From: a virus
Reading direction: 5' to 3' (one strand)
Virus record (IMG/VR): IMGVR_UViG_3300027759_000002
Location: 115,755 to 179,754 of that record
DNA: 64,000 nucleotides
How positions within the stretch are numbered: the first letter of the stretch is position 1; each line of letters begins with the position of its first letter. Made by a program: the position numbers and the translations under genes. Shown here piece after piece: positions 1-64,000 of this stretch. The notes beneath the pieces were generated by a model. It was not told the DNA's origin and made no database searches. It saw only the letters and a list, made by a program, of their open reading frames with translations.

Positions 1-2
1 GT

Positions 3-794
3 GTTGGTAAAACCACAATTGCAAAGGCTCTCTGTGAAGAAGTCGGTTGTGATTACATTATGATTAACGGTTCAGATGAATCAGGTATTGATGTTCTACG
101 GAACAAAATCAAGAACTATGCATCATCTATGTCCTTGTCAGGCGGCCGCAAGGTTGTCATCATTGACGAAGCAGACTATCTAAATCCAAATTCAACTCAA
201 CCTGCGCTGCGTGGTGCTATCGAGGAGTTCTCATCCAACTGTTCATTCATCTTCACATGTAACTTTAAGAACAGAATCATTGACCCGATTCATTCACGTT
301 GTACCGTTATTGACTTTAAAATCAATGGTAGTAAACAGAAGATGGCTGCAGGATTCTTTAAACGTGTTGAATGGATTTTAGAACAAGAAGGTGTTACATA
401 CGATAAGCAAGTGGTCGCTGCCGTTATCACCAAACATTTCCCTGATAACCGCCGTGTTTTGAACGAACTACAACGTTATAGTGTTAGTGGTACAATCGAC
501 AAAGGCATCTTGGCCTCGGTTTCTGATGTACAGATGAGTGAACTGGTGTCTTCTATTATGAACAAGGACTTCGCTTCTTGTCGAAAATGGACTACAAACA
601 ACCTCGACAACGATATCACCAGAATCTTTAGAAACATCTATGATTCATTGTATGAGAAGTTGAAACCCAACTCTGTACCACAAATGGTACTAATTTTGGC
701 TAAGTATCAATATCAGTCAGCCTTTGTTGCAGACCACGAAATCAATTTGATTGCTTGCCTTACAGAACTGATGGTTGAATGTGAATTCAAATGA
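3..794 (+). CDS. gp44: Clamp loader large subunit (T4 gp44-like), 5' truncated by the window edge
   Basis: Open frame from nt 3 reads VGKTTIAKAL (Walker A end), then VIIDEADYL (Walker B) and SRC; RFC-like. Confidence 0.95.
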   Translation, partial: VGKTTIAKALCEEVGCDYIMINGSDESGIDVLRNKIKNYASSMSLSGGRKVVIIDEADYLNPNSTQPALRGAIEEFSSNCSFIFTCNFKNRIIDPIHSRCTVIDFKINGSKQKMAAGFFKRVEWILEQEGVTYDKQVVAAVITKHFPDNRRVLNELQRYSVSGTIDKGILASVSDVQMSELVSSIMNKDFASCRKWTTNNLDNDITRIFRNIYDSLYEKLKPNSVPQMVLILAKYQYQSAFVADHEINLIACLTELMVECEFK

Positions 795-1180
795 GTCCGT
801 TCGACTATGCCGATTACATCCTGAGAAAGAAGGTGCCGGATGGTGAATTGGACTACAAAGATTATGCACCTTTCCTAATCAATAGGTCTCTCTCCAACCA
901 CTTAGATTGTGTCTTGTATGTCAATGACATGAACTTGTGGCCAGGTATTGATAAAGACATGCAATACCAGTATCTTCTAAATAGTATCAGGCCTATGAAA
1001 CGTAAATTCGTTCCGTGGCAGAAGGCCGATTCTGATAAGGATATTGAGTGTGTGAAGACCTATTTTGGTTACTCTAATGCCAAGGCCAAAGAGGCCCTAC
1101 GTATTCTTACTGATGAACAAATCGCTGATATAAAAACAAAAATAGATACAGGCGGAGTGAAGAATAATGATAGACATTAA
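791..1180 (+). CDS. gp62: Clamp loader small subunit (gp62-like)
   Basis: Sits between gp44 and regA; Y.PFLINRSLS and YFGYSN.KAKEAL.IL motifs. Confidence 0.9.
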   Translation: MSPFDYADYILRKKVPDGELDYKDYAPFLINRSLSNHLDCVLYVNDMNLWPGIDKDMQYQYLLNSIRPMKRKFVPWQKADSDKDIECVKTYFGYSNAKAKEALRILTDEQIADIKTKIDTGGVKNNDRH

Positions 1181-1574
1181 AGACCTAGTTGAAGTGACAT
1201 TGGATGACAAAGATGATTTTTTAAAGGTACGTGAGACACTGACCCGTATTGGTGTCGCCTCCAAGAAAGACCAAACATTATACCAATCTTGCCACATACT
1301 CCACAAACGTGGTCAATACTACGTGGTACATTTCAAAGAACTATTTGCCTTAGATGGCAAAACAACAGACATTACCGAAAACGACCTATCTCGTAGGAAT
1401 GCCATTGCAAACCTATTGGAAGATTGGGGCTTGGTAAAGTTAGTCAATAAAAAACAAACCGAGGTGCCACCACCTATTTTCTTGTCACAGATTAAAATAT
1501 TGTCACACAAGGAAAAGAGCGACTGGCAACTTACACCAAAATATAATATTGGTAAGAAACCAAATAGTGGTTGA
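1167..1574 (+). CDS. regA: Translational repressor RegA
   Basis: DDFLKVRETLTRIG, LYQSCHILHKRG.YY.VHFKELFALDG. Confidence 0.95.
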   Translation: MIDIKDLVEVTLDDKDDFLKVRETLTRIGVASKKDQTLYQSCHILHKRGQYYVVHFKELFALDGKTTDITENDLSRRNAIANLLEDWGLVKLVNKKQTEVPPPIFLSQIKILSHKEKSDWQLTPKYNIGKKPNSG

Positions 1575-1599
1575 CAACTGATATAAATATTGTTATAAT
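1571..1599 (+). promoter_or_regulatory. Sigma70 promoter with a T4 late promoter nested in its spacer
   Basis: TTGACA(1571)-17 nt-TATAAT(1594); TATAAATA at 1582-1589. Confidence 0.85.
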
Positions 1600-1604
1600 A
1601 GTCC

Positions 1605-1796
1605 CATCGGGATGGGAAAAGTCAAAGGTGGAACCTGGTCCTACCGAGACTTAATACTCCAGGAAAAAGGTGCTCCACCTACCTTAGGAGCGTTAGTAAA
1701 ACGGGCAGACGTAATTGCCGCTGGATAACGTAACCAGTACCTTAAGCGATACGCCTTCGGGGTATCAATTTTTAATCTCGCTTTCAGGAGAAACTT
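1605..1796 (+). promoter_or_regulatory. Structured 5' leader of hsp20 ending in a ROSE-like SD-sequestering hairpin
   Basis: Several hairpins; TCTCGCT-TTC-AGGAGA (1776-1791) pairs the SD with a bulged G. Confidence 0.6.
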
Positions 1797-2240
1797 ATGA
1801 CTAATCTTAAAGATTATTTCGGTGTCGATTTCGGCAAAATTCAACCATTCACCGTGGGATTTGATGACACAATGTCAATCATGCGTGAAGCTGCAGCGGC
1901 TGCATCTAAAGCCGTATCTTATCCTCCATACAACATCAAACAGGTAACTGCAAACAAGTACGTCATTGAAATGGCTGTTGCTGGTTTCGCAAAGTCTGAT
2001 ATTGAGATGACTTTGGAAGGAAACAAACTTGTAATTAAAGCTGCATCTAAAGACGCAGAGGAAGAAGAATATTTGTACAAAGGCATTGCCAACCGTGCAT
2101 TTGAACGTACCTTCACTCTCGCAGACAAAGTTGAAATCAAAGATGCAGAGTTGATGAATGGTATGTTGAAGATTTGGCTAGAAAACATGGTCAAAGCACA
2201 AGATGCTATTAAGAAAATTTCAATCAAGGCCAAAGAATGA
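1797..2240 (+). CDS. hsp20: Small heat shock protein (Hsp20/IbpA family)
   Basis: YPPYNI, EMAVAGF, YLYKGIANRAFERTFTL, A.L.NGML.I. Confidence 0.95.
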   Translation: MTNLKDYFGVDFGKIQPFTVGFDDTMSIMREAAAAASKAVSYPPYNIKQVTANKYVIEMAVAGFAKSDIEMTLEGNKLVIKAASKDAEEEEYLYKGIANRAFERTFTLADKVEIKDAELMNGMLKIWLENMVKAQDAIKKISIKAKE

Positions 2241-2320
2241 AAAAATTTCTACAAAGTATACTTGAAGCCATACAGGCCATCAAAGAACACAGGTCAGACC
2301 ATACCTTAAAAGGTAGATAA
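2237..2320 (+). CDS. Possible 27-aa peptide MKKFLQSILEAIQAIKEHRSDHTLKGR
   Basis: ATGA overlap with the hsp20 stop; ends before a terminator. Confidence 0.45.
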   Translation: MKKFLQSILEAIQAIKEHRSDHTLKGR

Positions 2321-2324
2321 TCAT

Positions 2325-2351
2325 AAAGGGTCTTGACAGACCCTTTTTTTT
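2325..2351 (+). terminator. Intrinsic terminator whose loop is the -35 box of the next promoter
   Basis: AAAGGGTC-TTGACA-GACCC-T run; TATAAT at 2356 gives 17 nt spacing. Confidence 0.8.
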
Positions 2352-2370
2352 GTGTTATAATATAGACATT

Positions 2371-2553
2371 ATGAAAACTGAAAAACAATACATCAAAAAA
2401 GTTCGTGTTAAAACCACGTTGGAGAATTACTACGTTTGTTCACCAGAGACTAAAGAGATTGATGGTGTTCAATTTGTTTATGTAATTAAGAACATTGGTA
2501 TTAGGGAAACACCTAAATTAATGCGAAAAGAATCATTAGAATATATCAGATAA
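2371..2553 (+). CDS. Hypothetical protein
   Basis: ORF downstream of the promoter; ATG 2371 preferred because the 2350 start lies inside the promoter. Confidence 0.6.
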   Translation: MKTEKQYIKKVRVKTTLENYYVCSPETKEIDGVQFVYVIKNIGIRETPKLMRKESLEYIR

Positions 2554-2628
2554 GGGCTGATAGCTTAATGGTAAAGCAGTGAACTCATAATTCATTGAGT
2601 CTAGGTTCAATTCCTAGTCAGCCCACCA
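2554..2628 (+). tRNA. tRNA-Ile2(CAT): tRNA with CAT anticodon, probably Ile2 (lysidine type)
   Basis: Cloverleaf GGGCTGA/TCAGCCC-ACCA, loop CTCATAA; resembles the bacterial Ile2 scaffold; Met not excluded. Confidence 0.85.
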
Positions 2629-2641
2629 ATTTTAAAAAAAT

Positions 2642-3157
2642 ATGAAAACAAAATTTCGTAATGCATATATGAAAGTGGCCGAGACATTTGCACAATTGTC
2701 CTCGGCTCGCAGACTTCATGTTGGTGCTATTGTAGTCAAAGATGATAGAATCATTTCAATTGGTTACAATGGTATGCCTTCAGGTTGGGATAATGATTGT
2801 GAAGATAAAGAATACATGAGTGTTGATGCTGGCGGTTGGTTGGATTTGAATGAGATTGAAGAACGCTGGCCAAACAAAGAACAGATGCTTCCAAAGGAAG
2901 ACAATCGTTGGAGAAGATATGCACTCAAAACTAAACCAGAGGTTTTACATGCTGAAACTAATGCGATTGCAAAACTTGCTAAGTCTACCGAATCTGGTAT
3001 GGGTGCTACTATGTTTGTTACCCACGCTCCATGTTTGGACTGTGCCAAACTTATCTACCAAAGTGGTATTAGCAGTGTTCTATATCGGAACTCTTATCGG
3101 AGTGATGATGGTATCGAATTCCTACAAAAAGCATCAGTCTGGGTAGAAAAAATCTAA
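2642..3157 (+). CDS. cd: dCMP deaminase
   Basis: VGAIVV, GYNG, HAE.NAI, THAPCLDCAK zinc motifs. Confidence 0.95.
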   Translation: MKTKFRNAYMKVAETFAQLSSARRLHVGAIVVKDDRIISIGYNGMPSGWDNDCEDKEYMSVDAGGWLDLNEIEERWPNKEQMLPKEDNRWRRYALKTKPEVLHAETNAIAKLAKSTESGMGATMFVTHAPCLDCAKLIYQSGISSVLYRNSYRSDDGIEFLQKASVWVEKI

Positions 3158-3201
3158 TTCTCCTAAATAACTTGGGGTAATTGTGCCCTTAGGAGACCAG
3201 G

Positions 3202-3708
3202 ATGATTATTCGTGTGGTTAACTGTCCAGACAAAGATTTTAAGCCCTTTGTTGAAAGAGCTGCCCAATTCTTCGCTAAAGAATTAATACCTAATACACGA
3301 ATAAGAAATAATTGTATAACAGAAATTAAATTTTGTACCAAAATAACTGAATATGGTTTTGCTAGTATTGAAGATTATAATACAAGAAAACTACCTAGAG
3401 AATTCCTAATAGAAATAAATCCAAATATCGGATCCAGAAGAATACTGGAAACCTTGGCGCATGAAATGGTTCATGTGAAACAATATATTGATGGTGAAAC
3501 GAATGATGAGTTGACCAGATGGCGAGGTAAGAAGGTTGATCCAGATAAGATTGATTATTGGATTCAGCCATGGGAGATAGATGCTTACGGCCGTGAACCT
3601 GGACTTATTACAAAGTTTGCTGTATCAGAAAATCTATGGGAAATACTTGATGATTTTGTTGATCCATCTGGTCCAATAAATTATAACCCGATTGCCTGGA
3701 AAAAATAA
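3202..3708 (+). CDS. Putative zinc metallopeptidase-fold protein
   Basis: TLAHEMVHVKQY (HExxH) and a downstream PWEIDA. Confidence 0.7.
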   Translation: MIIRVVNCPDKDFKPFVERAAQFFAKELIPNTRIRNNCITEIKFCTKITEYGFASIEDYNTRKLPREFLIEINPNIGSRRILETLAHEMVHVKQYIDGETNDELTRWRGKKVDPDKIDYWIQPWEIDAYGREPGLITKFAVSENLWEILDDFVDPSGPINYNPIAWKK

Positions 3709-3711
3709 AAT

Positions 3712-4245
3712 ATGTCACATCCAACTCAACAAGAGTTTGTAAAAAAGTTATCATCGGATTTTCCACAAAACTTCAATAACATAAAGATGTTGGAAGTTGG
3801 TAGTTTAAATATCAACGGTACCATGAAGATACATTTTAATGAATGTGAGTATGTTGGTGTTGACGTTGATGCAGGAAAAGATGTTGACTTGGTTTGTGAA
3901 GGCCAGCTTGTCGACCATGCAGATGGCACATACGACACCACAGGTTCTTGTAATTGTTTCGAACACAATCCACATTGGATAGAAACATTTCAAAACATGT
4001 ATCGTATGACCAAAAAAGATGGATTAGTTTTTATCGTAGTACCAACAACAGGTTATCCTGAACATGGTACATCTAATAAAGCACCAAATGATAGTCCTTT
4101 AACCATTGCAAAAGGTTGGGAATATTACAGTAATCTTACAGAAGAAGATTTTTGTAAAAACTTTGATATGGATAGTATGTTTCATACTTACAAGTTTGAA
4201 ACAAATAATACTCCCGAATTATTTTTTTACGGATTTAAAAAATAA
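3712..4245 (+). CDS. Class I SAM-dependent methyltransferase
   Basis: MLEVGS, YVGVD...GKDVD, FEH, MTKKDG. Confidence 0.8.
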   Translation: MSHPTQQEFVKKLSSDFPQNFNNIKMLEVGSLNINGTMKIHFNECEYVGVDVDAGKDVDLVCEGQLVDHADGTYDTTGSCNCFEHNPHWIETFQNMYRMTKKDGLVFIVVPTTGYPEHGTSNKAPNDSPLTIAKGWEYYSNLTEEDFCKNFDMDSMFHTYKFETNNTPELFFYGFKK

Positions 4246-4258
4246 TTTTAAAAACCGC

Positions 4259-4287
4259 TTGCCAAGACATAAAAGTTCCTATATAAT
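4259..4287 (+). promoter_or_regulatory. Sigma70 promoter for the leader-peptide transcript
   Basis: TTGCCA(4259)-17 nt-TATAAT(4282); predicted +1 is about the A of ATG 4294 (leaderless mRNA). Confidence 0.8.
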
Positions 4288-4293
4288 AACACT

Positions 4294-4404
4294 ATGAAAA
4301 ATTTTAAACATAAACCCTTTACGTTACAGTCCGAGTATCGCACAATTAATTGTGGTGATAGCTCATGGGCGCCGACTGGGTTTTGTGTAAAGAGAGAGAA
4401 CTAA
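4294..4404 (+). CDS. Putative attenuator leader peptide (36 aa, all 20 amino acids)
   Basis: MKNFKHKPFTLQSEYRTINCGDSSWAPTGFCVKREN; its 3' part pairs with the downstream terminator stem. Confidence 0.75.
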   Translation: MKNFKHKPFTLQSEYRTINCGDSSWAPTGFCVKREN

Positions 4405-4434
4405 TACATAAGTTCTAAAAAAGACTTCAAACAC

Positions 4435-4470
4435 AAGACCCTAGACCTAAAAAATCTAGGGTTTTTTGTT
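4435..4470 (+). terminator. Intrinsic terminator (attenuator 3:4 hairpin)
   Basis: AAGACCCTAGA-9 nt-TCTAGGGTTTTTTG. Confidence 0.85.
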
Positions 4471-4523
4471 TGTTGTTTCAATACAACACAGTGGTTGCCA
4501 GGTCATCGAATCTGGTATACAAT
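4471..4523 (+). promoter_or_regulatory. tRNA operon promoter P1 with upstream palindrome
   Basis: TGTTGT-N6-ACAACA (4471-4488); TTGCCA(4495)-17 nt-TACAAT(4518). Confidence 0.75.
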
Positions 4524-4529
4524 ACACAC

Positions 4530-4546
4530 TGTTCTTTAAAAATTTG
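4530..4546 (+). promoter_or_regulatory. rrn-type boxA antitermination element
   Basis: TGTTCTTTAAAAATTTG versus E. coli rrn boxA TGCTCTTTAACAATTT; just after the promoter and repeated at 5055. Confidence 0.7.
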
Positions 4547-4557
4547 TCGTAGTTTAT

Positions 4558-4631
4558 TGGGGTATAGCATAGTGGTAGTGCTGCGGACTTTGAATCCGTA
4601 GGTCCTTGTTCGATTCAAGGTACCCCAGCCA
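4558..4631 (+). tRNA. tRNA-Gln: tRNA-Gln(TTG)
   Basis: Cloverleaf, loop CTTTGAA, encoded CCA. Confidence 0.95.
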
Positions 4632-4701
4632 TATAAAAACACATTAGAGATAAGCAGGAACTGGTTCGAAACGGGTCGCCTCGTTTAGTGTGTTTCTATA
4701 T
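4632..4701 (+). ncRNA. Candidate spacer ncRNA, copy 1
   Basis: ATATAAAAACACA...TGTGTTTCTATAT closing stem shared with 5359-5427. Confidence 0.5.
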
Positions 4702-4793
4702 GGAAGATGATGCAGCGGGGTTGGTCCTGCGACTGGCCTTGAAAACCAGGTTCTCAGAAATGGGATGGGGTTCGACTCCTCCGTCTTCCGCCA
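4702..4793 (+). tRNA. tRNA-Ser: tRNA-Ser(TGA)
   Basis: GGAAGAT/GTCTTCC-GCCA, loop CTTGAAA, long variable arm. Confidence 0.9.
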
Positions 4794-4798
4794 AACAT

Positions 4799-4886
4799 AG
4801 AAGGTTGCCCGAGCGGTTAAGGGAGCAGTTTGCTAAACTGTCGTTGCGAAAGCGGCGCATCGGTTCGAATCCGATACCTTCTGCCA
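4799..4886 (+). tRNA. tRNA-Ser: tRNA-Ser(GCT)
   Basis: AGAAGGT/ACCTTCT-GCCA, loop TTGCTAA, long variable arm. Confidence 0.95.
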
Positions 4887-4892
4887 AAACAT

Positions 4893-4968
4893 GTAGGTGT
4901 GACCCGAAAGGCTAGGGAGCAGATTGCAAATCTGTTACATGCAGGTTCGATTCCTGTCACCTACTCCA
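4893..4968 (+). tRNA. tRNA-Cys: tRNA-Cys(GCA)
   Basis: GTAGGTG/CACCTAC-TCCA (U73), loop TTGCAAA. Confidence 0.95.
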
Positions 4969-4972
4969 AACA

Positions 4973-5025
4973 TGTTGTAGGAATACAACAGTCTGGTTGA
5001 CAATGATTCATGGTTGTGTTATACT
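4973..5025 (+). promoter_or_regulatory. tRNA operon promoter P2 with upstream palindrome
   Basis: TGTTGT-N6-ACAACA (4973-4990); TTGACA(4997)-17 nt-TATACT(5020). Confidence 0.8.
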
Positions 5026-5054
5026 TCATCTATGAATTGAGAAATCAATCAAAC

Positions 5055-5070
5055 GTTCTTTAAAAATTTG
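5055..5070 (+). promoter_or_regulatory. Second rrn-type boxA
   Basis: GTTCTTTAAAAATTTG, identical to 4531-4546. Confidence 0.7.
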
Positions 5071-5081
5071 TTGTAGTTAAT

Positions 5082-5156
5082 GCTCCGTTCGTCTATCGGT
5101 TAGGACGCTGCCCTTTCAAGGCGGAAAGACCAGTTCGATTCTGGTACGGAGTACCA
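5082..5156 (+). tRNA. tRNA-Glu: tRNA-Glu(TTC)
   Basis: Cloverleaf, loop CTTTCAA, CCA. Confidence 0.95.
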
Positions 5157-5280
5157 TTTGTTTTGCTGACGTAAGCGCTTGAGTAAACGTCAACTCTAAC
5201 TAACTATGTGTATAAACGGTAATGCTGCAGCTAAATCCGTTGAGCATAGCAAATAGTGCGTCAGCAAAACAAATGGTAGT
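5157..5280 (+). ncRNA. Candidate structured ncRNA closed by a 22-bp stem
   Basis: 5152-5173 is complementary to 5257-5278; internal hairpins. Confidence 0.6.
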
Positions 5281-5283
5281 TAT

Positions 5284-5358
5284 GGGGGTATAACTTAACG
5301 GCTAAAGTAGTAGGCTTTTAACCTATTAATCAGAGTTCGATTCTCTGTACCCCTACCA
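5284..5358 (+). tRNA. tRNA-Lys: tRNA-Lys(TTT)
   Basis: Cloverleaf, loop CTTTTAA, CCA. Confidence 0.95.
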
Positions 5359-5427
5359 TATAAAAACACACTTCCGACAGCAGGCGGAACTCAGGATAAG
5401 TCCATTCGGGTGAGTGTGTTTCTATAT
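5359..5427 (+). ncRNA. Candidate spacer ncRNA, copy 2
   Basis: Same terminal stem as 4632-4701 with a different interior. Confidence 0.5.
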
Positions 5428-5520
5428 GGAGGCATTGTAGATATGGCGTGTTCTGCAGCGGACTGTAAATCCGTTCCCCCGTGGTAAACAATGTTGGTTC
5501 GACTCCAACTGCCTCCACCA
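5428..5520 (+). tRNA. tRNA-Tyr: tRNA-Tyr(GTA)
   Basis: GGAGGCA/TGCCTCC-ACCA, loop CTGTAAA, long variable arm, enlarged D loop. Confidence 0.9.
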
Positions 5521-5712
5521 AATCCCGTTACTACTTCCGTTAAAGTAGCGTTTGATTAGCGATAGAGATCCGGTGGCAGAAAACCGTTAGCGAGAGAAAT
5601 CTCAGGCTCTGATAGGCAGTTCCCTCTGCACACAGACATTAGAATAAAAGGGATGGACAGAGTAACTTCTCAATTAAGGGCTTGTGTGGAAACAAGTAGC
5701 TTATCCTAATTT
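5521..5712 (+). ncRNA. Candidate ~190-nt pseudoknotted ncRNA
   Basis: No ORF; multiple hairpins; loop TCCCT (5621) can pair with AGGGA (5649). Confidence 0.5.
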
Positions 5713-5787
5713 GGTCTTAAAGTGTTCATGGACGCACATCAGCCTGTCACGCTGAAAGAAGGGGATCGTTACCCCTTAAGACCGCCA
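5713..5787 (+). tRNA. tRNA-Asp: tRNA-Asp(GTC)
   Basis: GGTCTTA/TAAGACC-GCCA, loop CTGTCAC, T loop ATCGTTA. Confidence 0.9.
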
Positions 5788-5812
5788 AATAATTGTTGTG
5801 AAGGAAAAGAAA

Positions 5813-6169
5813 ATGAATATAAACGATATGGTTGGAAAAGTATTCACATCGGTAACACAAGATGGTTATGAGATGGTATTTGCGAATGAAACTGAAAAAT
5901 TCAGATTCTTCCATTATCAAGATTGTTGCGAAACAGTTTACATTGAAAGCATTGTAGGTGAGTTATCGGATTTAGAAGGCGAAACACTTTTGATTGCTGA
6001 AGAAGTATCAGGTGAAATACCAGAACCTAAAGAAGATGAATACATTGAATCTCGCTCATGGACATTTTACAAATTTGCTACACGCAAAGGTTATGTTGAT
6101 GTTCGTTGGTTGGGAGAATCAAACGGTTACTATTCCGAATCAGTAGATTTAGAATACGAGTTAGTATAA
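5813..6169 (+). CDS. Hypothetical acidic phage protein
   Basis: ORF with SD AAGGA; H.QDCCE.V and RWLGESNGYYSE motifs familiar from phage hypotheticals. Confidence 0.75.
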   Translation: MNINDMVGKVFTSVTQDGYEMVFANETEKFRFFHYQDCCETVYIESIVGELSDLEGETLLIAEEVSGEIPEPKEDEYIESRSWTFYKFATRKGYVDVRWLGESNGYYSESVDLEYELV

Positions 6170-6176
6170 AGAATAT

Positions 6177-6251
6177 TCCAGAGTAGCACAGCGGTAGTGC
6201 AGTTGACTGTTAATCAATTGGTCGTAGGTTCGATCCCTGCCTCTGGAGCCA
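6177..6251 (+). tRNA. tRNA-Asn: tRNA-Asn(GTT)
   Basis: Cloverleaf, loop CTGTTAA, GCCA. Confidence 0.95.
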
Positions 6252-6465
6252 ATACGTTCCGCTTGGTTAGCGGATACTGTGACCCGCAGGATAAGAAGTG
6301 AGGTGACTCTCAAGGGTGGTAGTCTTTTTACCGAAAGGCCGCTGGCAATGCGTTAACGATCCTGGTCGGGAAGCGGGTGGAGGTTATGGGTGTATTCCCC
6401 TTGAAAAAGGACATGTTTACAACTATGATATAATTACCGCCGCAGGATGCAGAGCACTTAATTTC
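6252..6465 (+). ncRNA. Candidate ~210-nt GC-rich structured ncRNA
   Basis: CAGGAT/ATCCTG and ACCCGC/GCGGGT long-range stems, further hairpins, no ORF. Confidence 0.55.
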
Positions 6466-6539
6466 GCCCTATTAGTATAATGGCATTACACCTGTTTTGT
6501 AATCAGGTTACGGCAGTTCGATTCTGTCATGGGGCACCA
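6466..6539 (+). tRNA. tRNA-Thr: tRNA-Thr(TGT)
   Basis: Cloverleaf, loop TTTGTAA. Confidence 0.95.
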
Positions 6540-6545
6540 GTTTTT

Positions 6546-6621
6546 CTCTCTGAAGCGTTATCAGGTTGCGTACACGGTTTGGGGCCGTGTGGTCAAGGTT
6601 CGAATCCTTGCAGGGAGACCA
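6546..6621 (+). tRNA. tRNA-Pro: tRNA-Pro(TGG)
   Basis: CTCTCTG/CAGGGAG-ACCA, loop TTTGGGG. Confidence 0.9.
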
Positions 6622-6629
6622 GTTTTTTT

Positions 6630-6704
6630 GGGGGCAGCAGTGGGCTGCGGCGTTCCCTTGCAAGGATCGTGACTAGAAGGATTCGATTTCCTCGGCCTCC
6701 ACCA
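6630..6704 (+). tRNA. tRNA-Ala: tRNA-Ala(TGC), atypical fold
   Basis: G3:U70 acceptor pair, loop CTTGCAA, 4-nt D loop, bulged T stem. Confidence 0.8.
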
Positions 6705-6708
6705 ATTA

Positions 6709-6783
6709 GGTTCAGTAGCATAGTGGCAGTGCAGCATCTTCATACGGTGCGTTGTGTGAGTTCGATTCTCACCTGAACCACCA
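6709..6783 (+). tRNA. tRNA-Met: tRNA-Met(CAT), probably elongator
   Basis: GGTTCAG/CTGAACC-ACCA, loop TTCATAC. Confidence 0.85.
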
Positions 6784-6789
6784 AATTAT

Positions 6790-6864
6790 GGGCGATTAGT
6801 AAAATGAATATTACACAAGGCTACGAACCTTGAAGTGGGAGTTTGATTCTCTCATCGCCCTCCA
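6790..6864 (+). tRNA. tRNA-Arg: tRNA-Arg(ACG)
   Basis: Cloverleaf, loop CTACGAA. Confidence 0.9.
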
Positions 6865-6868
6865 AAAT

Positions 6869-6943
6869 GCCGAGGTAGCTCAGTGGTAGAGCAGCGTCTT
6901 GATAAGGCGTTGGCCAAGAGTTCAATTCTCTTTCTCGGTACCA
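6869..6943 (+). tRNA. tRNA-Ile: tRNA-Ile(GAT)
   Basis: Cloverleaf, loop TTGATAA. Confidence 0.95.
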
Positions 6944-6946
6944 AAT

Positions 6947-7020
6947 TTCTCGCTGGTGTAATGGCAGCATAGCGGTCTCCAAAACCGTTGGTTGGGGTTC
7001 GAGTCCCTAGCGGGATGCCA
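6947..7020 (+). tRNA. tRNA-Trp: tRNA-Trp(CCA)
   Basis: Cloverleaf, loop CTCCAAA, GCCA. Confidence 0.9.
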
Positions 7021-7041
7021 ATTTTAAAAAAGGTGATTAAT

Positions 7042-7527
7042 ATGAAAAATTTCAATATAGAAGAAGTCAGACAATACCTTGCAAATCAAGGTCCTGATAC
7101 CAAGGTTTATCTTGGTGCCGACTCTGAAAGAATCAGGGTAAATGGTGTTTGGTATGCTGACTATGCTCTAGCAGTTGTAGTTCATATTGATGGCCGACAT
7201 GGTTGTAAGATTTTCGGATATGTTCACCGTGAATTGGATTACGACCATAAGAAAAGTAAACCTGCTATGAGGTTGATGACTGAAGTTTATAAAGTTTCAG
7301 AATTGTTCCAATCATTAGCAGAAGTGTTGGAAGATTATCATGTTGAAGTTCATCTTGATTTAAATAAAGATGATATTCATGGTAGTTCATGTGTTGTTCA
7401 GCAAGCGATTGGTTATATCAAAGGTACATGTAATATGACACCAATGGTTAAACCAGATGCACCTGCTGCAAGTTTTTGTGCTGATAGATTGAAAAGAATC
7501 TTGGCAGACCAAGAAGCACTTCAATAA
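7042..7527 (+). CDS. RNase H-like YkuK/DUF458-family protein
   Basis: KVYLGADSE, RLMTEV, VEVHLDLN, SFCAD acidic catalytic-like residues; SD AGGTG. Confidence 0.75.
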   Translation: MKNFNIEEVRQYLANQGPDTKVYLGADSERIRVNGVWYADYALAVVVHIDGRHGCKIFGYVHRELDYDHKKSKPAMRLMTEVYKVSELFQSLAEVLEDYHVEVHLDLNKDDIHGSSCVVQQAIGYIKGTCNMTPMVKPDAPAASFCADRLKRILADQEALQ

Positions 7528-7530
7528 TAT

Positions 7531-7605
7531 GGAGAAATTAGTTTAGTGGTAAAACCACGGGTTGTGATTCCGTTATCACCAGTTCGATCCTGGTATTTCT
7601 CCCCA
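7531..7605 (+). tRNA. tRNA-His: tRNA-His(GTG)
   Basis: 8-bp acceptor with G-1:C73, loop TTGTGAT. Confidence 0.95.
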
Positions 7606-7610
7606 AATAT

Positions 7611-7685
7611 GCCCCGTTAGCTCAGTGGTAGAGCAGTGCTTTTACACGGCGAAGGTCGGCAGTTCGAAACTGTCACGGGGTACCA
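7611..7685 (+). tRNA. tRNA-Val: tRNA-Val(TAC)
   Basis: Cloverleaf, loop TTTACAC. Confidence 0.95.
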
Positions 7686-7689
7686 ACAT

Positions 7690-7765
7690 GCTGCTTTAGC
7701 TGATGTGGTCATAGCGGTGGTCTGAAGAACCATTGAAAGAGGTTCGATTCCTCTAGGCAGCACCA
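7690..7765 (+). tRNA. tRNA-Phe: tRNA-Phe(GAA)
   Basis: Cloverleaf, loop CTGAAGA. Confidence 0.95.
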
Positions 7766-7770
7766 AATAT

Positions 7771-7847
7771 GCCCAAGTGACGGAATAGGTATACGTACTT
7801 GATTCAAAATCAAGGTTATGTGGGCTCGAATCCCACCTTGGGTACCA
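7771..7847 (+). tRNA. tRNA-Leu: tRNA-Leu(CAA) with short variable loop
   Basis: Loop TTCAAAA; Leu-type D arm; variable region only about 5 nt. Confidence 0.9.
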
Positions 7848-7848
7848 T

Positions 7849-7922
7849 GCTCTTATAGGTAAATGGCATACCACATCCATGGTAAGGATGTATCCTAAGT
7901 TCGATTCTTAGTAGGAGCACCA
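7849..7922 (+). tRNA. tRNA-Thr: tRNA-Thr(GGT)
   Basis: ACATCC/GGATGT stem, loop ATGGTAA. Confidence 0.85.
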
Positions 7923-8119
7923 ACTTGTTTTAATGTTGTTAAGATAAATTCTTTTTCTTGTGTGATATATAATTCATCATCTTCAAAAGTTTTTATCTTA
8001 GTATCATATGATGGAACAAATTCAGAATCAACACAGTAGTAACCATTAGGTTCATATGTTTGTTGTGCATACAATCCGTAAAACATTTCTACTGTAGGTC
8101 TTTTTGAAGTTGGTATCAT
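7895..8119 (-). CDS. Hypothetical 74-aa protein antisense within the tRNA array
   Basis: ORF MIPTSKRPTVEMF...; late-promoter-like AATAAATA at 8125-8132 on the - strand. Confidence 0.55.
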   Translation of the reverse strand: MIPTSKRPTVEMFYGLYAQQTYEPNGYYCVDSEFVPSYDTKIKTFEDDELYITQEKEFILTTLKQVGAPTKNRT

Positions 8120-8132
8120 ATGAGTATTTATT

Positions 8133-8209
8133 GCCCCGGTGACGGAATTGGTATACGTGTTGGTCTTAGAAGCCAAATTTTGAGAGTTCGAGTCTCTCCT
8201 GGGGCACCA
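8133..8209 (+). tRNA. tRNA-Leu: tRNA-Leu(TAG) with short variable loop
   Basis: Loop CTTAGAA; variable region ATTTT. Confidence 0.9.
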
Positions 8210-8214
8210 AATTT

Positions 8215-8289
8215 CTGGCGTTAGTATAATGGATAATACAGTAGGCTTCTACCCTTCTAATGGGAGTTCGATTCTCTCACGCCGGACCA
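8215..8289 (+). tRNA. tRNA-Arg: tRNA-Arg(TCT)
   Basis: Cloverleaf, loop CTTCTAC. Confidence 0.9.
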
Positions 8290-8306
8290 TTTTTTAGGAG
8301 TTTATT

Positions 8307-8885
8307 ATGCCAGCAGTATTTTTAGTAAGTGACACACACTTTGGTCACGCTGGTGTGTGTAGATTTCTTCGTGATGACGGAACAAAACTTCGGCCATGGG
8401 ATAATCCCGATGAAATGGATGAAGAAATGATTAAGCGTTGGAACGAAACAGTCAGACCAAACGATAAAGTTTACCATCTTGGTGATGTTGTTATTAATCG
8501 TAAAGCAATGAATACTCTATATAGACTTAACGGTGATAAGGTTCTTATTCGTGGTAACCATGATATCTTCCGTGATGAGGAATACAGACAACACTTTCGT
8601 GAACTACGTGCTTATCATGTAATGAATGGAATGATCCTGTCACATATTCCAATTCATACGGAAAGTCTTGGTCGTTTCGGTGTAAACATCCATGGCCATT
8701 TACATTCCAATCGTGTTCAGATTCGTGGGTTCAATGGTAAACCAATGGGTATTGATAACAGATACCATTGTGTTTGTGTTGAACAAACAGATTTTAGACC
8801 GATTCTTTTTGAAGATGTTATCAAACGAATTAAAGAAGAAGGTGGTGAGGTCGGTTTCAAAAGTGGAAACGACCGTGCTATGTGA
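8307..8885 (+). CDS. Calcineurin-like metallophosphoesterase
   Basis: SDTHFGH, HLGDV, GNHD, SH.P, NIHGHLH. Confidence 0.9.
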   Translation: MPAVFLVSDTHFGHAGVCRFLRDDGTKLRPWDNPDEMDEEMIKRWNETVRPNDKVYHLGDVVINRKAMNTLYRLNGDKVLIRGNHDIFRDEEYRQHFRELRAYHVMNGMILSHIPIHTESLGRFGVNIHGHLHSNRVQIRGFNGKPMGIDNRYHCVCVEQTDFRPILFEDVIKRIKEEGGEVGFKSGNDRAM

Positions 8886-8886
8886 T

Positions 8887-8969
8887 GCGAGTATGGGGGA
8901 ATTGGTAGACCCATCAGACTTAAAATCTGCCGCCTCGGCGTACCGGTTCGACTCCGGTTACTCGTACCA
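8887..8969 (+). tRNA. tRNA-Leu: tRNA-Leu(TAA)
   Basis: Loop CTTAAAA, normal long variable arm. Confidence 0.95.
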
Positions 8970-8979
8970 AAAATAATGC

Positions 8980-9008
8980 TTGACTTCTTAATAAGAAGCC
9001 TATATAAT
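8980..9008 (+). promoter_or_regulatory. Sigma70 promoter for the Gly tRNAs and groES
   Basis: TTGACT-17 nt-TATAAT; spacer region holds the inverted repeat CTTCTTA-A-TAAGAAG. Confidence 0.75.
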
Positions 9009-9019
9009 ACACACATGAT

Positions 9020-9094
9020 GCGGGTATGGTGCTAGTGGTAACACAAGACCTTGCCAAGGTTTAGTTGTGAGTTCGATTCTCACTACCCGCTCCA
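9020..9094 (+). tRNA. tRNA-Gly: tRNA-Gly(GCC)
   Basis: GCGGGTA/TACCCGC-TCCA, loop TTGCCAA. Confidence 0.95.
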
Positions 9095-9116
9095 AGTTAA
9101 CTACAACAGATTTTAT

Positions 9117-9190
9117 GCGGGATTAGTTTAGTGGTAAAACAGTAGATTTCCAATCTCCGGTTGAGAGTTCGATTCTCTCATCCCGCTCCA
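9117..9190 (+). tRNA. tRNA-Gly: tRNA-Gly(TCC)
   Basis: GCGGGAT/ATCCCGC-TCCA, loop TTTCCAA. Confidence 0.95.
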
Positions 9191-9196
9191 TTTAAT

Positions 9197-9263
9197 GCGG
9201 TTTGTAATAGTACGATACAAGGTACCCCCTTGTGTTAACTGAGCAAAGCAGTAGACCGCTCCA
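9197..9263 (+). ncRNA. Non-canonical tRNA-Gly-like RNA (67 nt)
   Basis: GCGGTTT/AGACCGC-TCCA acceptor; three arms; no TTCG in the T loop and no GG in the D loop. Confidence 0.65.
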
Positions 9264-9276
9264 TTTTGAGGACACT

Positions 9277-9522
9277 ATGAATATTAAACCCTTGCATGAT
9301 AAAGTATTGATTGAACGTATTGAGAATGTCAAAGAGACCGCTTCAGGCATCATCCTAAAACATTCCGAAGATCCAGATAAAGCAAGAGTACTTGCAGTTG
9401 GTCCGGATGTTACAGAAGTCCAGGTCGGTGATGTGGTTCAACCAGACTGGGGTAAGGCCGCAGCAGTGCAAGATTATTTCGTGGTGAAGATTGAAGACAT
9501 AGCTTACATCTACGGAGAGTAA
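9277..9522 (+). CDS. groES: Co-chaperonin GroES
   Basis: IKPLHDKVLI, TASGIIL, VLAVGP, VQVGDVV. Confidence 0.9.
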   Translation: MNIKPLHDKVLIERIENVKETASGIILKHSEDPDKARVLAVGPDVTEVQVGDVVQPDWGKAAAVQDYFVVKIEDIAYIYGE

Positions 9523-9524
9523 AC

Positions 9525-9752
9525 ATGTCTGATGGTGGTAAAGGTTCTAGTCCAAGGCCGTTTAGTGTTTCACAGAAAACATTTGGTAATAACTACGACA
9601 ATATTTTTAGAAAAAAATCACCAAAAGAAATACAAGAAGACAAATACGAACAAGAAGAATTTGATAGAATTTTAGAAGAAAATCGTATGCGCCAAAAGGC
9701 TTTAGATGCCATGGTGGCAGAAAATCAAAGATTAGGTTTATACGACAACTAA
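9525..9752 (+). CDS. Hypothetical protein
   Basis: MSDGGKGSSPRPFSV N-terminus; SD GGAG. Confidence 0.7.
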   Translation: MSDGGKGSSPRPFSVSQKTFGNNYDNIFRKKSPKEIQEDKYEQEEFDRILEENRMRQKALDAMVAENQRLGLYDN

Positions 9753-9755
9753 TAT

Positions 9756-9828
9756 AGCGGGTTGGTGAAATGGTATCACAGTGGGCTCATAATCCTCAGT
9801 TCCGGTTCGACTCCGTGACCCGCAACCA
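9756..9828 (+). tRNA. tRNA-fMet: Initiator tRNA-fMet(CAT)
   Basis: 1:72 mismatch (A.A), GGG in the anticodon stem, loop CTCATAA. Confidence 0.85.
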
Positions 9829-9842
9829 TTAATCTTTATACA

Positions 9843-10130
9843 TCACGGCGATTCAATTTTATCTTTGCAAGAACGTGAATTGTTTACTGAAGTTGTATGT
9901 ATCAATGTAGAACCATTTCGTTTTACATTTGAACATTTATATTCACAGACTTGTAAATCTTTCGGTCCACTTTTTTCAGTAAAACTTCTTGTCAATTTAC
10001 AATAATCATTATTGTTAGTCGCTTTGGTGTATATGACAGCATCCGGCATCAAGTTTATATTGATGGTTGGATGAGTGACCATCAGTGTTACACTTGTGGT
10101 CAACAACGTAAATAAGAGTTTTTTATTCAT
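9843..10130 (-). CDS. Hypothetical secreted or membrane protein
   Basis: Hydrophobic N-terminus; four Cys. Confidence 0.65.
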   Translation of the reverse strand: MNKKLLFTLLTTSVTLMVTHPTININLMPDAVIYTKATNNNDYCKLTRSFTEKSGPKDLQVCEYKCSNVKRNGSTLIHTTSVNNSRSCKDKIESP

Positions 10131-10903
10131 CTTCCTACGTAAACTTTAGGCATTGATTCTTCCCTTCTTTTTTCTTCTGATTTAGGAAATAACCCATCAC
10201 CATATTGTGGATATTTCTGTTGTCTATCATATGCTACCCACATAAACACACCAGCCATAACAAAAATTATAATCACAATAGCAACGCCTGTAGCAAATTC
10301 ATCTCTGAGTTTTCTCATTCGTGCTAAACGGCGTTTATCTAATATCGCTTGTTGTTGCATTTGTTTGATAAGAAGAACCTTTTGTTCTTTACCCATCTCT
10401 TTCATCATTTCTTCGACTTCGGTATATAAAGCACCGAGCTCTGGAGGACTTTGATAAATCATCAACTCACGTAAATCAACTGACATTTGTTCAAGTTGTT
10501 TACGCATGAGTACACGTTGTAAGGCACGTTTACCTAATGATGCATCTCCGGTATAAACTTGTGTCTTAGCAATTTTTTCTTCTTCTTCAAAAACAGCCAT
10601 ACATTTATAAAAGTTATCATAGTATGTGCCTAGGTGTTCACCAATCTCTTGGTAGATGTTGGTAGTTTCTCCACCCTTTTTGTTTAGTTCAATTACACGA
10701 TTTTTTTCCGTAATGAAGGCATTTCTTTGTGCTACACTTGCAGGTTTTTCTGGTGGATGGAGCTTTTTGAACTGGTCGTCAAGATCCTTGAGGACGTCCT
10801 TGACTTCCCCAGCTGCACCTTTAATATCTTTGTATAGTTTACATCCGGCTTTGACTGCCGAAACCGCACCATTTGCGAGGGCAAAGAGTGTGAATGGATC
10901 CAT
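10127..10903 (-). CDS. Hypothetical coiled-coil membrane protein
   Basis: 258 aa, one C-terminal TM segment; ATGA overlap with the downstream ORF. Confidence 0.75.
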   Translation of the reverse strand: MDPFTLFALANGAVSAVKAGCKLYKDIKGAAGEVKDVLKDLDDQFKKLHPPEKPASVAQRNAFITEKNRVIELNKKGGETTNIYQEIGEHLGTYYDNFYKCMAVFEEEEKIAKTQVYTGDASLGKRALQRVLMRKQLEQMSVDLRELMIYQSPPELGALYTEVEEMMKEMGKEQKVLLIKQMQQQAILDKRRLARMRKLRDEFATGVAIVIIIFVMAGVFMWVAYDRQQKYPQYGDGLFPKSEEKRREESMPKVYVGR

Positions 10904-10928
10904 TTCTTTTTATACCATTTTTTTTACT

Positions 10929-10956
10929 TGACATTATAACAAAAAAATGATATAAT
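10929..10956 (+). promoter_or_regulatory. Sigma70 promoter upstream of the DNA polymerase cluster
   Basis: TTGACA...TATAAT. Confidence 0.7.
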
Positions 10957-11000
10957 CTACGTTCAGGTCACACTATATAATTATTTAGGATAGGATTAAC

Positions 11001-11330
11001 ATGAAAATATATGCAATGAAATTAGTAACTGGTGAAGAACTTATTGGTGAAGTTGAAACGGAGAATGAAAATATTTTCATTAATGAAAATGAAATGGTGA
11101 TTAAGAATCCATTAGGAATTGCCATTGTACGTGGTAAAGATGGTCAACCTAACGTAGGTTTTGCGCCATTTCCAATCCATGCAGAACAAAAATCAGACTC
11201 TACTATTGCCTTAAAACGTGAACATATTGTATACTACTACGTTCCAGCAGAAGATTTTGTCAAAAACTATGACCAAATTTTCGGCACAGGCATTATTCTT
11301 CCAGGTCAACAACAAATCATTACAGGTTAA
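11001..11330 (+). CDS. Hypothetical protein (possible Sm-like fold)
   Basis: MKLVTGEELIG, VIKNPL; a gene type recalled upstream of gp43 in T4-like phages. Confidence 0.7.
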   Translation: MKIYAMKLVTGEELIGEVETENENIFINENEMVIKNPLGIAIVRGKDGQPNVGFAPFPIHAEQKSDSTIALKREHIVYYYVPAEDFVKNYDQIFGTGIILPGQQQIITG

Positions 11331-13885
11331 TGACAACTTTTTATACAAACGTACAGGCACTTGGCGGCCAGATTCTTTATCGTGGCGTCAAAGATGGTAA
11401 AAGAATCAAACTGAAGATTGATTATGAACCACAATTGTATCTTCCAGCCCGTAACGGTAAAGGTACCCATAAATCACTTGATGGCCTAGACCTTGTGCCA
11501 AAACGATTTGATGGCATTCGTGAAGCCAGAGAATATGTGAAACAATATGATGGTCTTCCAGGTGCTCCAAAAATCTATGGTAACACAGGATATCAATACG
11601 CTTTCATTGCAGAACAACATTCTGAAATGGTTGATTGGGAACAAGATAAAGTAAGTGTTGCAATTATCGACATTGAGGTCGGTTCGGAAAATGGTTTTCC
11701 TGATCCATACCTTGCAAACGAACCTATCACCGCAATTGCAACGACCTTTCTGAATGGTCACACTTATGTGTTTGGTTGTGGTGATTTTCGTAATGATGAT
11801 CCCGACAATATAACCTATCTGAAGTGTAAAGATGAATACACTCTTTGCAGTAAATTCATTGAGTTTTGGTCCAGAATGTATCCAGATGTTATCACTGGCT
11901 GGAACACCAAGTTCTTTGATATACCATATCTTGTCAATCGTTTTCGTAAGATTCTTGGTGAAGATAAAGCTAAGATGTTATCTCCATGGAATTATATCAG
12001 TGAACGTAAAACAAATATCAATGGTCGTTTGTTGATAGCATACAGTTTTGTTGGTATCGAATCACTTGATTATATTGAGTTATACAAATGGTATGCGCCA
12101 GGTGGTAAGTCACAAGAATCCTATCGACTAGATAATATCGCACAAGTGGAACTTGGTGAAGGCAAGATTTCATATGATGAATATGAGAACTTACACCAAC
12201 TGTATAGACTGAACTATCAAAAGTTTATCGAATACAACATTAAAGACGTTGCATTGATTATTAAACTAGAAGACAAGTTGAAGTTGATTGAGTTGGCCTT
12301 AACTCTTGCGTATGATACCAAGTGTAACTATGAAGATGTATTTGCACAGACACGTATGTGGGATTCACTGACGTATTCATATTTGTTAGGCAAAGGCATC
12401 ATTGTTCCACCAAAAGAAACACAAGAGAAAGATTCTGCGTTTGAAGGTGCATATGTTAAAGAACCACAAATTGGATTACACAATTGGGTTGCATCGTTTG
12501 ACTTGAACAGTTTGTATCCACACTTGATGATGCAGTACAACATTTCACCTGAAACGTTAATTGAACCAGAAAACTATACTGATGAAATGCGTGGTGTTCT
12601 TTCACAAGGTGTTACTGTTGATAAAATGTTAATGAAACAAATTGACACTTCGGAACTGGTTGATGTTACAATCACGCCAAACGGTCAATTCTTCCGTACC
12701 GACATTCAAGGTTTCTTACCTAAGATGATGGTCGAAATGTATGATGACCGCAAGAAATTTAAAAAGATGATGTTGCAAGCGCAACAGGAGTATGAGAATG
12801 AAAAAGATGAACGAAAAAAATATGAAATCGACAAACGAGTTGCCAGATACAACAACCTCCAGCTCGCAAAGAAAGTATCCCTTAACTCTGCCTACGGTGC
12901 TTTGGGAAGTCAGTATTTTAGGTTTTATGACCTACGCATGGCTTTGGGAGTCACTACGGCAGGCCAGCTTTCCATCAAATGGATTGAAGCGAAAATAAAC
13001 CAATACATGAATAAACTTCTTGGTACAGATAACGATTATGTAATCGCTTCTGATACTGATTCTATTTACCTGCGCCTCGGTGATTTGGTAAATAAAGTTT
13101 ATGGTGTTGATGGTGTGGTTAAAATGCCTGCACAAAAGATTATTGAATTTATGGATCGTGTTTGTGAAGATAAACTACAACCACATATTGATAAATCTTA
13201 CCAAGAGTTGGCTGATTATGTTCATGCATATGCACAAAAGATGCAGATGAAGCGTGAGGGTCTTTGTGACAAAGGTGTATGGACTGCCAAGAAACGTTAT
13301 ATTCTAAATGTATATAACAATGAAGGTGTACAGTATGCTGAACCACACATGAAAGTGATGGGTTTGGAAATGATTAAATCATCCACACCATCTGCTATTC
13401 GTGAGAAGATGAAGGCTGCCATTAAGTTGATGATGACTGGCACTGAACAACAAGTACAAGACTTTATTGCCGAGTTTAAGAAAGAGTTTAAAACATTACC
13501 AGCGGAAGAAATATCTTTTCCTCGGGGTTTGAATGGGCTAAATACTTATTCCGATCCAGTAATGTTGTTCAAAAAAGGCACACCCATTCATGTTCGTGGT
13601 GCAATCGTATATAACCACCATCTAAAACAATTGGGATTGACTAAGAAGTACCCACTCATACAAGAAGGTGAAAAACTCAAATTTACCTATTTGAGAATGC
13701 CAAATCATTTTAAGAATGATGTGATTTCTTTTCCAGGTAGAATACCTAAAGAGTTTGAGCTTGACAACTACATTGATTATGATGTACAATTCGACAAAGC
13801 ATTTCTGGAACCAATCAGTGTCATTTTAAAATGCATGAAGTGGTCTGCGGAAAAAACTAACTCTTTAGAGGACTTTTTCGGATGA
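11330..13885 (+). CDS. gp43: DNA polymerase, family B (gp43)
   Basis: DIEV exonuclease, SFDLNSLYP, K..LNSAYG, ASDTDS, KKRY. Confidence 0.98.
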   Translation: MTTFYTNVQALGGQILYRGVKDGKRIKLKIDYEPQLYLPARNGKGTHKSLDGLDLVPKRFDGIREAREYVKQYDGLPGAPKIYGNTGYQYAFIAEQHSEMVDWEQDKVSVAIIDIEVGSENGFPDPYLANEPITAIATTFLNGHTYVFGCGDFRNDDPDNITYLKCKDEYTLCSKFIEFWSRMYPDVITGWNTKFFDIPYLVNRFRKILGEDKAKMLSPWNYISERKTNINGRLLIAYSFVGIESLDYIELYKWYAPGGKSQESYRLDNIAQVELGEGKISYDEYENLHQLYRLNYQKFIEYNIKDVALIIKLEDKLKLIELALTLAYDTKCNYEDVFAQTRMWDSLTYSYLLGKGIIVPPKETQEKDSAFEGAYVKEPQIGLHNWVASFDLNSLYPHLMMQYNISPETLIEPENYTDEMRGVLSQGVTVDKMLMKQIDTSELVDVTITPNGQFFRTDIQGFLPKMMVEMYDDRKKFKKMMLQAQQEYENEKDERKKYEIDKRVARYNNLQLAKKVSLNSAYGALGSQYFRFYDLRMALGVTTAGQLSIKWIEAKINQYMNKLLGTDNDYVIASDTDSIYLRLGDLVNKVYGVDGVVKMPAQKIIEFMDRVCEDKLQPHIDKSYQELADYVHAYAQKMQMKREGLCDKGVWTAKKRYILNVYNNEGVQYAEPHMKVMGLEMIKSSTPSAIREKMKAAIKLMMTGTEQQVQDFIAEFKKEFKTLPAEEISFPRGLNGLNTYSDPVMLFKKGTPIHVRGAIVYNHHLKQLGLTKKYPLIQEGEKLKFTYLRMPNHFKNDVISFPGRIPKEFELDNYIDYDVQFDKAFLEPISVILKCMKWSAEKTNSLEDFFG

Positions 13886-15060
13886 TATTTTTAACGTTAC
13901 TTACAGCACTAGGTTTATCTGGTGTTTCTGCCTACTATTCAGTTATTGGTTTAGCACAAATTTTTCCTGGTTCATTTTGGCCAATTATTTTTATGGGTTC
14001 GGTTCTTGAAGCTTCGAAACTAGTAACAGTATCGTGGTTGTATAATAATTGGAAACAATGTCCTTTTCTTATTAAATCATATTTGTCGATAGCAGTTATC
14101 ATTTTAATGTTGATTACTTCAATGGGTATATTTGGTTTCTTATCAAAGGCACACTTAGAACATTCAGCAGATAGTGGTCCGTATGTTGATAAGATTTCTA
14201 TCATTGACGAAAAAATCAGAACATCAAAAGAAAATATTGATGCGAACCGGAAGGCGCTTAGACAAATGGATGAGGCTGTGGACCAAGTTATGGGCCGCAG
14301 TACTGATGAAAAAGGTGCGGATAAAGCTGTTGCAGTCCGAAAAACACAGCAGAAAGAACGCATCCGCCTTCAATCTGAGATTTCGACCGAACAGAAAACT
14401 ATTGCAACCCTCAATGAAGAAAGAGCACCGATATCAACGGAACTCCGTAAGGTTGAAGCGGATGTAGGACCAATCAAATACATTGCTGCACTGGCATATG
14501 GTGAAGCAACAACTGACATTATGGACAAAGCAGTACGCCTTGTTATTCTATTGATTATTGTTGTATTTGATCCATTAGCAATTCTATTGTTAATCGCATA
14601 TAACATGTCAATCAAACAAAAAGAAGATGTTGAAGACTTCTTCGAACGAGTTAAAGTAAATGCAAGAAAATTGGATGAAGATGCCAAGCATGCTGAGCAA
14701 GAGGTTGTTAATGTAGTACCTGAAACTGTACATGTTGAAGAACCAGTTGATCCTTATGCATACCTGAAACAGCCATTCAAACACTTTGAGAATTTGAAAC
14801 CAATGGTTGCACCAAAAGAAGATACTTTGCAAATTAAAAAAGATAATATGATTGTGATTGATGATATAACTGGTGAAACCATACCGCCAATCACACATGA
14901 AAAGGTAACAATTGAAACCCACAATGCACGAAATTCTGTTATGTATGAAGAACATCATGTACCAATAGAAGAACCTGTGAAAAAATTGGAACCTAAGTAT
15001 GATTATGATGAACCGTATTCTTTTAAAGAGAAAGAAATTCGTGATGCTGGTAAATTTTAA
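13882..15060 (+). CDS. Hypothetical multi-pass membrane and coiled-coil protein
   Basis: N-terminal TMs, coiled coil, VGPIKYIA, IVVFDPLA. Confidence 0.75.
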   Translation: MIFLTLLTALGLSGVSAYYSVIGLAQIFPGSFWPIIFMGSVLEASKLVTVSWLYNNWKQCPFLIKSYLSIAVIILMLITSMGIFGFLSKAHLEHSADSGPYVDKISIIDEKIRTSKENIDANRKALRQMDEAVDQVMGRSTDEKGADKAVAVRKTQQKERIRLQSEISTEQKTIATLNEERAPISTELRKVEADVGPIKYIAALAYGEATTDIMDKAVRLVILLIIVVFDPLAILLLIAYNMSIKQKEDVEDFFERVKVNARKLDEDAKHAEQEVVNVVPETVHVEEPVDPYAYLKQPFKHFENLKPMVAPKEDTLQIKKDNMIVIDDITGETIPPITHEKVTIETHNARNSVMYEEHHVPIEEPVKKLEPKYDYDEPYSFKEKEIRDAGKF

Positions 15061-15071
15061 AGGATGAAACA

Positions 15072-16139
15072 ATGAGTATATTAGACAAAATTAAAAAAAA
15101 TAGTAGTATTAAAGATTCTGCTATCTTAGCTAAATCAAAATTCTTCAATGCGAAGGATATGATTCCAACAGCGGTGCCAATTATTAACGTGGCACTTTCT
15201 GGTAAGTTAGATGGTGGTCTGACACCAGGTCTTACAATGTGGGCAGGTCCGTCCAAACACTTTAAGACTGCATTTAGTTTGTTGATGGCCAAATCTTACT
15301 TGGACAAATATCCCGATGCAGCACTACTATTCTATGATTCAGAGTTTGGTACTCCGCAGTCTTATTTTGACAGCTTTGGTATTGACACAGAGCGGGTGCT
15401 CCATACTCCTCTTACAGATATTGAACAACTCAAATTCGACATAATGGCACAGTTGACACAATTGGAACGTGGTGATAAGTTGATTATTGTCATTGATTCA
15501 ATTGGTAACTTAGCATCTAAGAAAGAGGTTGAAGATGCCTTAGCGGAGAAATCAGTTGCTGATATGTCCCGAGCCAAACAAGTTAAGAGTTTGTTCCGTA
15601 TGGTGACACCTCACTTATCATTGAAAGACATTCCAATGGTTGTTGTAAATCACACATACATGGAAATTGGTATGTTCCCTAAAGCTATTGTCGGTGGTGG
15701 TACAGGTTCATATTATTCAGCTGACAATATTTTTATTATCGGCCGTCAACAAGAAAAAGATGGTACAGAAGTTACCGGTTACAATTTTATTATTAACGTG
15801 GAAAAATCTAGATATGTCAAAGAAAAATCTAAAATACCTGTCAGTGTATCTTTTGATGGTGGTATTAGCACTTGGTCTGGTTTACTTGACCTTGCTATTG
15901 AGTCCAAACATGTGGTTAAACCAAAGAATGGTTGGTATCAACGTGTTGACACAGATGGTGTGATTGAAGAAAAGAATTACCGTGAGAAGGACACCGACAC
16001 CAAAGACTTTTGGATGCCTATTCTGAAACAGAAATCTTTCCGTGATTTCATTGAGAACAAATACCGTGTGGCATCCGGAGAAATTATGACAAGCAATATT
16101 GATGAAACATTTGATGTTGCAACCATGAATGGTGTATAA
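15072..16139 (+). CDS. uvsX: RecA-like recombinase UvsX
   Basis: AGPSKHFKT, FYDSEFG, IVIDSIGNLASKKE. Confidence 0.97.
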   Translation: MSILDKIKKNSSIKDSAILAKSKFFNAKDMIPTAVPIINVALSGKLDGGLTPGLTMWAGPSKHFKTAFSLLMAKSYLDKYPDAALLFYDSEFGTPQSYFDSFGIDTERVLHTPLTDIEQLKFDIMAQLTQLERGDKLIIVIDSIGNLASKKEVEDALAEKSVADMSRAKQVKSLFRMVTPHLSLKDIPMVVVNHTYMEIGMFPKAIVGGGTGSYYSADNIFIIGRQQEKDGTEVTGYNFIINVEKSRYVKEKSKIPVSVSFDGGISTWSGLLDLAIESKHVVKPKNGWYQRVDTDGVIEEKNYREKDTDTKDFWMPILKQKSFRDFIENKYRVASGEIMTSNIDETFDVATMNGV

Positions 16140-16459
16140 TGATTGAGGGAATAGATTACTGCTACATCTATCCAAAGGATGACAAAACAGCAGTCAACAT
16201 TAAATTTTTGGAAGGTCCTTATAAAGATACCATATTCAAATATGGTAAGGTAAAGTTTAAGGAAGAAAACGAACAGGCCTATTTACTTTTTGCTTACGAT
16301 GTGTTAGAATCACCTGTAAAGAAGCCAGCCAAACTGGAAAAAGATGATGACTTTAAAAACTACATTGGTGACTTATTGGTGGAAATAATGTCATCTAACA
16401 TGGAACAGGAAGTAATTGATGAAACTGGAACAGACGATTCTAAAAAATCTAATTTATAA
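16139..16459 (+). CDS. Probable gp40-like protein
   Basis: Occupies the gp40 position between uvsX and gp41; assignment mainly by synteny. Confidence 0.5.
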   Translation: MIEGIDYCYIYPKDDKTAVNIKFLEGPYKDTIFKYGKVKFKEENEQAYLLFAYDVLESPVKKPAKLEKDDDFKNYIGDLLVEIMSSNMEQEVIDETGTDDSKKSNL

Positions 16460-17810
16460 TGAAGAATATTTACGCAAGGTTTTACCATTTCTAAAATCAG
16501 AATATTTTACAGACAGAAGCGACAAAACATTATATGATGAGATTGCATCATTCACAGAAACTTACAATTCTACACCAACGGTTGAAGCACTTGTACTGGC
16601 CGTCAAAGAAAGGCGAAATCTCTCAGATGAGGAAGTGGAGAAGTGTGAATCTTATCTAAAAGAGATTGAGAAAACTAAAGGTGAAGAATCCAAGGTTCAA
16701 TGGCTTGTTGACAAGACCGAACAGTTTTGCCAAGAGAAGGCCATTTATAACGCTGTATTGGGGTCTATTTCAATCCTCGATGGCAAGGACAAAACCAATG
16801 ACAAAGGTTCGATTCCCAAAATACTATCAGATGCCTTAGCGATAAGTTTTGACAATTCTGTTGGCCACGATTATCTTGAAAACTCGGATGAACGATATGA
16901 TTTCTACCATCGTAAAGAAGAACGAATCCCTTTTGACTTAGAGTTCTTTAACAAAATCACAAAAGGTGGCTTGCCTAATAAGACGCTTAATATAGCTCTT
17001 GCCGGAACTGGTGTTGGAAAAAGTTTGTTCATGTGTCATGTGGCTGCAGGCTGTATGGTACAAGGCAAGAATGTTCTTTACATCACAATGGAAATGAGTG
17101 AAGAAAAGATTGCAGAACGTATTGATGCCAACTTATTGAATGTCACGATTGATGACCTTGTAAGTTTACCAAAAGATTTGTATGATAAAAAGATTAATAA
17201 ACTCCGTGAAAAGACTGTGGGTAAACTTATCATTAAAGAGTATCCAACAGCGTCTGCAAGCAGCATACATTTTCGTACCTTACTCAACGAGCTTAATCTT
17301 AAAAAGTCTTTTGTTCCTGATATTATTTTCATTGACTACCTCAATATTTGTTGTTCTTCTCGCATCAAAGCAGGAGCAAATGTCAACTCATATTCCTACG
17401 TTAAATCCATCGCCGAGGAGTTGCGAGGTCTTGCCGTTGAGTTCGGAGTACCTATTGTTTCTGCGACACAAACAACTAGAAGTGGATTTACTTCTTCCGA
17501 TCCCGGACTTGAGGACACAAGTGAGTCTTTTGGTTTGCCGGCAACCGCAGACTTGATGTTTGCATTGATTTCTTCCGAAGAACTAGAAGAAATGGGACAG
17601 ATTATGGTAAAACAATTGAAGAATCGTTATAATGATCCAACGCATTTCAAACGATTCACTCTAGGTATTGATAGGTCGAAAATGAGATTATATGATATTG
17701 AACAGTCTAGCCAAGATGGCATCACAGATTCTGGTCAAGATAAACCACTCAACACATTTGGTAACAGAGAGAAAACACAGAAGAAATCATTCGATGGATT
17801 TAAAGTATGA
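16419..17810 (+). CDS. gp41: Replicative DNA helicase (gp41)
   Basis: LAGTGVGKS, IFIDYL, SATQTTR, QLKNRY. Confidence 0.97.
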   Translation: MKLEQTILKNLIYNEEYLRKVLPFLKSEYFTDRSDKTLYDEIASFTETYNSTPTVEALVLAVKERRNLSDEEVEKCESYLKEIEKTKGEESKVQWLVDKTEQFCQEKAIYNAVLGSISILDGKDKTNDKGSIPKILSDALAISFDNSVGHDYLENSDERYDFYHRKEERIPFDLEFFNKITKGGLPNKTLNIALAGTGVGKSLFMCHVAAGCMVQGKNVLYITMEMSEEKIAERIDANLLNVTIDDLVSLPKDLYDKKINKLREKTVGKLIIKEYPTASASSIHFRTLLNELNLKKSFVPDIIFIDYLNICCSSRIKAGANVNSYSYVKSIAEELRGLAVEFGVPIVSATQTTRSGFTSSDPGLEDTSESFGLPATADLMFALISSEELEEMGQIMVKQLKNRYNDPTHFKRFTLGIDRSKMRLYDIEQSSQDGITDSGQDKPLNTFGNREKTQKKSFDGFKV

Positions 17811-18913
17811 AATTAGAATTTAATGATGCAGTTCATTGCGCCAAAGTATTTGAAGATTACTTTGGTAGTTTTGACCGTATTGATGAGTATATGCGTGACC
17901 AAAAGTTGAATTCTTTGGCCGAATTGCCATCCAATCCTTTGTTTCCGATTGAAGATGAGTTGTTTCAAGACTTCACAATGAATCCAAAAAATATGAATTT
18001 TGAGGTTGTCGAGATTGATAATGAAACTTGGACCAATCTATTGAACATCACTTCATCTCATGTAAACATTCCGCCAGTTGGCCGCAATGTTAAACTGGCA
18101 GTGCGTGAAACCAATACAGGAAAGTACGTAGGATTCATCCGTCTTGGTTCACCTGTAATCAACTGTAAGCCACGTAATGATATGCTTGGTCAAGTGTTTA
18201 CACAAAAACCTGAGTGGGGTAAACGATTCAATAATTCTGCAATGATGGGTTTTGTTATTGTACCTGCACAACCATTTGGTTATAATTACCTTGGTGGTAA
18301 ACTGTTGGCTGCAATCTGCACTTCACATGAAGTACGTGAGATTGTAAATGTAAAGTATGGAATGAACCTGTGTCTCTTTGAAACAACTTCTTTGTATGGT
18401 AGTTCAAAGACTGTATCGCAATATGATGGTATGAAACCATATATCAGATATAAAGGCCTGACAGATTCTGATTTTCTTCCTATGATGCACGGCAAACCTT
18501 ATTCTGACCTACGTGATTTCGTACAAGATAAAGTCGGACCTTTGGTTGAAGATGTTGCTTCTAGTAAGAAACTGAAAATCTCTATGAAGATTATTTCCCT
18601 CACTAAAGCTGCACTTAAAGGTACACCTGAAGGGGATACATTCATAGCAACGATTGGGAAAGCAAAAGGGTTGACAGAGCAAAAAAGATATTACACCAGT
18701 GACTATGGCTTTAAAAACATGGTTGACTATGTAAACTGTAAGACGGACGTGCTTATTCCTGGTGAAAACTATGAAAAACACAATCTGGTAAACTTGATTG
18801 AATGGTGGCGAAATAAGGCTTGTAATCGGTATGAAACTCTGTACAATGAGAAACGGTTAAAAACCGAACTAGAAATTTGGACTTCTGGAAAGGAGATCCA
18901 AATTATAAGATAA
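17807..18913 (+). CDS. DUF4338/DruA-like protein
   Basis: VGFIRLGS, VPAQPFGYNYLGGKLLA, ETTSLYG..SQY recalled from DUF4338. Confidence 0.6.
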   Translation: MKLEFNDAVHCAKVFEDYFGSFDRIDEYMRDQKLNSLAELPSNPLFPIEDELFQDFTMNPKNMNFEVVEIDNETWTNLLNITSSHVNIPPVGRNVKLAVRETNTGKYVGFIRLGSPVINCKPRNDMLGQVFTQKPEWGKRFNNSAMMGFVIVPAQPFGYNYLGGKLLAAICTSHEVREIVNVKYGMNLCLFETTSLYGSSKTVSQYDGMKPYIRYKGLTDSDFLPMMHGKPYSDLRDFVQDKVGPLVEDVASSKKLKISMKIISLTKAALKGTPEGDTFIATIGKAKGLTEQKRYYTSDYGFKNMVDYVNCKTDVLIPGENYEKHNLVNLIEWWRNKACNRYETLYNEKRLKTELEIWTSGKEIQIIR

Positions 18914-18916
18914 ATA
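18909..18916 (+). promoter_or_regulatory. Late promoter variant
   Basis: GATAAATA 20 nt before ATG 18936. Confidence 0.5.
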
Positions 18917-18935
18917 CTTTTTTTGAAGGTGTTAA

Positions 18936-20012
18936 ATGGCTTATACTTTTTTCCCAAAGACTGCAACGGAAATCAAGCAAACTCTAAAGGGTGATAAAGC
19001 AAAGATAGAAGATATAATCAATATCTTTGCTTATCTAAAATCAAAATTTCCAAAAGTTGAAACTCCAATCAATGTTGATCCTGCATCAATTGCTAAGATT
19101 AATGTTACAAGAGATTTACAAACGGATATTGACCTTGCTAAAATAAAAAGAGAAGCAAAGGTAACTAAAATTACCATGAAATTTGGTTCTGGATCATCTG
19201 GCGGCCGAGGTGTACAGAATAAAGGTAATGCATATGAGGGAGAACTTGCTGATGCATTGAGACAATGGTGGAAAGGTGAAAAGATAACCGACACAAAATT
19301 ACTTCAAGCAGTTGACGATATAGTTAAGCTTCATAAACTGAATAAATGTAAAAGTGTAGAAGTTAAAGAGGTTGGTGAATTAAACAACAAAAGACCTTTT
19401 ATATTCTCACCACAAGTTTTAATTTCATCTAAAATTCCTGTACGTGATAACAATCTGGGGCCCGTTGTTACCGACATTACATTAATTTGTGATAAGAAAG
19501 AAATCTTCCTAAGTTTGAAAACTGGCGGCACTGTTACCTTTTTCAACTCAGGCATCCGTACAGTTCTTTCACCAGCAGAAATCAAATCTGGTAAAATTAC
19601 AAATAAAGATGGTTTAAAAATTCTTAATATGTTTAATATCAACGATGCATTGTTTTGTGATATCTACAATGGTAAATTAAAAAAAGGTTATGTTGAAGAT
19701 GTTTGGAAAACAATGTCATCAAAACAGAAGAATGAATTGAAAAACTTTTTGATTTCTGGTGTTGGCCATGGTTATACTATCGTACATAAACTGACGGGTA
19801 AAACCGAAGTGTATGAAATTGATAAAGATTATATGACTTCAGCCGCTACACCAAACTCATGTAATGTATACTATGGTGGTAAATCTGGTACAGGTAAGCG
19901 TATTGACATGGAAATAGAAACGGGTCATTACATTCTTAAACTAAACATACGTGATACACAAGGTGGTGATGGTTATCCTACCCGTATGATGTGTGACTAC
20001 TCTTACAAATAA
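18936..20012 (+). CDS. Putative PD-(D/E)XK-like nuclease
   Basis: GNAYE...TDITL...IFLSLK arrangement. Confidence 0.55.
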   Translation: MAYTFFPKTATEIKQTLKGDKAKIEDIINIFAYLKSKFPKVETPINVDPASIAKINVTRDLQTDIDLAKIKREAKVTKITMKFGSGSSGGRGVQNKGNAYEGELADALRQWWKGEKITDTKLLQAVDDIVKLHKLNKCKSVEVKEVGELNNKRPFIFSPQVLISSKIPVRDNNLGPVVTDITLICDKKEIFLSLKTGGTVTFFNSGIRTVLSPAEIKSGKITNKDGLKILNMFNINDALFCDIYNGKLKKGYVEDVWKTMSSKQKNELKNFLISGVGHGYTIVHKLTGKTEVYEIDKDYMTSAATPNSCNVYYGGKSGTGKRIDMEIETGHYILKLNIRDTQGGDGYPTRMMCDYSYK

Positions 20013-20314
20013 TGGCACTAACAGATTTTGATAAAATACTAAAACAGTATGAGGACACCGAAAATGATTTCGGGTTCTCTGCTATTTCAGAACAGGAATA
20101 TAATTCCACAATTAAAGAGAGTGTACAGACCGTTGAGAATTACAAAGTTAATTTGACAGAAACGGAAAGACGCTTGGCTGAACTTGAGAAGATGATTATC
20201 CCTTTCCTAAAGAAACTACATAGTACAGGAGATAAAGAATATATCTACTGGCCTAATCGTAAACCAGCAATTGAAAAACAAATTGAGGCAATTTTAAAAT
20301 TAACTAGAGGATGA
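20012..20314 (+). CDS. Hypothetical protein
   Basis: DFGFSA and YIYWPNR motifs; overlapping start. Confidence 0.7.
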   Translation: MALTDFDKILKQYEDTENDFGFSAISEQEYNSTIKESVQTVENYKVNLTETERRLAELEKMIIPFLKKLHSTGDKEYIYWPNRKPAIEKQIEAILKLTRG

Positions 20315-20320
20315 TAAATT

Positions 20321-21043
20321 ATGAAACCGTTAGTGACTGTGATTACGCCTACCACAGGTGCACCGTGTGTACGTCAAGCGTTAGACTCGGTTAAAAACCA
20401 AACCTATGATAACATACAACACTTAGTTGTTGTTGATGGCCAACCAAAAGGTCGTGTGATAGCCAAAGAGTATCCACATATTGACCTAATCGACCTCCCA
20501 TACCCAACAGGAAAAGACCAATACAACGGACATAGAATATATGGTGCAATGACCTATATTGCAAACGGTGAGTTCCTATGTTTCTTAGATGAAGATAATT
20601 GGTACGAACCAAATCATATTGAAACCTTGGTTGATGTTATATCAAAGGGAAACAAATGGGCATACTCACTACGTAAAATCGTCAGCCAAGAAGGCGAATA
20701 TATATGTAACGATGATTGTGAATCACTAGGTAAATGGACCTCCGTGATTAATGATAAATTCATTGATGTAAATTGTTTTATGATACCTAAGGCCGCAGCA
20801 TTAGGTTTTTCACCTTACTGGTACCGCAGAGCAAGACATCCACAAGAACAGCCGGAAGTTGATAGAATATTGTCACCGTTTATGATGCAAAATTTACCAG
20901 AATTTGACACGAATGGCCAATATACAATAAACTATAGAGTTGCAAGCAGAGGAGATTCTGTTCAGGCGGAATTCTTTTTGAAAGGAAATGAGATGATGAG
21001 TAAACAATATAATGGAGATTTACCATGGACAAAAAAGACCTGA
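20321..21043 (+). CDS. Glycosyltransferase family 2
   Basis: VTVITPT, ALDSVKNQTY, VVVDG, CFLDEDN. Confidence 0.9.
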   Translation: MKPLVTVITPTTGAPCVRQALDSVKNQTYDNIQHLVVVDGQPKGRVIAKEYPHIDLIDLPYPTGKDQYNGHRIYGAMTYIANGEFLCFLDEDNWYEPNHIETLVDVISKGNKWAYSLRKIVSQEGEYICNDDCESLGKWTSVINDKFIDVNCFMIPKAAALGFSPYWYRRARHPQEQPEVDRILSPFMMQNLPEFDTNGQYTINYRVASRGDSVQAEFFLKGNEMMSKQYNGDLPWTKKT

Positions 21044-21885
21044 TTATAGGTGCATTTAAAAACTATAACTACGAACAAGTCAAACCTTGGATCGAATCAA
21101 TTAACGAATGTGGTTTTACCGGCGACAAAGTTCTAATTGCAATTGATGCGTCAGAGGAAACAATCAACAAGATTAGACAAGCCGGATTCACTGCAATATC
21201 TGCAAAATCCATGTCAGGCGCAATGTTTCACATGGAACGATTTATTCATATCTATGATTATCTGAAAAAACATAGTGGTCAATATCGTTATGTTGTAAGT
21301 ACAGATGTACGTGATGTAATCTTTCAAAACGATCCAATGGAATATTTGTCTCATATACTGACAGCAAATTCTGGTTATGATTTGATTGGTGTGTCTGAAT
21401 GTATACTAGTTAAAAATGAACACTGGAATCGTGACAACATTTTAAAATGTTTTGGTACATATTTCTATGAAGAAGTTAAAGACTATGAGGTTTTAAATGT
21501 TGGTACGTTAGCTGGCAAGGCACATGTTATTTCTGATTTGTGTGGTATGTTATACCAACTATCTTTGAATAGAGCCGATTGGGTTGCCGACCAAGCTGCA
21601 TATAATGTTTTAATGGGTTGGTATCCATATGTTGATATAACATACATCAGTGGTTTAAATGATGGATTCTGTTGTAACTTACATGTAACAAATAAACCAA
21701 TTGAGAAAGACCAATTTGCACCATTCATTACAGAAAAACATCCAATCTTTGAAGATGGTGTAATGAAAACTGGTGATGGTCAACCATACTACATTGTACA
21801 CCAATATGACCGAGATCCAGAATTGAAGAAATTTTATCATGATAAGTATAAGGTTGAAGAATTAATTACTTTTAGGACAACATAA
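21025..21885 (+). CDS. Putative GT-A fold glycosyltransferase
   Basis: VVSTDVRDVIFQ (DxD), LNVG, DQAAYN, VHQYDR. Confidence 0.7.
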   Translation: MDKKDLIIGAFKNYNYEQVKPWIESINECGFTGDKVLIAIDASEETINKIRQAGFTAISAKSMSGAMFHMERFIHIYDYLKKHSGQYRYVVSTDVRDVIFQNDPMEYLSHILTANSGYDLIGVSECILVKNEHWNRDNILKCFGTYFYEEVKDYEVLNVGTLAGKAHVISDLCGMLYQLSLNRADWVADQAAYNVLMGWYPYVDITYISGLNDGFCCNLHVTNKPIEKDQFAPFITEKHPIFEDGVMKTGDGQPYYIVHQYDRDPELKKFYHDKYKVEELITFRTT

Positions 21886-22688
21886 TGATTACTATTGTTA
21901 CTGCTTTTTATGACATTGGTCGTGGAGAATGGACACCAGACAAAGGCCTGCCACATTATCTACAAAGAACTACTGATACATACATTGAACGTTTTTCACA
22001 CATGGCTCAAATGGAAAATGAGATGGTCGTATTCTCTACGCCAGATATTATTGAGAAACTGAAACCTTTGCGTGGAGACAGACCAACAAAATTTGTTTCG
22101 TTTGATATTTTTAGTAAGTATGCAGATTTGATTAGAGATGTTAACAACATCCAGAAAACTGATGCATTTCAAAATTTAATTATTCCAGAACAGCGAGCAA
22201 ATCCGGAATATTGGAATGCACATTATGTGGTTGTTAACTTTCTCAAGTCGGTGTTTGTCAATCTAGCAATCAAACACAACATGATTAGTAATGAATTAGT
22301 TTCTTGGTTGGATTTTGGTTATTGCCGCACGGCAGAGAAAGTACCTACAAGCAAGAAATGGTCTTATAATTTTGATGTTAATAAGATGCATCTTTTCAAT
22401 TATAAAGAATATGATGATAAACCTATACATGAAATCATTGCAACAAACGATGTTTACATTCTTGGTGCAAAGATTGTTGGTGGTGTAACAGCATGGCCTA
22501 AGTTTGAATCTGCAATGAAAGAGTGTTTGATTGAATTGGGTACGAATGGTTTGATTGATGATGACCAAACACTTATGTTAATGTCATCAATCAAATATCC
22601 GGAATTATTTGAACTACATAAGATTCCAGACCACCAACTCGGACTTGATCCGTTTGTTATTTTTAGTGACTTTAATAAAGAGGTATGA
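21885..22688 (+). CDS. HtrL/YibB (WlaTC) family protein
   Basis: ITIVTAFYDIGRG, ENEMVVF, NPEYW, WLDFGY, DDDQ. Confidence 0.8.
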   Translation: MITIVTAFYDIGRGEWTPDKGLPHYLQRTTDTYIERFSHMAQMENEMVVFSTPDIIEKLKPLRGDRPTKFVSFDIFSKYADLIRDVNNIQKTDAFQNLIIPEQRANPEYWNAHYVVVNFLKSVFVNLAIKHNMISNELVSWLDFGYCRTAEKVPTSKKWSYNFDVNKMHLFNYKEYDDKPIHEIIATNDVYILGAKIVGGVTAWPKFESAMKECLIELGTNGLIDDDQTLMLMSSIKYPELFELHKIPDHQLGLDPFVIFSDFNKEV

Positions 22689-22689
22689 T

Positions 22690-23253
22690 ATGAGTGATAT
22701 AATTAAATTTAATACTGCAACACAAGCATTTGGTGTTGAACGTGGAGTAACCAAGTGTTCAGGTTATGGACTTGGTGAATTGACCAAAGGCATGAAAAAA
22801 GGTTTAGAGATTGGTTGTTCTGAGGCACACACCTCAAAGTTTCTATTGGACACCAATCCAGAATTGACCTTATATTCAATTGATCCTTATGTTGCATACA
22901 CGGACTGGAACGGTAATGTATTGAATGACCGAGAAGAATTCTTTGGCCGTGTCACAAAAGAGATGGCTGTTTATGGTGATAGATTTGTTTTGATTAGAGA
23001 CTTCTCAGACAATGTTGTTGACCAGTTCAATGATGAAGAATTTGATTTTATCTTTATTGATGGATTACACACCTACGAACAATTAACAAAAGACTGTCAC
23101 AACTATTACTCTAAGGTTAAAACTGGTGGTATCTTCTCTGGCCATGATTATCAAACAATTCCTGGTGTGAATAAAGCCGTTGGTGAATTCGCACCAACTA
23201 AAACCGACAAAGTTCTTACAACTGAATGTGATGTTTGGTACTGGTACAAATGA
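22690..23253 (+). CDS. Class I SAM methyltransferase (Methyltransf_24-like)
   Basis: GLEIG, SIDPY, DFIFIDGLHTYE, GG...GHDY. Confidence 0.85.
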   Translation: MSDIIKFNTATQAFGVERGVTKCSGYGLGELTKGMKKGLEIGCSEAHTSKFLLDTNPELTLYSIDPYVAYTDWNGNVLNDREEFFGRVTKEMAVYGDRFVLIRDFSDNVVDQFNDEEFDFIFIDGLHTYEQLTKDCHNYYSKVKTGGIFSGHDYQTIPGVNKAVGEFAPTKTDKVLTTECDVWYWYK

Positions 23254-23924
23254 AATCAATTTTTATCATAACATCTTGTTTGATACCTGCAATTGGTGTC
23301 TTTAGTCCAGAAGAACGTCTGAAACAAACACTAGAGACTGTTGATTCTATTAGAAATAAATCTCCAGATTCATTCATCGTACTTTCCGATGTATCAATAC
23401 AATCATTGACAGACCAGTATTCAGAACTTGTTTCTAAGGTTGACTTATTCTTAAATTTGAATCAAGTTGATTTTTTACTACACTTTACCAAAAACGGAAT
23501 GAAAAGCCAAGGTGAATGTGCGATGATGCATGTTGTATTGGACTATCTAAAACAGAATTCAGAATTATTAGAAGGTGTTGACCGCATATTTAAAATAACT
23601 GGTCGTCTACAACTTGATGATGGTTTTGATATTAATCACTATGATGGGTTGAATGGTAAATATGTATTCAAGGAACGCATACCAACATGGATGAGTGAAC
23701 CTATTCACGGAGCAACTCATGTTTTTGATACTCGCCTTTGGTCTATGTGTACGTCTTTGATTGATACTCATAAACAAGCCTTAGAAAAAGTGTTCCCTCT
23801 ATTAGGTCCAATAGACTTGGAACACGCATATTTTGCCGTTTTAGATAAAGAAAAAGTAGTAGAATTTGATAGAGTGTATTGCAGGGGCCAAGTGGCCTCA
23901 ACGGGTGAGTGGAAATTTGATTGA
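23250..23924 (+). CDS. Hypothetical protein, possible glycosyltransferase-like
   Basis: FIITS, RLKQTLETVDSIR, IFKITGR; inside the glyco cluster. Confidence 0.6.
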   Translation: MKSIFIITSCLIPAIGVFSPEERLKQTLETVDSIRNKSPDSFIVLSDVSIQSLTDQYSELVSKVDLFLNLNQVDFLLHFTKNGMKSQGECAMMHVVLDYLKQNSELLEGVDRIFKITGRLQLDDGFDINHYDGLNGKYVFKERIPTWMSEPIHGATHVFDTRLWSMCTSLIDTHKQALEKVFPLLGPIDLEHAYFAVLDKEKVVEFDRVYCRGQVASTGEWKFD

Positions 23925-23953
23925 TATAGAGTACTATATATCTAAGCCAAGAT

Positions 23954-23994
23954 TTGACAGATTTGTGAATCTGTGGTATAATCCATTATAAATA
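23954..23994 (+). promoter_or_regulatory. Tandem sigma70 and T4 late promoter
   Basis: TTGACA(23954)-17 nt-TATAAT(23977); TATAAATA 23987-23994; palindrome ACAGATT-TGTG-AATCTGT across the spacer. Confidence 0.8.
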
Positions 23995-24038
23995 ACCCTA
24001 CAGACAACCAAAGTGTGTTGTAATTCAATAGGTAGACA

Positions 24039-25241
24039 ATGTTATCATTCAAAACTTTTTTAACCGAGCAAGAGGATCCTGAAGAAGGCGCCAGCCGTCA
24101 GATTAAACATTTGACGCATGTGGAAGACCGTCCTCTACAAAATGGTGAAAAAGGTGCGGCACATGCCATCAAATCATTGTCAGCTGCAGCAGAACACATT
24201 AAGGCTGGTAATAAATCATCCGAACTAACCACAAAATATGATGGTTCACCAGCACTTGTTTATGGTCATCATCCAAAGACTGGTAAATTCTTTGTTGCAT
24301 CAAAGTCCGCTTTCAATAAGACACCAAAGATTAACTACACACCAAAAGATGTAGATATGAATCATGGCCACGCACCTGGTCTGGCCGCAAAGTTAAAAGA
24401 TGCACTAACGCATTTACCTAAGATTGCACCTAAGAGTGGTGTGTATCAAGGTGATATGATGTTTGGTACAGACAAAGAAGATAAGAAAACTGAAAAGGGT
24501 GGTGGCACATCGTTTCATCCTAATCCTTCTGGCCTGACATATACTGCACACGGAACACACGAAGGCGGAGTTAAGAAGGCAAAAATTGGTGTTGTAACAC
24601 ACTTATCATATCAAGGTAAAGATGCTGCAAGTCTAAATGCATCACATGAAGTAGACCACGAAAACTTCAATAAACACTCTGATGTATTCTCTGTTGATCC
24701 AAGAATGGACACATCAAAGGTGCATTTCAGTCCAGAAGAACAAAAGAAATTTACTAAACACATTACTGCAGCTCAAGCAGTACATGATACACATGGCGGT
24801 GACATGTATGCTGGTACTAGTGAACACCATGGTGTTGGTGGTTCATTAGAAACTTATATTAACCACACTGTGCGTACAGGTGAAGAATCTAACCATAAAA
24901 ACTTTAAGTCTTGGTTAGAAACAAACAAAAATAAAGCAATTGACAAACTTAAAGTCGAAAAGAACAAGAAGGTCAAACAATCAGCTTTAAAAGATGAATT
25001 GGGTAAAGTTGAACGTAATAAAAAACACTACAATAATCTTTTCAAAATGCATGGTGAGTTGCAGAAGGCTAAAGATACACTTATTGGTGTTATGAATCAA
25101 CACCAAGAGTTTCAACACACACACGGCGGAGAATCTGCGAATCCTGAGGGATATGTTTTTCATCACGGTAAAGAATCGGATAAATTAGTTAATCGTGCGG
25201 AATTCTCTCGTAGAAATTTTGCTGGAATAAGAAACATATGA
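24039..25241 (+). CDS. ATP-dependent ligase/nucleotidyltransferase-like protein
   Basis: TTKYDGS (motif I), VYQGD (III), EGYVF (IV), KLVNR (V). Confidence 0.6.
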   Translation: MLSFKTFLTEQEDPEEGASRQIKHLTHVEDRPLQNGEKGAAHAIKSLSAAAEHIKAGNKSSELTTKYDGSPALVYGHHPKTGKFFVASKSAFNKTPKINYTPKDVDMNHGHAPGLAAKLKDALTHLPKIAPKSGVYQGDMMFGTDKEDKKTEKGGGTSFHPNPSGLTYTAHGTHEGGVKKAKIGVVTHLSYQGKDAASLNASHEVDHENFNKHSDVFSVDPRMDTSKVHFSPEEQKKFTKHITAAQAVHDTHGGDMYAGTSEHHGVGGSLETYINHTVRTGEESNHKNFKSWLETNKNKAIDKLKVEKNKKVKQSALKDELGKVERNKKHYNNLFKMHGELQKAKDTLIGVMNQHQEFQHTHGGESANPEGYVFHHGKESDKLVNRAEFSRRNFAGIRNI

Positions 25242-26992
25242 AAAAGTTTTTAGAAAAACTACACGAAGATGCTCAAACTCACACACCAGTTGTGATGGCA
25301 TTTGGTCGCATGAATCCACCAACCATTGGCCACGCCAAAGTGATTGATAGAGTGAAACAACTTGCAAAAGACTACAAGGCACCACACCACATTATTGTGT
25401 CACATTCTATGGACACAAAGAAGAATCCATTAGACCTTGCGAGTAAAATCAAACACGCAAAGAGATTTTTCCCTGACACAAACATTACCGGTTCAAGTAA
25501 AGAGAAACCAACATTTTTACAACATGCAGCTGCACTACATCAAGCAGGCCATGACCACTTGATAATGGTTGCAGGCTCAGACCGTATTCCAGAATACGAA
25601 CAAAAATTGAATCAGTATAATGGAGAAGGTCCAGGAAAGTTATTCAATTTCAAAAAGATAGAAGTTAAATCTGCTGGTCAACGTGACCCCGATGCAGAAG
25701 GTGCAGAAGGTATGTCTGCTTCCAAGATGCGTGACCATGCAAAGAGTGGTGATTTCAATTCGTTCAGACAAGGTGTTCCTGCACATGTTCCAGACAATCA
25801 TGCTAGAGCATTGTTTCGTGATGTTCGTAAAGGTATGGGATTGAATGAAGAATTCAATCGTGGACTATTTAAAGCAATCTTTGTGACTGGTGGACCAGGT
25901 TCAGGTAAAGACATTATCATACGTGAAGCAATTGCTGAGAGTAAATCAGTAGAATTGAATTCAGTACAAGCATTTGACTTATTGATGGACAAACAAAAAC
26001 TGTCCGAAAAAACAACCGACTATCGTAGAGAAGCTATTCGTAATCGTGGTCCACTAATTATTAATGGACCTGCTGATGACCATACTAGAATAATTACCAT
26101 TAGAGAAGAACTAGAAGAATTTGGTTATGAAACTGTTATGGTATTTGTTGATACAACCAATGAAGCCAGTAAAGAACGTAATGAGAAGTTGACCAAGTCA
26201 ATTTCAGAATCAGTTAGATATGATAAGTGGCAATTAGCACAAACTTCAAAAGAAGCATATCGTCAGAATTTTTCCAATTTTATAGATTTCAATAATAGTT
26301 CAACCTTCGAAGAAATTCAAGAAGACATTACTGACACTTACGGAAAAATAAATAGGTTCATTGAGGACAAAAATTACAATGAAATTGCGTTCTCTTGGTT
26401 GGAAAGTCGTGGTAAAATTAGTATCACATCATTATTTAAGGAAAATGAAAATGTTAAGAAAAATTCTAGATTTTTTGAAAGTTACAAAACCAAACGCACC
26501 AGTGGAAGTCCAACTCTCAACACCGGTACCGGTCCAAGAGCCGAAGGTCCAGGAAGTGAACTCCCAGATAATCGTGCCAGCGACTCCAATGCCGACAACA
26601 TCAAGTGGGACGGAAACAAAAAGCGAGGAAGTTACACCTTCAAAACCTACAGTGAAGAAAGCCCCAGCCTCAAAGTCAGTCCAATCCCCAAAGAAGACAA
26701 CTTCTCCAAGGACAAGGAAAAAGTAAAACGTAATCGTTTCAGAGATTCACCAACTGTTAATCAACGTATGAGAAACATAACAACAGTTGGTCCAGAATTT
26801 GATACACGCCAACAGGGTACAGTATACCCTATGTCTGGTCTAGGCGATGTAACATACAGAGAATCGTTTAATGATCCTTCCGATTCTGAAATGGGTGTGG
26901 TTGGTGTTTTAGGTGGTGCAACAAATAAAGAACCAATGGAAAATCCAAGAGATAAATTTGGTTCAAGTTCAATAAAGAAGAAAAAGAAATGA
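25238..26992 (+). CDS. Cytidylyltransferase-like (HxGH) domain fused to a P-loop kinase-like domain
   Basis: FGRMNPPTIGH, MSASKMR; then KAIFVTGGPGSGKD. Confidence 0.8.
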   Translation: MKKFLEKLHEDAQTHTPVVMAFGRMNPPTIGHAKVIDRVKQLAKDYKAPHHIIVSHSMDTKKNPLDLASKIKHAKRFFPDTNITGSSKEKPTFLQHAAALHQAGHDHLIMVAGSDRIPEYEQKLNQYNGEGPGKLFNFKKIEVKSAGQRDPDAEGAEGMSASKMRDHAKSGDFNSFRQGVPAHVPDNHARALFRDVRKGMGLNEEFNRGLFKAIFVTGGPGSGKDIIIREAIAESKSVELNSVQAFDLLMDKQKLSEKTTDYRREAIRNRGPLIINGPADDHTRIITIREELEEFGYETVMVFVDTTNEASKERNEKLTKSISESVRYDKWQLAQTSKEAYRQNFSNFIDFNNSSTFEEIQEDITDTYGKINRFIEDKNYNEIAFSWLESRGKISITSLFKENENVKKNSRFFESYKTKRTSGSPTLNTGTGPRAEGPGSELPDNRASDSNADNIKWDGNKKRGSYTFKTYSEESPSLKVSPIPKEDNFSKDKEKVKRNRFRDSPTVNQRMRNITTVGPEFDTRQQGTVYPMSGLGDVTYRESFNDPSDSEMGVVGVLGGATNKEPMENPRDKFGSSSIKKKKK

Positions 26993-27201
26993 AAAAATTC
27001 ACAGAGTTTGTGAGAGAATCTACACCAGAAACATCACACCATGATGCTCAAGAAATCAAACGTCAAAAGACACACTTGATGGACAAAGCAAAAGAGTATG
27101 GTGACCAAGCACAAAAAGAAAAACATTTCGGCCACGGTGGAGCAGCAGAAGCTAAAGGTGAGACCATGGTTGCAGCTGCAAAAAATATTAAAGGAGATTA
27201 A
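26989..27201 (+). CDS. Hypothetical, probable head internal protein
   Basis: N-terminus MKKFTEFVRE resembles the T4 capsid-targeting sequence. Confidence 0.65.
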   Translation: MKKFTEFVRESTPETSHHDAQEIKRQKTHLMDKAKEYGDQAQKEKHFGHGGAAEAKGETMVAAAKNIKGD

Positions 27202-27202
27202 C

Positions 27203-27682
27203 ATGATAAACTTAAAAAAGAACGATGCACTTGCTGATGCGGTAAAAGAAATTTTACAACAAGAGGCACTAAAAGGCAATCAACATTTAATTGATAAAAA
27301 TAAGAACAATGAAGTTGATGCACACGATTTCAAAATTCTTCGTGGCGAAAAGAAAACCGTCAAAGAAGAAGAAACCGTTGAAGAAGGTCTTAAAGATATT
27401 GCCAAGAAAGCTTTCAAAGCTTTGACTGGTGGTTCAGATGAAGACCAACGTAAAAATCTACAAAAGAAAATGGGCGTTCCACAAACTGGTAAAAAACCAG
27501 TAAAAGAAGAAGTTCAAGGTAAAACTTTGAAACAATTCAAAGAAGGTTGGGATGAAATGATGGCTGACGTTAAGAAACGTGGCGAACCACAACCAAACGG
27601 TGGATCAGGTAAAAAACAAGGTTCTGCATATGGTGGTTCTAAACAAAAAGACAAGCCAGAACAGGACACAGAAAAAAAGTAA
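27203..27682 (+). CDS. Hypothetical Lys/Glu-rich protein with a probable -1 frameshift extension to 27828
   Basis: SD AAGGAG; ends A-AAA-AAG-TAA; the -1 frame is open for 49 more codons. Confidence 0.75.
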   Translation: MINLKKNDALADAVKEILQQEALKGNQHLIDKNKNNEVDAHDFKILRGEKKTVKEEETVEEGLKDIAKKAFKALTGGSDEDQRKNLQKKMGVPQTGKKPVKEEVQGKTLKQFKEGWDEMMADVKKRGEPQPNGGSGKKQGSAYGGSKQKDKPEQDTEKK

Positions 27683-27837
27683 CTGAGGCAAAGGGACCAA
27701 CCAGTCAGGAAGACGGACCTTTTGTCTCTAGTATTAATGATACACACGATTTAAAACCACTGAACCATGCAAGGTACTTGGCCAAAAAATCTTTAAATAG
27801 AGTTCAAAAAGAAATGATGAACAAATAAGGCACAATA

Positions 27838-29286
27838 ATGAGCAAAGCACAAACATTAAAATCTATAGTTAAAAGGGGGGGTGCAGAAAAGCCTTCTTTC
27901 GGAACTAATCCTTGGGATCCATGGTCCGCAAAAGCTAATATTGCGGAAGATGCTGCTTTGGATCAATATTTGACTTCTAGAGGTATCAATCCAAAACATG
28001 TTTCTAAAGACCAAAAGGTTGCACATTCCAAGATGGGACAATTCATCAAATGGAAAAGAGACCATATGTCAGAAGCAGTTGACAGAAAAGATACTATTAC
28101 TTTTGACATTCCTTTATTGATTCGTGTTTTGGAATTTACTAGAGAAGATTTGAAGACTGATATCAACTTACACAAGATGGTTGAGAGACTATTGAACATT
28201 CGTGGTAAAGGCACATTGACCATGAATGAATATGGTAAAATTGTCAAAGAAGAATATGCAGAAGAAGAAGTGGAACAGATTGTTGAAATAACAACTACTG
28301 GTTATCACAAAGCTGCAATTAAGAGTAGACAAGATGCTGCTGTTAAAGTCATGTCCAGTATGGGTAAAGACAAAACAGCAAAAACAAAACTTGATGCTCG
28401 TAATCGTGGATTAAAACGACTTGGTGATAGAACATCAGCCGAAATGAAGAAGGCCAATTCTGGTCCACAAAAACCAGTACACCATCCAGCCAGCAGTATG
28501 AGTTCACCACAAGCATACTATGCATCTAAGAAACCAGGTGAATACACTGGTGATTCTGTTCAATATTCAGCTGATACTAATGTCATTTCTGAAATCAGTA
28601 GTGCAACTTTGGATAGTTACAAAGAAAAGGCTAAGAAGTCTGCTGACGAACTATCATCAAAAGGTGAATATAGAAAATCTACAAATCGCTGGTCTAATGT
28701 TATGAAAGCCACCGGTAAACAGATTGACAAGACAACTGCTGATATTAAGAAGTCTTTGAATAAAGAAGAAACTGAGCAAGTGCAAGAAGTTGCACCTCCA
28801 GGTTTCGAAGGTACTGTCAAAGCAATGAAAAAGTACAAAGGTATTGATAATCCTTGGGCTCTTGCATGGTCCATGAAGAACAAAGGTTATAAGTCACATA
28901 AGAAGGCTGACGGTACACCTAAGAATGAAAACTATCAGGATCCGCAAGCCGCTTCATCAATGCCTGGTGATTGTGCAAATAGTCCCGATGATGTTGAACA
29001 ACCAAAGAATAAAAAGTTGATTCAAATGTCTAAGTCTGCTCGAATCATTAAAAACCTTTACAAAAAGAAAGGTATGAAAGAGGAAACTTACGACCATGAA
29101 AAGGAAGACAAATCTGTTGCAACATATGGTAAAAAACCAAAGATGCAACAAGTTAGTGCTGATTTGGAAGAACCGCAAGCCGCAGCCGTATTAACAGGCG
29201 GTACTACCTTGACTGGTGAAAAAAGAGATACCATCGAAATCGACCCTATGATGAAGATGCGTAAACCAATTTCTGGAAAAAGATAA
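27838..29286 (+). CDS. Hypothetical modular late protein (probable head internal protein)
   Basis: Modules separated by acidic V/I-x-E linkers; EISSATLDSYKEKA. Confidence 0.7.
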   Translation: MSKAQTLKSIVKRGGAEKPSFGTNPWDPWSAKANIAEDAALDQYLTSRGINPKHVSKDQKVAHSKMGQFIKWKRDHMSEAVDRKDTITFDIPLLIRVLEFTREDLKTDINLHKMVERLLNIRGKGTLTMNEYGKIVKEEYAEEEVEQIVEITTTGYHKAAIKSRQDAAVKVMSSMGKDKTAKTKLDARNRGLKRLGDRTSAEMKKANSGPQKPVHHPASSMSSPQAYYASKKPGEYTGDSVQYSADTNVISEISSATLDSYKEKAKKSADELSSKGEYRKSTNRWSNVMKATGKQIDKTTADIKKSLNKEETEQVQEVAPPGFEGTVKAMKKYKGIDNPWALAWSMKNKGYKSHKKADGTPKNENYQDPQAASSMPGDCANSPDDVEQPKNKKLIQMSKSARIIKNLYKKKGMKEETYDHEKEDKSVATYGKKPKMQQVSADLEEPQAAAVLTGGTTLTGEKRDTIEIDPMMKMRKPISGKR

Positions 29287-29322
29287 ATAGTAAATATAAC
29301 CCACGGTTAAAAGGAGAATAAC

Positions 29323-30189
29323 ATGTCATCTTGGGGAAATAACGATAACGCAGCTAATGCACCATATTGGGCTGTTGAGACAGTACAAACAACAAATGCG
29401 CCAGTTGCATCCGCACCAACAGCAGCAAACGTTGCACTGTTGTATGGTAATACACAATTCCAGGCATATACACAAGGTATGACTGTTGGATTATTCATGG
29501 TAGATGCTACAGAAACCACTGCTGGTGGTGATAATGTAGTGGATATCTCATTGTCGAATCAAGGATCCGGATATGTTGCAGTGCCTGGTATTACATTATC
29601 AGGCGGCGGCGGTACATCTGCTGCAGCAACTGCTTCTATTGCTGGGGGTAAAATTTCCAATATCACTGTAACAAACGTTGGTTCTGGATATACATCCGAT
29701 CCTGTAGTTACAATTGGCCAACCTAATTTAGTTATTCCAATAGCTCAAGTTATTGTTGCAAACAACGTAATAATGTATACTGCACACGGCCAAGCAAATA
29801 GTGCTGCTCTAGTTTATAACTGGAATGGTTCCGCAAATATTGGTGGTATTACAAATGCAAACACATATTATGTTGTGCCTGTTGATGCCAATCGTTTCTC
29901 ATTAGCAGCAACTGCCGCTGATGCAGCTAACAACGTTGTTATTGACCTTACAACACAAGGTGCTGCAACTCAATACTTTGATATTGTTGGTGGTGTACGT
30001 GCTACTGCTGTTGCAAGCCGTGGTTTAAGTCAAGGTGCAAGCGGTGCAGAACATGCAACACACATTGGTTGGAATATAAAAACAGTTGGTTCAGGTGGCC
30101 GTGCTGGTCGTGTTCAATACGAAACGTTAGTTGCCATCTCTGAAGTTAAAGGTGATGGTTCAGACGATATTACTTTACCTGACGCTTAA
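29323..30189 (+). CDS. Putative virion structural protein
   Basis: GATAAATA late promoter at 29282; Gly/Ala/Thr-rich GSGY repeats. Confidence 0.65.
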   Translation: MSSWGNNDNAANAPYWAVETVQTTNAPVASAPTAANVALLYGNTQFQAYTQGMTVGLFMVDATETTAGGDNVVDISLSNQGSGYVAVPGITLSGGGGTSAAATASIAGGKISNITVTNVGSGYTSDPVVTIGQPNLVIPIAQVIVANNVIMYTAHGQANSAALVYNWNGSANIGGITNANTYYVVPVDANRFSLAATAADAANNVVIDLTTQGAATQYFDIVGGVRATAVASRGLSQGASGAEHATHIGWNIKTVGSGGRAGRVQYETLVAISEVKGDGSDDITLPDA

Positions 30190-30190
30190 C

Positions 30191-30213
30191 AAAAGGGGCT
30201 TCGGCCCCCATTT
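30191..30213 (+). terminator. Intrinsic terminator
   Basis: GGGGC-TTCG-GCCCC followed by ATTT. Confidence 0.7.
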
Positions 30214-30216
30214 AAT

Positions 30217-30603
30217 ATGTTCGATGAATTGAATGAAGATAATTTTATGATGTATGCTGCAAAATGCTATACATCACCACATTGCATTATGTCGGAATTT
30301 GAGGGAGATATTAAAAGAACAAAATACCTGAAAAGGTTATTTCGTAGATATAAGGTCACAAAATCCCTCAAAGAACGATTAATTATAAACCATATCATTT
30401 TATTGAATAATGTTTTTGGTCCAGAAGCAACGGCAAGAATATTGTTCTATAAGACTGATGAACGTGATTATGATATTCTAAAAACATTTTTAGATTACCT
30501 TGACATTATGCCTGACTTTGTTTATGGAATTAATGGAAAAACTATATCATCATCCGATTTACCACTAGATATGAATGTCGCAGAGATATTAAGAAACATA
30601 TGA
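30217..30603 (+). CDS. Hypothetical T4-like protein
   Basis: ELNEDNF.MYA.K.Y..P, LIINHII.L.NVFG motifs. Confidence 0.75.
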   Translation: MFDELNEDNFMMYAAKCYTSPHCIMSEFEGDIKRTKYLKRLFRRYKVTKSLKERLIINHIILLNNVFGPEATARILFYKTDERDYDILKTFLDYLDIMPDFVYGINGKTISSSDLPLDMNVAEILRNI

Positions 30604-31253
30604 AAAAATTCAACGAATACATCAACGAAGTTAAAGAACCAACTGGTGACCTAAAGAAGGCTTGTTGGACTGGATACACTGCTGTCGGAACAAAAAAGAA
30701 AAACGGTAGAACCGTTCCTAATTGTGTTCCAGAAGAAGTTGAAATAGACGAAAACCATATTGCCATCGCCATGGGTAAAGAGATGGATGATGAAGGCAGT
30801 ATGATTATGAATCAACTGGATCAAATAGAACGTTCCATTAACATGATGCGTGAAGTTGTCAAGGATCCAAATATGCAGGTACCTGCTTGGGTGCAATCTA
30901 AAGTAACATTAGCCGCAGACTATATTGAAACTGCTGCTGGTTATATGTCTAGTAAAAATGAAGAAGTTGACTTAGAAGAAACTGCTGCATGGCAACGCAA
31001 AGAAGGCAAAAGTGAATCTGGTGGTTTGAATCAAAAGGGTGTTGATTCTTATCGTAGAGAAAATCCTGGTTCAAAACTAAAGACAGCTGTCACAACCAAA
31101 CCATCAAAATTAAAAGCAGGTTCAGCTGCAGCAAATCGCCGTAAGTCATTCTGTGCTAGAATGTCTGGTATGAAGAAAAGATTAACATCAGCAAAAACTG
31201 CTAATGATCCGGATTCTCGTATTAATAAATCTTTACGTAAGTGGAATTGCTGA
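30600..31253 (+). CDS. Hypothetical late protein
   Basis: MKKFNEYINE; AAWQRKEGK..SGGLN.KG and RRKSFCARM modules. Confidence 0.75.
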   Translation: MKKFNEYINEVKEPTGDLKKACWTGYTAVGTKKKNGRTVPNCVPEEVEIDENHIAIAMGKEMDDEGSMIMNQLDQIERSINMMREVVKDPNMQVPAWVQSKVTLAADYIETAAGYMSSKNEEVDLEETAAWQRKEGKSESGGLNQKGVDSYRRENPGSKLKTAVTTKPSKLKAGSAAANRRKSFCARMSGMKKRLTSAKTANDPDSRINKSLRKWNC

Positions 31254-31498
31254 TGAAAACATTTCAAGAATATATCACAGAAAAGGGTAGATGTTGGACT
31301 GGTTACAAACCTGTTCCAGGTAAAAAAGCATACTCCGATAACAGCTGTGTAAAAGAAGATGGTATGGCAGCTGCACCAGCAAACAGTGTCAGCGGTGGAA
31401 ACATTGCTGGTTCAGGTGGCGCTGGTGGAGAACCAGGTGTTTCTAAGAAAAGAAATCCAGTAATGTCATTTACTAAACGCAGTCAACCGAAGATGTAA
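31253..31498 (+). CDS. Hypothetical late protein
   Basis: MKTFQEYITE; CWTGY module shared with the upstream gene. Confidence 0.7.
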   Translation: MKTFQEYITEKGRCWTGYKPVPGKKAYSDNSCVKEDGMAAAPANSVSGGNIAGSGGAGGEPGVSKKRNPVMSFTKRSQPKM

Positions 31499-31499
31499 T

Positions 31500-31955
31500 A
31501 TGTGGATACTGCAATGGTTACCTAATTGGATTTTCTACGCCGTCTTATTAGCCGGCGTTTTTGGTGTGGCCGCATCATATTTCATTAGATTCCTTAGTTT
31601 CATTCCTTTTCTTTACATTTACAAAACACCTATACAACTTGGTTCAATTGCATCGATTGCCATTGGAACTTTTATGTCAGGTGCGATATATGATAATGAC
31701 GTATGGGAAACAAGAGTAAAAGAAATGGAAGCCAAAGTTGCTGTTGCTGAAACACAATCAAAAGAAGAAAATATTAAGATTGTTGAAAGAGTGGTAAACA
31801 AGGTACAGATAGTCAGAACCAGAGGTGAAGACATTGTTAAATATGTAGATAGAGAAGTGGTCAAGTATGACACAAAATTTGCACCAGGTGGTATCTGTGA
31901 AATTCCAAAAGAGTTTATCAAGGCACATAATGATGCAGTTGAGGCACCTAAATGA
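31500..31955 (+). CDS. Putative i-spanin (Rz-like)
   Basis: N-terminal TM segments, periplasmic coiled coil, C-terminal Cys; upstream of the lipoprotein and endolysin. Confidence 0.65.
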   Translation: MWILQWLPNWIFYAVLLAGVFGVAASYFIRFLSFIPFLYIYKTPIQLGSIASIAIGTFMSGAIYDNDVWETRVKEMEAKVAVAETQSKEENIKIVERVVNKVQIVRTRGEDIVKYVDREVVKYDTKFAPGGICEIPKEFIKAHNDAVEAPK

Positions 31956-32263
31956 AAACCTTCAAACAGTTCATTTCACATAAATCACCAGAAGAAAAAA
32001 AGAAGCCACTTGACTATGCTGCTATTCGTGCAGCATCAGCACAATCAACTCCAACACAGAAGACTGGTAGTACTAAATTTGTTATGCACCGAGAAGGTTA
32101 CGGTCCTTGGGGTAAAATATCACAAGTTAATTTAGATAAAATTGCAAAAGCCAAAAAACGTGAAGAAAAAGAAAAAGGTTTAATGAGAAAACCCGGATCA
32201 ACGGCATCAAAAGATACAATTAATTATGTTACTAAAGTAAATAAACTTTCTGAAGAAAAATGA
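31952..32263 (+). CDS. Hypothetical basic protein
   Basis: MKTFKQFISH; lies between the spanin genes. Confidence 0.6.
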   Translation: MKTFKQFISHKSPEEKKKPLDYAAIRAASAQSTPTQKTGSTKFVMHREGYGPWGKISQVNLDKIAKAKKREEKEKGLMRKPGSTASKDTINYVTKVNKLSEEK

Positions 32264-32544
32264 ATCCAATTAAATTATTCATACTAGTAATTTTCATACT
32301 ACTTGCTTTTTTAGCAACTGGTTGTTCAACTACTGTTCCTGTTACAATGAAGTTTCCTGAAGTGCCAGATAAATTATTACAAAAATGTCCCCAGTTACAA
32401 AAATTGGGTGAAGATGTAAAATTGAGTGATGTAAGCAAAACTGTTACAATTAATTATACTACTTATTATGAGTGTGCTGTGAAAAATGATGCATGGATTG
32501 AATGGTATCAAATACAAAAACACATTTATGAAAGTGTAAAATAA
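32260..32544 (+). CDS. Putative o-spanin lipoprotein (Rz1-like)
   Basis: Signal peptide with lipobox LATGC; Pro-rich, LLQKCP.L. Confidence 0.75.
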   Translation: MNPIKLFILVIFILLAFLATGCSTTVPVTMKFPEVPDKLLQKCPQLQKLGEDVKLSDVSKTVTINYTTYYECAVKNDAWIEWYQIQKHIYESVK

Positions 32545-33167
32545 TGGAACTGACCAAAGAACAACTAAAACAATTACTTCCTAAAAACCCATATGTTGAC
32601 CATTGGCATCACGCATTGTCAATTTTATTGCCTGATTATGAAATCAATACACCTCAGAGAATGGCTGCTTTTATAGCACAGTGTTCACATGAGTCTGGTG
32701 GATTTACTGCACTAAAAGAGAACCTAAATTACAAACCTGCAACCTTGCGTAAAATCTTTCCAAAGTATTTTCCGAATGATGAAATTGCTAATGATTACTG
32801 TTCACGACCAAACAAGCAAGCAGCCATTGCAAACAAAGTCTATGCATCACGCATGGGCAACGGTGATGAATCATCAGGTGACGGATACAAGTTCTGTGGT
32901 CGTGGATTGATTCAATTGACCGGCCGAGACAACTATACATTCTTTGCAGGTTCATTAAACATCACAGTTGAAGATGCATCAGAATATCTTGCAACATTTG
33001 AAGGTGCTGCACAGTCAGCCTGTTGGTTCTGGGAAACAAATGATTTAAATAAATGGTCAGACAAAGGTGATATACTAACATTAACGAAAAAGATTAATGG
33101 TGGAACAATTGGCCTAGATGACCGAATCAAACATTACGAACATGCACTACATGTTTTTGGAGTATAA
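32544..33167 (+). CDS. Endolysin, glycoside hydrolase family 19
   Basis: AAFIAQCSHESGGF, GRGLIQLTGRDNY, TKKINGG.IGLDDR. Confidence 0.92.
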   Translation: MELTKEQLKQLLPKNPYVDHWHHALSILLPDYEINTPQRMAAFIAQCSHESGGFTALKENLNYKPATLRKIFPKYFPNDEIANDYCSRPNKQAAIANKVYASRMGNGDESSGDGYKFCGRGLIQLTGRDNYTFFAGSLNITVEDASEYLATFEGAAQSACWFWETNDLNKWSDKGDILTLTKKINGGTIGLDDRIKHYEHALHVFGV

Positions 33168-33168
33168 T

Positions 33169-33603
33169 ATGAAAAAATTACTAATTATTTTATTATTGAT
33201 ACCTTGTTTAACATTTGCACAAAAACAAAAAGATGGTGTTACATATGATGCGGTGATTACCCGTGTTATTGACGGTGATACTGTTGCATTTCATGCGCCA
33301 TTTTTACCTGCGCCACTCAAACCAGAACTTTCAATTAGAGTTTTTGGAGTTGATACACCAGAAAAAGGATTCAGAGCAGGTTGTCCAAGTGAAGATGCAA
33401 GAGGCCAAGCAGCTAGCGCCTTCACTAAGGCTCAAATTAATGCAGCAACCAAACGACAAATCATACTCATGGATTGGGACAAATATGGTGGTCGAGTCTT
33501 GGGTGATGTAATATTGGATGGCAAAAGTCTCCGTATGATGTTGATACAACAAGGTTATGCTCGTGAATATTACGGTGAAGCTAAAACTTCTTGGTGTAAT
33601 TAA
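33169..33603 (+). CDS. Thermonuclease (SNase-like) with signal peptide
   Basis: RVIDGDT, IRVFGVDTPE, DKYGGRVLG, GYAREY. Confidence 0.88.
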   Translation: MKKLLIILLLIPCLTFAQKQKDGVTYDAVITRVIDGDTVAFHAPFLPAPLKPELSIRVFGVDTPEKGFRAGCPSEDARGQAASAFTKAQINAATKRQIILMDWDKYGGRVLGDVILDGKSLRMMLIQQGYAREYYGEAKTSWCN

Positions 33604-33612
33604 GGAAAAAAA

Positions 33613-33906
33613 ATGAATGATAGAAAACTATTATATGTAGCTATAGGAATGATTCTTTTGCCATTATCATTAGCATTTTGTGGTGGCGATAGATTTCGTT
33701 ATCCATGTCAAGACCCTGATAATTGGGACAAAGATATGTGCAAGATGCCAAGATGTGATGTGACAAGAACATGTCCAGAACATATATTCAAAGGACAACG
33801 TGACCCAAGATTGGGACCACCAACAACAAGAGTTGAACCTATCGGACAAACTCCTGTACCAACACAATGTACTACACCAACACAAGGAGCTAACTGTGGA
33901 AAATAA
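33613..33906 (+). CDS. Hypothetical, probable lipoprotein
   Basis: LAFC after a hydrophobic segment; DRFRYPCQDP.NW; Cys-rich. Confidence 0.6.
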   Translation: MNDRKLLYVAIGMILLPLSLAFCGGDRFRYPCQDPDNWDKDMCKMPRCDVTRTCPEHIFKGQRDPRLGPPTTRVEPIGQTPVPTQCTTPTQGANCGK

Positions 33907-34351
33907 TAATCTCATGTATACAGAAGAACAGCTAATGGCTCGACTGAAATTCTTCATCGGTATTTGTTTAGCATTAACATTGACAGGTATTGTCTTTGTT
34001 GTTCTCTATTCAATTATCTTTGTAACACAACCATTAAATGCAATTAGTCCTATCGACCAAAAATTCTTTGAGTTGATTATTCCTATTGCAACATTCTTAA
34101 CTGGTACTTTATCAGGCATCATGCTTGCAGGTAATGATAAAGACCTTAGAGCAAAGGCACTAGATGCAGCAAATAAACCACCAGTCGTTTCAGGACCACC
34201 ACCAAGTACACCTTCAACTAATGCACCAAGCAACAATGCAACATTTGGCGCACCAACGTCAAGTGCAGCAACCTTTGCACCAGCACCACAAGTTGTCACA
34301 GGATTTGGCGGCAAACCTGCACCAGCACCAGCCTTCCAACCAGAAATCTAA
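33896..34351 (+). CDS. Hypothetical two-TM membrane protein with Pro/Ala-rich tail
   Basis: GTG start with SD GGAG; two hydrophobic helices. Confidence 0.65.
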   Translation: MENNNLMYTEEQLMARLKFFIGICLALTLTGIVFVVLYSIIFVTQPLNAISPIDQKFFELIIPIATFLTGTLSGIMLAGNDKDLRAKALDAANKPPVVSGPPPSTPSTNAPSNNATFGAPTSSAATFAPAPQVVTGFGGKPAPAPAFQPEI

Positions 34352-34355
34352 ATAG

Positions 34356-34577
34356 ATGTACTACTTAAAAAGTATGTTATCGGATGGTGTCAATGGCACC
34401 ATCTCTAGCAAAAGAGTTGTCACACTGTTAGCATTTGTAATGTGTGCATCAGGTTTTATTACTATGTTATATGGTCATCCTATAGATTCTAAAATTTACG
34501 ATTCAATGATGTACATTGTAATTGCAGGTTTAGGTTTCACAGCATCAGAAAAGTTTACTAAAAAGGACGAAAAATGA
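34356..34577 (+). CDS. Small two-TM protein (holin candidate)
   Basis: Two hydrophobic segments, charged C-terminus EKFTKKDEK; near the lysis genes. Confidence 0.5.
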   Translation: MYYLKSMLSDGVNGTISSKRVVTLLAFVMCASGFITMLYGHPIDSKIYDSMMYIVIAGLGFTASEKFTKKDEK

Positions 34578-34780
34578 AAAATTATATATTTGTAGCAGGA
34601 CTATGTTTAGCCATATCTTCAACAGCTTTTGCTGCAGCAGAAACAAAAAAAGTTTGTGTTGATGTAAAAGATAAACAAGGTCAAGTTGTTAAAGACAAAG
34701 CTGGCAAACCAAAACAAAATTGTAAAGAAATGAAAGTTCACAAGAAACTTGAAGGCACAGAAGTTCCTGTGAAAAAATAA
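34574..34780 (+). CDS. Hypothetical secreted basic protein
   Basis: Signal peptide ending AFA; two Cys; Lys-rich. Confidence 0.65.
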   Translation: MKNYIFVAGLCLAISSTAFAAAETKKVCVDVKDKQGQVVKDKAGKPKQNCKEMKVHKKLEGTEVPVKK

Positions 34781-35175
34781 TGGCATATTCTGATAAGGTA
34801 ATTGACCATTACGAAAATCCCCGCAACGTAGGTAAATTTCAGGAAGATGACACTATAGGTACCGGCATGGTCGGTGCGCCTGCTTGCGGCGATGTAATGA
34901 GACTTCAAATTAAAGTTGAAGAAGGAATTATTACTGATGCAAAATTTAAAACATATGGATGTGGAAGCGCAATTGCCAGTTCAAGTCTCGTTACTGAATG
35001 GGTCAAAGGAAAAACGCTTAACGAAGCGGGAACGATTAGTAATTCAATCATTGCTGAAGAACTTGCCCTCCCACCGGTTAAAATACATTGTAGCATACTT
35101 GCAGAAGATGCTGTGAAAGCGGCCATTAACAATTATAAAGGTAAACATGTTGACAGTAACTGCGAATGCCATTGA
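34780..35175 (+). CDS. iscU: Fe-S cluster scaffold IscU
   Basis: [48 protein letters not shown]. Confidence 0.96.
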
Positions 35176-35461
35176 ACAGATAAAAGAAATTTTATTGGAA
35201 GAAGAAAGTTCAAAATACGTCAGAGCCTTTATCGAAGGTGGTGGATGCTCTGGTTTTAATTATGGTTTCATGATAGAGGATGCTAAGAATGAGGATGATT
35301 TTGAAGTGACTGAAAAATTACTTGTTGATTCCGCCAGTATGCAGTATTTCTCTGGTGCAACAATAGATTATAAAAAAGATAGACTAACAGGATCACAATT
35401 TGTGATTACCAACCCAAATGCCAAATCAACATGCGGTTGCGGCAGCAGCTTTAGTGTATAA
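35147..35461 (+). CDS. iscA: A-type Fe-S carrier IscA/ErpA
   Basis: [21 protein letters not shown]. Confidence 0.93.
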
Positions 35462-35472
35462 GAAAGAACCAA

Positions 35473-35778
35473 ATGGCCACTACAGTAGAAAGAATTGGTA
35501 TTGTTGAAACTAAGGTAGAAAACCTTAATGAAAAAATGGATGACCTAAAAATTGATGTTAAAGATATGCATGACTGTCTTGATAAAACTCGGGACACCTT
35601 AGTTGAGAAACTGGAAGAAATGTATGGTGCATCCTGTGCTCAACATGCCGAACTAGCAAAGAAGATTGGTGACCTAGAAAAGGTTAGACAAAAGGTAATG
35701 TGGATGTTTGCCGGTGCCATAGCATTTGCTGGAATACTTTCCGGCCACTTAGAAAAAATACTTGCATTTTTACATTAA
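35473..35778 (+). CDS. Hypothetical coiled-coil protein with C-terminal TM
   Basis: Heptad pattern followed by a hydrophobic tail. Confidence 0.65.
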   Translation: MATTVERIGIVETKVENLNEKMDDLKIDVKDMHDCLDKTRDTLVEKLEEMYGASCAQHAELAKKIGDLEKVRQKVMWMFAGAIAFAGILSGHLEKILAFLH

Positions 35779-35822
35779 TTGGTGTATAATCTAGTTTCTT
35801 GTAAACTTCACACCATTTTGTT

Positions 35823-36836
35823 ATGTCCGTTTTTATTGATAGAACCTTTCTGCTAAGGGTATCCCCGAAGCTTCAAAAATTCACACAGAAAAAGGACAAC
35901 CTGTATAACTTCAGGTGTCCTCTCTGTGGCGACTCAAGTAAGAACAAAACCAAAGCCCGTGGTTATGTTTACGAAAAAAAGAACAATTACTTTTATATGT
36001 GCCACAATTGTGGTGCATCCACTTCCTTTTATAATTTCCTGGAGAAGGTTGATCCAAACCTAGTTAAAGAATATGCACTTGAGCGGTACAAAAATGGTGA
36101 ACAGGGACGTGACAATTACGTTAAACCAACTTTCGATGAATTCAAACCTGAAACCCCGAAGTTTCGTGTTAAATTCGATATTCCATCGGTCGAATCGTTA
36201 CCAGAAGAACATTTTGCGAAGGTGTATGTCAAATCCCGCAAAATACCAGAGTCGTTCCATGCACACCTATATTTTGCACAAGACTTTAAAGGCTTTGTCG
36301 ATAGCCTGCAAATAGAGAAAGATGGTCTCAAAGAAGAAGACCCTAGATTGGTAATACCATTCTATGATGAAGATAAAAATCTTGTGGCATTTCAAGGTCG
36401 TGCATTAGGTGAATCTAAACTAAGATATATCACCGTAAAGACAGACAAAGATAACCACAAGTTATTCGGGACTGACCGGATCAACACGGAAGACATGATA
36501 TATGTTGTGGAAGGTCCTATTGACTCTATGTTTCTGGAGAATGCCGTTGCAACTGCGGATTCAAATCTGATGGCTGCTTCCAAGCACTTTGACAAGTCTA
36601 AGATTGTTTTGGTGTATGATAATGAACCAAGAAACAAAGAACTACATAATCAGATGGACAAGGCTATCGAGGAACACTACAATGTGGTAATCTGGCCTGA
36701 AATGATTGAAGAAAAAGATGTAAATGATATGGTTTTGAATGGCTTCTCACCAGACGAAATTCAAGATATCATAAGTAAACATACCTTTGTAAATCTGAGA
36801 GCAAAGATGGAATTTATTAACTGGAAAAAGACTTGA
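35823..36836 (+). CDS. gp61: DNA primase (gp61)
   Basis: CPLCGDS..CHNC zinc ribbon, FQGRAL, VEGPIDS, YDNEPRN. Confidence 0.96.
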   Translation: MSVFIDRTFLLRVSPKLQKFTQKKDNLYNFRCPLCGDSSKNKTKARGYVYEKKNNYFYMCHNCGASTSFYNFLEKVDPNLVKEYALERYKNGEQGRDNYVKPTFDEFKPETPKFRVKFDIPSVESLPEEHFAKVYVKSRKIPESFHAHLYFAQDFKGFVDSLQIEKDGLKEEDPRLVIPFYDEDKNLVAFQGRALGESKLRYITVKTDKDNHKLFGTDRINTEDMIYVVEGPIDSMFLENAVATADSNLMAASKHFDKSKIVLVYDNEPRNKELHNQMDKAIEEHYNVVIWPEMIEEKDVNDMVLNGFSPDEIQDIISKHTFVNLRAKMEFINWKKT

Positions 36837-36849
36837 ACGGAGATTTGTT

Positions 36850-37500
36850 ATGCAGGTGAAATTGATATCATACACACAGGGAGCAGACGGTAAGAATTTG
36901 TTAGAACAGGTTGCTTTTGCAGCCAGAGTATCAAATCCTGCCAATCAAAATAATACCGAAACATCTGAAAAGTTGGTTCGGTATCTTATCAAAAACCAAC
37001 ATTGGTCACCACTAGAAATGGTGAGTATTTGTTTGGAGATAGACACCACACGGGATATAGCACGCCAGATTTTAAGGCATCGTTCCTTTTCCTTTCAGGA
37101 ATTTAGTCAACGATATGCTGATGCGTCCCAGTTAGGATTTGAATTAAGGGACTGTCGGTTACAGGATACAAAGAATCGTCAGAATAGTATTGAAACTGAT
37201 AATGAAGTGTTGCAAGGGAAATGGGCAATGATTCAAACTGTAGTACTTTCTCATGTAACAGAAGCTTATGAATGGGCATTAAAAAACGGTATTGCAAAAG
37301 AACAAGCGAGAGCAGTACTGCCAGAGGGTATGACTGGTTCACGTTTGTATATGAATGGAACACTTCGTTCTTGGGTTCACTATATACAACTCCGAAGCGC
37401 AAACGGGACACAGAAAGAACATCAAGATGTTGCATTGGCTTGTGCTGATGTTATTGAGCCAATTTTTCCTATGATTAAGGAGTACACTAATGGACAGTAA
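36850..37500 (+). CDS. thyX: FAD-dependent thymidylate synthase ThyX
   Basis: HWSPLE, RQILRHRSFSFQEFSQRY, ARAVLP, LRS. Confidence 0.96.
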   Translation: MQVKLISYTQGADGKNLLEQVAFAARVSNPANQNNTETSEKLVRYLIKNQHWSPLEMVSICLEIDTTRDIARQILRHRSFSFQEFSQRYADASQLGFELRDCRLQDTKNRQNSIETDNEVLQGKWAMIQTVVLSHVTEAYEWALKNGIAKEQARAVLPEGMTGSRLYMNGTLRSWVHYIQLRSANGTQKEHQDVALACADVIEPIFPMIKEYTNGQ

Positions 37501-37849
37501 GAATGATGTAAGAATTTTTATGGATGCATGTGACCAAAAGGCAAGAGATTTTGGACCACAATCTGAACTGTATGTAGACCTGATAATGGAAGAATTTAGG
37601 GAACTTATTACAGCATATGGCAACAGAGACCCCGTAGAGATTGCTGATGCTTGTGCTGATTTGAAATGGGTAATTGAGGGTTTAGAACACACACTCAATA
37701 TACCACAACAAGAAGTTTGGAACGAAGTTGCACGTAGCAATTTGGCCAAAATTTCTGAAGGTGGTAAAGTATTAAAAAGAGAAGATGGTAAGGTACTAAA
37801 ACCAGAAGGTTGGACACCACCTGATATTAAAACAATTATAAGAAAGTAA
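37490..37849 (+). CDS. MazG-like nucleotide pyrophosphohydrolase
   Basis: LIMEEFREL, EIADACADL, RSNLAK, REDGKVLKP. Confidence 0.8.
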   Translation: MDSKNDVRIFMDACDQKARDFGPQSELYVDLIMEEFRELITAYGNRDPVEIADACADLKWVIEGLEHTLNIPQQEVWNEVARSNLAKISEGGKVLKREDGKVLKPEGWTPPDIKTIIRK

Positions 37850-37854
37850 ACAAT

Positions 37855-39645
37855 ATGGAATACATGGGTGTCAAAATAGACTTAGAAAAAGATAAACTAT
37901 TTGATGAATTAGGAATTAAAAGATTACAAGAATCTTACATGCGTGATGATGAAACATCACCACAACAGAGGTTTGCATATGTATCATCGTCATTCGGAAG
38001 TAATACTGAACACGCTCAGCGCCTTTACGATTACGCCAGTAATCATTGGCTCAGTTATAGTACTCCAATTCTTAGCTATGGGCGTTCTAAGCGTGGTATG
38101 CCTATATCGTGCTTTCTTAACTATATTGAAGATACTGCGGAGGGTCTAGTTGATAATCTTAGCGAAACTAATTGGCTTTCTATGCTTGGCGGTGGTGTTG
38201 GTATTGGCTTCGGTATACGTAGTGCAGACGACAAGAGTACTGGTGTTATGCCGCACCTCAAAATTTACGATGCTTCATCTCTTGCTTATCGTCAGGGTCG
38301 TACTCGCCGTGGAAGTTATGCTGCTTATCTTGATATCAGTCATCCCGACATTATATCATTTTTAGAAATGCGTAAACCTACTGGTGATCCTAATGTACGA
38401 TGTATGAATCTACATCATGGTGTTAATATCACTGATGATTTTATGAAACTGATTGAAAACTGTATGTTGGATTCAGAAGCAGATGATTCATGGCCTTTGA
38501 TTGATCCAAAATCCGGAGTAGTACGTGAAACAGTTTCCGCCAAAGCTTTGTGGCAACAAATCTTAGAATTACGTATGCACACTGGTGAGCCTTACATTCA
38601 TTACATTGATACTAGTAATAAAATGTTACCTCAATTCCTAAAAGATAGGGGATTGAAAGTACATCAATCAAACCTATGTTCTGAAATTATTTTACCAACA
38701 AATGAAGAAAGAACTGCTGTATGTTGTTTATCATCTTTAAATTTGGAGCATTATGATGAATGGAAGAATGATCCCTTGTTCCTTAAGGATGTTGCTGAAA
38801 TGCTCGATAACGTTCTGGAGTTTTTTATTGTTAATGCACCTGATACCATTTCCAGGGCTATATACTCTGCTAGCCGTGAGCGCTCTATTGGCATTGGTGC
38901 CTTAGGTTTTCACGCTTATTTGCAAAAGAATAGTATTGCGTTTGAAGGTGTTATGGCCAAAGTTGCAAACAATCAAATATTCAAACATATAAGGAGCAAA
39001 CTAGATGAGGCTAATCAAATTCTTGGAAAAGAACGGGGCGAAGCTCCTGATGCTGTCGGCACTGGCCAGCGTTTCAGTCATCTTATGGCTATTGCTCCAA
39101 ATGCTTCTTCGTCTATCATTATGGGAAATACTAGCCCTAGCGTTGAGCCTTATCGTGCTAATGCTTACCGTCAAGACACTTTATCAGGCGCATTTCTAAA
39201 CAAGAATAAACACCTGGATAAAATCATCCAAAAACACGCTGAGATTCATTCAGAAGGATGGTCTGGTGAAGTCTGGAGTAGTATCATGGCGAATGATGGT
39301 TCTGTACAACATTTAGAATGGTTGGATGAAAATGAGAGAGCAGTATTCAAAACATCCATGGAAATTGACCAACGTTGGGTTATCGAATTGGCTGCTGACC
39401 GGCAACAATACATTGACCAAGCACAATCATTAAACTTGTTCTTCCGTCCAGATGCACATATCAAATACATTCACGCCATTCATTTTATGGCATGGAAAAA
39501 AGGATTGAAAACTCTATACTACTGCCGTTCTGAAAAGATTGGTAAGGCGGATAAAGTTTCTAAGAAGATTGAACGACAAGTCATTAAAGAATTGGATATG
39601 GTTCAAGTAGCACAAGGAAATGATTGCATTGCTTGTGAGGGATAA
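37855..39645 (+). CDS. nrdA: Ribonucleotide reductase class Ia alpha subunit (short, no ATP cone)
   Basis: PISCF, SNLCSEI, AIAPNASSS, LKTLYYCR. Confidence 0.96.
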   Translation: MEYMGVKIDLEKDKLFDELGIKRLQESYMRDDETSPQQRFAYVSSSFGSNTEHAQRLYDYASNHWLSYSTPILSYGRSKRGMPISCFLNYIEDTAEGLVDNLSETNWLSMLGGGVGIGFGIRSADDKSTGVMPHLKIYDASSLAYRQGRTRRGSYAAYLDISHPDIISFLEMRKPTGDPNVRCMNLHHGVNITDDFMKLIENCMLDSEADDSWPLIDPKSGVVRETVSAKALWQQILELRMHTGEPYIHYIDTSNKMLPQFLKDRGLKVHQSNLCSEIILPTNEERTAVCCLSSLNLEHYDEWKNDPLFLKDVAEMLDNVLEFFIVNAPDTISRAIYSASRERSIGIGALGFHAYLQKNSIAFEGVMAKVANNQIFKHIRSKLDEANQILGKERGEAPDAVGTGQRFSHLMAIAPNASSSIIMGNTSPSVEPYRANAYRQDTLSGAFLNKNKHLDKIIQKHAEIHSEGWSGEVWSSIMANDGSVQHLEWLDENERAVFKTSMEIDQRWVIELAADRQQYIDQAQSLNLFFRPDAHIKYIHAIHFMAWKKGLKTLYYCRSEKIGKADKVSKKIERQVIKELDMVQVAQGNDCIACEG

Positions 39646-40284
39646 ATGAAACCCACTATCGCTATATTCTTACACCAACCAAAATGTTCGGTACAATCTG
39701 GTAATGGCATCATCAAAGCACTTGAAAGCCATTACCATTTTAAAATATTTACCAGACATGAATTAGAGGATGACTTTTTTGATGGTGTAGATATTGTTGC
39801 CTTTCCTGGTGGTTTGGGTGATAGTGATAGTTTCGATTACTTGTTTAAAGATAATCGTAAACGCATTTCTGATTTTGTTCATAATGGCGGCCGTTACTTA
39901 GGAATTTGCATGGGTGCTTATTGGGCTGGTAATAGTTATTTCAATTTTCTTGATAATGTAGAAGTTGAACAATATATAACACGACCAAATACCGACACAC
40001 GTAGGCCTCATGCAAAGAACTTAAAAATTGAATGGTTGGGTAAACAGGAGAAGATGTTCTTTTATGATGGTTGTGCCTTTGGACCAGGACAGTATGAAAT
40101 TATTGCAAAGTATATGAATGATGATCCGATGGCCATTATTCAGAATAGAATGGGTTTAATTGGTTGTCATCCTGAAAGTCAACCACATTGGTATAAATCA
40201 TATAGTTGGATGAGAGGACTCTATCACAATGGAGAACATCATAAACTATTATTAGAATTCACAAATAAATTAATGGAGAGATAA
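39646..40284 (+). CDS. BPL_N / class I glutamine amidotransferase-like protein
   Basis: FPGG..D, GGRYLGICMGAY, GCHPE. Confidence 0.75.
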   Translation: MKPTIAIFLHQPKCSVQSGNGIIKALESHYHFKIFTRHELEDDFFDGVDIVAFPGGLGDSDSFDYLFKDNRKRISDFVHNGGRYLGICMGAYWAGNSYFNFLDNVEVEQYITRPNTDTRRPHAKNLKIEWLGKQEKMFFYDGCAFGPGQYEIIAKYMNDDPMAIIQNRMGLIGCHPESQPHWYKSYSWMRGLYHNGEHHKLLLEFTNKLMER

Positions 40285-40285
40285 G

Positions 40286-40528
40286 ATGAAGATATTAAGA
40301 TTTACAGCATCATGGTGTGGGCCATGCAAATCATTAGCAATGAATTTAGAACAAGCAAATTTACAAATGCCAATTGAAGTTATTGATATTGATGTTCAAT
40401 CTGATATTGCAGTTGAATATGGAATTCGTGGTGTACCAACATTGGTGATGTTGGATGAGAACATTGAAGTTAAACGATTGGTTGGTTCTAAAACCATCAC
40501 AGAACTAAAAGAGTGGGCTACAGTATGA
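40286..40528 (+). CDS. trxA: Thioredoxin
   Basis: FTASWCGPCK, IRGVPTL. Confidence 0.93.
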   Translation: MKILRFTASWCGPCKSLAMNLEQANLQMPIEVIDIDVQSDIAVEYGIRGVPTLVMLDENIEVKRLVGSKTITELKEWATV

Positions 40529-41511
40529 TTAAAAAAGTTGATTCAAGACTTACAGATGAAAGAAACAGTTTTAAACCTTTCAATTATCCATGGGCATATG
40601 ATGCTTGGTTGAAACATGAACAATCACATTGGCTTCACACAGAAGTTCCAATGATGGAAGACGTTAAAGATTGGAAAAAGAAACTAAGCAAAGAAGAAAA
40701 ACAATTTCTTACACACATCTTTAGATTCTTTACACAAGGTGACATTGACGTTGCTGGTGGTTATGTGAAGAACTATTTACCATATTTTCCTCAACCAGAA
40801 GTTCGTATGATGTTGTTAGGTTTTGCGGCAAGAGAAGCATTACACGTTGCTGCATATAGTCATCTAATCGAAACACTCGGTTTACCTGAAGCCACTTATA
40901 ACCAGTTCTTAGACTACCAAGAAATGAAAGATAAACACGATTATGTGTTAGACCTTTCTTCTAAGAATGGTGATGCCGCTTCAACTGCAACCCACATCGC
41001 CGTGTTCAGTGCTTTCACTGAAGGGATGCAGTTGTTCTCCTCTTTCATCATGTTATTGAACTTTCCACGCACAGGTAAGATGAAAGGTATGGGACAGATT
41101 GTTACTTGGTCAATTGTTGATGAAACACAACATGCTGAGTCAATGATTAAATTATTCCGTACCTACATAGAAGAAAACAAAGAGATATGGAATGATGAAC
41201 TTAAAGGCCGTATTTACAGCATTGCAGAAAAGATGGTTGAACTGGAAGATAAATTTATTGACCTCGCCTTTTCTATGGGCGCTATGGACGGTCTATCTAG
41301 TGAAGATGTCAAAAAGTACATTCGTTATATTGCTGATAGGCGCCTTATATCTCTTGGTCTTAAAGGCATTTTTAAAGTGAAGAAGAATCCATTACCTTGG
41401 GTTGAAGAAATGATTAACGCACCAACACACACAAACTTCTTTGAGAACCGTGCAACTGATTATGCTAAAGGTGCCTTGTCTGGAGATTGGAGTGATGTGT
41501 GGGCAAACTAA
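40525..41511 (+). CDS. nrdB: Ribonucleotide reductase class Ia beta subunit
   Basis: FKPF.YPWAY, FFTQGD, EALH..AY, TEGMQLFSSF, DETQH. Confidence 0.96.
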   Translation: MIKKVDSRLTDERNSFKPFNYPWAYDAWLKHEQSHWLHTEVPMMEDVKDWKKKLSKEEKQFLTHIFRFFTQGDIDVAGGYVKNYLPYFPQPEVRMMLLGFAAREALHVAAYSHLIETLGLPEATYNQFLDYQEMKDKHDYVLDLSSKNGDAASTATHIAVFSAFTEGMQLFSSFIMLLNFPRTGKMKGMGQIVTWSIVDETQHAESMIKLFRTYIEENKEIWNDELKGRIYSIAEKMVELEDKFIDLAFSMGAMDGLSSEDVKKYIRYIADRRLISLGLKGIFKVKKNPLPWVEEMINAPTHTNFFENRATDYAKGALSGDWSDVWAN

Positions 41512-42276
41512 ATGAAGACTTATAAAAGTATATTCATTAGTGATGTACATTTAGGCACCCGTGATTGCCAAGCGAGTAAGTTAAATAATTTTTTGAAACA
41601 TAACACCTGCGAGACTTTATATCTTGTGGGTGATATAATTGATGCATGGAAGATACAACAAAATAAATGGCGATGGAAACAAAGCCACACTAACGTGGTG
41701 CGTAGAATTCTTGGCCACGCTAAACGAGAAACAAGAGTTATTTTCATAGCAGGCAATCACGATGAATTTTTAAGACCAATGATACCTTACGGGTTTTCTT
41801 TTGGTTCAATTGAGATACATAATCAAATAGAACACATAGGTGTTGATGGCAAGAAATATCTTGTAGTTCATGGTGACTTGTTTGATGGTATCACCAGACT
41901 GGCACCATGGATATCATTTTTAGGAGATAAATCATATGACGTTATTTTATCACTCAATAGTAAGTTCAATTGGATACGCCATCGTATGGGTTTTGGGTAT
42001 TTTAGTCTTAGCCAATATCTCAAGCACAGAGTAAAAAAAGCAGTAGACTTTATATTCAAGTTTGAAGAAAACTTGGCCAACTACTGTAAAAAACGTGGGT
42101 TTGATGGTGTTATATGTGGCCACATACACCATGCAGAGATAAAAGAAATTAACGGTGTTATATACATGAATGATGGTGATTGGGTTGAAAGTTGTACAGC
42201 ACTTGTCGAGCACCATGATGGTCGTTGGGAAATTATAACATGGACACAGGAGAGCGATGATGTTGTTGCAGAATAA
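41512..42276 (+). CDS. PlcP/LpxH-like metallophosphoesterase
   Basis: FISDVHLG, LVGDIID, GNHDE, HGDLFD, ICGHIHH, MNDGDWVESCTALVE. Confidence 0.85.
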   Translation: MKTYKSIFISDVHLGTRDCQASKLNNFLKHNTCETLYLVGDIIDAWKIQQNKWRWKQSHTNVVRRILGHAKRETRVIFIAGNHDEFLRPMIPYGFSFGSIEIHNQIEHIGVDGKKYLVVHGDLFDGITRLAPWISFLGDKSYDVILSLNSKFNWIRHRMGFGYFSLSQYLKHRVKKAVDFIFKFEENLANYCKKRGFDGVICGHIHHAEIKEINGVIYMNDGDWVESCTALVEHHDGRWEIITWTQESDDVVAE

Positions 42277-42970
42277 AATTACTATAGTGGTACCTTGTAG
42301 AAATGAAGAAGAATACATTTCTCATTTATTGGAACATCTGAAAAAACAAAATATAGGTAGTACCAGAATAATAATTGCTGATTCTTCTACTGATAATACG
42401 AGAAAAGTTATCGCAAGTAACAAAGGTGATTTGAATGTTGAGATTATTGATGGTGGTACAGTTTCTGTTGCAAAAAATAATGGAGCTAAACTTGTTACAA
42501 CGCCATATATACTTTTTATAGATAGTGATGTGAGATTTTTCTCAGATACAGTTATATTTGATTCTGTAAATGAAATACAAAAACTGGATTTAGATTTAAT
42601 TGGTTTATATGTTAAATGTTATGACGGCGACAAAAGAGCACAAATTGGATTTATGATATTCAATGCAATTAATAATATTATGAAATATTGGTCACCGTTT
42701 GCAATTGGTGCTTTCATGTTAACTCGCACAGATAAATTTTGGGAATTTGGGGGATTTGCTGAGAAGTATGGAACAAGTGAAGACTTTTTCTTATCTCAGA
42801 AATATGATATTAAAAAGTTCAAACTAATGAATCATTATTTTGGCCAAGATAATAGGAGATTTGAAAAAATGGGATACTTTGGTATGGCATGGTATCTTAT
42901 TAGAAATTTTTGGAATAGAAACAATGAAAAATATTGGAACAATATAGATTATTCAAAATATTGGAAATAA
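42257..42970 (+). CDS. Glycosyltransferase family 2
   Basis: IVVPCRNEE, IIADS.STD, LFIDSDV, SED. Confidence 0.88.
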   Translation: MMLLQNKITIVVPCRNEEEYISHLLEHLKKQNIGSTRIIIADSSTDNTRKVIASNKGDLNVEIIDGGTVSVAKNNGAKLVTTPYILFIDSDVRFFSDTVIFDSVNEIQKLDLDLIGLYVKCYDGDKRAQIGFMIFNAINNIMKYWSPFAIGAFMLTRTDKFWEFGGFAEKYGTSEDFFLSQKYDIKKFKLMNHYFGQDNRRFEKMGYFGMAWYLIRNFWNRNNEKYWNNIDYSKYWK

Positions 42971-42980
42971 AGGAAATCAA

Positions 42981-43169
42981 ATGACAACAAGAACAATAAC
43001 AGCGGAGTGTAGTAGCTGCGAATCCAGTTACGATGTAATTTTTATGGAAGAACTAGTATCAGAAGAATTACCTGAGTTTTGCCCGTTTTGCGGCGAAACG
43101 ATTGATTCATTATCCGAAGACGAATATATAGAGGATGATGAACTCAATGATGATGAAAAATGGGACTGA
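42981..43169 (+). CDS. Small zinc-ribbon protein
   Basis: CSSC and CPFC; acidic tail. Confidence 0.75.
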   Translation: MTTRTITAECSSCESSYDVIFMEELVSEELPEFCPFCGETIDSLSEDEYIEDDELNDDEKWD

Positions 43170-43573
43170 ACTGGACATATAAAGACAAAGAATTTATAGA
43201 AGAATTGATTGGTGACAATTATGGTTTTGTGTATCTTATAACCAACAATGCAACAAATAAAAAATACATTGGTAAGAAGTTTTTCTATTCCTCAAAGACT
43301 AGGCAAGTAAAAGGTAAGAAGAAACGATTCAAAGTTTCCTCTGACTGGCAAACTTATTACGGTAGTAACGAGGAATTGAAAAAAGATGTTATAATACACG
43401 GACTAGATTCGTTTAGCCGAGAAATTATACATCTATGCAAAAGCAAAGGTGAGTGTGGTTATCTTGAAGCAAAAGAACAGTTTGTAAATGGTGCTCTGGA
43501 GACAGATGATTATTACAATTCTTGGATTATGGTTAGAGTAAGAAAATCACACATTAAAGGATTACAATGTTAG
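43160..43573 (+). CDS. GIY-YIG endonuclease
   Basis: GFVYLITN...KKYIGKK, YYGS, YLEAKEQF. Confidence 0.8.
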   Translation: MGLNWTYKDKEFIEELIGDNYGFVYLITNNATNKKYIGKKFFYSSKTRQVKGKKKRFKVSSDWQTYYGSNEELKKDVIIHGLDSFSREIIHLCKSKGECGYLEAKEQFVNGALETDDYYNSWIMVRVRKSHIKGLQC

Positions 43574-43911
43574 ATTATTTGAAGGAAGTTGGTGGGGAAT
43601 TTGATGCTTTATTTTTCTTGCCAATGGAAGAAGAAGATAGTATCAACATTATGACTAACAAATATAAAAATCCAGGACAACCAATAAAAGGAAACATAAT
43701 TGGCGATTGGTGGCACATTTTGTTGTTTAAATGCAACGAAGAAAATGGCCAAGTCGAGGACCTTGATATCTTTGATGCCATATTTGCCGATCCTAGGGAA
43801 TACATATCCGGACTGATTCCGCAAGGTTGGTATGGTTTAATTGCAAAGAAAACCACAACCTCCCACAATTTTTTAGATGATGCTATTGACAAGTTCAAGT
43901 CAATGATGTAA
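43567..43911 (+). CDS. Hypothetical protein
   Basis: ORF in the operon with coupled start. Confidence 0.65.
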   Translation: MLDYLKEVGGEFDALFFLPMEEEDSINIMTNKYKNPGQPIKGNIIGDWWHILLFKCNEENGQVEDLDIFDAIFADPREYISGLIPQGWYGLIAKKTTTSHNFLDDAIDKFKSMM

Positions 43912-43939
43912 AATACAAACATCTAAACTGAAAGTTATT

Positions 43940-44821
43940 ATGATTCTTGTTGACTTAAACCAAGTCTTACTATCTGGCCTAATGGCACAAATATCTAATG
44001 GAAAAAAGTCCATGTATGGAAAAACATTCACATTAGACGAATCTCTCATTAGACACATGGTCCTGATGATACTTAAAACTCACCTAAAGAACTTCCGAGA
44101 AGAATATGGTGAAGTAGTACTCTGTTGTGACAACCGCAAGTATTGGCGCAAGGATTTCTTTCCATTCTACAAGGCAAACCGTAAAAAGACACGGGAAAAG
44201 TCTGACCTTGATTGGCACATGATTTTCGACATGCTTTCCAAGTTTAAGCAAGAGCTCAGAGATAATTTCCCTTACAAAGTCATTGATGTTGAGAGTGCAG
44301 AAGCTGATGATATCATCGGTACACTTGTACCACGGCATATCATGCATGAAAACATCCTAATCATTTCAAGTGATGGTGATTTCTTGCAATTACAGATGTA
44401 TAACGGCCGAAGTGAGTATACCGTTAAACAATATAATCCTGCACAGAAGAAATTTCTCATTTCTAAGAATCCACTTGATGAATTGAAAGAGAAAATCATT
44501 CATGGTGATAAAGGTGATGGTATTCCAAACATTATTTCACCGAGTGACACATTTGTACGTGAGATTCGTCAGAAGGTTATGACAGAAGCCAAACTTACAA
44601 AATTCATGGGTCAAGACTATAGTGAATATGATGATGAAAATGCACGTATCGGTTTTTCACGTAACCAGACGTTGATTGACCTAAGAAATATACCAGGTGA
44701 TATACAGACTAAAATTATAAATACTTATGAAGAAACCAAACCAGCACCTAAAGGTAAGATACTGGATTATTTAATTACAAACAAACTGAAAAGTTTAATA
44801 GATGTTATTGGGGAATTTTAA
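43940..44821 (+). CDS. rnh: T4-type RNase H (5'-3' exonuclease)
   Basis: ILVDLNQ, YWRK..FP.YKANR, EADDII, SSDGDF.QL, GDKGDGIPN. Confidence 0.95.
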   Translation: MILVDLNQVLLSGLMAQISNGKKSMYGKTFTLDESLIRHMVLMILKTHLKNFREEYGEVVLCCDNRKYWRKDFFPFYKANRKKTREKSDLDWHMIFDMLSKFKQELRDNFPYKVIDVESAEADDIIGTLVPRHIMHENILIISSDGDFLQLQMYNGRSEYTVKQYNPAQKKFLISKNPLDELKEKIIHGDKGDGIPNIISPSDTFVREIRQKVMTEAKLTKFMGQDYSEYDDENARIGFSRNQTLIDLRNIPGDIQTKIINTYEETKPAPKGKILDYLITNKLKSLIDVIGEF

Positions 44822-45246
44822 TGAAATCGCTATATGAAGTTTTTGATGAATTTGAACTGGCTAAGAATAAAAAAGAAAGAATGGATGTAATTTCTAAAAA
44901 TCTTTCACAGTCATTGGTTGATGTATTGAAATTGGCTTATCATCCAGACATTCAATGGAAAATTAAAGAACTGCCAGAAAATTATCGTATACCAACAGAT
45001 ATGTTACCTGGTATTACACATGATAATATTAATGGACAAATACGTAGAATGTATATGTTCAGAGTTGGTGATCCAACCGCAGAAAAGTTAAATGAACACC
45101 GTAGAAATGAATTACTAATTCAAATGTTAGAATCAATTGAACCACGGGAAGCAGAAGTTATATTGGGTATCTTCCAAAAAGATTTGGGAGTAAAAGGGTT
45201 AGACTATAAATTTGTAAAAGAGGCATTTCCAGACATGTTGCCATGA
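44821..45246 (+). CDS. Hypothetical T4-like protein
   Basis: RRNELLIQMLESI.P.EA motif; downstream of rnh. Confidence 0.7.
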   Translation: MKSLYEVFDEFELAKNKKERMDVISKNLSQSLVDVLKLAYHPDIQWKIKELPENYRIPTDMLPGITHDNINGQIRRMYMFRVGDPTAEKLNEHRRNELLIQMLESIEPREAEVILGIFQKDLGVKGLDYKFVKEAFPDMLP

Positions 45247-45632
45247 CGAAAAAAGAAAACATCATTGTCTTATCAGGTGAATTCGATTACATAACTTATA
45301 ATGATTTTAAATTATTAAAAACATGCAAATCTAAATGTGATTGGCTTGTTGTAGGAGTTCATTCTGACTCCTATATGGAGTTATGTCGAAATAGGACCAA
45401 AAGTACATTAGAACAAAGAAAAGAATTTGTAGAAAGTATTTCTTATGTTGATGAGGTGTTTGCTTTTAATGATTTTGATGGAACCTGCTGTAATTTACTA
45501 AAACTTATAAAACTATGTTATCCCGCATCCAATATAATCTATGTTTCAGAAACAAACGTAGAGGATATGCCAGAAGCTCGTATTCGTGGCATCACATTCA
45601 CAACATTTGAAATTATTAATCAAGGAGTTTAA
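45243..45632 (+). CDS. Degenerate cytidylyltransferase-like (RfaE-II/TagD fold) protein
   Basis: LSGEFD, LVVGVHSD, R.E.VESI..VDEV; lacks the HxGH histidines. Confidence 0.65.
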   Translation: MTKKENIIVLSGEFDYITYNDFKLLKTCKSKCDWLVVGVHSDSYMELCRNRTKSTLEQRKEFVESISYVDEVFAFNDFDGTCCNLLKLIKLCYPASNIIYVSETNVEDMPEARIRGITFTTFEIINQGV

Positions 45633-45637
45633 TTAAA

Positions 45638-45817
45638 GTGTCTAAATTTTCTGGAAAGTTTCGCAACCAGCGAGACTATGATGATGAGAAGTATTTCCAA
45701 GAGGAAAACAGAAACAAAAAACGTCAGAAGCAACAACGAAAACAAAAGTACTACGATGAGTATGAGTCTTTTGAATCCAATCAAAGATATAACAAATCCC
45801 AAAAAATTAATTACTGA
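45638..45817 (+). CDS. Hypothetical small charged protein
   Basis: GTG start after SD AAGGAG. Confidence 0.55.
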   Translation: MSKFSGKFRNQRDYDDEKYFQEENRNKKRQKQQRKQKYYDEYESFESNQRYNKSQKINY

Positions 45818-45870
45818 TGTTGTAAATTAACAACACTACTATTGACACTCTTTGATGGATGGTGTATAAT
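45818..45870 (+). promoter_or_regulatory. Sigma70 promoter with TGTTGT-N6-ACAACA palindrome
   Basis: Palindrome 45818-45835; TTGACA(45842)-17 nt-TATAAT(45865). Confidence 0.8.
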
Positions 45871-45894
45871 ACAACCATTGTTTAGGAGATTTTT

Positions 45895-46224
45895 ATGATG
45901 ATATATGTTCGAATCGCAAAGTCCAAGAAAAAACTAGGACCAAAAGCTGTGCGTGAACAATACGATGCGTGGTTGAAATCACACCAAACATCAAAACCTA
46001 TCAAATCCACAAGCAATCAACTAATATATAAGTTGTCGGCACCTGCCGGCCGTGAAACTGTGCATTATCCGTCATTAAATACAGGTAATGGTGTCGCTAC
46101 TAAAGCAGCACCGAAGGTTTACACTGGCACAAAAGTGATGGGAATTGCAACAATGCACAAATCAAACGCTGTTCCTGTGTTTAACAGTGAAGAAGCTGTA
46201 GAAATTTCAAAAATGAGGCGCTAA
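45895..46224 (+). CDS. Hypothetical T4-like protein
   Basis: YTGT...GIATMHKSNAVPV motif. Confidence 0.75.
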   Translation: MMIYVRIAKSKKKLGPKAVREQYDAWLKSHQTSKPIKSTSNQLIYKLSAPAGRETVHYPSLNTGNGVATKAAPKVYTGTKVMGIATMHKSNAVPVFNSEEAVEISKMRR

Positions 46225-46225
46225 A

Positions 46226-46378
46226 ATGAGTAAGAAAATGAGTTTTGTTGTAAAATTACAACGTCCTGTGTGTCGTACACCAATCAAGCCTGTACAAGCA
46301 CATAAGAATGTCGTAAAATACAGTCGTAAAGATGAGAAAAAGACAATTTTGTCGCAAATTGCTGTTGTAGGAGACTAA
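46226..46378 (+). CDS. Hypothetical small basic protein
   Basis: 50-aa ORF fills the operon gap. Confidence 0.5.
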   Translation: MSKKMSFVVKLQRPVCRTPIKPVQAHKNVVKYSRKDEKKTILSQIAVVGD

Positions 46379-46379
46379 A

Positions 46380-46526
46380 ATGTCGCAAAACACTGAGCTA
46401 AAACAAGAACCGCAAGAACCTATTGACTGGAAATTGCTAGATGAAGTTGTCCGTAAGTGGGCAGTACTATCAGGACATGAAGATGACCAAGATTGGTACA
46501 GAAAAATGAAGGAATATTATGAGTAA
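46380..46526 (+). CDS. Hypothetical small protein
   Basis: 48-aa ORF with SD AGGAG. Confidence 0.5.
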   Translation: MSQNTELKQEPQEPIDWKLLDEVVRKWAVLSGHEDDQDWYRKMKEYYE

Positions 46527-46695
46527 GAGCTATATCATTGATTTGCAAGAAGCGAATGACGGCACCGGCGATGCAATCTTACAATTTCCTGATGAATTGC
46601 TTGCTGAAACAGGCTGGAAAGAAGGCACTGTGTTAAATATGAGAGTCGAAGAAACTCCAAGAGGCAATGTTATTATTATGACTGAGAAAAAATAA
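46519..46695 (+). CDS. AbrB/MazE-like small protein
   Basis: DAILQFPDELLAETGWKEGTVL pattern. Confidence 0.55.
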   Translation: MSKSYIIDLQEANDGTGDAILQFPDELLAETGWKEGTVLNMRVEETPRGNVIIMTEKK

Positions 46696-48785
46696 TGGAA
46701 TTACTTGAATCAAAATCACTTTTAGCCAAATTGATGGCAACCGAGAACCTTGTTGTTGAACAACGTCCGGTACCAACAGCATCTTTTGACGTTAAGAATC
46801 GGATTTTGACACTTCCGGTACTGGACAAAAATATCTCTAGTGCTCTTTATGACCTTTTTACAGGACATGAAGTTGGCCATGCTCTCTATACGCCTATGGA
46901 TGGTATGTTGAAAGCTAGAGATGAAAAGGTTATCAGAGATGTGGCCAACGTGGTCGAAGATTCCCGCATTGAACGCAAAATCAAATACAAATATCCAGGC
47001 CTTAAAAATTCATTCGTCAAAGCTTATGGTGAGCTTATGGAAAAAGATTTCTTTGGTATCAAAGGAACAGATATCAACAAGATGAATTTTCTTGACCGTA
47101 TCAATCTGCACTGCAAAGGCGGCGCAGCATTACGTATTCAATTCAATGATGAAGAACGTGGTTTGCTTAATGAAGTTGAAACCACCGAAACCTATGATGA
47201 TGTTATTGATGTTTCGAAGAAAATTATCAAATACATGAAACGCAGATTAGAAGAAGAAGAACAAAAACGTGCTAAAGCTAAAGCTGAAAACAATGATGAT
47301 GGTGAAGATGAAGACGAATCGGAATATGAAGAAGTTGATTTTGATGACCAAGGCAATTCAAAAGAACAAACTTTTGAAGATGGTGAAGATGTAGGAGAAC
47401 AAGAGGTTGAATCTAACAAACAATCTGATAGTGATGAGTTTGATTCTGTAGAAGAAGATAAGAAAGTAAGTCTAGAAGACCAGATTCGTTCCTTTACTGA
47501 TGCGGCTTATAAAGAAAATGAAAAACAACTATTTGATAATAGACTGAGTAATATTATATACGCAAATATTCCACATCTTAATCCAAAAGATGTTGTTGAC
47601 CACAAATATATCTGGACAAGATATAAAGAAGAAAACTATATTTCTTCAACAGAAACATTCCTTAGAATTCGAAATGAAAGTAATAGAGTAGTTTCATACC
47701 TTGTTAAAGAATTTGAAATGCGTAAGAATGCTGACCAGCTGAAACGCACAACAACTGCCAAAACTGGTGAGTTGAATATGAATAAGATTTACTCTTATGG
47801 TTTCAGTGAAGATATCTTTAAGAAAATCTCGGTTGTTCCTGGTGGTAAATCACACGGACTTGTTATGTTCCTCGATTGGTCTGGTTCTATGATTGACCAC
47901 ATCGGTAACACAATGAAACAACTAATCAATTTGGTATTGTTCTGCAAGAAAATGAACATACCCTATGAAGTGTTTGCTTTTGTTGAAGAAACGGATCCGG
48001 AAAAATTAACTAAACAACTGCCAAAAGAAAATGACATATTTTTCAGACCTTATGGTTTGATGAACTTGTTGTCATCCAGAATGTCTAGTTCTGAATTCAC
48101 TTATGCCTGTTCATCATTGGTTTGTATGGCTGGTCTAAGTGGCACCCGTGGTTATTTCCCTTATTGGTTGTCCATGCAAGGAACGCCTTTGAACGCAGCA
48201 ATCGTTCATGCAATGACTATCGTTCCTGAATTTCAAAAGAAAAACAAATTACAGATTGTCAATACAATTTTTCTAACAGATGGTGAAAGTAATAATGCAA
48301 ATCGTTATTTGCAGAAAGACCCTTACTATGGACTAACTGATGTACATATGAAATATGAGAGATTAGTTATTCGTGATCCTGTTACCAAACATGAAGAAAA
48401 GATTGATGGTAAATATGGTAATGAAGCACAGACAAGAGCTTTCATTCGTTTGCTAAAAGCAAGAACTGGTTCGAATGTTATTGGTTTCTATGTTATCAGT
48501 GGTAGAGATTTTAACCGCAAAGTACATGAGTGGTATCCAAAACAAATGAACCACGAAGAAATGAAGGACAACTTTAGAAAATCTAAGTTTGCCATTCTGG
48601 AGAATACTGGATATGATGAGTACTATATATTGCGGTCAAACGGCCTAGATACCGATGAGGATTCTACTTTCGAAGTTAAAGAAAACTCAACCTTCAGAGG
48701 TATTGCCTCTGCATTTACAAAGTACAATAATGGCAAACATAACAGTCGTGTTGTACTAAATCGTTTTATTGGACTAATTGCATAA
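46695..48785 (+). CDS. Metallopeptidase plus vWA (CobT-like) protein
   Basis: HEVGH, NVVED.RIE; acidic linker; DWSGS (MIDAS), GTPL, LTDGE. Confidence 0.85.
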   Translation: MELLESKSLLAKLMATENLVVEQRPVPTASFDVKNRILTLPVLDKNISSALYDLFTGHEVGHALYTPMDGMLKARDEKVIRDVANVVEDSRIERKIKYKYPGLKNSFVKAYGELMEKDFFGIKGTDINKMNFLDRINLHCKGGAALRIQFNDEERGLLNEVETTETYDDVIDVSKKIIKYMKRRLEEEEQKRAKAKAENNDDGEDEDESEYEEVDFDDQGNSKEQTFEDGEDVGEQEVESNKQSDSDEFDSVEEDKKVSLEDQIRSFTDAAYKENEKQLFDNRLSNIIYANIPHLNPKDVVDHKYIWTRYKEENYISSTETFLRIRNESNRVVSYLVKEFEMRKNADQLKRTTTAKTGELNMNKIYSYGFSEDIFKKISVVPGGKSHGLVMFLDWSGSMIDHIGNTMKQLINLVLFCKKMNIPYEVFAFVEETDPEKLTKQLPKENDIFFRPYGLMNLLSSRMSSSEFTYACSSLVCMAGLSGTRGYFPYWLSMQGTPLNAAIVHAMTIVPEFQKKNKLQIVNTIFLTDGESNNANRYLQKDPYYGLTDVHMKYERLVIRDPVTKHEEKIDGKYGNEAQTRAFIRLLKARTGSNVIGFYVISGRDFNRKVHEWYPKQMNHEEMKDNFRKSKFAILENTGYDEYYILRSNGLDTDEDSTFEVKENSTFRGIASAFTKYNNGKHNSRVVLNRFIGLIA

Positions 48786-48794
48786 GGAGTTATT

Positions 48795-49025
48795 ATGGAG
48801 ATTTATTCAGAATATCATGGCGCAGGTAGAAAGGCTACCGTGACCAGACTTAATAGAGGCCTCGACCGTCAATTTGATGTATGGGAAGTTGCCTTGTATG
48901 TTGAGAACCGAGTAATACAAAGAACTACAATTCGCACTGAAAGTGAAGCAGAAGATTTTGCCGAAAATTGGTGTCAAGGTAGTGATGGTAACCAAGTTTT
49001 GTTGAATGAGGTTATTAATGGATAA
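48795..49025 (+). CDS. Hypothetical protein
   Basis: SD AAGGAG; 76 aa. Confidence 0.65.
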   Translation: MEIYSEYHGAGRKATVTRLNRGLDRQFDVWEVALYVENRVIQRTTIRTESEAEDFAENWCQGSDGNQVLLNEVING

Positions 49026-49296
49026 AAAGACCAAAGAGATTTTCTGTATCACACAGGAAGAATGTGCTGAGGTGACGCAGGCAATCTCAAAGATTTTCCG
49101 TTTCGGTTTTGACTCTGTACATCCTGTTACAAACAAAAGTAACATGCAAAGTTTGGAAGAAGAAGTTGGTGACCTTCTGGCTATGATTGATATTATGGTA
49201 GAGAAATGTATAATTTCTGACAGTAATATTAACGCAGCCAGACAGGCCAAAAAAGAGAAACTGAAAATCTGGTCTAATATTTACAAAGAGGTATAA
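49018..49296 (+). CDS. MazG-like protein
   Basis: TQEECAEV.QAISK..RFG, LEEEVGDLLAM. Confidence 0.75.
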   Translation: MDKKTKEIFCITQEECAEVTQAISKIFRFGFDSVHPVTNKSNMQSLEEEVGDLLAMIDIMVEKCIISDSNINAARQAKKEKLKIWSNIYKEV

Positions 49297-49770
49297 ATGG
49301 AATACGATTACAATAAATTCGAAGAATATTTAATTAAACTATTAGAAAATAGGACTGAGGTTCTAGAACCAGAAATTGGTGATAACATTTCTCCTATTTC
49401 TGAAATCAAAGTTGCATTTGATGGTTATGGTGATTTGGAAACCGAAGATGCCAATGGTGAGTATCAATATATTGAACATGGCAATACAAACCTAGAATCA
49501 TATGCAATCTATATTCATAAAAATTCTGCAAAACGTGGTTTTGTTTTTCCTGAACATGATACATATTCTTTCACCTTTGGTAATATGGTGCAACACCGTC
49601 CAGATGAAGAAGTTTGTTTGTTCGCTTGGCATGAATTCATTGATGATGATACTGGTTGGACTTGGCATGTCATTCCTTTAGAAGATAGACTGGCAGAGGA
49701 CAATTCACTGACAGCAGAACAAGTTATGGAAATCTTAGAAGTAGTTGTTAACAGATACTTTTCAGAATGA
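49297..49770 (+). CDS. Hypothetical acidic protein
   Basis: ORF adjoining the previous stop. Confidence 0.7.
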   Translation: MEYDYNKFEEYLIKLLENRTEVLEPEIGDNISPISEIKVAFDGYGDLETEDANGEYQYIEHGNTNLESYAIYIHKNSAKRGFVFPEHDTYSFTFGNMVQHRPDEEVCLFAWHEFIDDDTGWTWHVIPLEDRLAEDNSLTAEQVMEILEVVVNRYFSE

Positions 49771-49916
49771 CGGATGAACAGGCCTTGGCCATTTATGAGA
49801 AACTGAAACAGAAACACGGTGATAACTTACCGGATCCTGACCATGAGCCTATACAATTTGCACATTGCATAAAGATGATGAAACATTATGAACCAGAAAT
49901 ATTCAGAACAGTATGA
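49767..49916 (+). CDS. Hypothetical small protein
   Basis: ATGA overlap; LPDP.HEP..F motif. Confidence 0.5.
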   Translation: MTDEQALAIYEKLKQKHGDNLPDPDHEPIQFAHCIKMMKHYEPEIFRTV

Positions 49917-50111
49917 TGCATATTTTCTCAGATAGCACCTATGTTTTCAAGCGCCTCCGGACTTTCCAACGTCCGCCTTCCGAAAGAATTCTTGGAGGTT
50001 CTCAATGACTGACTTACTGGTAATTCTGATTTTATTCTTCCTTTTCTGGGGAGAACCAGACGTATGGGATAAACTTCACGAACGAGCCATGCAACACATA
50101 GAGGAACCACA

Positions 50112-50405
50112 ATGCGTAAAACAATCATCACCTTAGCACTCCTGTTCAGCACTACAACATTCGCACAAGAAGTTATCACTCTGTCGAAATCGATAAAATG
50201 TTCAAATGCTGAGTCCGTAATGCGATACTTTGCAGAAGAATACAAAGAGATGCCAGTTTGGGTCGGCAAAACAACTAATGGTACGCATGTAACACTATTG
50301 GTTAACAAAGAGAAACGAAGCTGGACACTCATCGAATATGACAGTAAACTGGCTTGCATATTGGGTGCAGGCGATTCCACTAGCAATACGGAGATATCAC
50401 TATGA
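50112..50405 (+). CDS. Hypothetical secreted protein
   Basis: Signal peptide ending TFA; two Cys. Confidence 0.7.
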   Translation: MRKTIITLALLFSTTTFAQEVITLSKSIKCSNAESVMRYFAEEYKEMPVWVGKTTNGTHVTLLVNKEKRSWTLIEYDSKLACILGAGDSTSNTEISL

Positions 50406-50602
50406 GTAAACTATCATTACACCAAGAAGACCTAATAGCTATCAAAACATTCTGTGACAAGTATCCGGAATCTGACTACGTAACCGTAACCGTTGATTCG
50501 TCATCTGGTATCGGTTCGATTGTCAAAGTGTCGTTGCCCACGGTCATCAACGGCGATATGGTAATAATAGAAAAAACAATCGTAGATGAAAGTAGTTGGT
50601 AA
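50402..50602 (+). CDS. Hypothetical protein
   Basis: DSSSGIGS motif; coupled start. Confidence 0.6.
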   Translation: MSKLSLHQEDLIAIKTFCDKYPESDYVTVTVDSSSGIGSIVKVSLPTVINGDMVIIEKTIVDESSW

Positions 50603-50859
50603 TGAACGAACGAATTAAACAACTTATGTTAGAGGCAGGATATGCAGCACCAGAGATTGCTCTACGTGCTCAGAAGTTTGCTGAGTTGATTGTGCGAGAA
50701 TGTGCAACATTGGTTGATGCCGCATTTGACATAGACGAACATAGCGGCGAAGTTGTTTCTTATGCAGATGGCGGTCAGTTGAAAGAACATTTCGGTGTTG
50801 AACCTGATGTAAATGAAAATCTACGGAATCGTAGCACTTATTTTGGAAATGATATATGA
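50602..50859 (+). CDS. Small paralog-family protein, copy 1
   Basis: MNERIKQL..KFAELIVRECA..KEHFGVE; similar to 56012 and 60242. Confidence 0.7.
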   Translation: MNERIKQLMLEAGYAAPEIALRAQKFAELIVRECATLVDAAFDIDEHSGEVVSYADGGQLKEHFGVEPDVNENLRNRSTYFGNDI

Positions 50860-51028
50860 AACTAAGTGGTATCAATGCCGCCATGGCACACAAAATTGAA
50901 CTACAGAAACTTGTACACCAAGAAACAATCAAACAACAACAGATTAAAGTAATCAAAGACCGTCAAAAAGAGATAGAACGTATGAGGCCTCAAGACCTTA
51001 ACAAAGGCCAAAACATTGATGAAATGGT

Positions 51029-51220
51029 ATGAATATGAGAGACAGTGACGTACAGAGAACGATAGAGAACCTTGAGAATGCTTTACGTGTGCATCCAGAT
51101 AAAGGCTATGAGATTGGTACTATAGAAGAATCACAGAAATTTGCAGAGGAACGAAAGCTGGACCTGGAAAAATTCCCGGTATCAAGAAGTACCTCCGAGA
51201 AAAATTTTTCGAACCCTTAA
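51029..51220 (+). CDS. Hypothetical protein
   Basis: 63-aa ORF. Confidence 0.45.
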   Translation: MNMRDSDVQRTIENLENALRVHPDKGYEIGTIEESQKFAEERKLDLEKFPVSRSTSEKNFSNP

Positions 51221-51334
51221 CAGGGGCCCCAGAAAATAAAAAATGAGAAAAAAGAGTTTGACCAGGTGGCACTTTTTTAGCTAATCACTTACCTACCGCA
51301 CCCCCATCCCTCACCGCTACTGCTCATCCAGCAG

Positions 51335-51373
51335 AGCCAAAAAAAGAGGCAGCACCATTACAGCACTGCCTCT
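51335..51373 (-). terminator. Intrinsic terminator for the leftward gene
   Basis: On the - strand GAGGCAG-loop-CTGCCTC-T7. Confidence 0.8.
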
Positions 51374-51418
51374 AAACCCCACCATCCAGCCTAGCCTCAA
51401 GTGGGGAGAGCGAAAACC

Positions 51419-52066
51419 TTAAGCAGCCACTGCCAAGCGAATAACCTTTGCCATTTTGCGACCGTGAGCAATATATCCCACAACCGCTACATCCTTAGAA
51501 TAACAAGCACGGCAACCAGAGCACTTGCCATTTGTAGTTGGTGCCGTGCAAACCTTAACACCAGCAGGCACTGGCATACCTTCTGGCAGAATTGTAGAAC
51601 CATGCACACCAGCAGTAAAAGTGCCATTTACAGCATCACTACTAGGGCGCACCATCACGTTAGGCAGAGCAGCCATTTTGGTGAGCACCTGCTGGTACTT
51701 AGCGAATTTGTGCATACGTGTTGGCAACCAGTGCTTCACGTGGGGGGTACGTACCATCACAGCATACATTTTGAGCGCTAACTGTAGGGAGTACATATCG
51801 CCAGAATCAAACCAGCGGAAGTAGCTTTGCTTTTTGAGAGCAGCAACCATAGTGTCCACCCAAGCGTCATCCTGCCATGCTTGCTTATTATCGAAGCGCA
51901 CTTTTTTGGTACCAGGGAAATTGTACGTTCCCTGCGTGGCGTAGCAACCAGCACAAGCGGGAACGAGCTCACCATCCGCACCAATAGAACCTTGACAAGT
52001 CTCCAGAGCCTGGAGAGACCAGCTCATGATATTGTCGAGCTTGGAGGTTTTTGAGAGTTTATTCAT
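51419..52066 (-). CDS. GP88-family protein (radical SAM-like Cys motif)
   Basis: TC..S, C.GCYA, YFRWFDSGD, KHWLPTR, C..CRACY. Confidence 0.75.
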   Translation of the reverse strand: MNKLSKTSKLDNIMSWSLQALETCQGSIGADGELVPACAGCYATQGTYNFPGTKKVRFDNKQAWQDDAWVDTMVAALKKQSYFRWFDSGDMYSLQLALKMYAVMVRTPHVKHWLPTRMHKFAKYQQVLTKMAALPNVMVRPSSDAVNGTFTAGVHGSTILPEGMPVPAGVKVCTAPTTNGKCSGCRACYSKDVAVVGYIAHGRKMAKVIRLAVAA

Positions 52067-52076
52067 TTCGCTTTGC

Positions 52077-52134
52077 TTTCTTGATTTGATGGAGTAATTA
52101 TACCACAACCAGTGAAAATGGCAACCTGAGTACT
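52077..52134 (-). promoter_or_regulatory. Leftward early promoter cassette 1
   Basis: AGTACT-cagg-TTGCCA..TATAAT..CCATCAAATCAAGAAAG. Confidence 0.8.
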
Positions 52135-52141
52135 TTTTAAC

Positions 52142-52273
52142 TCAAGCCACCAACTGGAGTATTAACTCGGCACCTCTAGTGCAAGCACCAGCACAAGCGC
52201 TTGCCACCGAGAGCACAGCTGTGTTATAATACGCACCGACTAAAGAACCAGTCACAAAAACGAATACATTCAT
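52142..52273 (-). CDS. 43-aa hydrophobic peptide
   Basis: SD GGAG; MNVFVFVTGSLVGAYYNTAVLSVASACAGACTRGAELILQLVA. Confidence 0.5.
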   Translation of the reverse strand: MNVFVFVTGSLVGAYYNTAVLSVASACAGACTRGAELILQLVA

Positions 52274-52423
52274 ACTAACTCCAATTATGTTAACTTTTGT
52301 TTTCAATTTGCCAGTAATTTTCCAACTGGCGGCCTCTGGGATCCGATCCCTTTGCCTTACATCCGAGCGCCGGTGTTGGCACCGGCTTTTGGTGTTGCTG
52401 TGTTCCTCACAGCACCCGAATGG

Positions 52424-52753
52424 TTACGCAATTGCTTTGCGTGCCATGATGGCAGCAGCAATTGCATTGTCCTCAGCGCCGAAAACCACGCCTTTGCTTG
52501 GGCGCTTGTTGGCTTTTATTGCCTTAGCGCCTACAGCACCAACTTGCTTTGCAAGCAGTTTAGCAAGGCGTGCTTCTGCTTTCACAATAGCGATAGCACG
52601 CTTCTGCTCAGCATCGGCAATTTTAGAAGCATTAGCTGCTTCCTTTTCAGCCTTGACCTTGACGGCAAGAAAAGCAACCTCTGATTTGAAAAACTTCAAA
52701 GAAGCACGAGCAGAGGCCAATTCAGTGGCGAGGGGGGAGAGAGCTTTTGACAT
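52424..52753 (-). CDS. Ala/Lys-rich basic protein (histone H1-like composition)
   Basis: 109 aa dominated by A and K; own promoter and SD. Confidence 0.75.
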   Translation of the reverse strand: MSKALSPLATELASARASLKFFKSEVAFLAVKVKAEKEAANASKIADAEQKRAIAIVKAEARLAKLLAKQVGAVGAKAIKANKRPSKGVVFGAEDNAIAAAIMARKAIA

Positions 52754-52762
52754 TTTGTTTCC

Positions 52763-52820
52763 TTTTTGATTTGATGGATGAATTATAACCGATTTTAGCC
52801 GTTTAGGCAACCTGAGTACT
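52763..52820 (-). promoter_or_regulatory. Leftward early promoter cassette 2
   Basis: AGTACT-cagg-TTGCCT..TATAAT..CCATCAAATCAAAAAG. Confidence 0.8.
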
Positions 52821-53045
52821 TTTTTCTTCAAGCATTTCACTCAAGATATATTTTGCAATATTCATGAGCTTGCGGGACTGGTCAAGCGCTTGAGCATGGT
52901 TAAAGGACTGGAGCTCTTGAGCGTCCGACAATATGCTCATGCACACCATTTCCAGACCAGAGAACCTGGCGGTGATGCTTTGCATATACTGCTCACGGAT
53001 ATCTGCTGTGGTCATACCGTAGCACTGCTTTTCGAATTCTGTCAT
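52803..53045 (-). CDS. Hypothetical early protein
   Basis: MTEFEKQCYGM...ILSDAQE; its 3' end encodes the next promoter. Confidence 0.7.
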   Translation of the reverse strand: MTEFEKQCYGMTTADIREQYMQSITARFSGLEMVCMSILSDAQELQSFNHAQALDQSRKLMNIAKYILSEMLEEKSTQVA

Positions 53046-53055
53046 ATTTTCTCGC

Positions 53056-53121
53056 TTTCTTGATTTGATGGACAAAGTATAACCGATCCTGCTGATTTTG
53101 GCAATGGTACACTATAGTACT
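53056..53121 (-). promoter_or_regulatory. Leftward early promoter cassette 3
   Basis: AGTACT..TTGCCA..TATACT..CCATCAAATCAAGAAAG. Confidence 0.75.
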
Positions 53122-53258
53122 CCATCGGGAAAACTGAGAACCTTTGCGCTATATTGCCAACCTGTCTGGTTCCTGTATAATAGCACCTATTCGAAAGCAG
53201 ACTGGGGTGGACGCTGGGGCTGGGCGTTGAAAACGGAAGTACTCTAGCTCGGCAATGG

Positions 53259-53303
53259 AGTACTTTTTCAGTATATTGCCAAACTCTCGGTTTTATTGTA
53301 TAA
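53259..53303 (+). promoter_or_regulatory. Rightward early promoter
   Basis: AGTACT-11 nt-TTGCCA..TATAAT. Confidence 0.75.
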
Positions 53304-53331
53304 TACCCACATATTAACACAGGAGTATTAC

Positions 53332-53523
53332 ATGGGCAAAATGTCAGAAATTAGTATTCAATTACAAGAGTTGGAAGAAATGCTGTATACTTTTGGTTTA
53401 GGCCATGAAGAATTCATACAGGAATGTAAACTTTTGTGTGAGTTGGGGTTTGCTGATGAAGTAAATTGTATTATCCATGAGTTTGAAACAAAAGTATTCA
53501 ACGGCGACCTAGAGCGCTTCTGA
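53332..53523 (+). CDS. Hypothetical acidic protein
   Basis: SD AGGAG. Confidence 0.65.
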   Translation: MGKMSEISIQLQELEEMLYTFGLGHEEFIQECKLLCELGFADEVNCIIHEFETKVFNGDLERF

Positions 53524-53761
53524 GAGTAACACTTTGGTTTGCGGTAGAAAAACCATTGTAATGCTTTGAGGTGCCATCGCAGGCACAGACTAAGACTTTC
53601 TTGTTACTTCATAATGCGAAATATGGTGCGCTGGTAACACTAAAGCACACAAAATTGCACTTTTTAACACTTTTGCAGTATATTATGCGGAACATGATAA
53701 CTTTCTCAGTACACCTGGATGCAGGTTACAACGGAAGTACTCATTAACTAGTCAGGTAAAG

Positions 53762-53824
53762 TTATCCACAGCATATCCACAGCATCTGCGACTTATACAC
53801 ATTTTATACACAGACTTATCCACA
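53762..53824 (+). repeat. Array of five co-oriented DnaA boxes
   Basis: TTATCCACA 53762, ATATCCACA 53773, TTATACACA 53793, TTATACACA 53804, TTATCCACA 53816. Confidence 0.85.
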
Positions 53825-53947
53825 GCATATAATATGAATACTATAGTACTCCATGGCCATAATGTAAGACTTTTCTCTTATATTGCCATTTCATATAAAA
53901 CCTGTATAATGTAACACATGACAACAAACAATGATGAAAGAACGAAA

Positions 53948-54325
53948 ATGAGTACTTTTGATAACAATTTTGACTTGGGTATTTTTGCAGATACAATTTA
54001 CAATGCATCGGAAAGTATTATTGCTGAAACTGAAAATGTAGAAGAAGGTTTTACTGGTGATATGTTAGATGTAATACATTTTTCTGACATACGTGATTCT
54101 GCTGAGGAATTACAACTTTTGATTGAACGTTATGAGTCAATCGAAAGTATTAAGAACGAAAGTATTAATTTGTACCAGAATGTTAAGTATATCTTAGAAC
54201 ATTGTGAAAATGAAATCTTTAGTACTACTGACACAGAGATAATGAATTCTTTTGATAACATTAGAACTTATGTTGACGTTATACGTGATGCAGTTAATAC
54301 TTTAGTATCAGAGCAGTCGGCTTGA
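53948..54325 (+). CDS. Hypothetical acidic protein
   Basis: Downstream of promoter TTGCCA(53883)/TATAAT(53906). Confidence 0.7.
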   Translation: MSTFDNNFDLGIFADTIYNASESIIAETENVEEGFTGDMLDVIHFSDIRDSAEELQLLIERYESIESIKNESINLYQNVKYILEHCENEIFSTTDTEIMNSFDNIRTYVDVIRDAVNTLVSEQSA

Positions 54326-54393
54326 GAACTATAGTACTCAGGTTGACAAGTGCAGGATTCTATGATATAATGGTATTTTTAAACGGTTAGGAA

Positions 54394-54573
54394 ATGACAA
54401 TGACAAAAAACGAAACTATAGCACTCATTATTGAGTCTATTGTAAGTACTGGGTATTCAGATGCGGATCAATTTATAGAATATATTACTATGATTCTGCC
54501 GCAAATGAGTACGGAAGACTTACAAGAAGAATTAGAATTGTTGGAAGATAATACTATTGGTCTCAGTCAGTAA
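54394..54573 (+). CDS. Hypothetical small protein
   Basis: SD AGGA after promoter TTGACA(54343). Confidence 0.55.
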   Translation: MTMTKNETIALIIESIVSTGYSDADQFIEYITMILPQMSTEDLQEELELLEDNTIGLSQ

Positions 54574-54587
54574 AAGGTACTAAGAAA

Positions 54588-54821
54588 ATGAAATTAATTG
54601 AATACTTTGGTTTCTATCGTTCAGTCGGTAGACGTTCCGCATTACACGGCGTGCCTATCGGTGAACTGGATAATGTAAGACTTTTGTTTGCAAAGGCCGG
54701 TAAGAAGGTAAAGTTTCGTTTTCGGGGTCCACGTGCTCATAACACTTTCCGTTCACCGAACACCAAACAATCGACCTGTTTAAAGCAGGATGCTACTACT
54801 TTTGCAGTATACCCACGTTAG
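54588..54821 (+). CDS. Hypothetical basic protein
   Basis: KFRFRGPR motif. Confidence 0.65.
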   Translation: MKLIEYFGFYRSVGRRSALHGVPIGELDNVRLLFAKAGKKVKFRFRGPRAHNTFRSPNTKQSTCLKQDATTFAVYPR

Positions 54822-54930
54822 TCAGGTAATACTGTAGTACTCCAGTCAGGTAATGGAGTACTATGGTATTAGGTTGCCAAGTCAGGTAAAATCTGGTATA
54901 ATTGTGTTTTAAATCAGTGAGGTAAAATAA

Positions 54931-55185
54931 ATGCGTGATATGATAGAAGAAATGGTGGACGAATTGCTCGATATGGAAGGAACTGTAGAAGTTGCAGGTT
55001 CTGTATTTTCTCGCTCGGCCATTTTGCGTGAGTTAGACCCTACTGCTTATCGTATGCTTTGCAATGATACTGCTGATGCACTTATCGAAGATTTGAAAAG
55101 TGAGTTAGATTATCTCGGCGAAGATGGCGATTTTGATGAGGTAGAAGATTTGAAGGATCGTATTAATCAATTGGAGAATATTTAA
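54931..55185 (+). CDS. Hypothetical acidic protein
   Basis: SD GAGG; LRELDPTAYR. Confidence 0.7.
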   Translation: MRDMIEEMVDELLDMEGTVEVAGSVFSRSAILRELDPTAYRMLCNDTADALIEDLKSELDYLGEDGDFDEVEDLKDRINQLENI

Positions 55186-55343
55186 TGGGTAATAATGTAT
55201 TGTTTTTTGAGACCCGTTCACGGGCAATGGTTTTAGTTGCTGAATTGGTTAATTTGGTACAAAACACTGAATTGTCACAAGCAGATATGGATGAGATATT
55301 CATGGATGCTGTTGAGATGATTCACGAATCACAACCAAACTAA
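55185..55343 (+). CDS. Hypothetical small protein
   Basis: Coupled start, 52 aa. Confidence 0.5.
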   Translation: MGNNVLFFETRSRAMVLVAELVNLVQNTELSQADMDEIFMDAVEMIHESQPN

Positions 55344-55352
55344 GGTAAAATT

Positions 55353-55574
55353 ATGAATGTGCAGTTAGTTCACTTGGCGATTGACCAAATCCGTGACGAT
55401 ATGGATTCTGGTGATTATACAGCAGTTGAAGAATTGCTGAAAAAACTCAGTAATGACGTATTGTATTCCTTCTTAGGTGAAGATAGACAAGAAATTGCGG
55501 ATTCTTATGAATCTCAATATGATGGCCAGCCTGATGAAGCACAGGAATGGCATGATTTTGACCCTGATTGTTAA
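55353..55574 (+). CDS. Hypothetical protein
   Basis: YDGQPDEAQEWHDFDPDC terminus. Confidence 0.7.
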   Translation: MNVQLVHLAIDQIRDDMDSGDYTAVEELLKKLSNDVLYSFLGEDRQEIADSYESQYDGQPDEAQEWHDFDPDC

Positions 55575-55585
55575 TAGGAGATAGT

Positions 55586-55807
55586 ATGAAGGTAAAATTG
55601 CCGTTTGATTGTATGATTCTCGACAAGGAATCTGTCGAGGTAAAAAACCGGTTCTCTGGTGAAGGTGTAATGTTGACGCCCGAAGCGGTAGCAGTATATG
55701 ACACCATAATGGGTTGTGAGATGACAGGCGACTATAAAATGGTTCGCAAAGGACTGGATTGGTTTCGCAAACATTATCCAGCAGAATATATGGTTCTATT
55801 AGATTAA
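55586..55807 (+). CDS. Hypothetical protein
   Basis: NRFSGE..LTPEAVAVYD.IMG.E, WFRKHYP.EYMVLLD. Confidence 0.75.
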   Translation: MKVKLPFDCMILDKESVEVKNRFSGEGVMLTPEAVAVYDTIMGCEMTGDYKMVRKGLDWFRKHYPAEYMVLLD

Positions 55808-55817
55808 GGTAAAAGTA

Positions 55818-56015
55818 ATGACTAACTCAGAATTGATTGATAGACTACAGCAGGCACAGGCGTTGCTTGCTGATGTATATCATTGGGCAGATACGCCTAT
55901 GACTAATGGTTTGCAGATTTCGCCATTAAAGACTAATGCTGAAATTGCCTCGCTGTTGAGCACGGCTGATTCCTGCATTTGGGCTGCATTGGATGAATTG
56001 GATTATAATTCATGA
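55818..56015 (+). CDS. Hypothetical protein
   Basis: SD AAGG. Confidence 0.6.
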   Translation: MTNSELIDRLQQAQALLADVYHWADTPMTNGLQISPLKTNAEIASLLSTADSCIWAALDELDYNS

Positions 56016-56260
56016 ATAAGGTTATCAATGAACTATTCAACCGTGCAGGCGGTTGGACGGAAGTGTGTGATGTATCAGGCGAAGAAATTCTAACCTATAA
56101 CGAGCACTTGGATCCTGAGAAATTCGCTAAATTGATTGTGTTGGAGTGTATGCATGAATGCCTGCGTATGCAGTTAGGCAATCAATATACACCAGAAGAA
56201 CTGTTGTTTCAAACTAAGTATCGTAAGATTATCAAAGAACATTTTGGAGTAGAAGAATGA
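56012..56260 (+). CDS. Small paralog-family protein, copy 2
   Basis: EKFAKLIVLEC..IKEHFGVEE. Confidence 0.7.
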   Translation: MNKVINELFNRAGGWTEVCDVSGEEILTYNEHLDPEKFAKLIVLECMHECLRMQLGNQYTPEELLFQTKYRKIIKEHFGVEE

Positions 56261-56436
56261 AAGATTTAAACTGGTTGTATATGTTGGACGTATTGTCTGG
56301 CGCTAAATTCAGTAATTATGGTTTGCAGTGTTTGGCAGAATTGAATATTGGTGAAATCAAATCACGGAAAGAATATCCGTTATTGACCCAGCGCCTGTAC
56401 ACACCAACACGAATGGAAAAATTCGCAATGCAATAA
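56257..56436 (+). CDS. Hypothetical small protein
   Basis: ATGA overlap, 59 aa. Confidence 0.5.
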   Translation: MKDLNWLYMLDVLSGAKFSNYGLQCLAELNIGEIKSRKEYPLLTQRLYTPTRMEKFAMQ

Positions 56437-56523
56437 TACTTGACCTAGGAGATGGAGTACTTTAGTATTAAGGTTGCCATTACCTAGGATTCATGTATAA
56501 TGACACATTCAATAGGAGATATT

Positions 56524-57051
56524 ATGGAATTTCAAACTGGTAAACCCCCACAAACTGCCATGTATTTGGTCGACCGTGGGATGCAAGGCAAGTATTATCG
56601 TTGGTATGATGCAGAAACCGATACCTGGTCAATGTGCGGTTCTGATATGACCGAAGCATTGTCATTTGTTGGTCGTCCATCGCCTGTTGGTTTCTTCCCA
56701 TGGGTAGGTCCTATGACTGGTCCCCGATTCAACCCTGCTACAGGTGTTGCTGATCCTGAAGTTAAGACACCAAAAGTTGCCAAAGTAAAACCTGCATCAC
56801 GTAAGATGGCACGCCAACGTACAGTGACACCAACCAAACTGGTTATTTCCAAAGTTGGCAATACCACTGTTGGTTCTATTGTAAAAGGCACTAAAACAAC
56901 GCATCCTGATGGTACTGTATTCTTCCGTGCGGATCGTCAAAAATGGGTTGCTATGATGAATGGCAAACAAGAAGCAGCACGACCAACACCTGAAGCGTGT
57001 TTGTCGTTTTTGAAGAAAAAGTATAATGTGGAAGGCATTGTGTTAAAATGA
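56524..57051 (+). CDS. Hypothetical protein with a basic Pro/Thr linker
   Basis: SD AGGAG; follows the promoter at 56474. Confidence 0.7.
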   Translation: MEFQTGKPPQTAMYLVDRGMQGKYYRWYDAETDTWSMCGSDMTEALSFVGRPSPVGFFPWVGPMTGPRFNPATGVADPEVKTPKVAKVKPASRKMARQRTVTPTKLVISKVGNTTVGSIVKGTKTTHPDGTVFFRADRQKWVAMMNGKQEAARPTPEACLSFLKKKYNVEGIVLK

Positions 57052-57509
57052 TTAAGACTAAAAAAATTGCAGGTTGGGAAGATTATTCGGTCAGCACCGA
57101 TGGTCGTGTGTTTTCAAAAAAACGTGGTGAATTGGTTGAATTGACTCAAACCAAAGGCACAACTGGTTATTATAATGTTGGATTTTCTAATAAAAAGGAA
57201 AAGAAAACATTTCAAGTCCACCGATTGATTGCAATATCATTTATAACCAATCGTAAAAATTTAGAAATTGTTAATCATTTAGATGGCAACAAATTGAATA
57301 ATGATGTATCAAATTTAGAATGGACAACCCGTGGTGGCAATGGTGACCACGCCGGCAAGGTTTTAGGACCAAAGCAACGTGCTGAACGTAAAGCCAAAAA
57401 AGATAATGAAATGAAATCAAAACTTTCTATTATAGATTTTTCACACTCTGCTTGCACTGCCAATCCTGAGTTGTTTCATTCAATTTATAAAACTGTTATG
57501 GGAGTTTAA
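57048..57509 (+). mobile_element. NUMOD4-HNH homing endonuclease gene
   Basis: YSVSTDGRV, VHRLIA, VNHLDGNKLNN.VSNLEW.T..GN. Confidence 0.85.
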
Positions 57510-57510
57510 A

Positions 57511-57903
57511 ATGGGTTTAGATATGTACGCATTCCGTGTAAAAGCGGAATATGTGATTGACGATTTTAATATACGTGGTCAGGACGCTGGTCGTGAAGAT
57601 GATTTAGAAGAATTGGCCTATTGGCGTAAGCATCACGACCTCCATGGTTGGATGGAACGCCTGTATCGTTCAAAAGGCGGCGACCAAGAATCGTTTAATT
57701 GTGTGCCTGTACGATTGACAATGCAAGACCTCCAACTGTTGGAACATGATGTATTGAACGGCAGACTACCTGAAACGCAGGGGTTTTTCTTTGGCACCAA
57801 TCCGCCTGATGAATGGACAATGGAACAGGACATGAAATTCATTGTTTCTGCCAAAATGGCCATTACTCAAGGTGATGCCGTTTATTATGATTCATGGTGG
57901 TAA
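57511..57903 (+). CDS. Hypothetical phage protein
   Basis: MGLDMYA, YWRKHHDLHGWME, GFFFG, YYDSWW. Confidence 0.8.
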   Translation: MGLDMYAFRVKAEYVIDDFNIRGQDAGREDDLEELAYWRKHHDLHGWMERLYRSKGGDQESFNCVPVRLTMQDLQLLEHDVLNGRLPETQGFFFGTNPPDEWTMEQDMKFIVSAKMAITQGDAVYYDSWW

Positions 57904-58055
57904 TATTAAACTGATAATTGTACTGATATTAATTGGTTCAATTATTGGTTGTGCCCAAACTGGCCAAAATGATGATATGACCAATGCCAAAATCAAACAA
58001 ATGAGCACAATGAGAAATCCCATATGTCGTGAGGTTGGTTCGTATTTGTATTGTA

Positions 58056-58250
58056 ATGAAAGATGATATGAAAGAAATTATTAAGGCAGGCATTTGGATT
58101 TTACTTACTGTAGTGGTAATCAGTGCATATCAGGATTTGAGTGAAACAAGTGACCGCAATATTATCCGTAAAATGGTATATAAATGTGAAAAAGACTTGC
58201 CAAGAAATCAACAATGTTATATAATTGCGGTGCCCCCCAGTAAGGATTAA
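58056..58250 (+). CDS. Hypothetical membrane-anchored protein
   Basis: N-terminal TM; CE..LPRNQ.C. Confidence 0.55.
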   Translation: MKDDMKEIIKAGIWILLTVVVISAYQDLSETSDRNIIRKMVYKCEKDLPRNQQCYIIAVPPSKD

Positions 58251-58259
58251 GGATTAATT

Positions 58260-58478
58260 ATGAAAGAAGTAACTATTAAATTAGGTTGGGATACTGTTGA
58301 TAGTATCATACAAACGGAATTGCAAAGTACCTATGAGTCATTAAAACAAGATATGGTAAATCGGTCTGAAGGACGTGGTTTTGCTATATTTGATGTTGAT
58401 GAAGCAAAGGACATTGGTGAGATTGCCGAACACCTTTATTGCCTTAAAAAGGTAATGACATATTGGGGAGTTAAATGA
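58260..58478 (+). CDS. Hypothetical protein
   Basis: SD AAGGA. Confidence 0.65.
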   Translation: MKEVTIKLGWDTVDSIIQTELQSTYESLKQDMVNRSEGRGFAIFDVDEAKDIGEIAEHLYCLKKVMTYWGVK

Positions 58479-58731
58479 TATATGGATTTGGAAACATTTA
58501 CTCACCGCTGGAATGATGCCGTTGTCACATATGATGAGTACAAAAAACTGATTGCAGCGCACCAGGAATGGGTGGACGCACAGGAAAAGCAGGCAGCAAT
58601 GGTTGCTGAAGCAGAGAAACCGAAGCGTTCCAAGAAGAATACTTGACCGGACTGCTTGAGTACTAAAGTACTAGGTTGCCATTAGTACCAAAACCTGTAT
58701 AATACGTAGTATTGATTGATTAGGAGTAACG

Positions 58732-59610
58732 ATGATTGATGTGAAATTTGTTGGTGGTAAGTATGTTGCTGTTATCAACGGCAAGACTGTAAAGCGTTCA
58801 AACAAGGCGCATATGGATTATGTCATCCGTAAGGCACAATCAGAATCCAATTCTATTGCACCTGTGCTTGAGTCCCGTTTCAGTATCAACCAACGCTTTG
58901 GTTTTGTGTCTGATATGGTTACTATGCTTGCTAACGGCGCACAAGCATCCGTTGTTGTGACTGGTCCTGGTGGTCTTGGCAAGTCTTTCACTGTGTCACA
59001 AACACTGACAGCACTTGGCTTCAAAGATATATCAGTGCTAGAAGATTTCGCTGTTGGCACGATCCTAAAGACTACCAAGACTTTCCGTGTCATCAAAGGT
59101 TATTCAACACCTAAAGGCCTGTACCGTACACTTTATGAAAATAAAGACGGCGTTATTGTGTTTGATGATTGTGATTCCGTCCTTAAGGATCCTACATCAT
59201 TGAACCTGCTCAAAGGTGCGCTTGATTCATATTCACGCCGTATCATTTCATGGCGTGCTGATATCAAAGATGAAGATTTACCTACATCCTTTGAATTCAA
59301 AGGTCGTGTTGTGTTTATCTCCAACTTGTCCGCATCCAATATTGACCAGGCTATCCTGACCCGTTCATTGGCTGTTGACTTGTCTATGACCACAAAGCAA
59401 AAGGTCGAACGTATGCGCCACCTGTTGTCTACAGGTGAGTTTATGCCTGAGTTTGACAAAGCAGTCAAGGTAGATGCCATGAATTTGATTGAGAAACACC
59501 AAGATTCAGTTAAAGAGTTATCGCTCCGTACACTGATTCAGGTAACAAAGATTCGTCAAGGCGCAGGTAAAAACTGGTCTGATTTGGCTGAGTATGCAAT
59601 TTGTGGTTAA
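58732..59610 (+). CDS. AAA+-type ATPase
   Basis: TGPGGLGKS, VFDDCD, VFISN; follows an AGTACT promoter (58659-58701). Confidence 0.85.
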   Translation: MIDVKFVGGKYVAVINGKTVKRSNKAHMDYVIRKAQSESNSIAPVLESRFSINQRFGFVSDMVTMLANGAQASVVVTGPGGLGKSFTVSQTLTALGFKDISVLEDFAVGTILKTTKTFRVIKGYSTPKGLYRTLYENKDGVIVFDDCDSVLKDPTSLNLLKGALDSYSRRIISWRADIKDEDLPTSFEFKGRVVFISNLSASNIDQAILTRSLAVDLSMTTKQKVERMRHLLSTGEFMPEFDKAVKVDAMNLIEKHQDSVKELSLRTLIQVTKIRQGAGKNWSDLAEYAICG

Positions 59611-59721
59611 TCAGGTGACACATTTTGAAAAGATTATAGATAACACATTCACCTTTTTAGGTATTCTAATTTGGTGTTGTGTTATGGCTTTTGGTTTAGG
59701 TTTATTGATTGGATTTTTATT

Positions 59722-60006
59722 ATGGTAAAAGTTGTTATTAATCGTTGTTTTGGTGGATTTGGTTTATCTGAAGCTGCACTGGATGAATATAAAAGACGTA
59801 GAGGTATTACTGATGAAAACTTTTGGTATTATGATATACCAAGAGATTGTCCAGACCTTGTGGCAATGATTGAAGAATATGGTACCGATGCGGGTGGTGA
59901 TTTCTCAGATTTAAAAATCGTAGAAGTTCCCGATGCTGTAAATTGGTACATTGAAGAATATGATGGTATGGAACATGTGGCAGAACGCCACAGAACATGG
60001 AATTAA
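59722..60006 (+). CDS. Hypothetical phage protein
   Basis: KVVINRCFGGFGLS, R.CPDLV, EYDG.E. Confidence 0.8.
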   Translation: MVKVVINRCFGGFGLSEAALDEYKRRRGITDENFWYYDIPRDCPDLVAMIEEYGTDAGGDFSDLKIVEVPDAVNWYIEEYDGMEHVAERHRTWN

Positions 60007-60007
60007 T

Positions 60008-60241
60008 ATGTGGCGTAAAAGAGAAATTGATAATAAGATTAAATCTACTTTGCAAAAGGCCGATTGTGATAATATGCTGATGGCATTGCTTGGTCGCCAA
60101 GAATTGGTAGATAGATGGTGGGATAGTCCAAATATGCATTTTGATTTTAAACATCCAATTGATGTATTTAATTTGAGTGATGATGGTCGCCAAGCAGTTG
60201 TCAGTTATGTTACGGAACATTGCTATGGTGGATATCATTGA
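60008..60241 (+). CDS. Hypothetical protein
   Basis: LG...LVDRWWDSPN..FD..HP. Confidence 0.7.
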   Translation: MWRKREIDNKIKSTLQKADCDNMLMALLGRQELVDRWWDSPNMHFDFKHPIDVFNLSDDGRQAVVSYVTEHCYGGYH

Positions 60242-60493
60242 ATGAATGACCGAATTAAAGAATTGGCTCTACAATGTGGTGCATGGCACCAAGTGTATGG
60301 TGAGCAAAGACTTATGAATAATGAGAATTTTAATTATGAGAAATTCGCCACGTTGGTTGTTCAGGATTGTATTGATATTGTGGAAAACCTATCGCCAGGT
60401 TATAAAGACTATCGTGACCAGATTGAAGATGCATTCCGTAGGGATTGTGTGTTAGAGATTAAACATAAATTTGAAATCAAAGATGAAAAGTAA
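60242..60493 (+). CDS. Small paralog-family protein, copy 3
   Basis: MNDRIKELA..EKFATLVVQDCI..IKHKF. Confidence 0.7.
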   Translation: MNDRIKELALQCGAWHQVYGEQRLMNNENFNYEKFATLVVQDCIDIVENLSPGYKDYRDQIEDAFRRDCVLEIKHKFEIKDEK

Positions 60494-60681
60494 TGTGCTT
60501 GAGCGTGAACGCAAGAAAACAAACACAATAACCTATATTGTGTGTATAATGATGTTGTTAGCATTAATATTCCACCTCATGAACTGACTGTTGTATTTGT
60601 ACAACAACTGCCAATTTTTGTTGCCAACCACTGGCACCTGTGATATAATACTTGTATTGATTGATTGAAAAAGGTTTTGTA

Positions 60682-62844
60682 ATGATTCTCAATAGCGCAC
60701 CTCAAGCAGAGGCCATTCTTTCCAATGTTGGTGAAATCGGTGAGTTCCGTATCCGTAATTCAGCAAAAGCATTTAACATTCTTTCCAGCGGTTTGTACGC
60801 CAATAAGATTAAGGCGATAATTCGTGAGCTGTCATGTAATGCCATTGATAGTCACACCGCAGCAGGCACCACACAACCTTTCGAGGTGCACCTGCCAACC
60901 ACACTAGAACCGTGGTTTTCTATTCGTGACTTTGGCACTGGTTTGTCACATGACCAAGTAACCAAGATTTACACCACATATTTTGAATCAACCAAAACCG
61001 AATCTAATGAGTTTATCGGTGCTCTTGGTCTTGGTTCAAAATCTCCATTCTCTTATACTGATAACTTCACTGTCACCGCTATTCAAAATGGCCGCAAAGG
61101 CATTTACTCTGCCTTTATCAATGACGTTGGTGTGCCATCTATTGCTCTGATGGGTGAAGAAGCGGTAGCAGAATCTAATGGCGTTGAGGTAAAATTCTCC
61201 GTCAATGACAGGTATGACTTTAGTAAATTTACTGATGAAGCAGTAAAAGTATATCGTTGGTTTCCTGTATTGCCTACAATTACAGGTAACACAATCATAA
61301 TTGAACCTGCTGAATATGAAACCAAAAATATTATTCCTGGTGTTCATTCACTTAAAAATGATTTTCATGGTCGCAATTCATCCACAGCTGTGATGGGTAA
61401 CATCGCATATCCAATTGATGTACCACAAGCAGAACAATCACTTGAAGGCGTACACCAATTATTGAAATGTGGCCTTGTAATTGAATTTGGTATTGGTGAG
61501 TTAGACTTTCAAGCAAGTCGTGAAGGTTTGTCTTACATTCCATTGACCATTGATTCTATTCGCAAAAAATTGGTTGCAGTTAATTCTGCATTGGCCAAGG
61601 TTCTCGCTGTTGAGGCTGATGCAATTGAAGGTCAATGGGAACGTTCAATGTTTCTGTATAACAAGAAACGCCTTACATTGTGGTCATCGGCTGTGAATGA
61701 ATATGTGACCACTACAGATTTTCCTTTGTTTGATGTAAAAAATAATTATAAACACTCATTTGATATCAAGGCTGATTTGCTTGATTTGGAGGTTATGAAC
61801 ATTCATATCAAACAATTTGAATCTGAACGTGGTAATAGTCGTTGTAAGAATCATAATCCTTCTATATCTTACGACAAAGGCCAAAAACGTATTGAGTATT
61901 GGGATATCGAAGTTGACAACAGCACAATGTTTGTTGAGAATGATTGTAAAAAAGGTTCATTTGAACGTGCTAAGTTTCATTTCCGTAATAAAGAAAAGAA
62001 TACTTACCGTGAATATGTGTATGTGTTAGATAGACTTGACAAAACCAAACCAATGAACTTGGTTGCTTTCTATACAATGTTGCACAATCCACCTGCTGCA
62101 CAACGTATGACTGCATCAACGTTGAATGAAAAACCACGTAAGAATGGTGCTGGTAATGGTTTTGGTAAGAACGTAACTATTCTCCAACTTGACCGCCGTG
62201 GTGGACATTCAAATCGTTCAGCATCACAAGATTTTGTGTGGCGTGCTGCTGATACATTGGACAAATTTGATAAGACAGAAAAGTTTTATTATATTCCATT
62301 GTCTGGTTTTGTTCCACAGTTTACCAAATTGTGTAATAGTGTTGACCAGTTGAAACACTTGTTGAATAGAACCGAGATTGCAGAATTGAGGGTTGATGTA
62401 TATGGTGTCCGTAAAGGTGATATTGAATCTATCAAAAAGATGCCAAACTGGATTAACCTTGAAGACCATATTTCTACCACTTTGAGTGCCTTAAATACCA
62501 AAATTTGTATGGCATCCGTGATGGAAAAGCTTGACAAGCACGACATTTTCAATTATAATTACCAAACAGTAGTTGATGGTGTTGATGTAAAAAGTCCTGC
62601 AAAGTCATTCTTAGATGCCTTTGTTGGTCTACCAAAGTTGAAAGGCATCACTTGGTTGCAACAACTAATGCGAGCAATGCAAGTTGAAAACAACATGAAT
62701 GTTGATGATTTGGTGTTGGAAAACAAGCAAAAGTTGGCTGATTTTTCTAAGCGATACCCTCTGCTTGATAAACTGAGTTCGTATGCAAATGAGGGTGATG
62801 TGTGTGAGTATATTAATTTGATTGACACAGTGAAAGGTGTTTAA
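60682..62844 (+). CDS. rIIA: rIIA-like protein (N-terminal GHKL ATPase)
   Basis: LSSGLY..K..AIIREL.CNAID.H, RDFGTG, GLGSKS; paired with rIIB. Confidence 0.9.
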   Translation: MILNSAPQAEAILSNVGEIGEFRIRNSAKAFNILSSGLYANKIKAIIRELSCNAIDSHTAAGTTQPFEVHLPTTLEPWFSIRDFGTGLSHDQVTKIYTTYFESTKTESNEFIGALGLGSKSPFSYTDNFTVTAIQNGRKGIYSAFINDVGVPSIALMGEEAVAESNGVEVKFSVNDRYDFSKFTDEAVKVYRWFPVLPTITGNTIIIEPAEYETKNIIPGVHSLKNDFHGRNSSTAVMGNIAYPIDVPQAEQSLEGVHQLLKCGLVIEFGIGELDFQASREGLSYIPLTIDSIRKKLVAVNSALAKVLAVEADAIEGQWERSMFLYNKKRLTLWSSAVNEYVTTTDFPLFDVKNNYKHSFDIKADLLDLEVMNIHIKQFESERGNSRCKNHNPSISYDKGQKRIEYWDIEVDNSTMFVENDCKKGSFERAKFHFRNKEKNTYREYVYVLDRLDKTKPMNLVAFYTMLHNPPAAQRMTASTLNEKPRKNGAGNGFGKNVTILQLDRRGGHSNRSASQDFVWRAADTLDKFDKTEKFYYIPLSGFVPQFTKLCNSVDQLKHLLNRTEIAELRVDVYGVRKGDIESIKKMPNWINLEDHISTTLSALNTKICMASVMEKLDKHDIFNYNYQTVVDGVDVKSPAKSFLDAFVGLPKLKGITWLQQLMRAMQVENNMNVDDLVLENKQKLADFSKRYPLLDKLSSYANEGDVCEYINLIDTVKGV

Positions 62845-62845
62845 G

Positions 62846-63601
62846 ATGTTTCCGTATTTGATTCAAGGTTCTAATGTTGTGGTTGTTATTGATAATACAC
62901 CACACACAATTTCTAAAACCCATATCACCTATCAAAAGGTAGTTGATGCCATCAAGGCAAGTGATTGGGAAGCTGTGCGTGATACAATCAATCCTAAAAA
63001 GGTTGTGTTGAATTATGGTGCAGGTAATATTGAAGTACAAGGCGAGAAATTGTTTTGGAAAGGCACAGAGATGCATGGTGCCATTGTTAACCGCATGGTT
63101 GAGATGTTGCAATCAGGTTTTCCAATTGAACCATTGGCCAACTTCATGCAGAACATGATGGAAAACCCATCGTTCCGTGCTGTGAATGAGTTGTATGGTT
63201 TCTTGGAAAAGAATCGTTTGCCAATTACAGGCGATGGTCATTTCTTGGCATACAAAAAAGTCCGTAATGATTACAAAGATTGTCATACAGGCACAATGGA
63301 TAATTCTGTTGGTATGTTTGTGGAGATGGAACGCAACCAAGTTAATGATGACAAGAATCAAACCTGCTCTGCTGGTTTGCATTTCTGCTCTGAGTCCTAT
63401 TTGGCTCACTTTGGTGGCGAACGCACGGTGATTGTTAAAATCAATCCCCGTGATGTTGTATCTATTCCAACAGATTACGACAATGCGAAAGGTCGTGCCT
63501 GCCGTTATGAGGTGATTGGTGAAGTTGGTGTGATGCCAGATGATGAAGAAGAATTCACTGCACCTGTGCAAGAAAATGCAAATAGCTGGATTGAACCTTA
63601 A
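62846..63601 (+). CDS. rIIB: rIIB-like protein
   Basis: LYGFLE...LPIT.DG.FLAYK.V, CSAGLHFCS..Y, INPRDVVSIP.DY..KGR.C.YEV. Confidence 0.92.
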   Translation: MFPYLIQGSNVVVVIDNTPHTISKTHITYQKVVDAIKASDWEAVRDTINPKKVVLNYGAGNIEVQGEKLFWKGTEMHGAIVNRMVEMLQSGFPIEPLANFMQNMMENPSFRAVNELYGFLEKNRLPITGDGHFLAYKKVRNDYKDCHTGTMDNSVGMFVEMERNQVNDDKNQTCSAGLHFCSESYLAHFGGERTVIVKINPRDVVSIPTDYDNAKGRACRYEVIGEVGVMPDDEEEFTAPVQENANSWIEP

Positions 63602-64000
63602 TGAGTTATTACATGAAGTCAGGCAATACATTCCGTATTGCAACAAAAGAATCTATGGACTTGCACGAACAGTTGCCAGCGGGTAACTATGTCGTGAAGC
63701 AGGATCCGTTTGAGAATTTTTATATCGAACAGATTGAAAATTTTGATGTACCCACCAAATTGTATGGTGATACAATCCGCAATACAGACCGGATTATCAA
63801 TAGTTTTTGGGACCGTGAAAAGTCAACAGGTGTAATGCTTGTTGGTGAAAAGGGTTCTGGTAAAACTTTGCTAAGTAAAAATATCTGTGTTGAATTGGCC
63901 AAACAAGGTGTGCCAACTATCGTTATCAATCATGCTTGGATTGGTGACAAATTCAATACGCTGATTCAATCCATTCAACAACCATGTATTGTGATGTTTG
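63601..64000 (+). CDS. AAA ATPase, 3' truncated by the window edge
   Basis: GVMLVGEKGSGKTLL Walker A; frame open to the window end. Confidence 0.8.
   Translation, partial: MSYYMKSGNTFRIATKESMDLHEQLPAGNYVVKQDPFENFYIEQIENFDVPTKLYGDTIRNTDRIINSFWDREKSTGVMLVGEKGSGKTLLSKNICVELAKQGVPTIVINHAWIGDKFNTLIQSIQQPCIVMF

Follow-up and report, generated by a model that had tools for sequence, protein, structure and literature searches.

A conserved leader module with a predicted leaderless open reading frame and a co-varying antiterminator at the head of a phage tRNA array

Organization of the locus

The region considered here belongs to an uncultured, T4-like phage. The window, by which we mean the whole stretch of 64,000 nucleotides that was analyzed, corresponds to bases 115755-179754 of a virus record of 179,754 bp that has direct terminal repeats and a G+C content of 37%; the family-B DNA polymerase of this phage is at most ~50% identical to its counterparts in the T4-like cyanophages. 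Comparison of the region with 50,697 phage records by megablast and blastn gave matches to tRNAs only, and thus no cultured relative carrying the leader. The phage promoters here are of the sigma-70 consensus type. The features of the module and of the sequence that follows it are collected in Table 1; upstream of the module there is a methyltransferase operon.

Table 1. Features of the leader module and of the start of the tRNA array (positions are those of the window).
Feature	Position	Strand	Remarks
Promoter P1	4259..4287	+	-35 TTGCCA (4259-4264), 17-nt spacer, -10 TATAAT (4282-4287); 11 of 12 consensus positions
Leader ORF	4294..4404	+	36 codons and a TAA stop; each of the 20 amino acids represented; predicted leaderless; no Shine-Dalgarno sequence
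Segment 1	4308..4317	+	Codons 5-8; candidate anti-antiterminator strand for segment 2; seen in the MFE fold
Inner hairpin of the 5' domain	4329..4370	+	Codons 12-26; base TATCGC/GYGATA conserved at the nucleotide level
Segment 2	4375..4395	+	Codons 28-34; antiterminator 5' strand with its core at 4378-4388 and a further short sub-helix
Small hairpin	4397..4416	+	Encloses the TAA stop codon (4402-4404); MFE fold
Segment 3	4424..4445	+	Antiterminator 3' strand; core 4431-4441; overlaps the 5' arm of the terminator
Intrinsic terminator (predicted)	4435..4467	+	Stem 4435-4445/4455-4465, 9-nt loop, T run to 4467
Palindromic hairpin	4471..4488	+	TGTTGT-N6-ACAACA; separates the T run from P2; retained by most subfamilies
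Promoter P2	4495..4523	+	TTGCCA-17-TACAAT; downstream of the terminator
boxA-like element	4530..4546	+	TGTTCTTTAAAAATTTG; ahead of the first tRNA gene
tRNA-Gln(UUG)	4558..4631	+	First gene of the array, which extends to ~9828

The module opens with promoter P1, and, as had been noticed in a first-pass annotation made from the sequence of the window, its predicted transcription start falls on the initiation codon of a 36-codon ORF: the A of the ATG is the seventh base past the -10 hexamer, where transcription usually starts. An upstream start for the ORF is ruled out because there is an in-frame TAA at 4270-4272. The 20 amino acids and 29 distinct codons with which the ORF had been credited were both recovered, the codons by direct count, and random codons drawn at the usage of this phage would give 24.9 +/- 2.1 distinct codons (P(>=29) ~0.04). 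With 20 amino acids and 29 codons spread over 36 positions, tandem or clustered codons are absent from the ORF for any amino acid; the two Cys codons are separated and form no run, and some of the homologs described below have no Cys at all.

The RNA from 4294 to 4475 has a predicted minimum free energy (MFE) of -51.4 kcal/mol, as opposed to -32.5 +/- 3.8 for shuffled sequences (z = -4.9). The MFE fold has three parts: a 5' domain, in which 4308-4317 is paired with 4378-4388 and the inner hairpin is enclosed; the small hairpin at the stop codon; and the terminator, whose stem has its G+C-rich core at 4438-4445/4455-4462. A pattern scan reports the terminator on the minus strand only, since the 9-nt loop of the plus-strand hairpin is above the limit of the scan; the fold places it on the plus strand. 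Two alternative pairings for segment 2 had been put forward. The first, between 4378-4388 and 4431-4441 at the 5' arm of the terminator, was recovered here, and the extended duplex between segments 2 and 3 has a predicted dG of -18.7 kcal/mol, compared with -10.2 +/- 2.4 kcal/mol for shuffled ORFs. The second, with 4308-4317, stands in part: the 1:2 pairing is seen in the MFE folds of the window and of many homologs, but its energy is no better than that of shuffled sequence and the position of the partner is inconsistent between subfamilies. No Rfam match at E <= 1 was found inside 4259-4470, the Trp, His, Leu and Thr leaders and the T-box included.

Beyond the T run, P2 has its hexamers and an ACACT start region in common with P1, and the boxA-like element that follows it recurs before tRNA-Glu (match at ~5055-5081). 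Because P2 begins 28 nt past the T run, attenuation in the window genome can only add to a constitutive supply of tRNA; the earlier caveat that a second promoter at 4495, downstream of the terminator, would leave attenuation to tune the output and not to gate it is thus correct for this genome. The array itself had been described as supplying tRNAs for all 20 amino acids. The tRNAs called by ARAGORN and Rfam in the window cover 19 of these; for Ala there is only a tRNA-Ala(UGC)-like cloverleaf at 6630-6705, which neither program calls.

Homologous modules in other phage genomes

Homologs of the module were sought in two steps, in the loci around close homologs of the DNA polymerase, five of which hold the element, and with two exact DNA patterns that span the junction between the -10 hexamer and the ATG. 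Among the 49 loci on IMG/VR contigs that carry the 19-mer, 44 are leader modules. Four of the others (L226, L207, L224 and L225) were rejected as homologs, one being a chance match and three being other leaderless genes. The 44 modules comprise 35 distinct sequences in about eight subfamilies, with ORFs of 27-47 codons and peptides that are 23-55% identical to that of the window. Near-invariant residues across these peptides are limited to the start Met and one Trp, and two Cys are kept in many of the family members. The P1 hexamers are kept among the homologs and the spacer between them varies, and the hairpin and T run of the terminator are kept in all homologs with a stem whose sequence differs by subfamily. 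Small hairpins analogous to that at 4397-4416 occur in several subfamilies. The ATG is at the predicted +1 position in four of the five homologs that were found independently of it; L008 and P0008 have no +1 ATG, and their start would have to be a GTG ~40 nt downstream.

A search of the public protein database, in which the first row of the query was a 43-residue natural homolog, yielded these subfamilies again, without any that are both new and distant, and no Pfam or PHROG family matches the leader peptides. Most of the public entries for these peptides have been called with false upstream starts, with the result that the promoter is translated. This extension of the leader ORFs upstream through the promoter would be a systematic error of public gene calls.

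The link of the module to tRNA genes is constant. Downstream of each module with enough DNA there is a tRNA gene, 5-130 nt past the T run, and in most lineages P2 and then a boxA-like element come first. P2 was not found in subfamilies B and G, nor in L178 and L236. In subfamily B the T run directly abuts tRNA-Ser, and in L236 tRNA-Trp, while in G (L034) and L178 the gap between the terminator and the first tRNA gene holds the boxA-like element only. In the lineages without P2, therefore, transcripts from P1 must pass the terminator to reach the tRNAs, that is, terminator and array are arranged in series. The module is nonetheless dispensable: L033 retains only the -10 region and the terminator and has lost the ORF, and in L039 there is a plain promoter and no leader. 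Considering these comparisons together, we regard the module that heads the tRNA array as real and conserved, and as regulatory. The attenuator layout proposed in the first-pass annotation, with an ORF close to the promoter, an antiterminator opposed to a terminator, and tRNA genes thereafter, is conserved in all 44 modules.

Co-variation of the antiterminator and a model of ribosome stalling

In all 35 distinct sequences, the best duplex that the ORF can form with the 5' flank of the terminator lies at the 3' end of the ORF (dG of -12 to -23 kcal/mol), and in most subfamilies this antiterminator duplex is well beyond what is obtained with shuffled sequences. The paired sequences vary by subfamily and represent at least six different sequence solutions. 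In a fixed alignment, 84% of the cells pair and there are 13 double changes, as opposed to 5.5 in shuffles, with 0 of 500 reaching the observed score; the pair counts come from this alignment, since a full-length one made by MAFFT puts segment 2 of subfamilies D and E in the wrong place. On the 3' half as aligned by MAFFT, RNAalifold predicted an A-U helix that makes no sense, the arms of the terminator being shifted between subfamilies, and alignment-free duplex and swap tests have been employed in its place. When ORF ends and terminator flanks were exchanged among the sequences, the cognate pairs had a mean of -18.2 kcal/mol and the non-cognate pairs one of -13.4 kcal/mol (1 of 20,000 permutations). 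At the level of these comparisons, then, segments 2 and 3 co-vary. It had been recommended that short ORFs of divergent sequence and a co-varying 2:3 pairing be looked for ahead of related tRNA arrays, and both are encountered among the homologous modules.

The consequences of a stalled ribosome have been explored with a simple equilibrium model in which the RNA 5' of the ribosome is removed. For the window, the modelled probability of the terminator is 0.90 without a ribosome, falls to 0.0-0.5 with a ribosome at codons 2-24, and is 0.7-1.0 from codon 25 onwards. A similar pattern was obtained for subfamilies A, B, G and F2 and for one member of E. The position of the ribosome makes no difference in 8 of the 17 representatives that were modelled (C, D, most of E, F1, L178 and L214): the terminator prevails at equilibrium throughout, and because of this an attenuator in these phages would need kinetic trapping. 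In the trp leader, likewise, the terminator can be as strong as the antiterminator at equilibrium, or stronger, and kinetic trapping operates there.

Maintenance of the reading frame and alternative explanations

The signs that the ORF is translated are indirect, though they agree with one another. Frame 1 is open in 16 of 16 representatives, and over the same span frames 2 and 3 have 1-7 stops each; the leader ORF is intact in the 44 homologs wherever a contig end does not cut it. The chance of an open 36-codon frame in random sequence of such composition is 7-17%. Moreover, the stop codon is found 0-21 nt past the segment 2 core in all subfamilies. Judging from these figures, the maintenance of the ORF is frame-specific.

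How such an ORF might be translated is suggested by a neighboring gene. A conserved gene for a 60-aa protein (2371-2553) starts 6-9 nt past a TATAAT, without a Shine-Dalgarno sequence, both in the window and in all 11 relatives that could be matched from the first residue, and therefore the translation of mRNAs with no leader, or almost none, evidently takes place in this phage and its host. On other contigs, longer ORFs are headed by the same promoter-ATG junction as the leader. Leaderless translation of the leader ORF is thus plausible.

These observations have to be weighed against the possibility that the module is a translation-independent RNA element in which the ORF is incidental, either a structured small RNA or an RNA-only switch, which could be riboswitch-like or respond to transcription speed or NTP levels. 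We consider this unlikely, even though several features would suit it: the very stable fold noted above, the absence of a Shine-Dalgarno sequence, a nucleotide conservation in subfamily A that exceeds that of the neighboring protein gene and has no third-position bias, and the fact that the conserved "EYR...D" residues of the peptide coincide with the base of the inner hairpin. An incidental ORF does not readily account for a frame 1 that alone stays open across subfamilies despite lengths of 27-47 codons, for the ATG at the predicted +1 in four of five homologs found independently of it, or for a stop codon closely behind segment 2 in every subfamily. It is also relevant that there is no Rfam match at E <= 1, either to the T-box or to the known leaders, and that, unlike in an aptamer, few loop or junction nucleotides are conserved across the subfamilies.

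If the ORF is maintained, its product could be what matters, and the locus would then be a stand-alone early gene for a 36-residue microprotein that has its own promoter and terminator and is located beside the tRNA array by synteny alone. The evolution of the peptide argues otherwise. In subfamily A the variable sites are distributed 5/6/7 over the three codon positions, with amino-acid-changing codon columns outnumbering silent ones by 8 to 4, whereas in the neighboring 60-aa gene, which served as a control, the distribution is 13/12/44 and most of the change is silent. By this criterion the leader peptide is free of protein-like constraint, and it is consistent with this that the peptides are only 23-55% identical and match no protein family. 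Promoter, ORF and terminator do make up a complete unit, and the tRNAs are driven independently by P2 in most lineages; in addition, the Trp is kept, two Cys are present in many members, and the early regions of T4-like phages are rich in tiny genes. Nevertheless, a microprotein gene would leave unexplained both the co-varying complementarity between the end of the ORF and the terminator arm and the terminators that abut the first tRNA without a promoter in some lineages, and we find it quite improbable. Finally, it is highly improbable that the terminator is simply an insulator that blocks transcription from the upstream methyltransferase operon while the tRNAs depend on P2 and the boxA-like element, with P1 and the ORF as by-products or remnants of a duplicated promoter: this would fit the hexamers and ACACT start region common to P1 and P2 and the survival of the terminator without the ORF in L033, but 44 modules keep P1, ATG and ORF, the combination of P1, ORF and terminator persists where P2 is absent, and the antiterminator pairing would have no role.

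A proposed mechanism of attenuation

The explanation that we favor, and to which we would give a probability of about 0.65, is that the module is a ribosome-mediated transcription attenuator of the trp type, operating on a leaderless mRNA, whose read-through feeds the tRNA array. The host RNA polymerase would initiate at P1, with the A of the ATG or a neighboring base as the first nucleotide, and the leaderless mRNA so produced would be open to a 70S ribosome at once. A fast ribosome would reach the stop codon such that segment 2 is covered, or has just been vacated, while segments 3 and 4 are being synthesized, and the terminator would then form; if no ribosome is loaded, folding of the 5' domain would likewise lead to the terminator. 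The terminated transcript would be ~170 nt long and end at 4467. A ribosome that stalls at approximately codons 2-24, on the other hand, would mask segment 1 and leave segment 2 free to pair with segment 3. This pairing would sequester the G+C-rich 5' arm of the terminator, and the polymerase would go on to transcribe the boxA-like element and the tRNA genes beyond it.

The output of such a device would be extra tRNA transcription under conditions of slow decoding, on top of the constitutive activity of P2 in the window genome; in the relatives without P2, read-through would be the only visible route into the first tRNAs. In short, the phage probably makes more tRNA when decoding is slow. The transcription start, the translation of the ORF, the efficiency of termination and the response to stalling are what we infer from the sequence in this scheme.

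Amino-acid completeness of the leader

The presence of all 20 amino acids in the window leader had led to the proposal that it senses a shortage of almost any charged tRNA. The chance of finding 20 of 20 in 36 codons, the computation of which had been recommended, is 0.002 on the basis of the amino-acid frequencies of the phage. If stretches of 36 residues are taken from the proteins that the phage encodes, it is 0.0003, and random sequences made to adopt the same RNA structure give 0.003. The idea that the diversity is a by-product of the RNA structure was rejected: random sequences with forced pairing have 16.0 +/- 1.4 amino-acid types, the same as unstructured ones. Family members have 16-20 types with a mean of ~19, where 15-17 would be expected, though some of them have only 16-17. 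When the residues shared with the window peptide are held fixed, every subfamily is still above the simulated mean, with single p values from 0.012 to 0.67; a Fisher combination with one value per subfamily gives p ~0.06, so that the excess is marginal after shared ancestry is taken into account.

According to the stall model for the window, antitermination results only from codons 2-24, which represent 16 amino-acid types; Trp25, Ala26 and Val32 are outside this modelled sensing window, and stalls there would not antiterminate. Two observations speak in favor of such wide sensing: in subfamily E, His and Cys have moved to new positions, and the least diverse leader belongs to the lineage with a reduced array of 13 tRNAs. 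A match in detail between the amino acids missing from a leader and the tRNAs missing from its array is unsupported by the three cases compared. The leader of L034 has four Cys, yet no tRNA-Cys is called; that of L037 has no Arg, and the array has two tRNA-Arg; that of L016 is without Ala, Gly and Gln, and the array is without Ala, Gln and five others that are present in the leader. The protection of singleton residues within a subfamily could be scored at only 8 variable positions, which gives no power.

The suggestion that the leader is a sampler of the whole aminoacyl-tRNA pool, kept complete in its composition such that shortage or cleavage of nearly any tRNA would slow the ribosome within the sensing window and raise transcription of an array able to replace that tRNA, is consequently a tentative one that we rate as plausible but less likely than not: the composition of the window leader is improbable by chance (p ~0.002), but the excess in the family is at p ~0.06 and the sensing window holds only 16 types. 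Compositional completeness is in any case unnecessary for a general sensor of elongation speed.

Significance and comparison with known regulatory systems

The transcription of tRNA genes is generally held to follow from the strength of the promoter, from growth-rate control and from processing, and it is not commonly seen as responding directly to how fast codons are decoded. In a search of the full-text literature, attenuation by a leader peptide was not found described for tRNA genes, be they phage or cellular. If the proposed attenuator is real, it would constitute a loop by which translation elongation feeds back on the supply of tRNA, in a virus that has to retune the translation of its host within minutes. 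It would also provide a regulatory logic for phage tRNA arrays, with a bearing on the debate as to whether these serve codon usage or escape from tRNA-cleaving defenses, and it would broaden the concept of the classical attenuator to include an unspecific sensor of many codons. Should the sampling of the entire tRNA pool also prove true, the loop would be a self-tuning one, with a built-in answer to host anticodon nucleases. The promoter, the predicted leaderless ORF and the terminator all conform to the E. coli type, which makes the idea open to direct test.

The closest parallels in architecture are the enterobacterial leaders (trpL, hisL, leuL, thrL, pheL and the multivalent ilvGMEDA). Like the phage module, they have a short promoter-proximal ORF, and an intrinsic terminator precedes the genes under control. 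The 5' strand of the antiterminator is located within the last part of the ORF or close to it, the 3' strand overlaps the 5' arm of the terminator, and the stop codon is so placed that a ribosome finishing translation would block the antiterminator. They differ in that the enterobacterial leaders have tandem codons for one amino acid, whereas the phage leader has almost every amino acid one to four times; in that they use a Shine-Dalgarno sequence, whereas the phage mRNA is predicted to be leaderless; and in that they regulate biosynthetic enzymes, whereas the phage module precedes tRNAs, and phage-borne ones at that. The 1:2 pairing of the phage module is also weak by comparison, and no Rfam leader family matches it.

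The T-box resembles the proposed phage module insofar as both couple the charging status of tRNA to the choice between terminator and antiterminator. Unlike the phage module, a T-box binds uncharged tRNA directly, has no ORF, is specific for one tRNA, and regulates synthetase and amino-acid genes; no match to the T-box family at E <= 1 was found in positions 1-12000 of the window. Attenuators of antibiotic resistance combine a short upstream ORF with a terminator or an antiterminator, respond to the drug, and regulate resistance proteins. In these, as is proposed for the phage module, it is a general slowing of elongation, and not the shortage of one amino acid, that leads to read-through of the terminator; a ribosome-stalling attenuator of this resistance type on tRNA genes or in a phage was not found in the literature.

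With respect to leaderless translation, the nearest precedent is that of the mycobacterial polycysteine short ORFs, which are leaderless and act as cysteine-responsive attenuators (bioRxiv 10.1101/834739). Common to these ORFs and the phage module, for which the arrangement and the function are predicted ones, is that a polycistronic transcript begins with a short ORF that has no leader, senses decoding and controls downstream expression. The mycobacterial ORFs have runs of Cys, sense that one amino acid and precede chromosomal protein-coding operons (bioRxiv 10.1101/834739), whereas the phage leader is of maximally diverse composition and its cargo is tRNA.

Elements surrounding the start of the tRNA array

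The probable attenuator module that precedes the tRNA array has decayed in one related contig, locus L033. There, a degenerate module (L033:800-850) has lost its leader ORF and the terminator directly follows the -10 region; P2, the second promoter 3' of the terminator, and the tRNAs are intact. In each tRNA cluster a boxA-like block, TGTTCTTTAAAAATTTG, stands after the promoter and ahead of the first tRNA, and in L034 and L178, two relatives in which no P2 was detected, it lies directly 3' of the attenuator's terminator. A TGTTGT-N6-ACAACA palindrome is retained, with variation, in most subfamilies of the leader module and could be either an operator or a second hairpin.

Features in and around the tRNA array and other leaderless candidates (window positions)
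Feature	Position	Strand	Remarks
Terminator hairpin, promoter and 60-aa ORF	2325-2553	+	ORF 2371-2553
TGTTGT-N6-ACAACA palindrome	4471-4488	+	Between the terminator's T run and the -35 of P2
boxA-like block TGTTCTTTAAAAATTTG	4530-4546; about 5055-5081	+	Two copies
71-nt hairpin	4632-4702	+	z = -2.6
tRNA-Ser(UGA)-like gene, long arm	4702-4795	+	Below-threshold Rfam score as tRNA-Sec-like
tRNA-Ala(UGC)-like cloverleaf	6630-6705	+	Between tRNA-Pro and tRNA-Met
Candidate leaderless gene, 135-aa ORF	53918 onward	+	TTGCCA-17-TATAAT, 7 nt, then ATG

The array also contains two tRNA-like features that ARAGORN does not call. The Ser-like gene drew no ARAGORN call, and the same program places a tRNA-Ser(tga) second in the L037 array and first in that of L016, both from related contigs. 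The spacer separating it from tRNA-Gln is filled by the 71-nt hairpin. The Ala-like cloverleaf, called by neither ARAGORN nor Rfam, has an apparent G3-U70 pair, and relatives carry a normal tRNA-Ala at the matching site.

Other candidate leaderless genes and public gene calls

Upstream of the module, the loop of a terminator hairpin is itself TTGACA, the -35 hexamer of the next promoter, which is predicted to drive a conserved, nearly leaderless 60-aa ORF whose last base immediately precedes a tRNA-Met (starting at 2554); this arrangement is conserved in at least 11 relatives.

For the leader family itself, the public gene calls (P0001-P0020) start mostly at upstream ATGs, so that the promoter is translated, its -10 region appearing as L-Y-N-N-T-M, and the result is false "hypothetical proteins" of 51-72 aa.

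What the first reader, a model, noticed from the sequence alone, without database searches (positions are those of the whole stretch)
9197..9263. Non-canonical tRNA-Gly mimic after the two real Gly tRNAs
Seen: a 67-nt element with a 7-bp acceptor stem GCGGTTT/AGACCGC and a TCCA end, carrying the bacterial Gly identity set (G1-C72, C2-G71, U73). Its middle arm ACAAG-GTACCCC-CTTGT centres on ACC, a Gly anticodon. The D arm is minimal (GTA-ATAG-TAC) and the T-like arm ACTG-AGCAAAG-CAGT lacks TTCG. Established: staphylococcal non-proteinogenic tRNA-Gly species have altered T/D regions and feed non-ribosomal glycyl transfer. Inference: this may be a chargeable but non-translating RNA acting as a glycyl donor, a GlyRS or nuclease decoy, or an uncharged-tRNA signal. 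Standard tRNA scanners may miss it.
Basis: partly seen in the sequence, partly recalled or inferred. Interest (0 to 1): 0.72.

Follow-up and report, generated by a model that had tools for sequence, protein, structure and literature searches.

The report
Phage mini glycine-tRNA, likely glycine donor
This 67-base gene is a conserved, stripped-down glycine tRNA that tRNA finders miss; in related phages the same RNA sits directly behind genes for Mom-type enzymes, which use glycine-loaded tRNA to disguise phage DNA, so it is probably the phage's own glycine carrier for that reaction and not a tRNA for protein synthesis.

Summary
Window 9197-9263 (+) is a real, conserved RNA gene. It has a 7-bp acceptor stem (GCGG/CCGC invariant), U73, an encoded CCA, a 3-bp mini D hairpin and a 9-bp hairpin capped by the pentaloop UACCC. 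Its T-like arm lacks the T-psi-C sequence. ARAGORN and Rfam miss it. A covariance model built only from other subtypes ranks it first in the window (32.7 bits, E 5e-6).

About 40 variants occur in T4-like phage tRNA arrays, with many compensatory changes. All keep the sequence determinants of glycine identity (G1-C72, C2-G71, U73, C35, C36). Their loop is unfit for normal decoding: a covarying closing pair, C37 or G33, and a free position 34.

The decisive context comes from other phages:
- The same family lies directly behind genuine mom genes in 23 of 80 Mu-like loci.
- It lies directly behind DruA-family GNAT genes in at least 47 of 80 T4-like loci.
- In these loci it is the only tRNA-like gene.

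Mu Mom uses Gly-tRNAGly to modify adenine in DNA (PMC13219725). The window's genome has two DruA-family genes.

Best reading (0.6): a private, non-translating glycyl carrier for such an enzyme. Neither charging nor transfer has been shown. Earlier follow-ups in this scan reached the DruA reading on other genomes.

The parts
9197..9263 (+). Mini tRNA-Gly-like RNA gene (67 nt), window-type subfamily
   Evidence: Sequence. Model R2 scores it 32.7 bits, E 5e-6. Covariation. Missed by ARAGORN and Rfam.
9197..9203 (+). Acceptor stem, 5' strand GCGGUUU. It pairs with 9253-9259 (AGACCGC).
   Evidence: Pairs 1-4 (GCGG/CCGC) are invariant in 39/39 variants. Pairs 5-7 each show five pair types.
9204..9213 (+). 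Mini D hairpin GUA-AUAG-UAC. It takes the place of the D arm and has no G18 G19.
   Evidence: A10-U15 changes to G-C in L455 and L461. Other subtypes carry different connectors.
9214..9236 (+). Extended anticodon-like hairpin: a 9-bp stem plus the pentaloop UACCC (9223-9227). ACC at 9224-9226 corresponds to positions 34-36.
   Evidence: Six of 9 pairs change on both sides. The closing pair covaries. CC is invariant in the loop, and position 34 is U, A, G or C across the family.
9238..9252 (+). T-like arm ACUG-AGCAAAG-CAGU: a 4-bp stem and a 7-nt loop without T-psi-C.
   Evidence: Stem pairs 42-56 and 43-55 covary. Most other subtypes have a 5-bp stem and the loop UGRGAAU.
9253..9263 (+). Acceptor stem 3' strand (9253-9259), discriminator U73 (9260) and encoded CCA (9261-9263)
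   Evidence: CCGC-U-CCA is invariant.
9020..9190 (+). Canonical tRNA-Gly(GCC) at 9020-9094 and tRNA-Gly(UCC) at 9117-9190, directly upstream
   Evidence: ARAGORN and Rfam. The order Gly(UCC) then element recurs in most arrays.
8980..9008 (+). Sigma-70-like promoter (TTGACT, 17 nt, TATAAT) ahead of the two Gly tRNAs, the element and cpn10
   Evidence: Matches 11 of 12 consensus positions. This is a pattern match only.
9277..9522 (+). Cpn10 (GroES-like) gene. It starts 13 nt after the element's CCA and is a neighbour in this clade only.
   Evidence: Pfam PF00166, E 5.3e-10. In other clades the element is followed by another tRNA.
17807..18913 (+). DruA-family (PF14236) GNAT-type gene, 368 aa. 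It is one of two candidate partner enzymes in this genome. The other (421 aa) lies about 3.8 kb before the window start, at G000:110738-112003.
   Evidence: the genome search with PF14236 gives 36.6 and 69.7 bits, both above the cut-off. The 421-aa protein is 73% identical to the L104 protein over residues 135-441, and that protein is followed by an element. Its fold model's best match is Mu Mom.

Best explanation
The element is a phage-encoded, structurally reduced paralogue of tRNA-Gly.

**Proposed steps (all inferred, none shown).**
1. It is transcribed with the two canonical Gly tRNAs.
2. It is cut out like a tRNA. The acceptor/T-arm stack and the encoded CCA are what RNase P and 3' trimming need.
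3. It is glycylated by the host GlyRS, because every known bacterial glycine determinant is kept.
4. It stays out of ribosomal decoding, because it lacks the D/T elbow and a normal anticodon loop.
5. Its glycyl ester serves as activated glycine for a phage GNAT-fold transferase of the Mom/DruA kind. This genome encodes two DruA-family proteins. By analogy with Mu Mom, the enzyme would put glycine on a base in the phage's double-stranded DNA to protect it from host nucleases.

A private carrier would separate this demand for glycine from translation, as the staphylococcal non-proteinogenic tRNA-Gly species do for cell-wall synthesis.

**Shown here:** the gene, its fold, its conservation, its identity nucleotides and its genomic linkage to Mom and DruA genes.

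**Inferred:** processing, charging, exclusion from translation, transfer, and the target.
For: **1. A real, selected RNA.**
- Helices covary in three independent sets. The 65-nt type is 98.2% paired with 12 compensatory pairs. The 34-sequence set is 97.4% paired against 38-49% for slid controls. The window type is 97.1% paired.
- It evolves only slightly faster than neighbouring tRNAs.

**2. Glycine identity is kept.**
- G1-C72, C2-G71, G3-C70, G4-C69, U73 and CCA are invariant in 39/39 variants, and CC is invariant in the loop. Pairs 5-7 and position 34 vary freely.
- The bacterial glycine set is U73, G1-C72, C2-G71, C35 and C36 (PMC9976931, section 23).

**3. Not built for decoding.**
- The loop is closed by a covarying Watson-Crick pair.
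- Position 37 is C or U in the ACC and GCC types, and position 33 is G in the UCC type. Some members have 4- or 6-nt loops.
- There is no G18 G19.
- Canonical Gly(GCC) and Gly(UCC) tRNAs sit beside it.

**4. Linkage to the enzyme class that uses Gly-tRNAGly.**
- 23 of 80 Mom loci carry a 69-70-nt member on the same strand, 0-489 nt after the Mom match (Pfam Mom E 1.4e-63; PDB 8BV8 E 6.7e-62). In the closest Mom clade the count is 20 of 24.
- At least 47 of 80 DruA-family loci of another T4-like clade carry one, about 5-80 nt after the gene, all on the same strand.
- ARAGORN finds no tRNA in any of these 160 loci.

**5. The window's own subtype is linked too.** It is found behind DruA genes in L410, L411, L414, L421, L455 and L461.

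**6. One copy per genome, in one of two places.** The copy is either in the tRNA array (G000-G004) or behind the DruA gene (G006, G007, G009).

**7. The enzymes are present.** The window's genome and 5 of 5 other complete element-bearing genomes encode 2-3 DruA-family proteins.

**8. Fold of the enzyme.** The 421-aa protein models as a GNAT fold (pLDDT 93.6). Mu Mom is the top solved match: Z 9.7, rmsd 4.3, 186 residues aligned.

**9. Biochemical precedent.** Mu Mom transfers glycine from Gly-tRNAGly to N6 of dA. It accepts all three E. coli isoacceptors and rejects Gly-tRNAAla (PMC13219725).
Against: - No expression, processing, charging or transfer data exist.
- In this genome the element is not next to either DruA gene. 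It lies about 13 kb from one and about 8.5 kb from the other. The link here rests on relatives.
- DruA-family proteins are not shown to be Mom-like in activity. The profile-profile comparison with Mom found nothing, and other GNATs score within 1 Z unit of Mom.
- The cultured pelagiphages HTVC008M and Mosig have the DruA-type gene but no detected element. Mu itself has none. The RNA is therefore not required for this class of enzyme.
- Whether GlyRS can read C35 and C36 in a closed pentaloop, or without a D arm, is unknown. T. thermophilus GlyRS also uses G10 and U16 (PMC9976931).
- Several earlier follow-ups in this scan reached the same idea. They are not independent evidence.
Confidence: 0.6

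Rival explanations
1. It is a working elongator tRNA-Gly with an unusual, D-arm-reduced body. It is charged and used on the ribosome, for example as an isoacceptor that host tRNA-cleaving defences do not recognise.
For: - It sits in tRNA arrays at normal tRNA spacing and on the same strand.
- The 12-bp acceptor/T stack that EF-Tu binds is kept in most subtypes.
- The longer anticodon stem (8-9 bp) could make up for the missing D stem, as in D-armless mitochondrial tRNAs (PMC7609411).
- All four NCC anticodons occur, and L072 carries a UCC type and a GCC type in tandem.
- Phage tRNAs with altered anticodon loops that escape nucleases are known (cited in 10.1101/2024.07.05.602228).
Against: - The closing pair of the loop covaries as a Watson-Crick pair.
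- G33 replaces the near-universal U33 in 18 of 39 variants, and a pyrimidine sits at position 37 in 20 of 39. Loops of 4 and 6 nt occur.
- It duplicates canonical Gly tRNAs in the same arrays.
- In 160 Mom and DruA loci it is the only tRNA-like gene, and always of glycine identity. Codon supply does not explain that.
Confidence: 0.12
2. It is a decoy or sink for host toxins that read the acceptor end of tRNA-Gly. These include toxSAS enzymes such as FaRel2, which pyrophosphorylate the CCA end, and GNAT toxins such as TacT and AtaT2, which acetylate Gly-tRNAGly.
For: - FaRel2 selects tRNA-Gly through G1-C72, C2-G71, G4-C69 and Pu5-Py68 (10.1101/2024.07.05.602228).
- TacT reads U73 and G71 (PMC9976931, section 91).
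- The element keeps pairs 1-4, U73 and CCA invariant.
- It evolves somewhat faster than true tRNAs.
Against: - Pair 5-68 is purine-pyrimidine in only 10 of 39 variants.
- The idea does not explain the tight, same-strand placement behind Mom and DruA genes in two unrelated phage groups.
- No such toxin is known for the unknown hosts.
Confidence: 0.1
3. It is a tRNA-shaped processing signal. RNase P and 3' trimming at this structure would separate the tRNA transcript from the cpn10 message here, or define the 3' end of mom/DruA messages elsewhere. The released RNA would have no role of its own.
For: - Its CCA lies 13 nt before the cpn10 start, with no terminator between them.
- In 8 Mom loci the mom reading frame runs into the element. 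Cleavage there would shape the message.
Against: - Processing needs only the acceptor/T minihelix. It does not explain the invariant glycine determinants, the invariant CC in the distal loop, or the maintained long hairpin.
- In most arrays the neighbours on both sides are ordinary tRNAs.
Confidence: 0.06
4. It is a decaying duplicate of tRNA-Gly.
For: - Its connector aligns with the 3' half of the D arm of the neighbouring tRNA-Gly. That suggests it arose by deletion of the 5' half.
Against: - It is conserved across hundreds of contigs in two phage groups with compensatory changes.
- Its identity level is close to that of true tRNAs.
Confidence: 0.02

Closest known systems
Non-proteinogenic tRNA-Gly isoacceptors of Staphylococcus aureus (donors for FemXAB pentaglycine synthesis)
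   Same: - Extra tRNA-Gly species that keep glycine identity.
- They have lost features used in translation (D-loop GG, T-stem pairs read by EF-Tu), so glycine is routed to a GNAT-fold aminoacyl transferase outside the ribosome (PMC9976931, section 91).
   Different: - Those are full cloverleaf tRNAs encoded by the cell, with normal anticodon loops, and they feed cell-wall synthesis.
- This RNA is phage-encoded, lacks a real D arm, has a closed pentaloop, and is linked to Mom/DruA genes and not to Fem genes.
Phage Mu Mom and its co-substrate Gly-tRNAGly (Pfam PF25680, PDB 8BV8; PMC13219725, bioRxiv 10.1101/2023.03.24.534169)
   Same: - A GNAT enzyme that takes glycine from charged tRNA-Gly and recognises mainly the 3' acceptor end.
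- Close homologues of Mom (E 6.7e-62 to 8BV8) carry this RNA family directly downstream.
   Different: - Mu uses host tRNA-Gly and encodes no tRNA.
- The papers searched mention no tRNA-like gene beside mom.
- The window's phage has DruA-family proteins, not Pfam Mom.
D-arm-lacking mitochondrial tRNAs (e.g. metazoan mt-tRNA-Ser(AGY), nematode mt-tRNAs)
   Same: - The D arm is replaced by a short connector or mini hairpin.
- The D/T elbow contacts are lost.
- The acceptor and T arm are kept (PMC7609411).
   Different: - Those decode on specialised ribosomes with 7-nt anticodon loops.
- ARAGORN's mitochondrial mode does not accept this RNA.
- This RNA's loop is not a decoding loop.
Druantia DruA (Pfam PF14236, formerly DUF4338)
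   Same: - The phage's 421-aa and 368-aa proteins match this family above the curated cut-off.
   Different: - DruA is known as part of a bacterial anti-phage system of unknown chemistry.
- Here the family is phage-encoded, follows a peptide deformylase gene, and is paired with a glycine-tRNA mimic.

Membership tests
Canonical bacterial/phage tRNA (Rfam RF00005) | Cloverleaf recognised by tRNA models: D arm with G18 G19 and a T loop with T-psi-C | tested here: not met
   The Rfam tRNA model gives no hit at E<=10. ARAGORN finds nothing in three modes. The sequence has no GG in the D region, and the T loop reads AGCAAAG.
Canonical bacterial/phage tRNA (Rfam RF00005) | 7-nt anticodon loop with U33 and a purine at position 37 | tested here: not met
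   The loop is a pentaloop, UACCC, closed by a covarying pair. Position 37 is C. Other members have G33, or loops of 4 or 6 nt.
Canonical bacterial/phage tRNA (Rfam RF00005) | 7-bp acceptor stem, discriminator base and CCA end, stacked on a T stem | tested here: met
   The stem has 7 pairs, then U73 and CCA. The T stem abuts the acceptor 3' strand.
tRNA-Gly identity (substrate of bacterial GlyRS) | U73, G1-C72, C2-G71, C35 and C36 present (PMC9976931) | tested here: met
   All are present here and invariant in 39/39 family members.
tRNA-Gly identity (substrate of bacterial GlyRS) | Actually glycylated by GlyRS | not testable with these tools
   This needs an aminoacylation assay or charged-tRNA sequencing.
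   R2 was built without any window-type sequence. It scores the element 32.7 bits, E 5e-6, the top hit in 64 kb.
   Searches show 97-99% of cells paired, against 35-51% for slid controls.
   In this genome it lies in the tRNA array, with no element behind the 421-aa gene. Its own subtype is adjacent to DruA genes in six other loci. Genomes carry one copy in one place or the other.
   Two PF14236 matches above the cut-off in G000. The same holds in 5 of 5 other complete genomes.
S. aureus-type non-proteinogenic tRNA-Gly | Weakened EF-Tu binding through T-stem pairs 49-65 and 51-63 | not testable with these tools
   Pair 51-63 is A-U or U-A in 26 of 39 members and never G-C. No binding data exist.
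S. aureus-type non-proteinogenic tRNA-Gly | Feeds Fem-type peptidoglycan transferases | not tested
   No Fem homologue was sought. The genomic link is to Mom and DruA genes instead.
Mom family (Pfam PF25680), for the candidate partner protein | Sequence match to the Mom profile | tested here: not met
   No PF25680 match in G000. hhalign of the DruA-type alignment against the Mom alignment gives probability 0.6%.
Mom family (Pfam PF25680), for the candidate partner protein | GNAT fold closest to Mu Mom | tested here: inconclusive
   8BV8_A is the top match (Z 9.7, rmsd 4.3, 186 residues aligned). Many GNATs follow at Z 9.2. Foldseek ranks it 2nd, E 7.8e-3.

The most novel reading that the evidence does not exclude
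Two unrelated phage lineages, T4-like aquatic phages and Mu-like phages of GC-rich bacteria, encode a private, ribosome-excluded aminoacyl carrier RNA. It is loaded by the host GlyRS and consumed by Mom/DruA-type GNAT enzymes to glycylate their own DNA. This would be the first dedicated tRNA-like cofactor for a DNA modification. It would also suggest that DruA of the Druantia defence system is an aminoacyl-tRNA-dependent nucleic-acid modifier.
Probability: 0.45. Interest if true: 0.9.

Novelty: new variant of a known kind. Interest (0 to 1): 0.8.

Why it matters
If the reading holds, several things follow.
- Viruses would be shown to supply an enzyme together with its own activated-substrate carrier for DNA hypermodification. 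This extends the 2023/2026 finding that Mom uses charged tRNA.
- The large phage and bacterial DruA/DUF4338 family, including the Druantia defence protein, would gain a concrete, testable biochemical hypothesis.
- It would define an unannotated RNA family that standard tRNA finders and Rfam miss in hundreds of phage contigs.
- It would provide a natural minimal substrate for studying what GlyRS, RNase P, EF-Tu and GNAT transferases each need from a tRNA.

The test is simple: transcript, GlyRS, enzyme and DNA, read out by LC-MS.

Tried and rejected
- **Rfam and ARAGORN.** Rfam at gathering and at E<=10, and ARAGORN in -t, -ps and -mt modes, gave no call for the element.
- **First model too narrow.** R1, built from the 65-nt type only, missed the window's copy. 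R2 replaced it.
- **Minimum-free-energy fold.** For the window type it pairs 7-9 with 47-49 and 12-15 with 42-45. Those pairs never covary, and two are broken in 3-4 of 9 sequences, so I rejected it in favour of the tRNA-like fold.
- **GenBank phages.** blastn with three family members found no match. The first blast of the region matched only the canonical tRNAs.
- **Prokaryote genomes.** Of 141 pattern matches, none had the family architecture.
- **Cpn10 as partner.** The link holds only in this clade. Elsewhere the next gene is a tRNA.
- **Anti-Shine-Dalgarno mimicry.** The hairpin's 3' side resembles ACCUCCUU in L013, but this is not conserved across subtypes. I dropped the idea on reading the sequences.
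- **Sequence link between DruA-type proteins and Mom.** phmmer and a profile search against PDB sequences found nothing. hhalign found nothing. Only the fold comparison links them.
- **Cultured pelagiphages.** HTVC008M and Mosig have the DruA-type gene, but R2 finds no element. This search used speed filters, so a divergent copy could have been missed.
- **Window-clade DruA loci.** None of 80 has an element nearby.
- **One false descriptor hit.** L284 is AT-rich and unstructured. I excluded it, which is why the Mom count is 23 and not 24.

Full report
**1. What is at the coordinates**

The window is the last 64 kb of a 179,754-bp IMG/VR phage genome with terminal repeats. The phage is T4-like: it has a gp43-type DNA polymerase, a gp41 helicase, a primase, NrdA and rIIA. 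Its polymerase is about 50% identical to those of T4-like cyanophages.

A 26-member tRNA array runs from 2554 to 9828. The element at 9197-9263 lies 6 nt after tRNA-Gly(UCC), which follows tRNA-Gly(GCC). It ends 13 nt before a Cpn10 gene. A near-consensus sigma-70-type promoter at 8980-9008 precedes the three glycine genes.

ARAGORN and Rfam and 25 tRNAs in the window, but not this one. That holds even at E<=10 and in ARAGORN's mitochondrial mode.

**2. It is a conserved, structured RNA gene**

I used the Cpn10 protein as a handle and fetched 31 related contigs. Twenty-nine carry the element in the same place, with clear compensatory changes in all helices.

A pattern search of IMG/VR gave 78 more loci and about 40 distinct variants of 64-70 nt. 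The common fold is:
- a 7-bp acceptor stem;
- a 9-13-nt connector or mini hairpin in place of the D arm;
- a 6-9-bp hairpin with a five-base loop;
- a 4-5-bp T-like stem with a 7-nt loop, stacked directly on the acceptor;
- U73 and an encoded CCA.

Pair counts support this fold:
- 98.2% of cells paired in the 65-nt type, with 12 pairs changed on both sides;
- 97.4% paired in a 34-sequence set, against 38-49% when partners are slid;
- 97.1% paired in the window's own subtype, against 35-51%.

A model built without any window-type sequence ranks 9197-9263 first in the window at 32.7 bits, E 5e-6. That is above the two true Gly tRNAs. The minimum-free-energy fold of the window copy is a different, elongated structure, but its specific pairs do not covary and are often broken.

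The element is nearly as conserved as its tRNA neighbours. Mean pairwise identity is 0.68, against 0.73-0.82. It is not a decaying duplicate. Its connector aligns with the 3' half of the D arm of the neighbouring tRNA-Gly, which suggests it arose by loss of the 5' half.

**3. What is conserved and what is not**

Pairs 1-4 of the acceptor (GCGG/CCGC), U73, CCA and the two C's in the loop are invariant in 39 of 39 variants. Acceptor pairs 5-7 each show five pair types. The base before CC is U, A, G or C across the family.

The invariant set contains every determinant reported for bacterial glycine identity: U73, G1-C72, C2-G71, C35 and C36 (PMC9976931).

The loop breaks the rules for decoding:
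- positions 32 and 38 form a covarying Watson-Crick pair (G-C, A-U or U-A);
- position 37 is a pyrimidine in the ACC and GCC types;
- position 33 is G in the UCC type;
- some members have 4- or 6-nt loops.

There is no G18 G19 to build the elbow. The T loop is UGRGAAU, or AGCAAAG in the window type. The phages that carry the element also carry canonical Gly(GCC) and Gly(UCC) tRNAs. The pattern reads as 'keep what GlyRS needs, drop what the ribosome needs'.

**4. The context that points to a function**

Three family members stood outside tRNA arrays:
- In L034 and L104 the element lies about 60 nt after a 441-aa gene of the DruA family (Pfam PF14236).
- In L050 an element-like sequence starts right after the Mom domain of a true Mom homologue (Pfam PF25680, E 1.4e-63; PDB 8BV8, E 6.7e-62).

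Mu Mom is now known to transfer glycine from Gly-tRNAGly to N6 of adenine in double-stranded DNA. It accepts all E. coli tRNA-Gly isoacceptors and rejects Gly-tRNAAla, probably by reading the acceptor end (PMC13219725; bioRxiv 10.1101/2023.03.24.534169).

I then tested the adjacency systematically:
- **Mom loci.** Of 80 Mom loci from IMG/VR, 23 carry a 69-70-nt member on the same strand, 0-489 nt after the Mom match. A 24th descriptor hit was false. In the closest Mom clade the count is 20 of 24, and three of the four exceptions have at most 313 nt of downstream sequence. This GC-rich version keeps a 4-bp mini D hairpin and a variable loop, and it covaries: 99% paired, with 7 compensatory pairs.
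- **L104-clade DruA loci.** R2 finds a member in 47 of 80, always on the gene's strand, starting about 5-80 nt after the gene.
- **No other tRNAs.** ARAGORN finds no tRNA in any of these 160 loci. A descriptor that accepts any acceptor sequence finds only glycine-type elements there.

**5. How this bears on the window's copy**

In the window's clade the element is not beside the enzyme gene: none of 80 loci shows it there. Three observations tie it to the same system.

- The window's own subtype (connector GUAAUAGUAC, T loop AGCAAAG) occurs directly behind DruA genes in six other loci.
- Genomes carry one short element in one of two places. It is in the tRNA array in G000-G004, and behind the DruA gene in the complete genome G006 and in G007 and G009.
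- The window's genome encodes two DruA-family proteins. One (421 aa) lies at G000:110738-112003, after a peptide deformylase gene, and is 73% identical to the L104 protein over residues 135-441. The other (368 aa) lies at window 17807-18913. Five of five other complete element-bearing genomes have 2-3 such genes.

The 421-aa protein models with high confidence (pLDDT 93.6) as a GNAT fold. Mu Mom is the best solved match: Z 9.7, rmsd 4.3, 186 residues aligned. Other GNATs follow closely at Z 9.2 with about 147 residues aligned. Sequence-profile comparison with Mom shows nothing.

**6. Mechanism proposed**

The RNA would be transcribed with the Gly tRNAs, released by the tRNA-processing enzymes and glycylated by host GlyRS. 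It would be kept off EF-Tu and the ribosome, and used by a DruA/Mom-type GNAT as its source of activated glycine, probably to modify phage DNA.

What is shown: the gene, the fold, the selection pattern and the genomic linkage. Every biochemical step is inferred.

The main weaknesses are:
- no expression or charging data;
- no adjacency in this genome;
- an unproven activity for DruA-type proteins;
- cultured pelagiphages that have the enzyme gene without a detected element, so the RNA would be an optional supplement, as host tRNA-Gly is for Mu.

**7. Rivals**

- **An odd but working tRNA-Gly (0.12).** This fits the array position. It does not fit the loop, or the lone glycine-type genes behind Mom and DruA.
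- **A decoy for toxins that read the tRNA-Gly acceptor end (0.10).** Candidates are FaRel2, TacT and AtaT2 (10.1101/2024.07.05.602228; PMC9976931). The invariant acceptor fits. The enzyme linkage does not.
- **A mere processing signal (0.06).** This does not explain the identity nucleotides or the loop.
- **A pseudogene (0.02).** Covariation excludes it.

**8. Known or new**

Rfam has no family for this RNA. The Mom papers, a jumbo-phage survey that covers Mom, and two reviews of non-canonical tRNAs do not mention a tRNA-like gene beside mom or a D-arm-reduced phage tRNA-Gly. The paper library is incomplete, so this is not proof of novelty.

After I had reached this reading, a look-up showed that earlier follow-ups in this scan came to the same DruA-plus-mini-tRNA-Gly idea on other genomes. 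Those are AI notes and not independent evidence. This report adds the array-located form, the one-copy-in-either-place pattern, and the linkage to genuine Mom genes in Mu-like phages.

I class it as a new variant of a known kind. The known kinds are dedicated non-proteinogenic tRNA-Gly species and Gly-tRNA-dependent GNAT transferases.

Noticed in passing
L249, L256, L269, L270, L271, L272, L282, L291 (Mom loci): In 8 Mu-like loci the mom reading frame has no stop before the RNA gene. It runs 39-93 nt into or through it, so cutting out the RNA would remove the stop codon from the mom message. This may couple enzyme and RNA production.
   Followed up: partly
L072:2465-2529 and 2535-2602: One phage array carries two family members in tandem, 5 nt apart: a UCC-type (65 nt) and a GCC-type (68 nt).
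   Followed up: no
window 8307-8885 (+): A calcineurin-like metallophosphoesterase gene (Pfam PF00149) sits inside the tRNA array, between tRNA-Arg(UCU) and tRNA-Leu(UAA). It could be an RNA-end healing enzyme for tRNA repair.
   Followed up: no
G000:110133-110738 (L233:554-1159), L104:1531-2121, Mosig locus L246: A peptide deformylase gene directly precedes the DruA-type gene in the window's genome, in L104 and in Pelagibacter phage Mosig. The pairing is conserved and its meaning is unknown.
   Followed up: no
window 17807-18913 (+): The second DruA-family paralogue lies directly after the gp41-type replicative helicase gene (16416-17810), among replication genes.
   Followed up: partly
L102:1708 (+): ARAGORN calls a tRNA with anticodon CUA (labelled Pyl) in a related phage's array. 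It may be an amber-suppressor tRNA.
   Followed up: no
window 9020-9094 versus 9197-9263: In the R2 alignment, the element's connector (..UAAC..) lines up with the 3' half of the D arm of the canonical tRNA-Gly. The mini tRNA probably arose by deletion of the 5' half of the D arm.
   Followed up: partly
L024:772 and 1422: In one relative the element is separated from tRNA-Gly(UCC) by about 575 nt of inserted sequence but keeps its place before cpn10.
   Followed up: no

Follow-up and report, generated by a model that had tools for sequence, protein, structure and literature searches.

One gene of an uncultured freshwater phage placed among the T4-like phages very likely makes two proteins, of 159 and 208 amino acids, through a programmed -1 ribosomal frameshift of the dnaX kind. 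A first-pass annotation of this DNA had proposed that such a shift extends the protein. The proposal is supported by a census of the A7 run at the site, by selection on the -1 open reading frame (ORF), by constraint on the arms of a downstream hairpin, and by orthologs in which both parts of the protein lie in a single frame.

Phage genome and gene cluster

The window analyzed here is a stretch of 64,000 nucleotides and forms the final 64 kb of a virus record. That record is complete at 179,754 bp, carries direct terminal repeats and has a G+C content of 37%. The DNA polymerase of the phage is ~50% identical to the polymerases of T4-like cyanophages. The genome encodes a gp21-type prohead protease (PF03420, 111 bits), and the window contains 26 tRNA genes in an array (2554-9828) that covers most amino acids. 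Judged by its DNA polymerase, its gp21-type protease and its tRNA genes, the phage belongs among the T4-like phages. Close relatives of the region are all uncultured contigs, mostly from lake metagenomes, and DNA and protein searches of the GenBank phages returned no match to the region, the ORF or the -1 peptide. The neighboring genes led no further than to "hypothetical protein" entries from cultured phages, namely cyanophages, pelagiphages and phages of Methylophilales.

The gene cluster is preceded by a sigma-70 promoter of perfect consensus (TTGACA, a 17-nt spacer and TATAAT, with an extended TG) at 23954-23982. Before the same cluster, TATAAATA, a motif of the T4 late-promoter type, lies at 23987, 5 nt past the sigma-70 promoter. 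With both motifs within 23954-23994, just ahead of the cluster that includes the frameshift gene, the late expression assumed in the first-pass annotation is only one possibility. The next gene after the frameshift gene (27838-29286, 482 aa) is its syntenic 3' neighbor in the frameshift-type, fused and split relatives alike.

Anatomy of the recoding site

All features of the site are on the plus strand. The true start of the ORF is ATG 27203, and a Shine-Dalgarno sequence, AAGGAG, can be read directly 6 nt before it (27191-27196). The zero-frame ORF (27203-27682) encodes a charged, mosaic protein of 159 aa whose N-terminus, MINLKKND..., is shared by the orthologs. At its 3' end, the ORF reads ACA GAA AAA AAG TAA, and the slippery heptamer A_AAA_AAG (27673-27679) stands in the X_XXY_YYZ phase of the zero frame. 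An SD-like AGGA (27663-27666) is located 6 nt 5' of the heptamer. The annotated end of the ORF, the in-phase heptamer and the AGGA were all found as first described, base for base.

The zero-frame stop codon TAA (27680-27682) adjoins the heptamer and provides the first 3 nt of a 5-nt spacer (27680-27684). After the spacer comes a putative stimulatory hairpin (27685-27728), composed of two arms (27685-27698 and 27715-27728) and a loop (27699-27714), with a stem of 11-14 bp. The stem had been predicted from 27685 to 27728, starting 5 nt after the heptamer, and folding places it there at -20.4 kcal/mol (z = -2.4; 3 of 200 shuffles were equally stable). From its opening at 27643 up to its conserved part, the -1 frame is free of ATG, GTG and TTG. 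Following a slip, it would extend the protein by 49 codons plus a stop (27679-27828), encoding a conserved C-terminal module that has no start codon of its own. Its stop codon, at 27826-27828, falls 9 nt short of the next gene at 27838, in agreement with the annotated startless frame of 49 codons that reaches that gene.

As background, in-phase A_AAA_AAR heptamers were scanned for in the 180-kb genome, and 29 were found. Among these, the present site has the strongest downstream fold. It also has the longest -1 ORF, barring one that is itself the next gene, in an overlap. No frameshift element in Rfam matched the site. The in-phase A_AAA_AAG at 21031 was considered as a second frameshift with a long -1 ORF and was rejected as an ordinary gene overlap, because the second gene there starts at an ATG of its own (21025) behind an SD sequence. 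That heptamer comes one codon before ORF 20321-21043 terminates, the gene that follows is read in the -1 frame, and 21025-21043 is a 19-nt overlap between two glycosyltransferase-like genes.

Proposed mechanism of the shift

Lys-tRNAs would occupy both the P site and the A site when ribosomes translating the 159-aa ORF arrive at A_AAA_AAG. The hairpin that follows after 5 nt would resist unwinding, and the upstream AGG(A) may pair with 16S rRNA. A fraction of the ribosomes would then re-pair one base back and go on with GUA (Val). Alternatively, the slip may occur with Lys-tRNA on AAG in the P site and the slowly decoded UAA in the A site. The tandem two-tRNA slip and the P-site slip are both expected to give the same junction, ...EKK-VTE.... 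The predicted short product of 159 aa would end in ...EKK, and the predicted long product of 208 aa would continue as ...EKK-VTE... with the 49-residue module. The Lys tRNA in the phage-encoded set is tRNA-Lys(UUU) only, with no tRNA-Lys(CUU). A single tRNA-Lys(UUU) makes A_AAA_AAG especially shift-prone in E. coli (PMC5009743).

Conservation of the run and of the -1 frame

The length of the run was determined in related sequences with a pattern permitting A6, A7 or A8 before the conserved downstream bases. Every related contig that matched, 50 of them viral and 49 from metagenomes, has exactly A7 (99 of 99, from many samples), which excludes a homopolymer sequencing error. All 26 loci found with the ORF and all 50 loci found with the -1 peptide carry GAAAAAAAGTAA followed by a startless -1 ORF of 49-54 codons. 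The conservation of the heptamer and the -1 ORF among homologs, which the first-pass annotation had named as a check to be made, is seen in all of these loci.

The -1 ORF itself behaves as a coding sequence. Compared with the relative L020, it differs by 15 synonymous changes and 1 non-synonymous change (pS 0.52, pN 0.008), and other pairs are alike. By these counts, the -1 ORF is coding and under strong purifying selection. A different reading of the locus is that the two frames are an artefact or a product of decay, in which a homopolymer error has broken a fused gene or a recent frameshift has left a dead C-terminal remnant. One additional A (A8) would give an in-frame fusion, and fused orthologs exist. 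Against this reading, the contigs with A7 are independent and come from many samples, the -1 ORF has remained under purifying selection despite many synonymous changes, and read-through of the site is seen in not one of the top 120 protein homologs, 80 of which terminate there. We regard an artefact or decay as the least probable of the explanations considered, with next to no chance of being correct.

The -1 ORF could also be a small gene of its own, translated by reinitiation or from a non-canonical start, with the hairpin acting as a terminator, an RNase site or a recombination junction. One relative, L032, does have the module as a separate gene, and the conserved 60-nt block could mark a site of recombination. 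However, ATG, GTG and TTG are absent from the -1 frame between the upstream stop and the conserved residues in 50 of 50 loci, and the residues directly after the junction are conserved at the amino-acid level. Upstream of the junction, the -1 frame is open for only 3 codons in some loci. Moreover, a U tract is missing from the hairpin, which was not flagged as terminator-like. Independent translation is therefore highly improbable, and recoding of a single gene is the reading that we retain.

The SD-like element is also conserved in part. Its AGG is invariant in 19 of 19 unique upstream variants of the A7 type and is built by CAG (21% of Gln codons) or AAG (28% of Lys codons), both of which are rare in the genome. 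The gap between AGGA and the heptamer is 6 nt in the window but widens to 9 nt in the majority of relatives, some of which no longer have the fourth base. A role of the upstream AGGA in shifting is suggestive only, as judged from this pattern.

Constraint on the downstream hairpin

In related A7-type sequences, the hairpin folds at -18 to -28 kcal/mol. In a synonymous-site test of 28 unique sequences, 2 of 8 third-codon positions were variable in the hairpin arms vs 29 of 33 in the rest of the -1 ORF (Fisher p = 0.001), and the first 17 codons of the -1 ORF are under added constraint. The stem, whose conservation had been left to be checked, is accordingly both stable in relatives and depleted of synonymous change in its arms. 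Two changes were found in the arms, one from A-U to G-U and the other from an A.A mismatch to A-U, and pairing is kept or improved in each. No compensatory double substitutions were found among the A7-type sequences compared, where the block is nearly invariant; the constraint is therefore not proof by covariation, the block being too invariant for compensatory pairs. Part of this invariance could come from the recent recombinational spread of a cassette among mosaic genes. The hairpin was also considered as an intrinsic terminator, and this was rejected on the grounds given above. Relatives with the module in frame are without a strong hairpin at the corresponding position. Taken as comparisons of sequence, these data show the site, the module and the hairpin to be under selection.

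Fused, split and A10 relatives

Distant syntenic orthologs of 367-586 aa have the same N-terminus, a shuffled mosaic middle and the same C-terminal module in frame. Their synteny includes an NTase-kinase gene and small leader-bearing genes upstream and a homolog of gene 27838 downstream. In L036, the in-frame junction ...DKK-VNE... corresponds to the junction predicted for the shift, and its DNA resembles the frameshift type plus one extra G. In L032, the module has become a 61-aa gene of its own (L032:3864-4049), which overlaps the end of the upstream gene by ATGA. The stand-alone module of L032 starts with a leader that resembles a capsid-targeting sequence (CTS) and ends in V-V-E, similar to the leaders of the neighboring genes. 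Because orthologs carry the module in frame, it belongs to this protein. By this comparison, the two frames form one protein, and the gene is a recoded gene whatever the mechanism of recoding may be. In-frame fusions among homologs had been listed in advance as a finding that would refute a frameshift. The distant homologs are indeed fusions, but the claim is not refuted by them. They support it, since in relatives at close and intermediate distance the shift site is maintained by selection.

Modules that are only 41-51% identical to that of the window were found in another seven viral contigs, which represent three sequence contexts (L219-221, L226-228 and L234). The geometry is kept in all three contexts: the module is in the -1 frame, there is no start, and a TAA adjoins the run. 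Here A10 takes the place of A7, and a weak fold follows (-9 to -12 kcal/mol). Exactly A10 was found in 7 of 7 contigs of one type, and the A10 sequences inspected are without the upstream AGG motif. Relatives of the gene with A10-G-TAA are L219-L221, L226-L228, L234 and L243-L249, and the junction is near 2485-2502 in L219-L234.

The A7 lineage, by its sequence features, appears to carry the full dnaX-like signal set, and recoding in the A10 lineage is probably due to the run itself, with slippage perhaps by RNA polymerase. The A10 relatives are without a strong hairpin, so in some lineages the A-run alone is probably enough for slippage, possibly by RNA polymerase. It follows that a transcriptional contribution is possible at the A7 site of the window too.

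Ribosomal or transcriptional slippage

Transcriptional slippage would yield an identical fused protein if RNA polymerase added one A at A7, leaving some mRNAs with A8. The three diverged lineages with A10 at the junction and no strong hairpin speak for such a process. The usual substrate of polymerase slippage is a run of 9 or more A (PMC5009743), and the window falls short of this, its A7 being below the length of the bacterial sites known to slip efficiently. Runs of this size are also tolerated elsewhere, with 44 A7/T7 and 11 A8/T8 runs in the genome. The terminal G, the phase of the heptamer and the hairpin 5 nt downstream are instead features of a ribosomal shift. Furthermore, selection on the hairpin arms cannot act through transcription. 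The RNA 3' of the run is unmade while the polymerase is on the run, and selection on the hairpin therefore argues for a translational event. Overall, transcriptional slippage is an unlikely source of the long product at this site, and we infer that the slip is ribosomal rather than transcriptional.

The C-terminal module and its possible part in head maturation

Neither Pfam nor PHROGs contains a family for the ORF, the module or nine orthologs, and the ESM Atlas returned only viral hypotheticals with a low-confidence model. A literature search on this protein family, or on -1 frameshifting in T4-like internal proteins, found nothing specific. AlphaFold, with an alignment of 12 modules, predicts disorder in the first half of the module and a single confident helix over residues 25-47. 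No further copies of the module were found in the genome, where it occurs once.

(V/I/L)-x-E plus a small residue stands before the module in most of its versions, and the frameshift junction makes V-T-E|A. The T4 prohead protease gp21 cuts its substrates after L/I-x-E, and the bond cleaved in gp22 joins Glu to Ala (PMC9026906). The sequence before the module, together with the leaders on the L032 module and on the neighboring genes, is the basis for the idea of a packaged polyprotein. The first-pass annotation took the protein to be head-associated, which its context suggests as a possibility. We offer it tentatively, as a possibility with the odds against it: the gene may encode a prohead-targeted polyprotein of small internal peptides, in which the junction ...KK-V-T-E|A... 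would create a prohead-protease site that releases the last peptide. That peptide is predicted to be a 23-residue basic helix, which would be cut off after the V-x-E of the junction. With the cleavage site made by the junction, how much of the peptide each capsid receives would depend on the rate of slipping. The family would then have four interchangeable solutions to one dosing problem: an in-frame fusion, a ribosomal shift at A7 plus a hairpin, slippage on A10, and a separate gene with a capsid-targeting leader. Alternatively, the module may anchor a prohead-targeted polyprotein rather than being delivered by it. The start of the ORF, MINLKKND..., is not CTS-like, and differs from the leaders of the neighboring genes and of the stand-alone module of L032.

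At least six ORFs at 24039-32263 have a T4 capsid-targeting-like leader of the form M-K-(K/T)-F-x-E-(F/Y)-x-x-E. The starts of the leader-bearing ORFs are 24039, 25238, 26989, 30600, 31253 (listed from GTG 31241) and 31952. A ligase-like DUF6267 protein and a cytidylyltransferase/P-loop fusion are among them. Their shared leader suggests a bank of packaged proteins at 24039-32263.

Short modules are shuffled between neighboring genes at 27203-31498, in the proteins P0053, P0055, P0056 and P0058. A module in gene 27838 (~residues 340-365) and the C-terminal module of ORF 31241-31498 recur as C-termini in homologs of the frameshift gene. The borders of the modules are usually acidic linkers of the E-E-V-x-E type.

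Relation to known recoding systems

The site resembles that of E. coli dnaX in its heptamer, A_AAA_AAG, in the 3' stem-loop after a short spacer, and possibly in the upstream SD-like element. The dnaX shift depends on tRNA-Lys(UUU) reading both Lys codons (PMC5009743). The dnaX architecture ascribed to the site by the first-pass annotation holds for the heptamer and the 3' stem-loop, and fits less well for the AGGA of the window, which is 6 nt from the heptamer vs about 10 in dnaX. Across the window and its relatives, this distance is 6-9 nt. The outcome is also different. In dnaX, the shifted ribosome soon stops and makes the shorter product, whereas in the window the zero frame stops and the shift gives the longer product. 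The dnaX gene is unrelated, and it has no sequence or Rfam relationship to the window site.

In T7 gene 10A/10B and the major head protein of Lactobacillus phage A2, a minority -1 shift produces a C-terminal extension (PMC5009743; work listed in PMC10885494). As proposed for the window, the shift is near the end of the gene and results in two isoforms. The slippery site of T7 is of the G_GUU_UUC type, unlike the A_AAA_AAG found here. The T7 and A2 proteins are proven capsid components, whereas the window protein has no known function and comes from a T4-like myovirus lineage. The G/GT tail assembly chaperone of lambda also uses a conserved -1 shift to make a short and an extended protein, at a fixed ratio in lambda, but differs from the window site in gene family and genomic context. 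Work cited in PMC10885494 reports T4-like phages to be without a frameshift for the tail chaperone.

The A10 relatives look like known transcriptional slippage sites, such as those of Thermus thermophilus dnaX and IS elements. The window differs from such sites by having only A7 plus stimulators of the ribosomal type. A comparison with the T4 internal, Alt and core proteins, which are processed by gp21, is suggested by the gp21-type protease gene of the phage, by the CTS-like leaders nearby, and by the (V/I/L)-x-E that precedes nearly all versions of the module and resembles the L/I-x-E site of gp21 (PMC9026906). However, the T4 internal proteins have no homology to the window protein, and the N-terminus of the window ORF is not of the CTS kind. 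The signal works like that of dnaX and the outcome is like that of T7 gene 10 and the A2 head protein, and the gene is a member of none of those gene families. The mechanism of frameshifting proposed here is a classical one.

Significance

Annotated phage frameshifts are almost only in tail chaperone genes. The gene described here is a well-supported and population-wide case of a -1 frameshift of the bacterial type within a lineage of T4-like phages, and gene callers truncate its protein in every contig. With fused, A7 plus hairpin, A10 and split junctions in one gene family, it provides a natural comparison set. This set could show how recoding signals come about once an indel has occurred, and how run length and stimulators are balanced against each other. 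If the module is a capsid-internal peptide, recoding would be linked to T4-type head maturation.

Follow-up and report, generated by a model that had tools for sequence, protein, structure and literature searches.

A conserved, optional array of DnaA-type boxes in an early-promoter hub of an uncultured T4-like phage

Introduction

Why would a T4-like phage keep a row of DnaA boxes next to its early promoters? T4-like phages are the textbook case of viruses that bring their own replication machinery and have little need of the host initiation system. DnaA boxes are used by lambda, P1 and many plasmids. The docking of DnaA by phages seems largely undescribed, and in our full-text literature searches no paper dealt with DnaA-box arrays of T4-like phages; the papers found that name phage "DnaA boxes" are Ori-Finder style predictions.

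Here we analyze such an array in an uncultured, freshwater, distant T4-like phage. The source is a 179,754-bp IMG/VR virus record, whose final 64 kb (64,000 nucleotides) form the window examined; coordinates are those of the window unless given as genome positions. A first-pass annotation had recognized the repeats as DnaA boxes and had suggested that they act as a decoy for host DnaA, as a DnaA-loaded origin, possibly for a carrier state, or as a cell-cycle sensor on the nearby early promoter. Our results uphold the identity of the boxes, and all three functions remain proposals, which we weigh below together with a further one.

Results

A distant T4-like phage with a probable betaproteobacterial host

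The genome has 37.3% G+C, a 127-bp end repeat and 26 tRNA genes. A gp43-type polymerase, UvsX, a gp41-type helicase and rIIA are all present, in agreement with the T4-like assignment made at first reading. The further claim that gp41, gp61 and gp43 are all encoded holds for the gp43-type and gp41-type proteins, and the primase is likely, in the form of a weak Toprim frame near 36501. Cyanomyovirus polymerases share at most 50% identity with that of the phage, which has no cultured close relative, a DNA search of cultured phages with the hub described below having returned no match. We did not find psbA, MotA or AsiA in the phage genome (MotA and AsiA sought in six frames at E ≤ 1). Without MotA and AsiA, the phage cannot use T4-style middle-promoter origins.

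The sole clue to the host that we found is a two-piece tmRNA (genome 18843-19209, outside the window; L079:844-1210), which fits the betaproteobacterial tmRNA family with 126 bits (gathering score 84) and suggests that the freshwater host is probably betaproteobacterial. BLAST of this tmRNA against 401 Burkholderiales genomes gave short tRNA-like matches only, and its type was not found in two Burkholderiales genomes. The end repeat suggests that the assembly is circular or permuted; the array would then lie at no fixed distance from an entering DNA end.

Five co-oriented boxes form a pair and a triplet

Five co-oriented 9-mers stand on the plus strand, four of them perfect matches to TTATNCACA and one with a single mismatch, placed as first described and with the same start-to-start spacings of 11, 20, 11 and 12 nt. 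Box 1 (53762-53770) is TTATCCACA, a perfect box of R1/R4 type, and is followed after 2 bp by box 2 (53773-53781), which is ATATCCACA and carries the mismatch. Box 3 (53793-53801) is TTATACACA, perfect and of R2 type, and the same perfect 9-mer, TTATACACA, recurs 2 bp further on as box 4 (53804-53812). Box 5 (53816-53824) lies another 3 bp downstream and is again a perfect TTATCCACA. The layout is therefore one pair plus one triplet, with gaps of 2, 2 and 3 bp within the groups. Between box 2 and box 3 stands a CTGCGAC spacer element (53786-53792), which is conserved almost like the boxes, is also found in array-less hubs (L064/L070) and does not match the one consensus tested, that of IHF.

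The cluster is far beyond chance. Perfect boxes number 14 genome-wide, against 12.1 expected from shuffles, so that there is no excess apart from the array, and 4 of the 14 fall inside 63 bp on one strand. Among 200 shuffles, 197 had a single box in their densest 63-bp window and the other 3 had two. With up to one mismatch allowed, the 63-bp window contains five boxes, compared with 2-3 in shuffles. Elsewhere in the genome, only one weak pair of boxes is separated by a gap of 2-3 bp.

Relatives conserve the boxes as DnaA sites

Relatives were gathered in four ways, namely by an exact 24-mer, by the two flanking proteins, by a promoter-only pattern that ignores the boxes, and by a metagenome scan using an alignment of the upstream protein. 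We collected 37 distinct versions of the gap. An array with unchanged position and orientation is present in about 28 of them. Across about 30 distinct relatives, conservation is about 98% at the eight specified positions of the box, and position 5 and the spacers vary freely. For the 18 distinct five-box arrays (90 boxes), the mean majority fraction is 0.978 at the specified positions, 0.767 at position 5 and 0.74 in spacers and flanks, boxes 1-2 being partly fixed by the regular expression that selected the arrays and boxes 3-5 being free of it.

Box 1 is the same in 18 of 18 arrays, an invariance already demanded by that expression. Box 2 is TTATCCACA or TTATACACA in some relatives (L039, L015), at a constant 11-nt spacing from box 1. 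Box 3 is TTATGCACA in most relatives, a difference confined to the free position; box 4 has A, G or C at position 5 and has decayed to TTGCCCACA in L035/L038; box 5 is nearly invariant. Over the 90 boxes, position 5 is C in 59, G in 15, A in 12 and T in 4. This usage agrees with the affinity order of DnaA for TTAT-type boxes by position 5, which is C > A or G > T (PMC5835720).

The geometry is kept as well. The spacings between boxes 1 and 2, 3 and 4, and 4 and 5 are always 11, 11 and 12 in relatives, and the spacing between boxes 2 and 3 is either 20 or 30/31, that is, one helical turn extra. Since this spacing shifts by one turn, each box stays within about 2 nt of a common helical phase. 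In 274 kb of relatives' DNA, we found no double box outside the array site.

Judged by this conservation pattern, the array is under clear purifying selection. The relatives hold the DnaA consensus without drift to another repeat, a drift that had been named beforehand as the test of the DnaA assignment. The longer, iteron-like 13-mer of this genome, TTATCCACAGCAT, is not conserved: beyond the 9-mer, only the following G is kept in relatives, and the GCAT tail is lost.

The array lies in an early-promoter hub

The gap reported as about 390 nt of non-coding DNA (53524-53917) measures 394 nt and has no ORF longer than 58 aa; relatives differ in it by indels of 10, 11 and 31 nt, which exclude a coding function. 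The promoter noted at 53883-53910 is real and conserved in relatives. This promoter, P2, lies on the plus strand and consists of TTGCCA, a 16-nt spacer and TATAAT (11 of 12 consensus matches); relatives preserve the hexamers and the spacer length and leave the spacer sequence free, which is the mark of a real sigma-70-type promoter. The array occupies about -155 to -93 from the inferred P2 start site. Two other promoters lie upstream of the array, at 53154 and 53276, and our search of 53300-54100 found no intrinsic terminator, so none stands between the upstream gene and P2.

Two features of the first description had to be toned down. The AT-rich stretch following the array is modest: by nearest-neighbour stability, 53800-53920 belongs to the least-stable 2-5% of the genome, which is no extreme, and it is largely the promoter itself. 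Transcription does diverge in the region, but about 600-700 nt upstream (53075/53154) and not at the array.

Two AGTACT-type elements frame the array. The left one (53733-53748), GGAAGTACTCATTAAC, is operator-like, invariant in the alignment of relatives and the left limit of the array indel; the other (53837-53853), AATACTATAGTACTCCA, lies between the array and P2. The motif occurs upstream of at least seven other early promoters between 52.1 and 58.7 kb. Boxes of the form GAGTACT or TAGTACTCC cluster at early promoters, with 13 of the 22 genomic GAGTACT copies within 52100-58700 (6.6 kb); example sites are 52128, 53115, 53258, 53736, 53845, 54836, 54856, 56455 and 58658. The GAGTACT boxes usually lie just upstream of a TTGCCA -35 hexamer and are probably the operator of an early regulator.

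Further repeats are found in the same region. Copies of GTCAGGTAA lie directly before box 1 (53751-53759) and around a promoter at 54874 (54821-54829, 54845-54853 and 54881-54889), and relatives have tandem caggtaaga/caggtaaca just before the array or replacing it. Tandem 10-nt CACTTT(T) repeats, TTGCACTTT and TTAACACTTT, occupy 53655-53673 on the plus strand and number 2-4 copies in relatives. Since they are swapped for GTACTTTT in some relatives, they may be variants of the AGTACT operator. Their order with respect to the other hub elements differs between clades (L068, L070, L074).

Rfam and tRNA scans of the hub returned nothing, and a structured RNA is unsupported by RNAalifold on 17 relatives over 53524-53750 (covariation term -0.02). 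Two promoter candidates were discarded: a TATACA-17-TATAAT arrangement overlapping boxes 4-5, which is deleted in several relatives and thus is not a conserved promoter, and a minus-strand candidate at 53868-53840, whose -35 is poorly conserved.

Directly upstream of the hub lies a conserved 63-aa gene (53332-53523, plus strand) with an invariant QECKLLCELGF motif. Its product is predicted to form a three-helix bundle (pLDDT 86), and we obtained no match in Pfam, PHROG or the ESM Atlas and no fold match with Foldseek against the PDB. The first gene behind P2 (53948-54325, plus strand) has no family match. It probably starts at the ATG at 53948 and not at 53918, because some relatives begin at MNTFD..., without the N-terminal extension from 53918; moreover, the ATG at 53918 is just 7 nt past the P2 -10 and lacks a ribosome-binding site.

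The array is an optional module of the hub

From the comparison of gap versions, the array is a discrete, optional and orientation-fixed module of 2-6 boxes within a conserved early-promoter hub. Box number varies among relatives, with 2, 3, 4 or 6 boxes (L022, L047/L074, L024 and L068). About eight distinct relatives have no array yet retain the rest of the hub, so that the array is dispensable. In those of the L054/L058/L065 type, the same hub has about 20 nt where the array of about 90 nt would be, and the L070 clade is array-less as well.

The distance from the array to the P2 -35 is 55-57, 66-70, 87 or 167 nt in relatives. The longest belongs to L068, in which the array lies beyond other hub elements and is joined by an extra inverted box, with the orientation of the array unchanged. 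P2 itself precedes at least five unrelated first genes (e.g., in L021, L024, L039 and L068), and two first-gene families occur both with and without the array. Therefore, the first gene varies independently of the array, which is best seen as a cis element of the hub that is not tied to a particular gene product. A P2 cassette placed before unrelated genes resembles the mobile early-promoter cassettes that have reportedly been described for T4-type phages.

The box grammar points to host DnaA

In vivo, E. coli DnaA favours paired boxes with a gap of 2 or 3 bp, which it requires for stable binding (PMC11317965). The array fits this cooperative-binding grammar, with co-oriented neighbours and gaps of 2-3 bp that are invariant in relatives. 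Our six-frame search of the phage genome found no DnaA domain IV or DnaA-like DNA-binding domain.

An IMG/VR scan for the architecture of boxes 3-5 (9-mer, 2 nt, 9-mer, 3 nt, 9-mer; 24 specified bases) gave at least 120 exact matches, and the chance expectation for 24 fixed bases is essentially zero. The matching contigs (L210-L328; at least 120, taken as listed, which could be true phages, prophage ends or host origin fragments) represent 100 distinct sequence contexts and range from 24 to 67% G+C. Among the matches listed, the same G follows each box and the 3-nt gap is mostly GAC or GAG. The occurrence of one triplet grammar in contigs of 24-67% G+C argues for a universal host factor and not for a lineage-specific phage protein. 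The contigs listed include recurrent families with near-identical flanks, for example one of about 65% G+C and several made up of 4-14 kb contigs, and some triplet loci have 10-12 boxes (L251, L318, L325).

At least 120 bacterial species, drawn from many phyla, have the 20-nt double box, which makes it useless for tracing the donor of the array. We inspected one bacterial copy (Pseudorhodoferax); it adjoins a gene for a DegP-like protease, and dnaA was not found beside it.

Considering these sequence comparisons together, we think it highly probable that the boxes are real host-DnaA sites and that DnaA docks there.

Discussion

How the phage might use docked DnaA is a separate matter. We tentatively prefer a role in transcription, in which a DnaA complex would act within the hub as a roadblock or insulator, as a modulator of P2, or as both; we put this forward as a possibility of some substance and not as the expected outcome. 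According to this model, host DnaA would bind the incoming phage DNA cooperatively and build up a short co-oriented oligomer, as is expected of a pair and a triplet with 2-3 bp gaps on one helix face. The oligomer would form an orientation-dependent roadblock or insulator against read-through from 53154 and 53276, which meets no terminator, and alternatively or additionally it would modulate P2. Early expression would then track the level of free DnaA in the host. As phage genomes multiply and the DnaA pool is shared out, the effect per copy would fade, and some titration of DnaA would be an unavoidable side effect of the array.

In the older E. coli literature, DnaA roadblocks are reported to depend on orientation. 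Throughout the 274 kb of relatives, the array is always in the same hub and always in the same orientation with respect to transcription; P2 is conserved, and the path from the upstream gene to P2 has no terminator. Furthermore, DnaA is an established transcription factor, phage lambda DNA included, according to the references given in PMC3985674.

The position of the array speaks against a role in transcription, as it would be unusual for RNA polymerase at P2 to be contacted directly from so far upstream, and the distance varies. The displaced array of L068 and the dispensability of the module weigh on the same side. This long and variable distance, together with the variable downstream gene, argues against a classical activator or repressor. 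Likewise, with at least five first genes, and two families that occur whether or not the array is there, regulation does not seem to be aimed at any one gene product. The promoter "sensor" of the first-pass annotation shares both sides of this balance: the position in the hub suits it, but the unrelated first genes, and the presence of the same genes with and without the array, do not.

Among the alternatives, one would have the array soak up host DnaA, or inactivate it as datA does, while phage genomes multiply. The benefit would be that new initiation on the host chromosome is stopped and nucleotides are spared. We regard this as unlikely, although several observations are in its favour. Multicopy DnaA boxes titrate DnaA in E. 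coli (PMC5835720), and most boxes in the array are of high-affinity types. A box number of 2-6, in a module that is optional and movable within the hub, is what one would expect if only the dose of sites counted, and the array is independent of the downstream gene. However, there are only five sites per genome, in one cluster, with no enrichment in the remaining genome (14 boxes observed, 12.1 expected), and the IHF site needed by datA was not found here, with the caveat that the consensus may differ from that of the host. The effect would also arrive late, when the host is already committed. A pure sink gives no reason for the strict co-orientation with transcription, the helical phase and the single location in the hub. 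The decoy idea is physically plausible at high copy number, but it leaves the orientation, phasing and fixed place of the array unexplained.

Another alternative is that a DnaA oligomer marks a phage origin, or helps to open it, at the adjacent promoter and low-stability DNA. Opening would be direct or would proceed via an R-loop from P2 that the oligomer stabilizes, followed by a handover to the phage machinery of gp59/gp41/gp61 type. In its general form, T4-like phages without MotA and AsiA would use DnaA as a loading mark for one origin. We consider both the origin-helper reading and this wider proposal doubtful. If the proposal were true, a DnaA pentamer would open promoter DNA or hold it open, the phage helicase loader and primase would start the first forks, and a DnaA-dependent origin would for the first time be known from a virulent phage with a complete replisome.

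Several features of the locus are in line with an origin. The CACA side of the array is where the less stable DNA is found, and in oriC the unwinding element is likewise on that side with respect to R1. Next to the array stands a conserved promoter, as in T4 oriF and oriG, and T4-type middle-promoter origins are ruled out for this phage by the absence of MotA and AsiA. T4 origins are redundant, so that an optional origin module would be no contradiction, and lambda couples DnaA, transcription and origin firing. The five co-oriented boxes, with their gaps of 2-3 bp, also resemble the DnaA-oligomerization half of E. coli oriC, whose left half is described in PMC10325909 as binding a DnaA pentamer.

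Other observations speak against an origin. The basal unwinding system requires at least three DnaA-trios that lie no more than 16 bp from a box and keep a conserved distance (PMC8287927); by the same rules, inspection by eye of 53825-53852 showed no run of at least three trios within 16 nt of box 5. The right flank of box 5 varies by 10-12 nt in length, and also in sequence, among close relatives, and a flank of variable length is a misfit with a fixed distance from box to trio. We did not find a conserved unwinding element beside the array, and in L068 the array is 167 nt from P2 with other elements between them. For IHF, no match to WATCAANNNNTTR with at most one mismatch occurs in or beside the array and none is conserved in relatives, on a consensus that may differ from that of the host. 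Finally, the GC skew, which had been proposed as a check for an origin, rises monotonically when cumulated and tracks gene orientation, and is uninformative for T4-like phages. The oriC-like origin of the first-pass annotation therefore finds no support in trio runs, a conserved unwinding element, an IHF site or a skew signal, and none of our results bears on the suggested carrier state in either direction.

Last, it is very improbable that the repeats are iterons for a phage-encoded or other host protein with the specificity of TTATNCACA: the hub is indeed rich in other repeats (AGTACT, GTCAGGTAA and CACTTT) that must serve other factors, and the conserved small gene (63 aa) always adjoins it, but the conservation footprint is that of the DnaA box position by position, free fifth base and affinity ranking included, the triplet grammar is common to unrelated viral contigs (at least 120, of 24-67% G+C), the phage encodes no DnaA-like DNA-binding domain that we could find, and the 63-aa protein is also present in array-less relatives.

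Whichever use is made of the docked protein, a conserved DnaA-box array would mean that a T4-like phage still reads or exploits the master replication regulator of its host. Since the same triplet grammar is found in at least 120 viral contigs of differing base composition, DnaA docking looks like a widespread phage strategy. Because the module is a small and discrete unit that near-identical relatives naturally have or lack, it is easily testable in E. coli. For many aquatic T4-like phages without MotA, it also offers a concrete candidate for an origin or an early timing device.

Comparison with known systems

Like T4 oriF (uvsY) and oriG, the locus is a promoter-centred non-coding element of a T4-like genome, and such elements are optional and redundant in T4. 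The T4 origins, however, combine a promoter with a downstream unwinding element, use MotA-dependent middle promoters and involve no DnaA, whereas P2 is of plain sigma-70 type. Three cultured marine cyanomyoviruses (S-BM3, S-CAM9 and S-T4) showed no TTWTCCACA cluster, so that such arrays are not a general feature of T4-like phages.

With the basal unwinding system of oriC and with P1 and plasmid iteron origins, the locus shares tandem boxes beside less stable DNA, with CACTTT repeats nearby, which are candidate iterons only. It differs from them in that a trio run, a conserved spacing to an unwinding element and an adjacent gene for a Rep-type initiator are all missing; the flanking genes encode 63 and about 125 aa without family or fold match, and no Rep initiator was found beside the array.

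About five high-affinity boxes outside the chromosomal origin are a trait in common with datA and with the DnaA-box clusters of B. subtilis. Nevertheless, datA extends over about 1 kb and depends on an IHF site, for which the phage array gave no match, and the chromosomal sinks are present in a single copy per chromosome.

Two phages offer partial parallels. In lambda, according to work cited in PMC3985674, DnaA of the host occupies sites beside a promoter on the phage DNA and influences transcription important for the phage cycle. These sites are few and weak and lie on the downstream side of the promoter, and lambda depends on host DnaB and its own initiator O. In the injection-stop (iss) region of T5-like phages, conserved pairs of DnaA boxes 3 bp apart, of consensus and near-consensus sequence, have been described with a putative function (Davison 2020, bioRxiv 10.1101/866236, citing Heusterspreute 1987). 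Both T5-like phages and the phage studied here are lytic phages with their own replication genes and have boxes in a large non-coding region that are conserved in relatives. The T5 boxes, however, belong to inverted repeats in the terminal repeat, and the role proposed for them is to stop incoming DNA at a fixed genome end, whereas the boxes of our array stand in one co-oriented row within an early-promoter hub.

Further counterparts are the double DnaA boxes of DnaA-regulated chromosomal sites (Stringer, Fitzgerald and Wade 2024, PMC11317965), together with the low-affinity arrays of E. coli oriC, in all of which co-oriented 9-mers are 2 or 3 bp apart. The double boxes, like the phage array, also lie near promoters, and the length of the gap, which is critical in the chromosomal sites, is invariant in the phage. 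Compared with these sites, the phage array stands out by its five mostly consensus boxes, its pair-plus-triplet layout and its place in a genome of virulent type, before no evident regulated gene.
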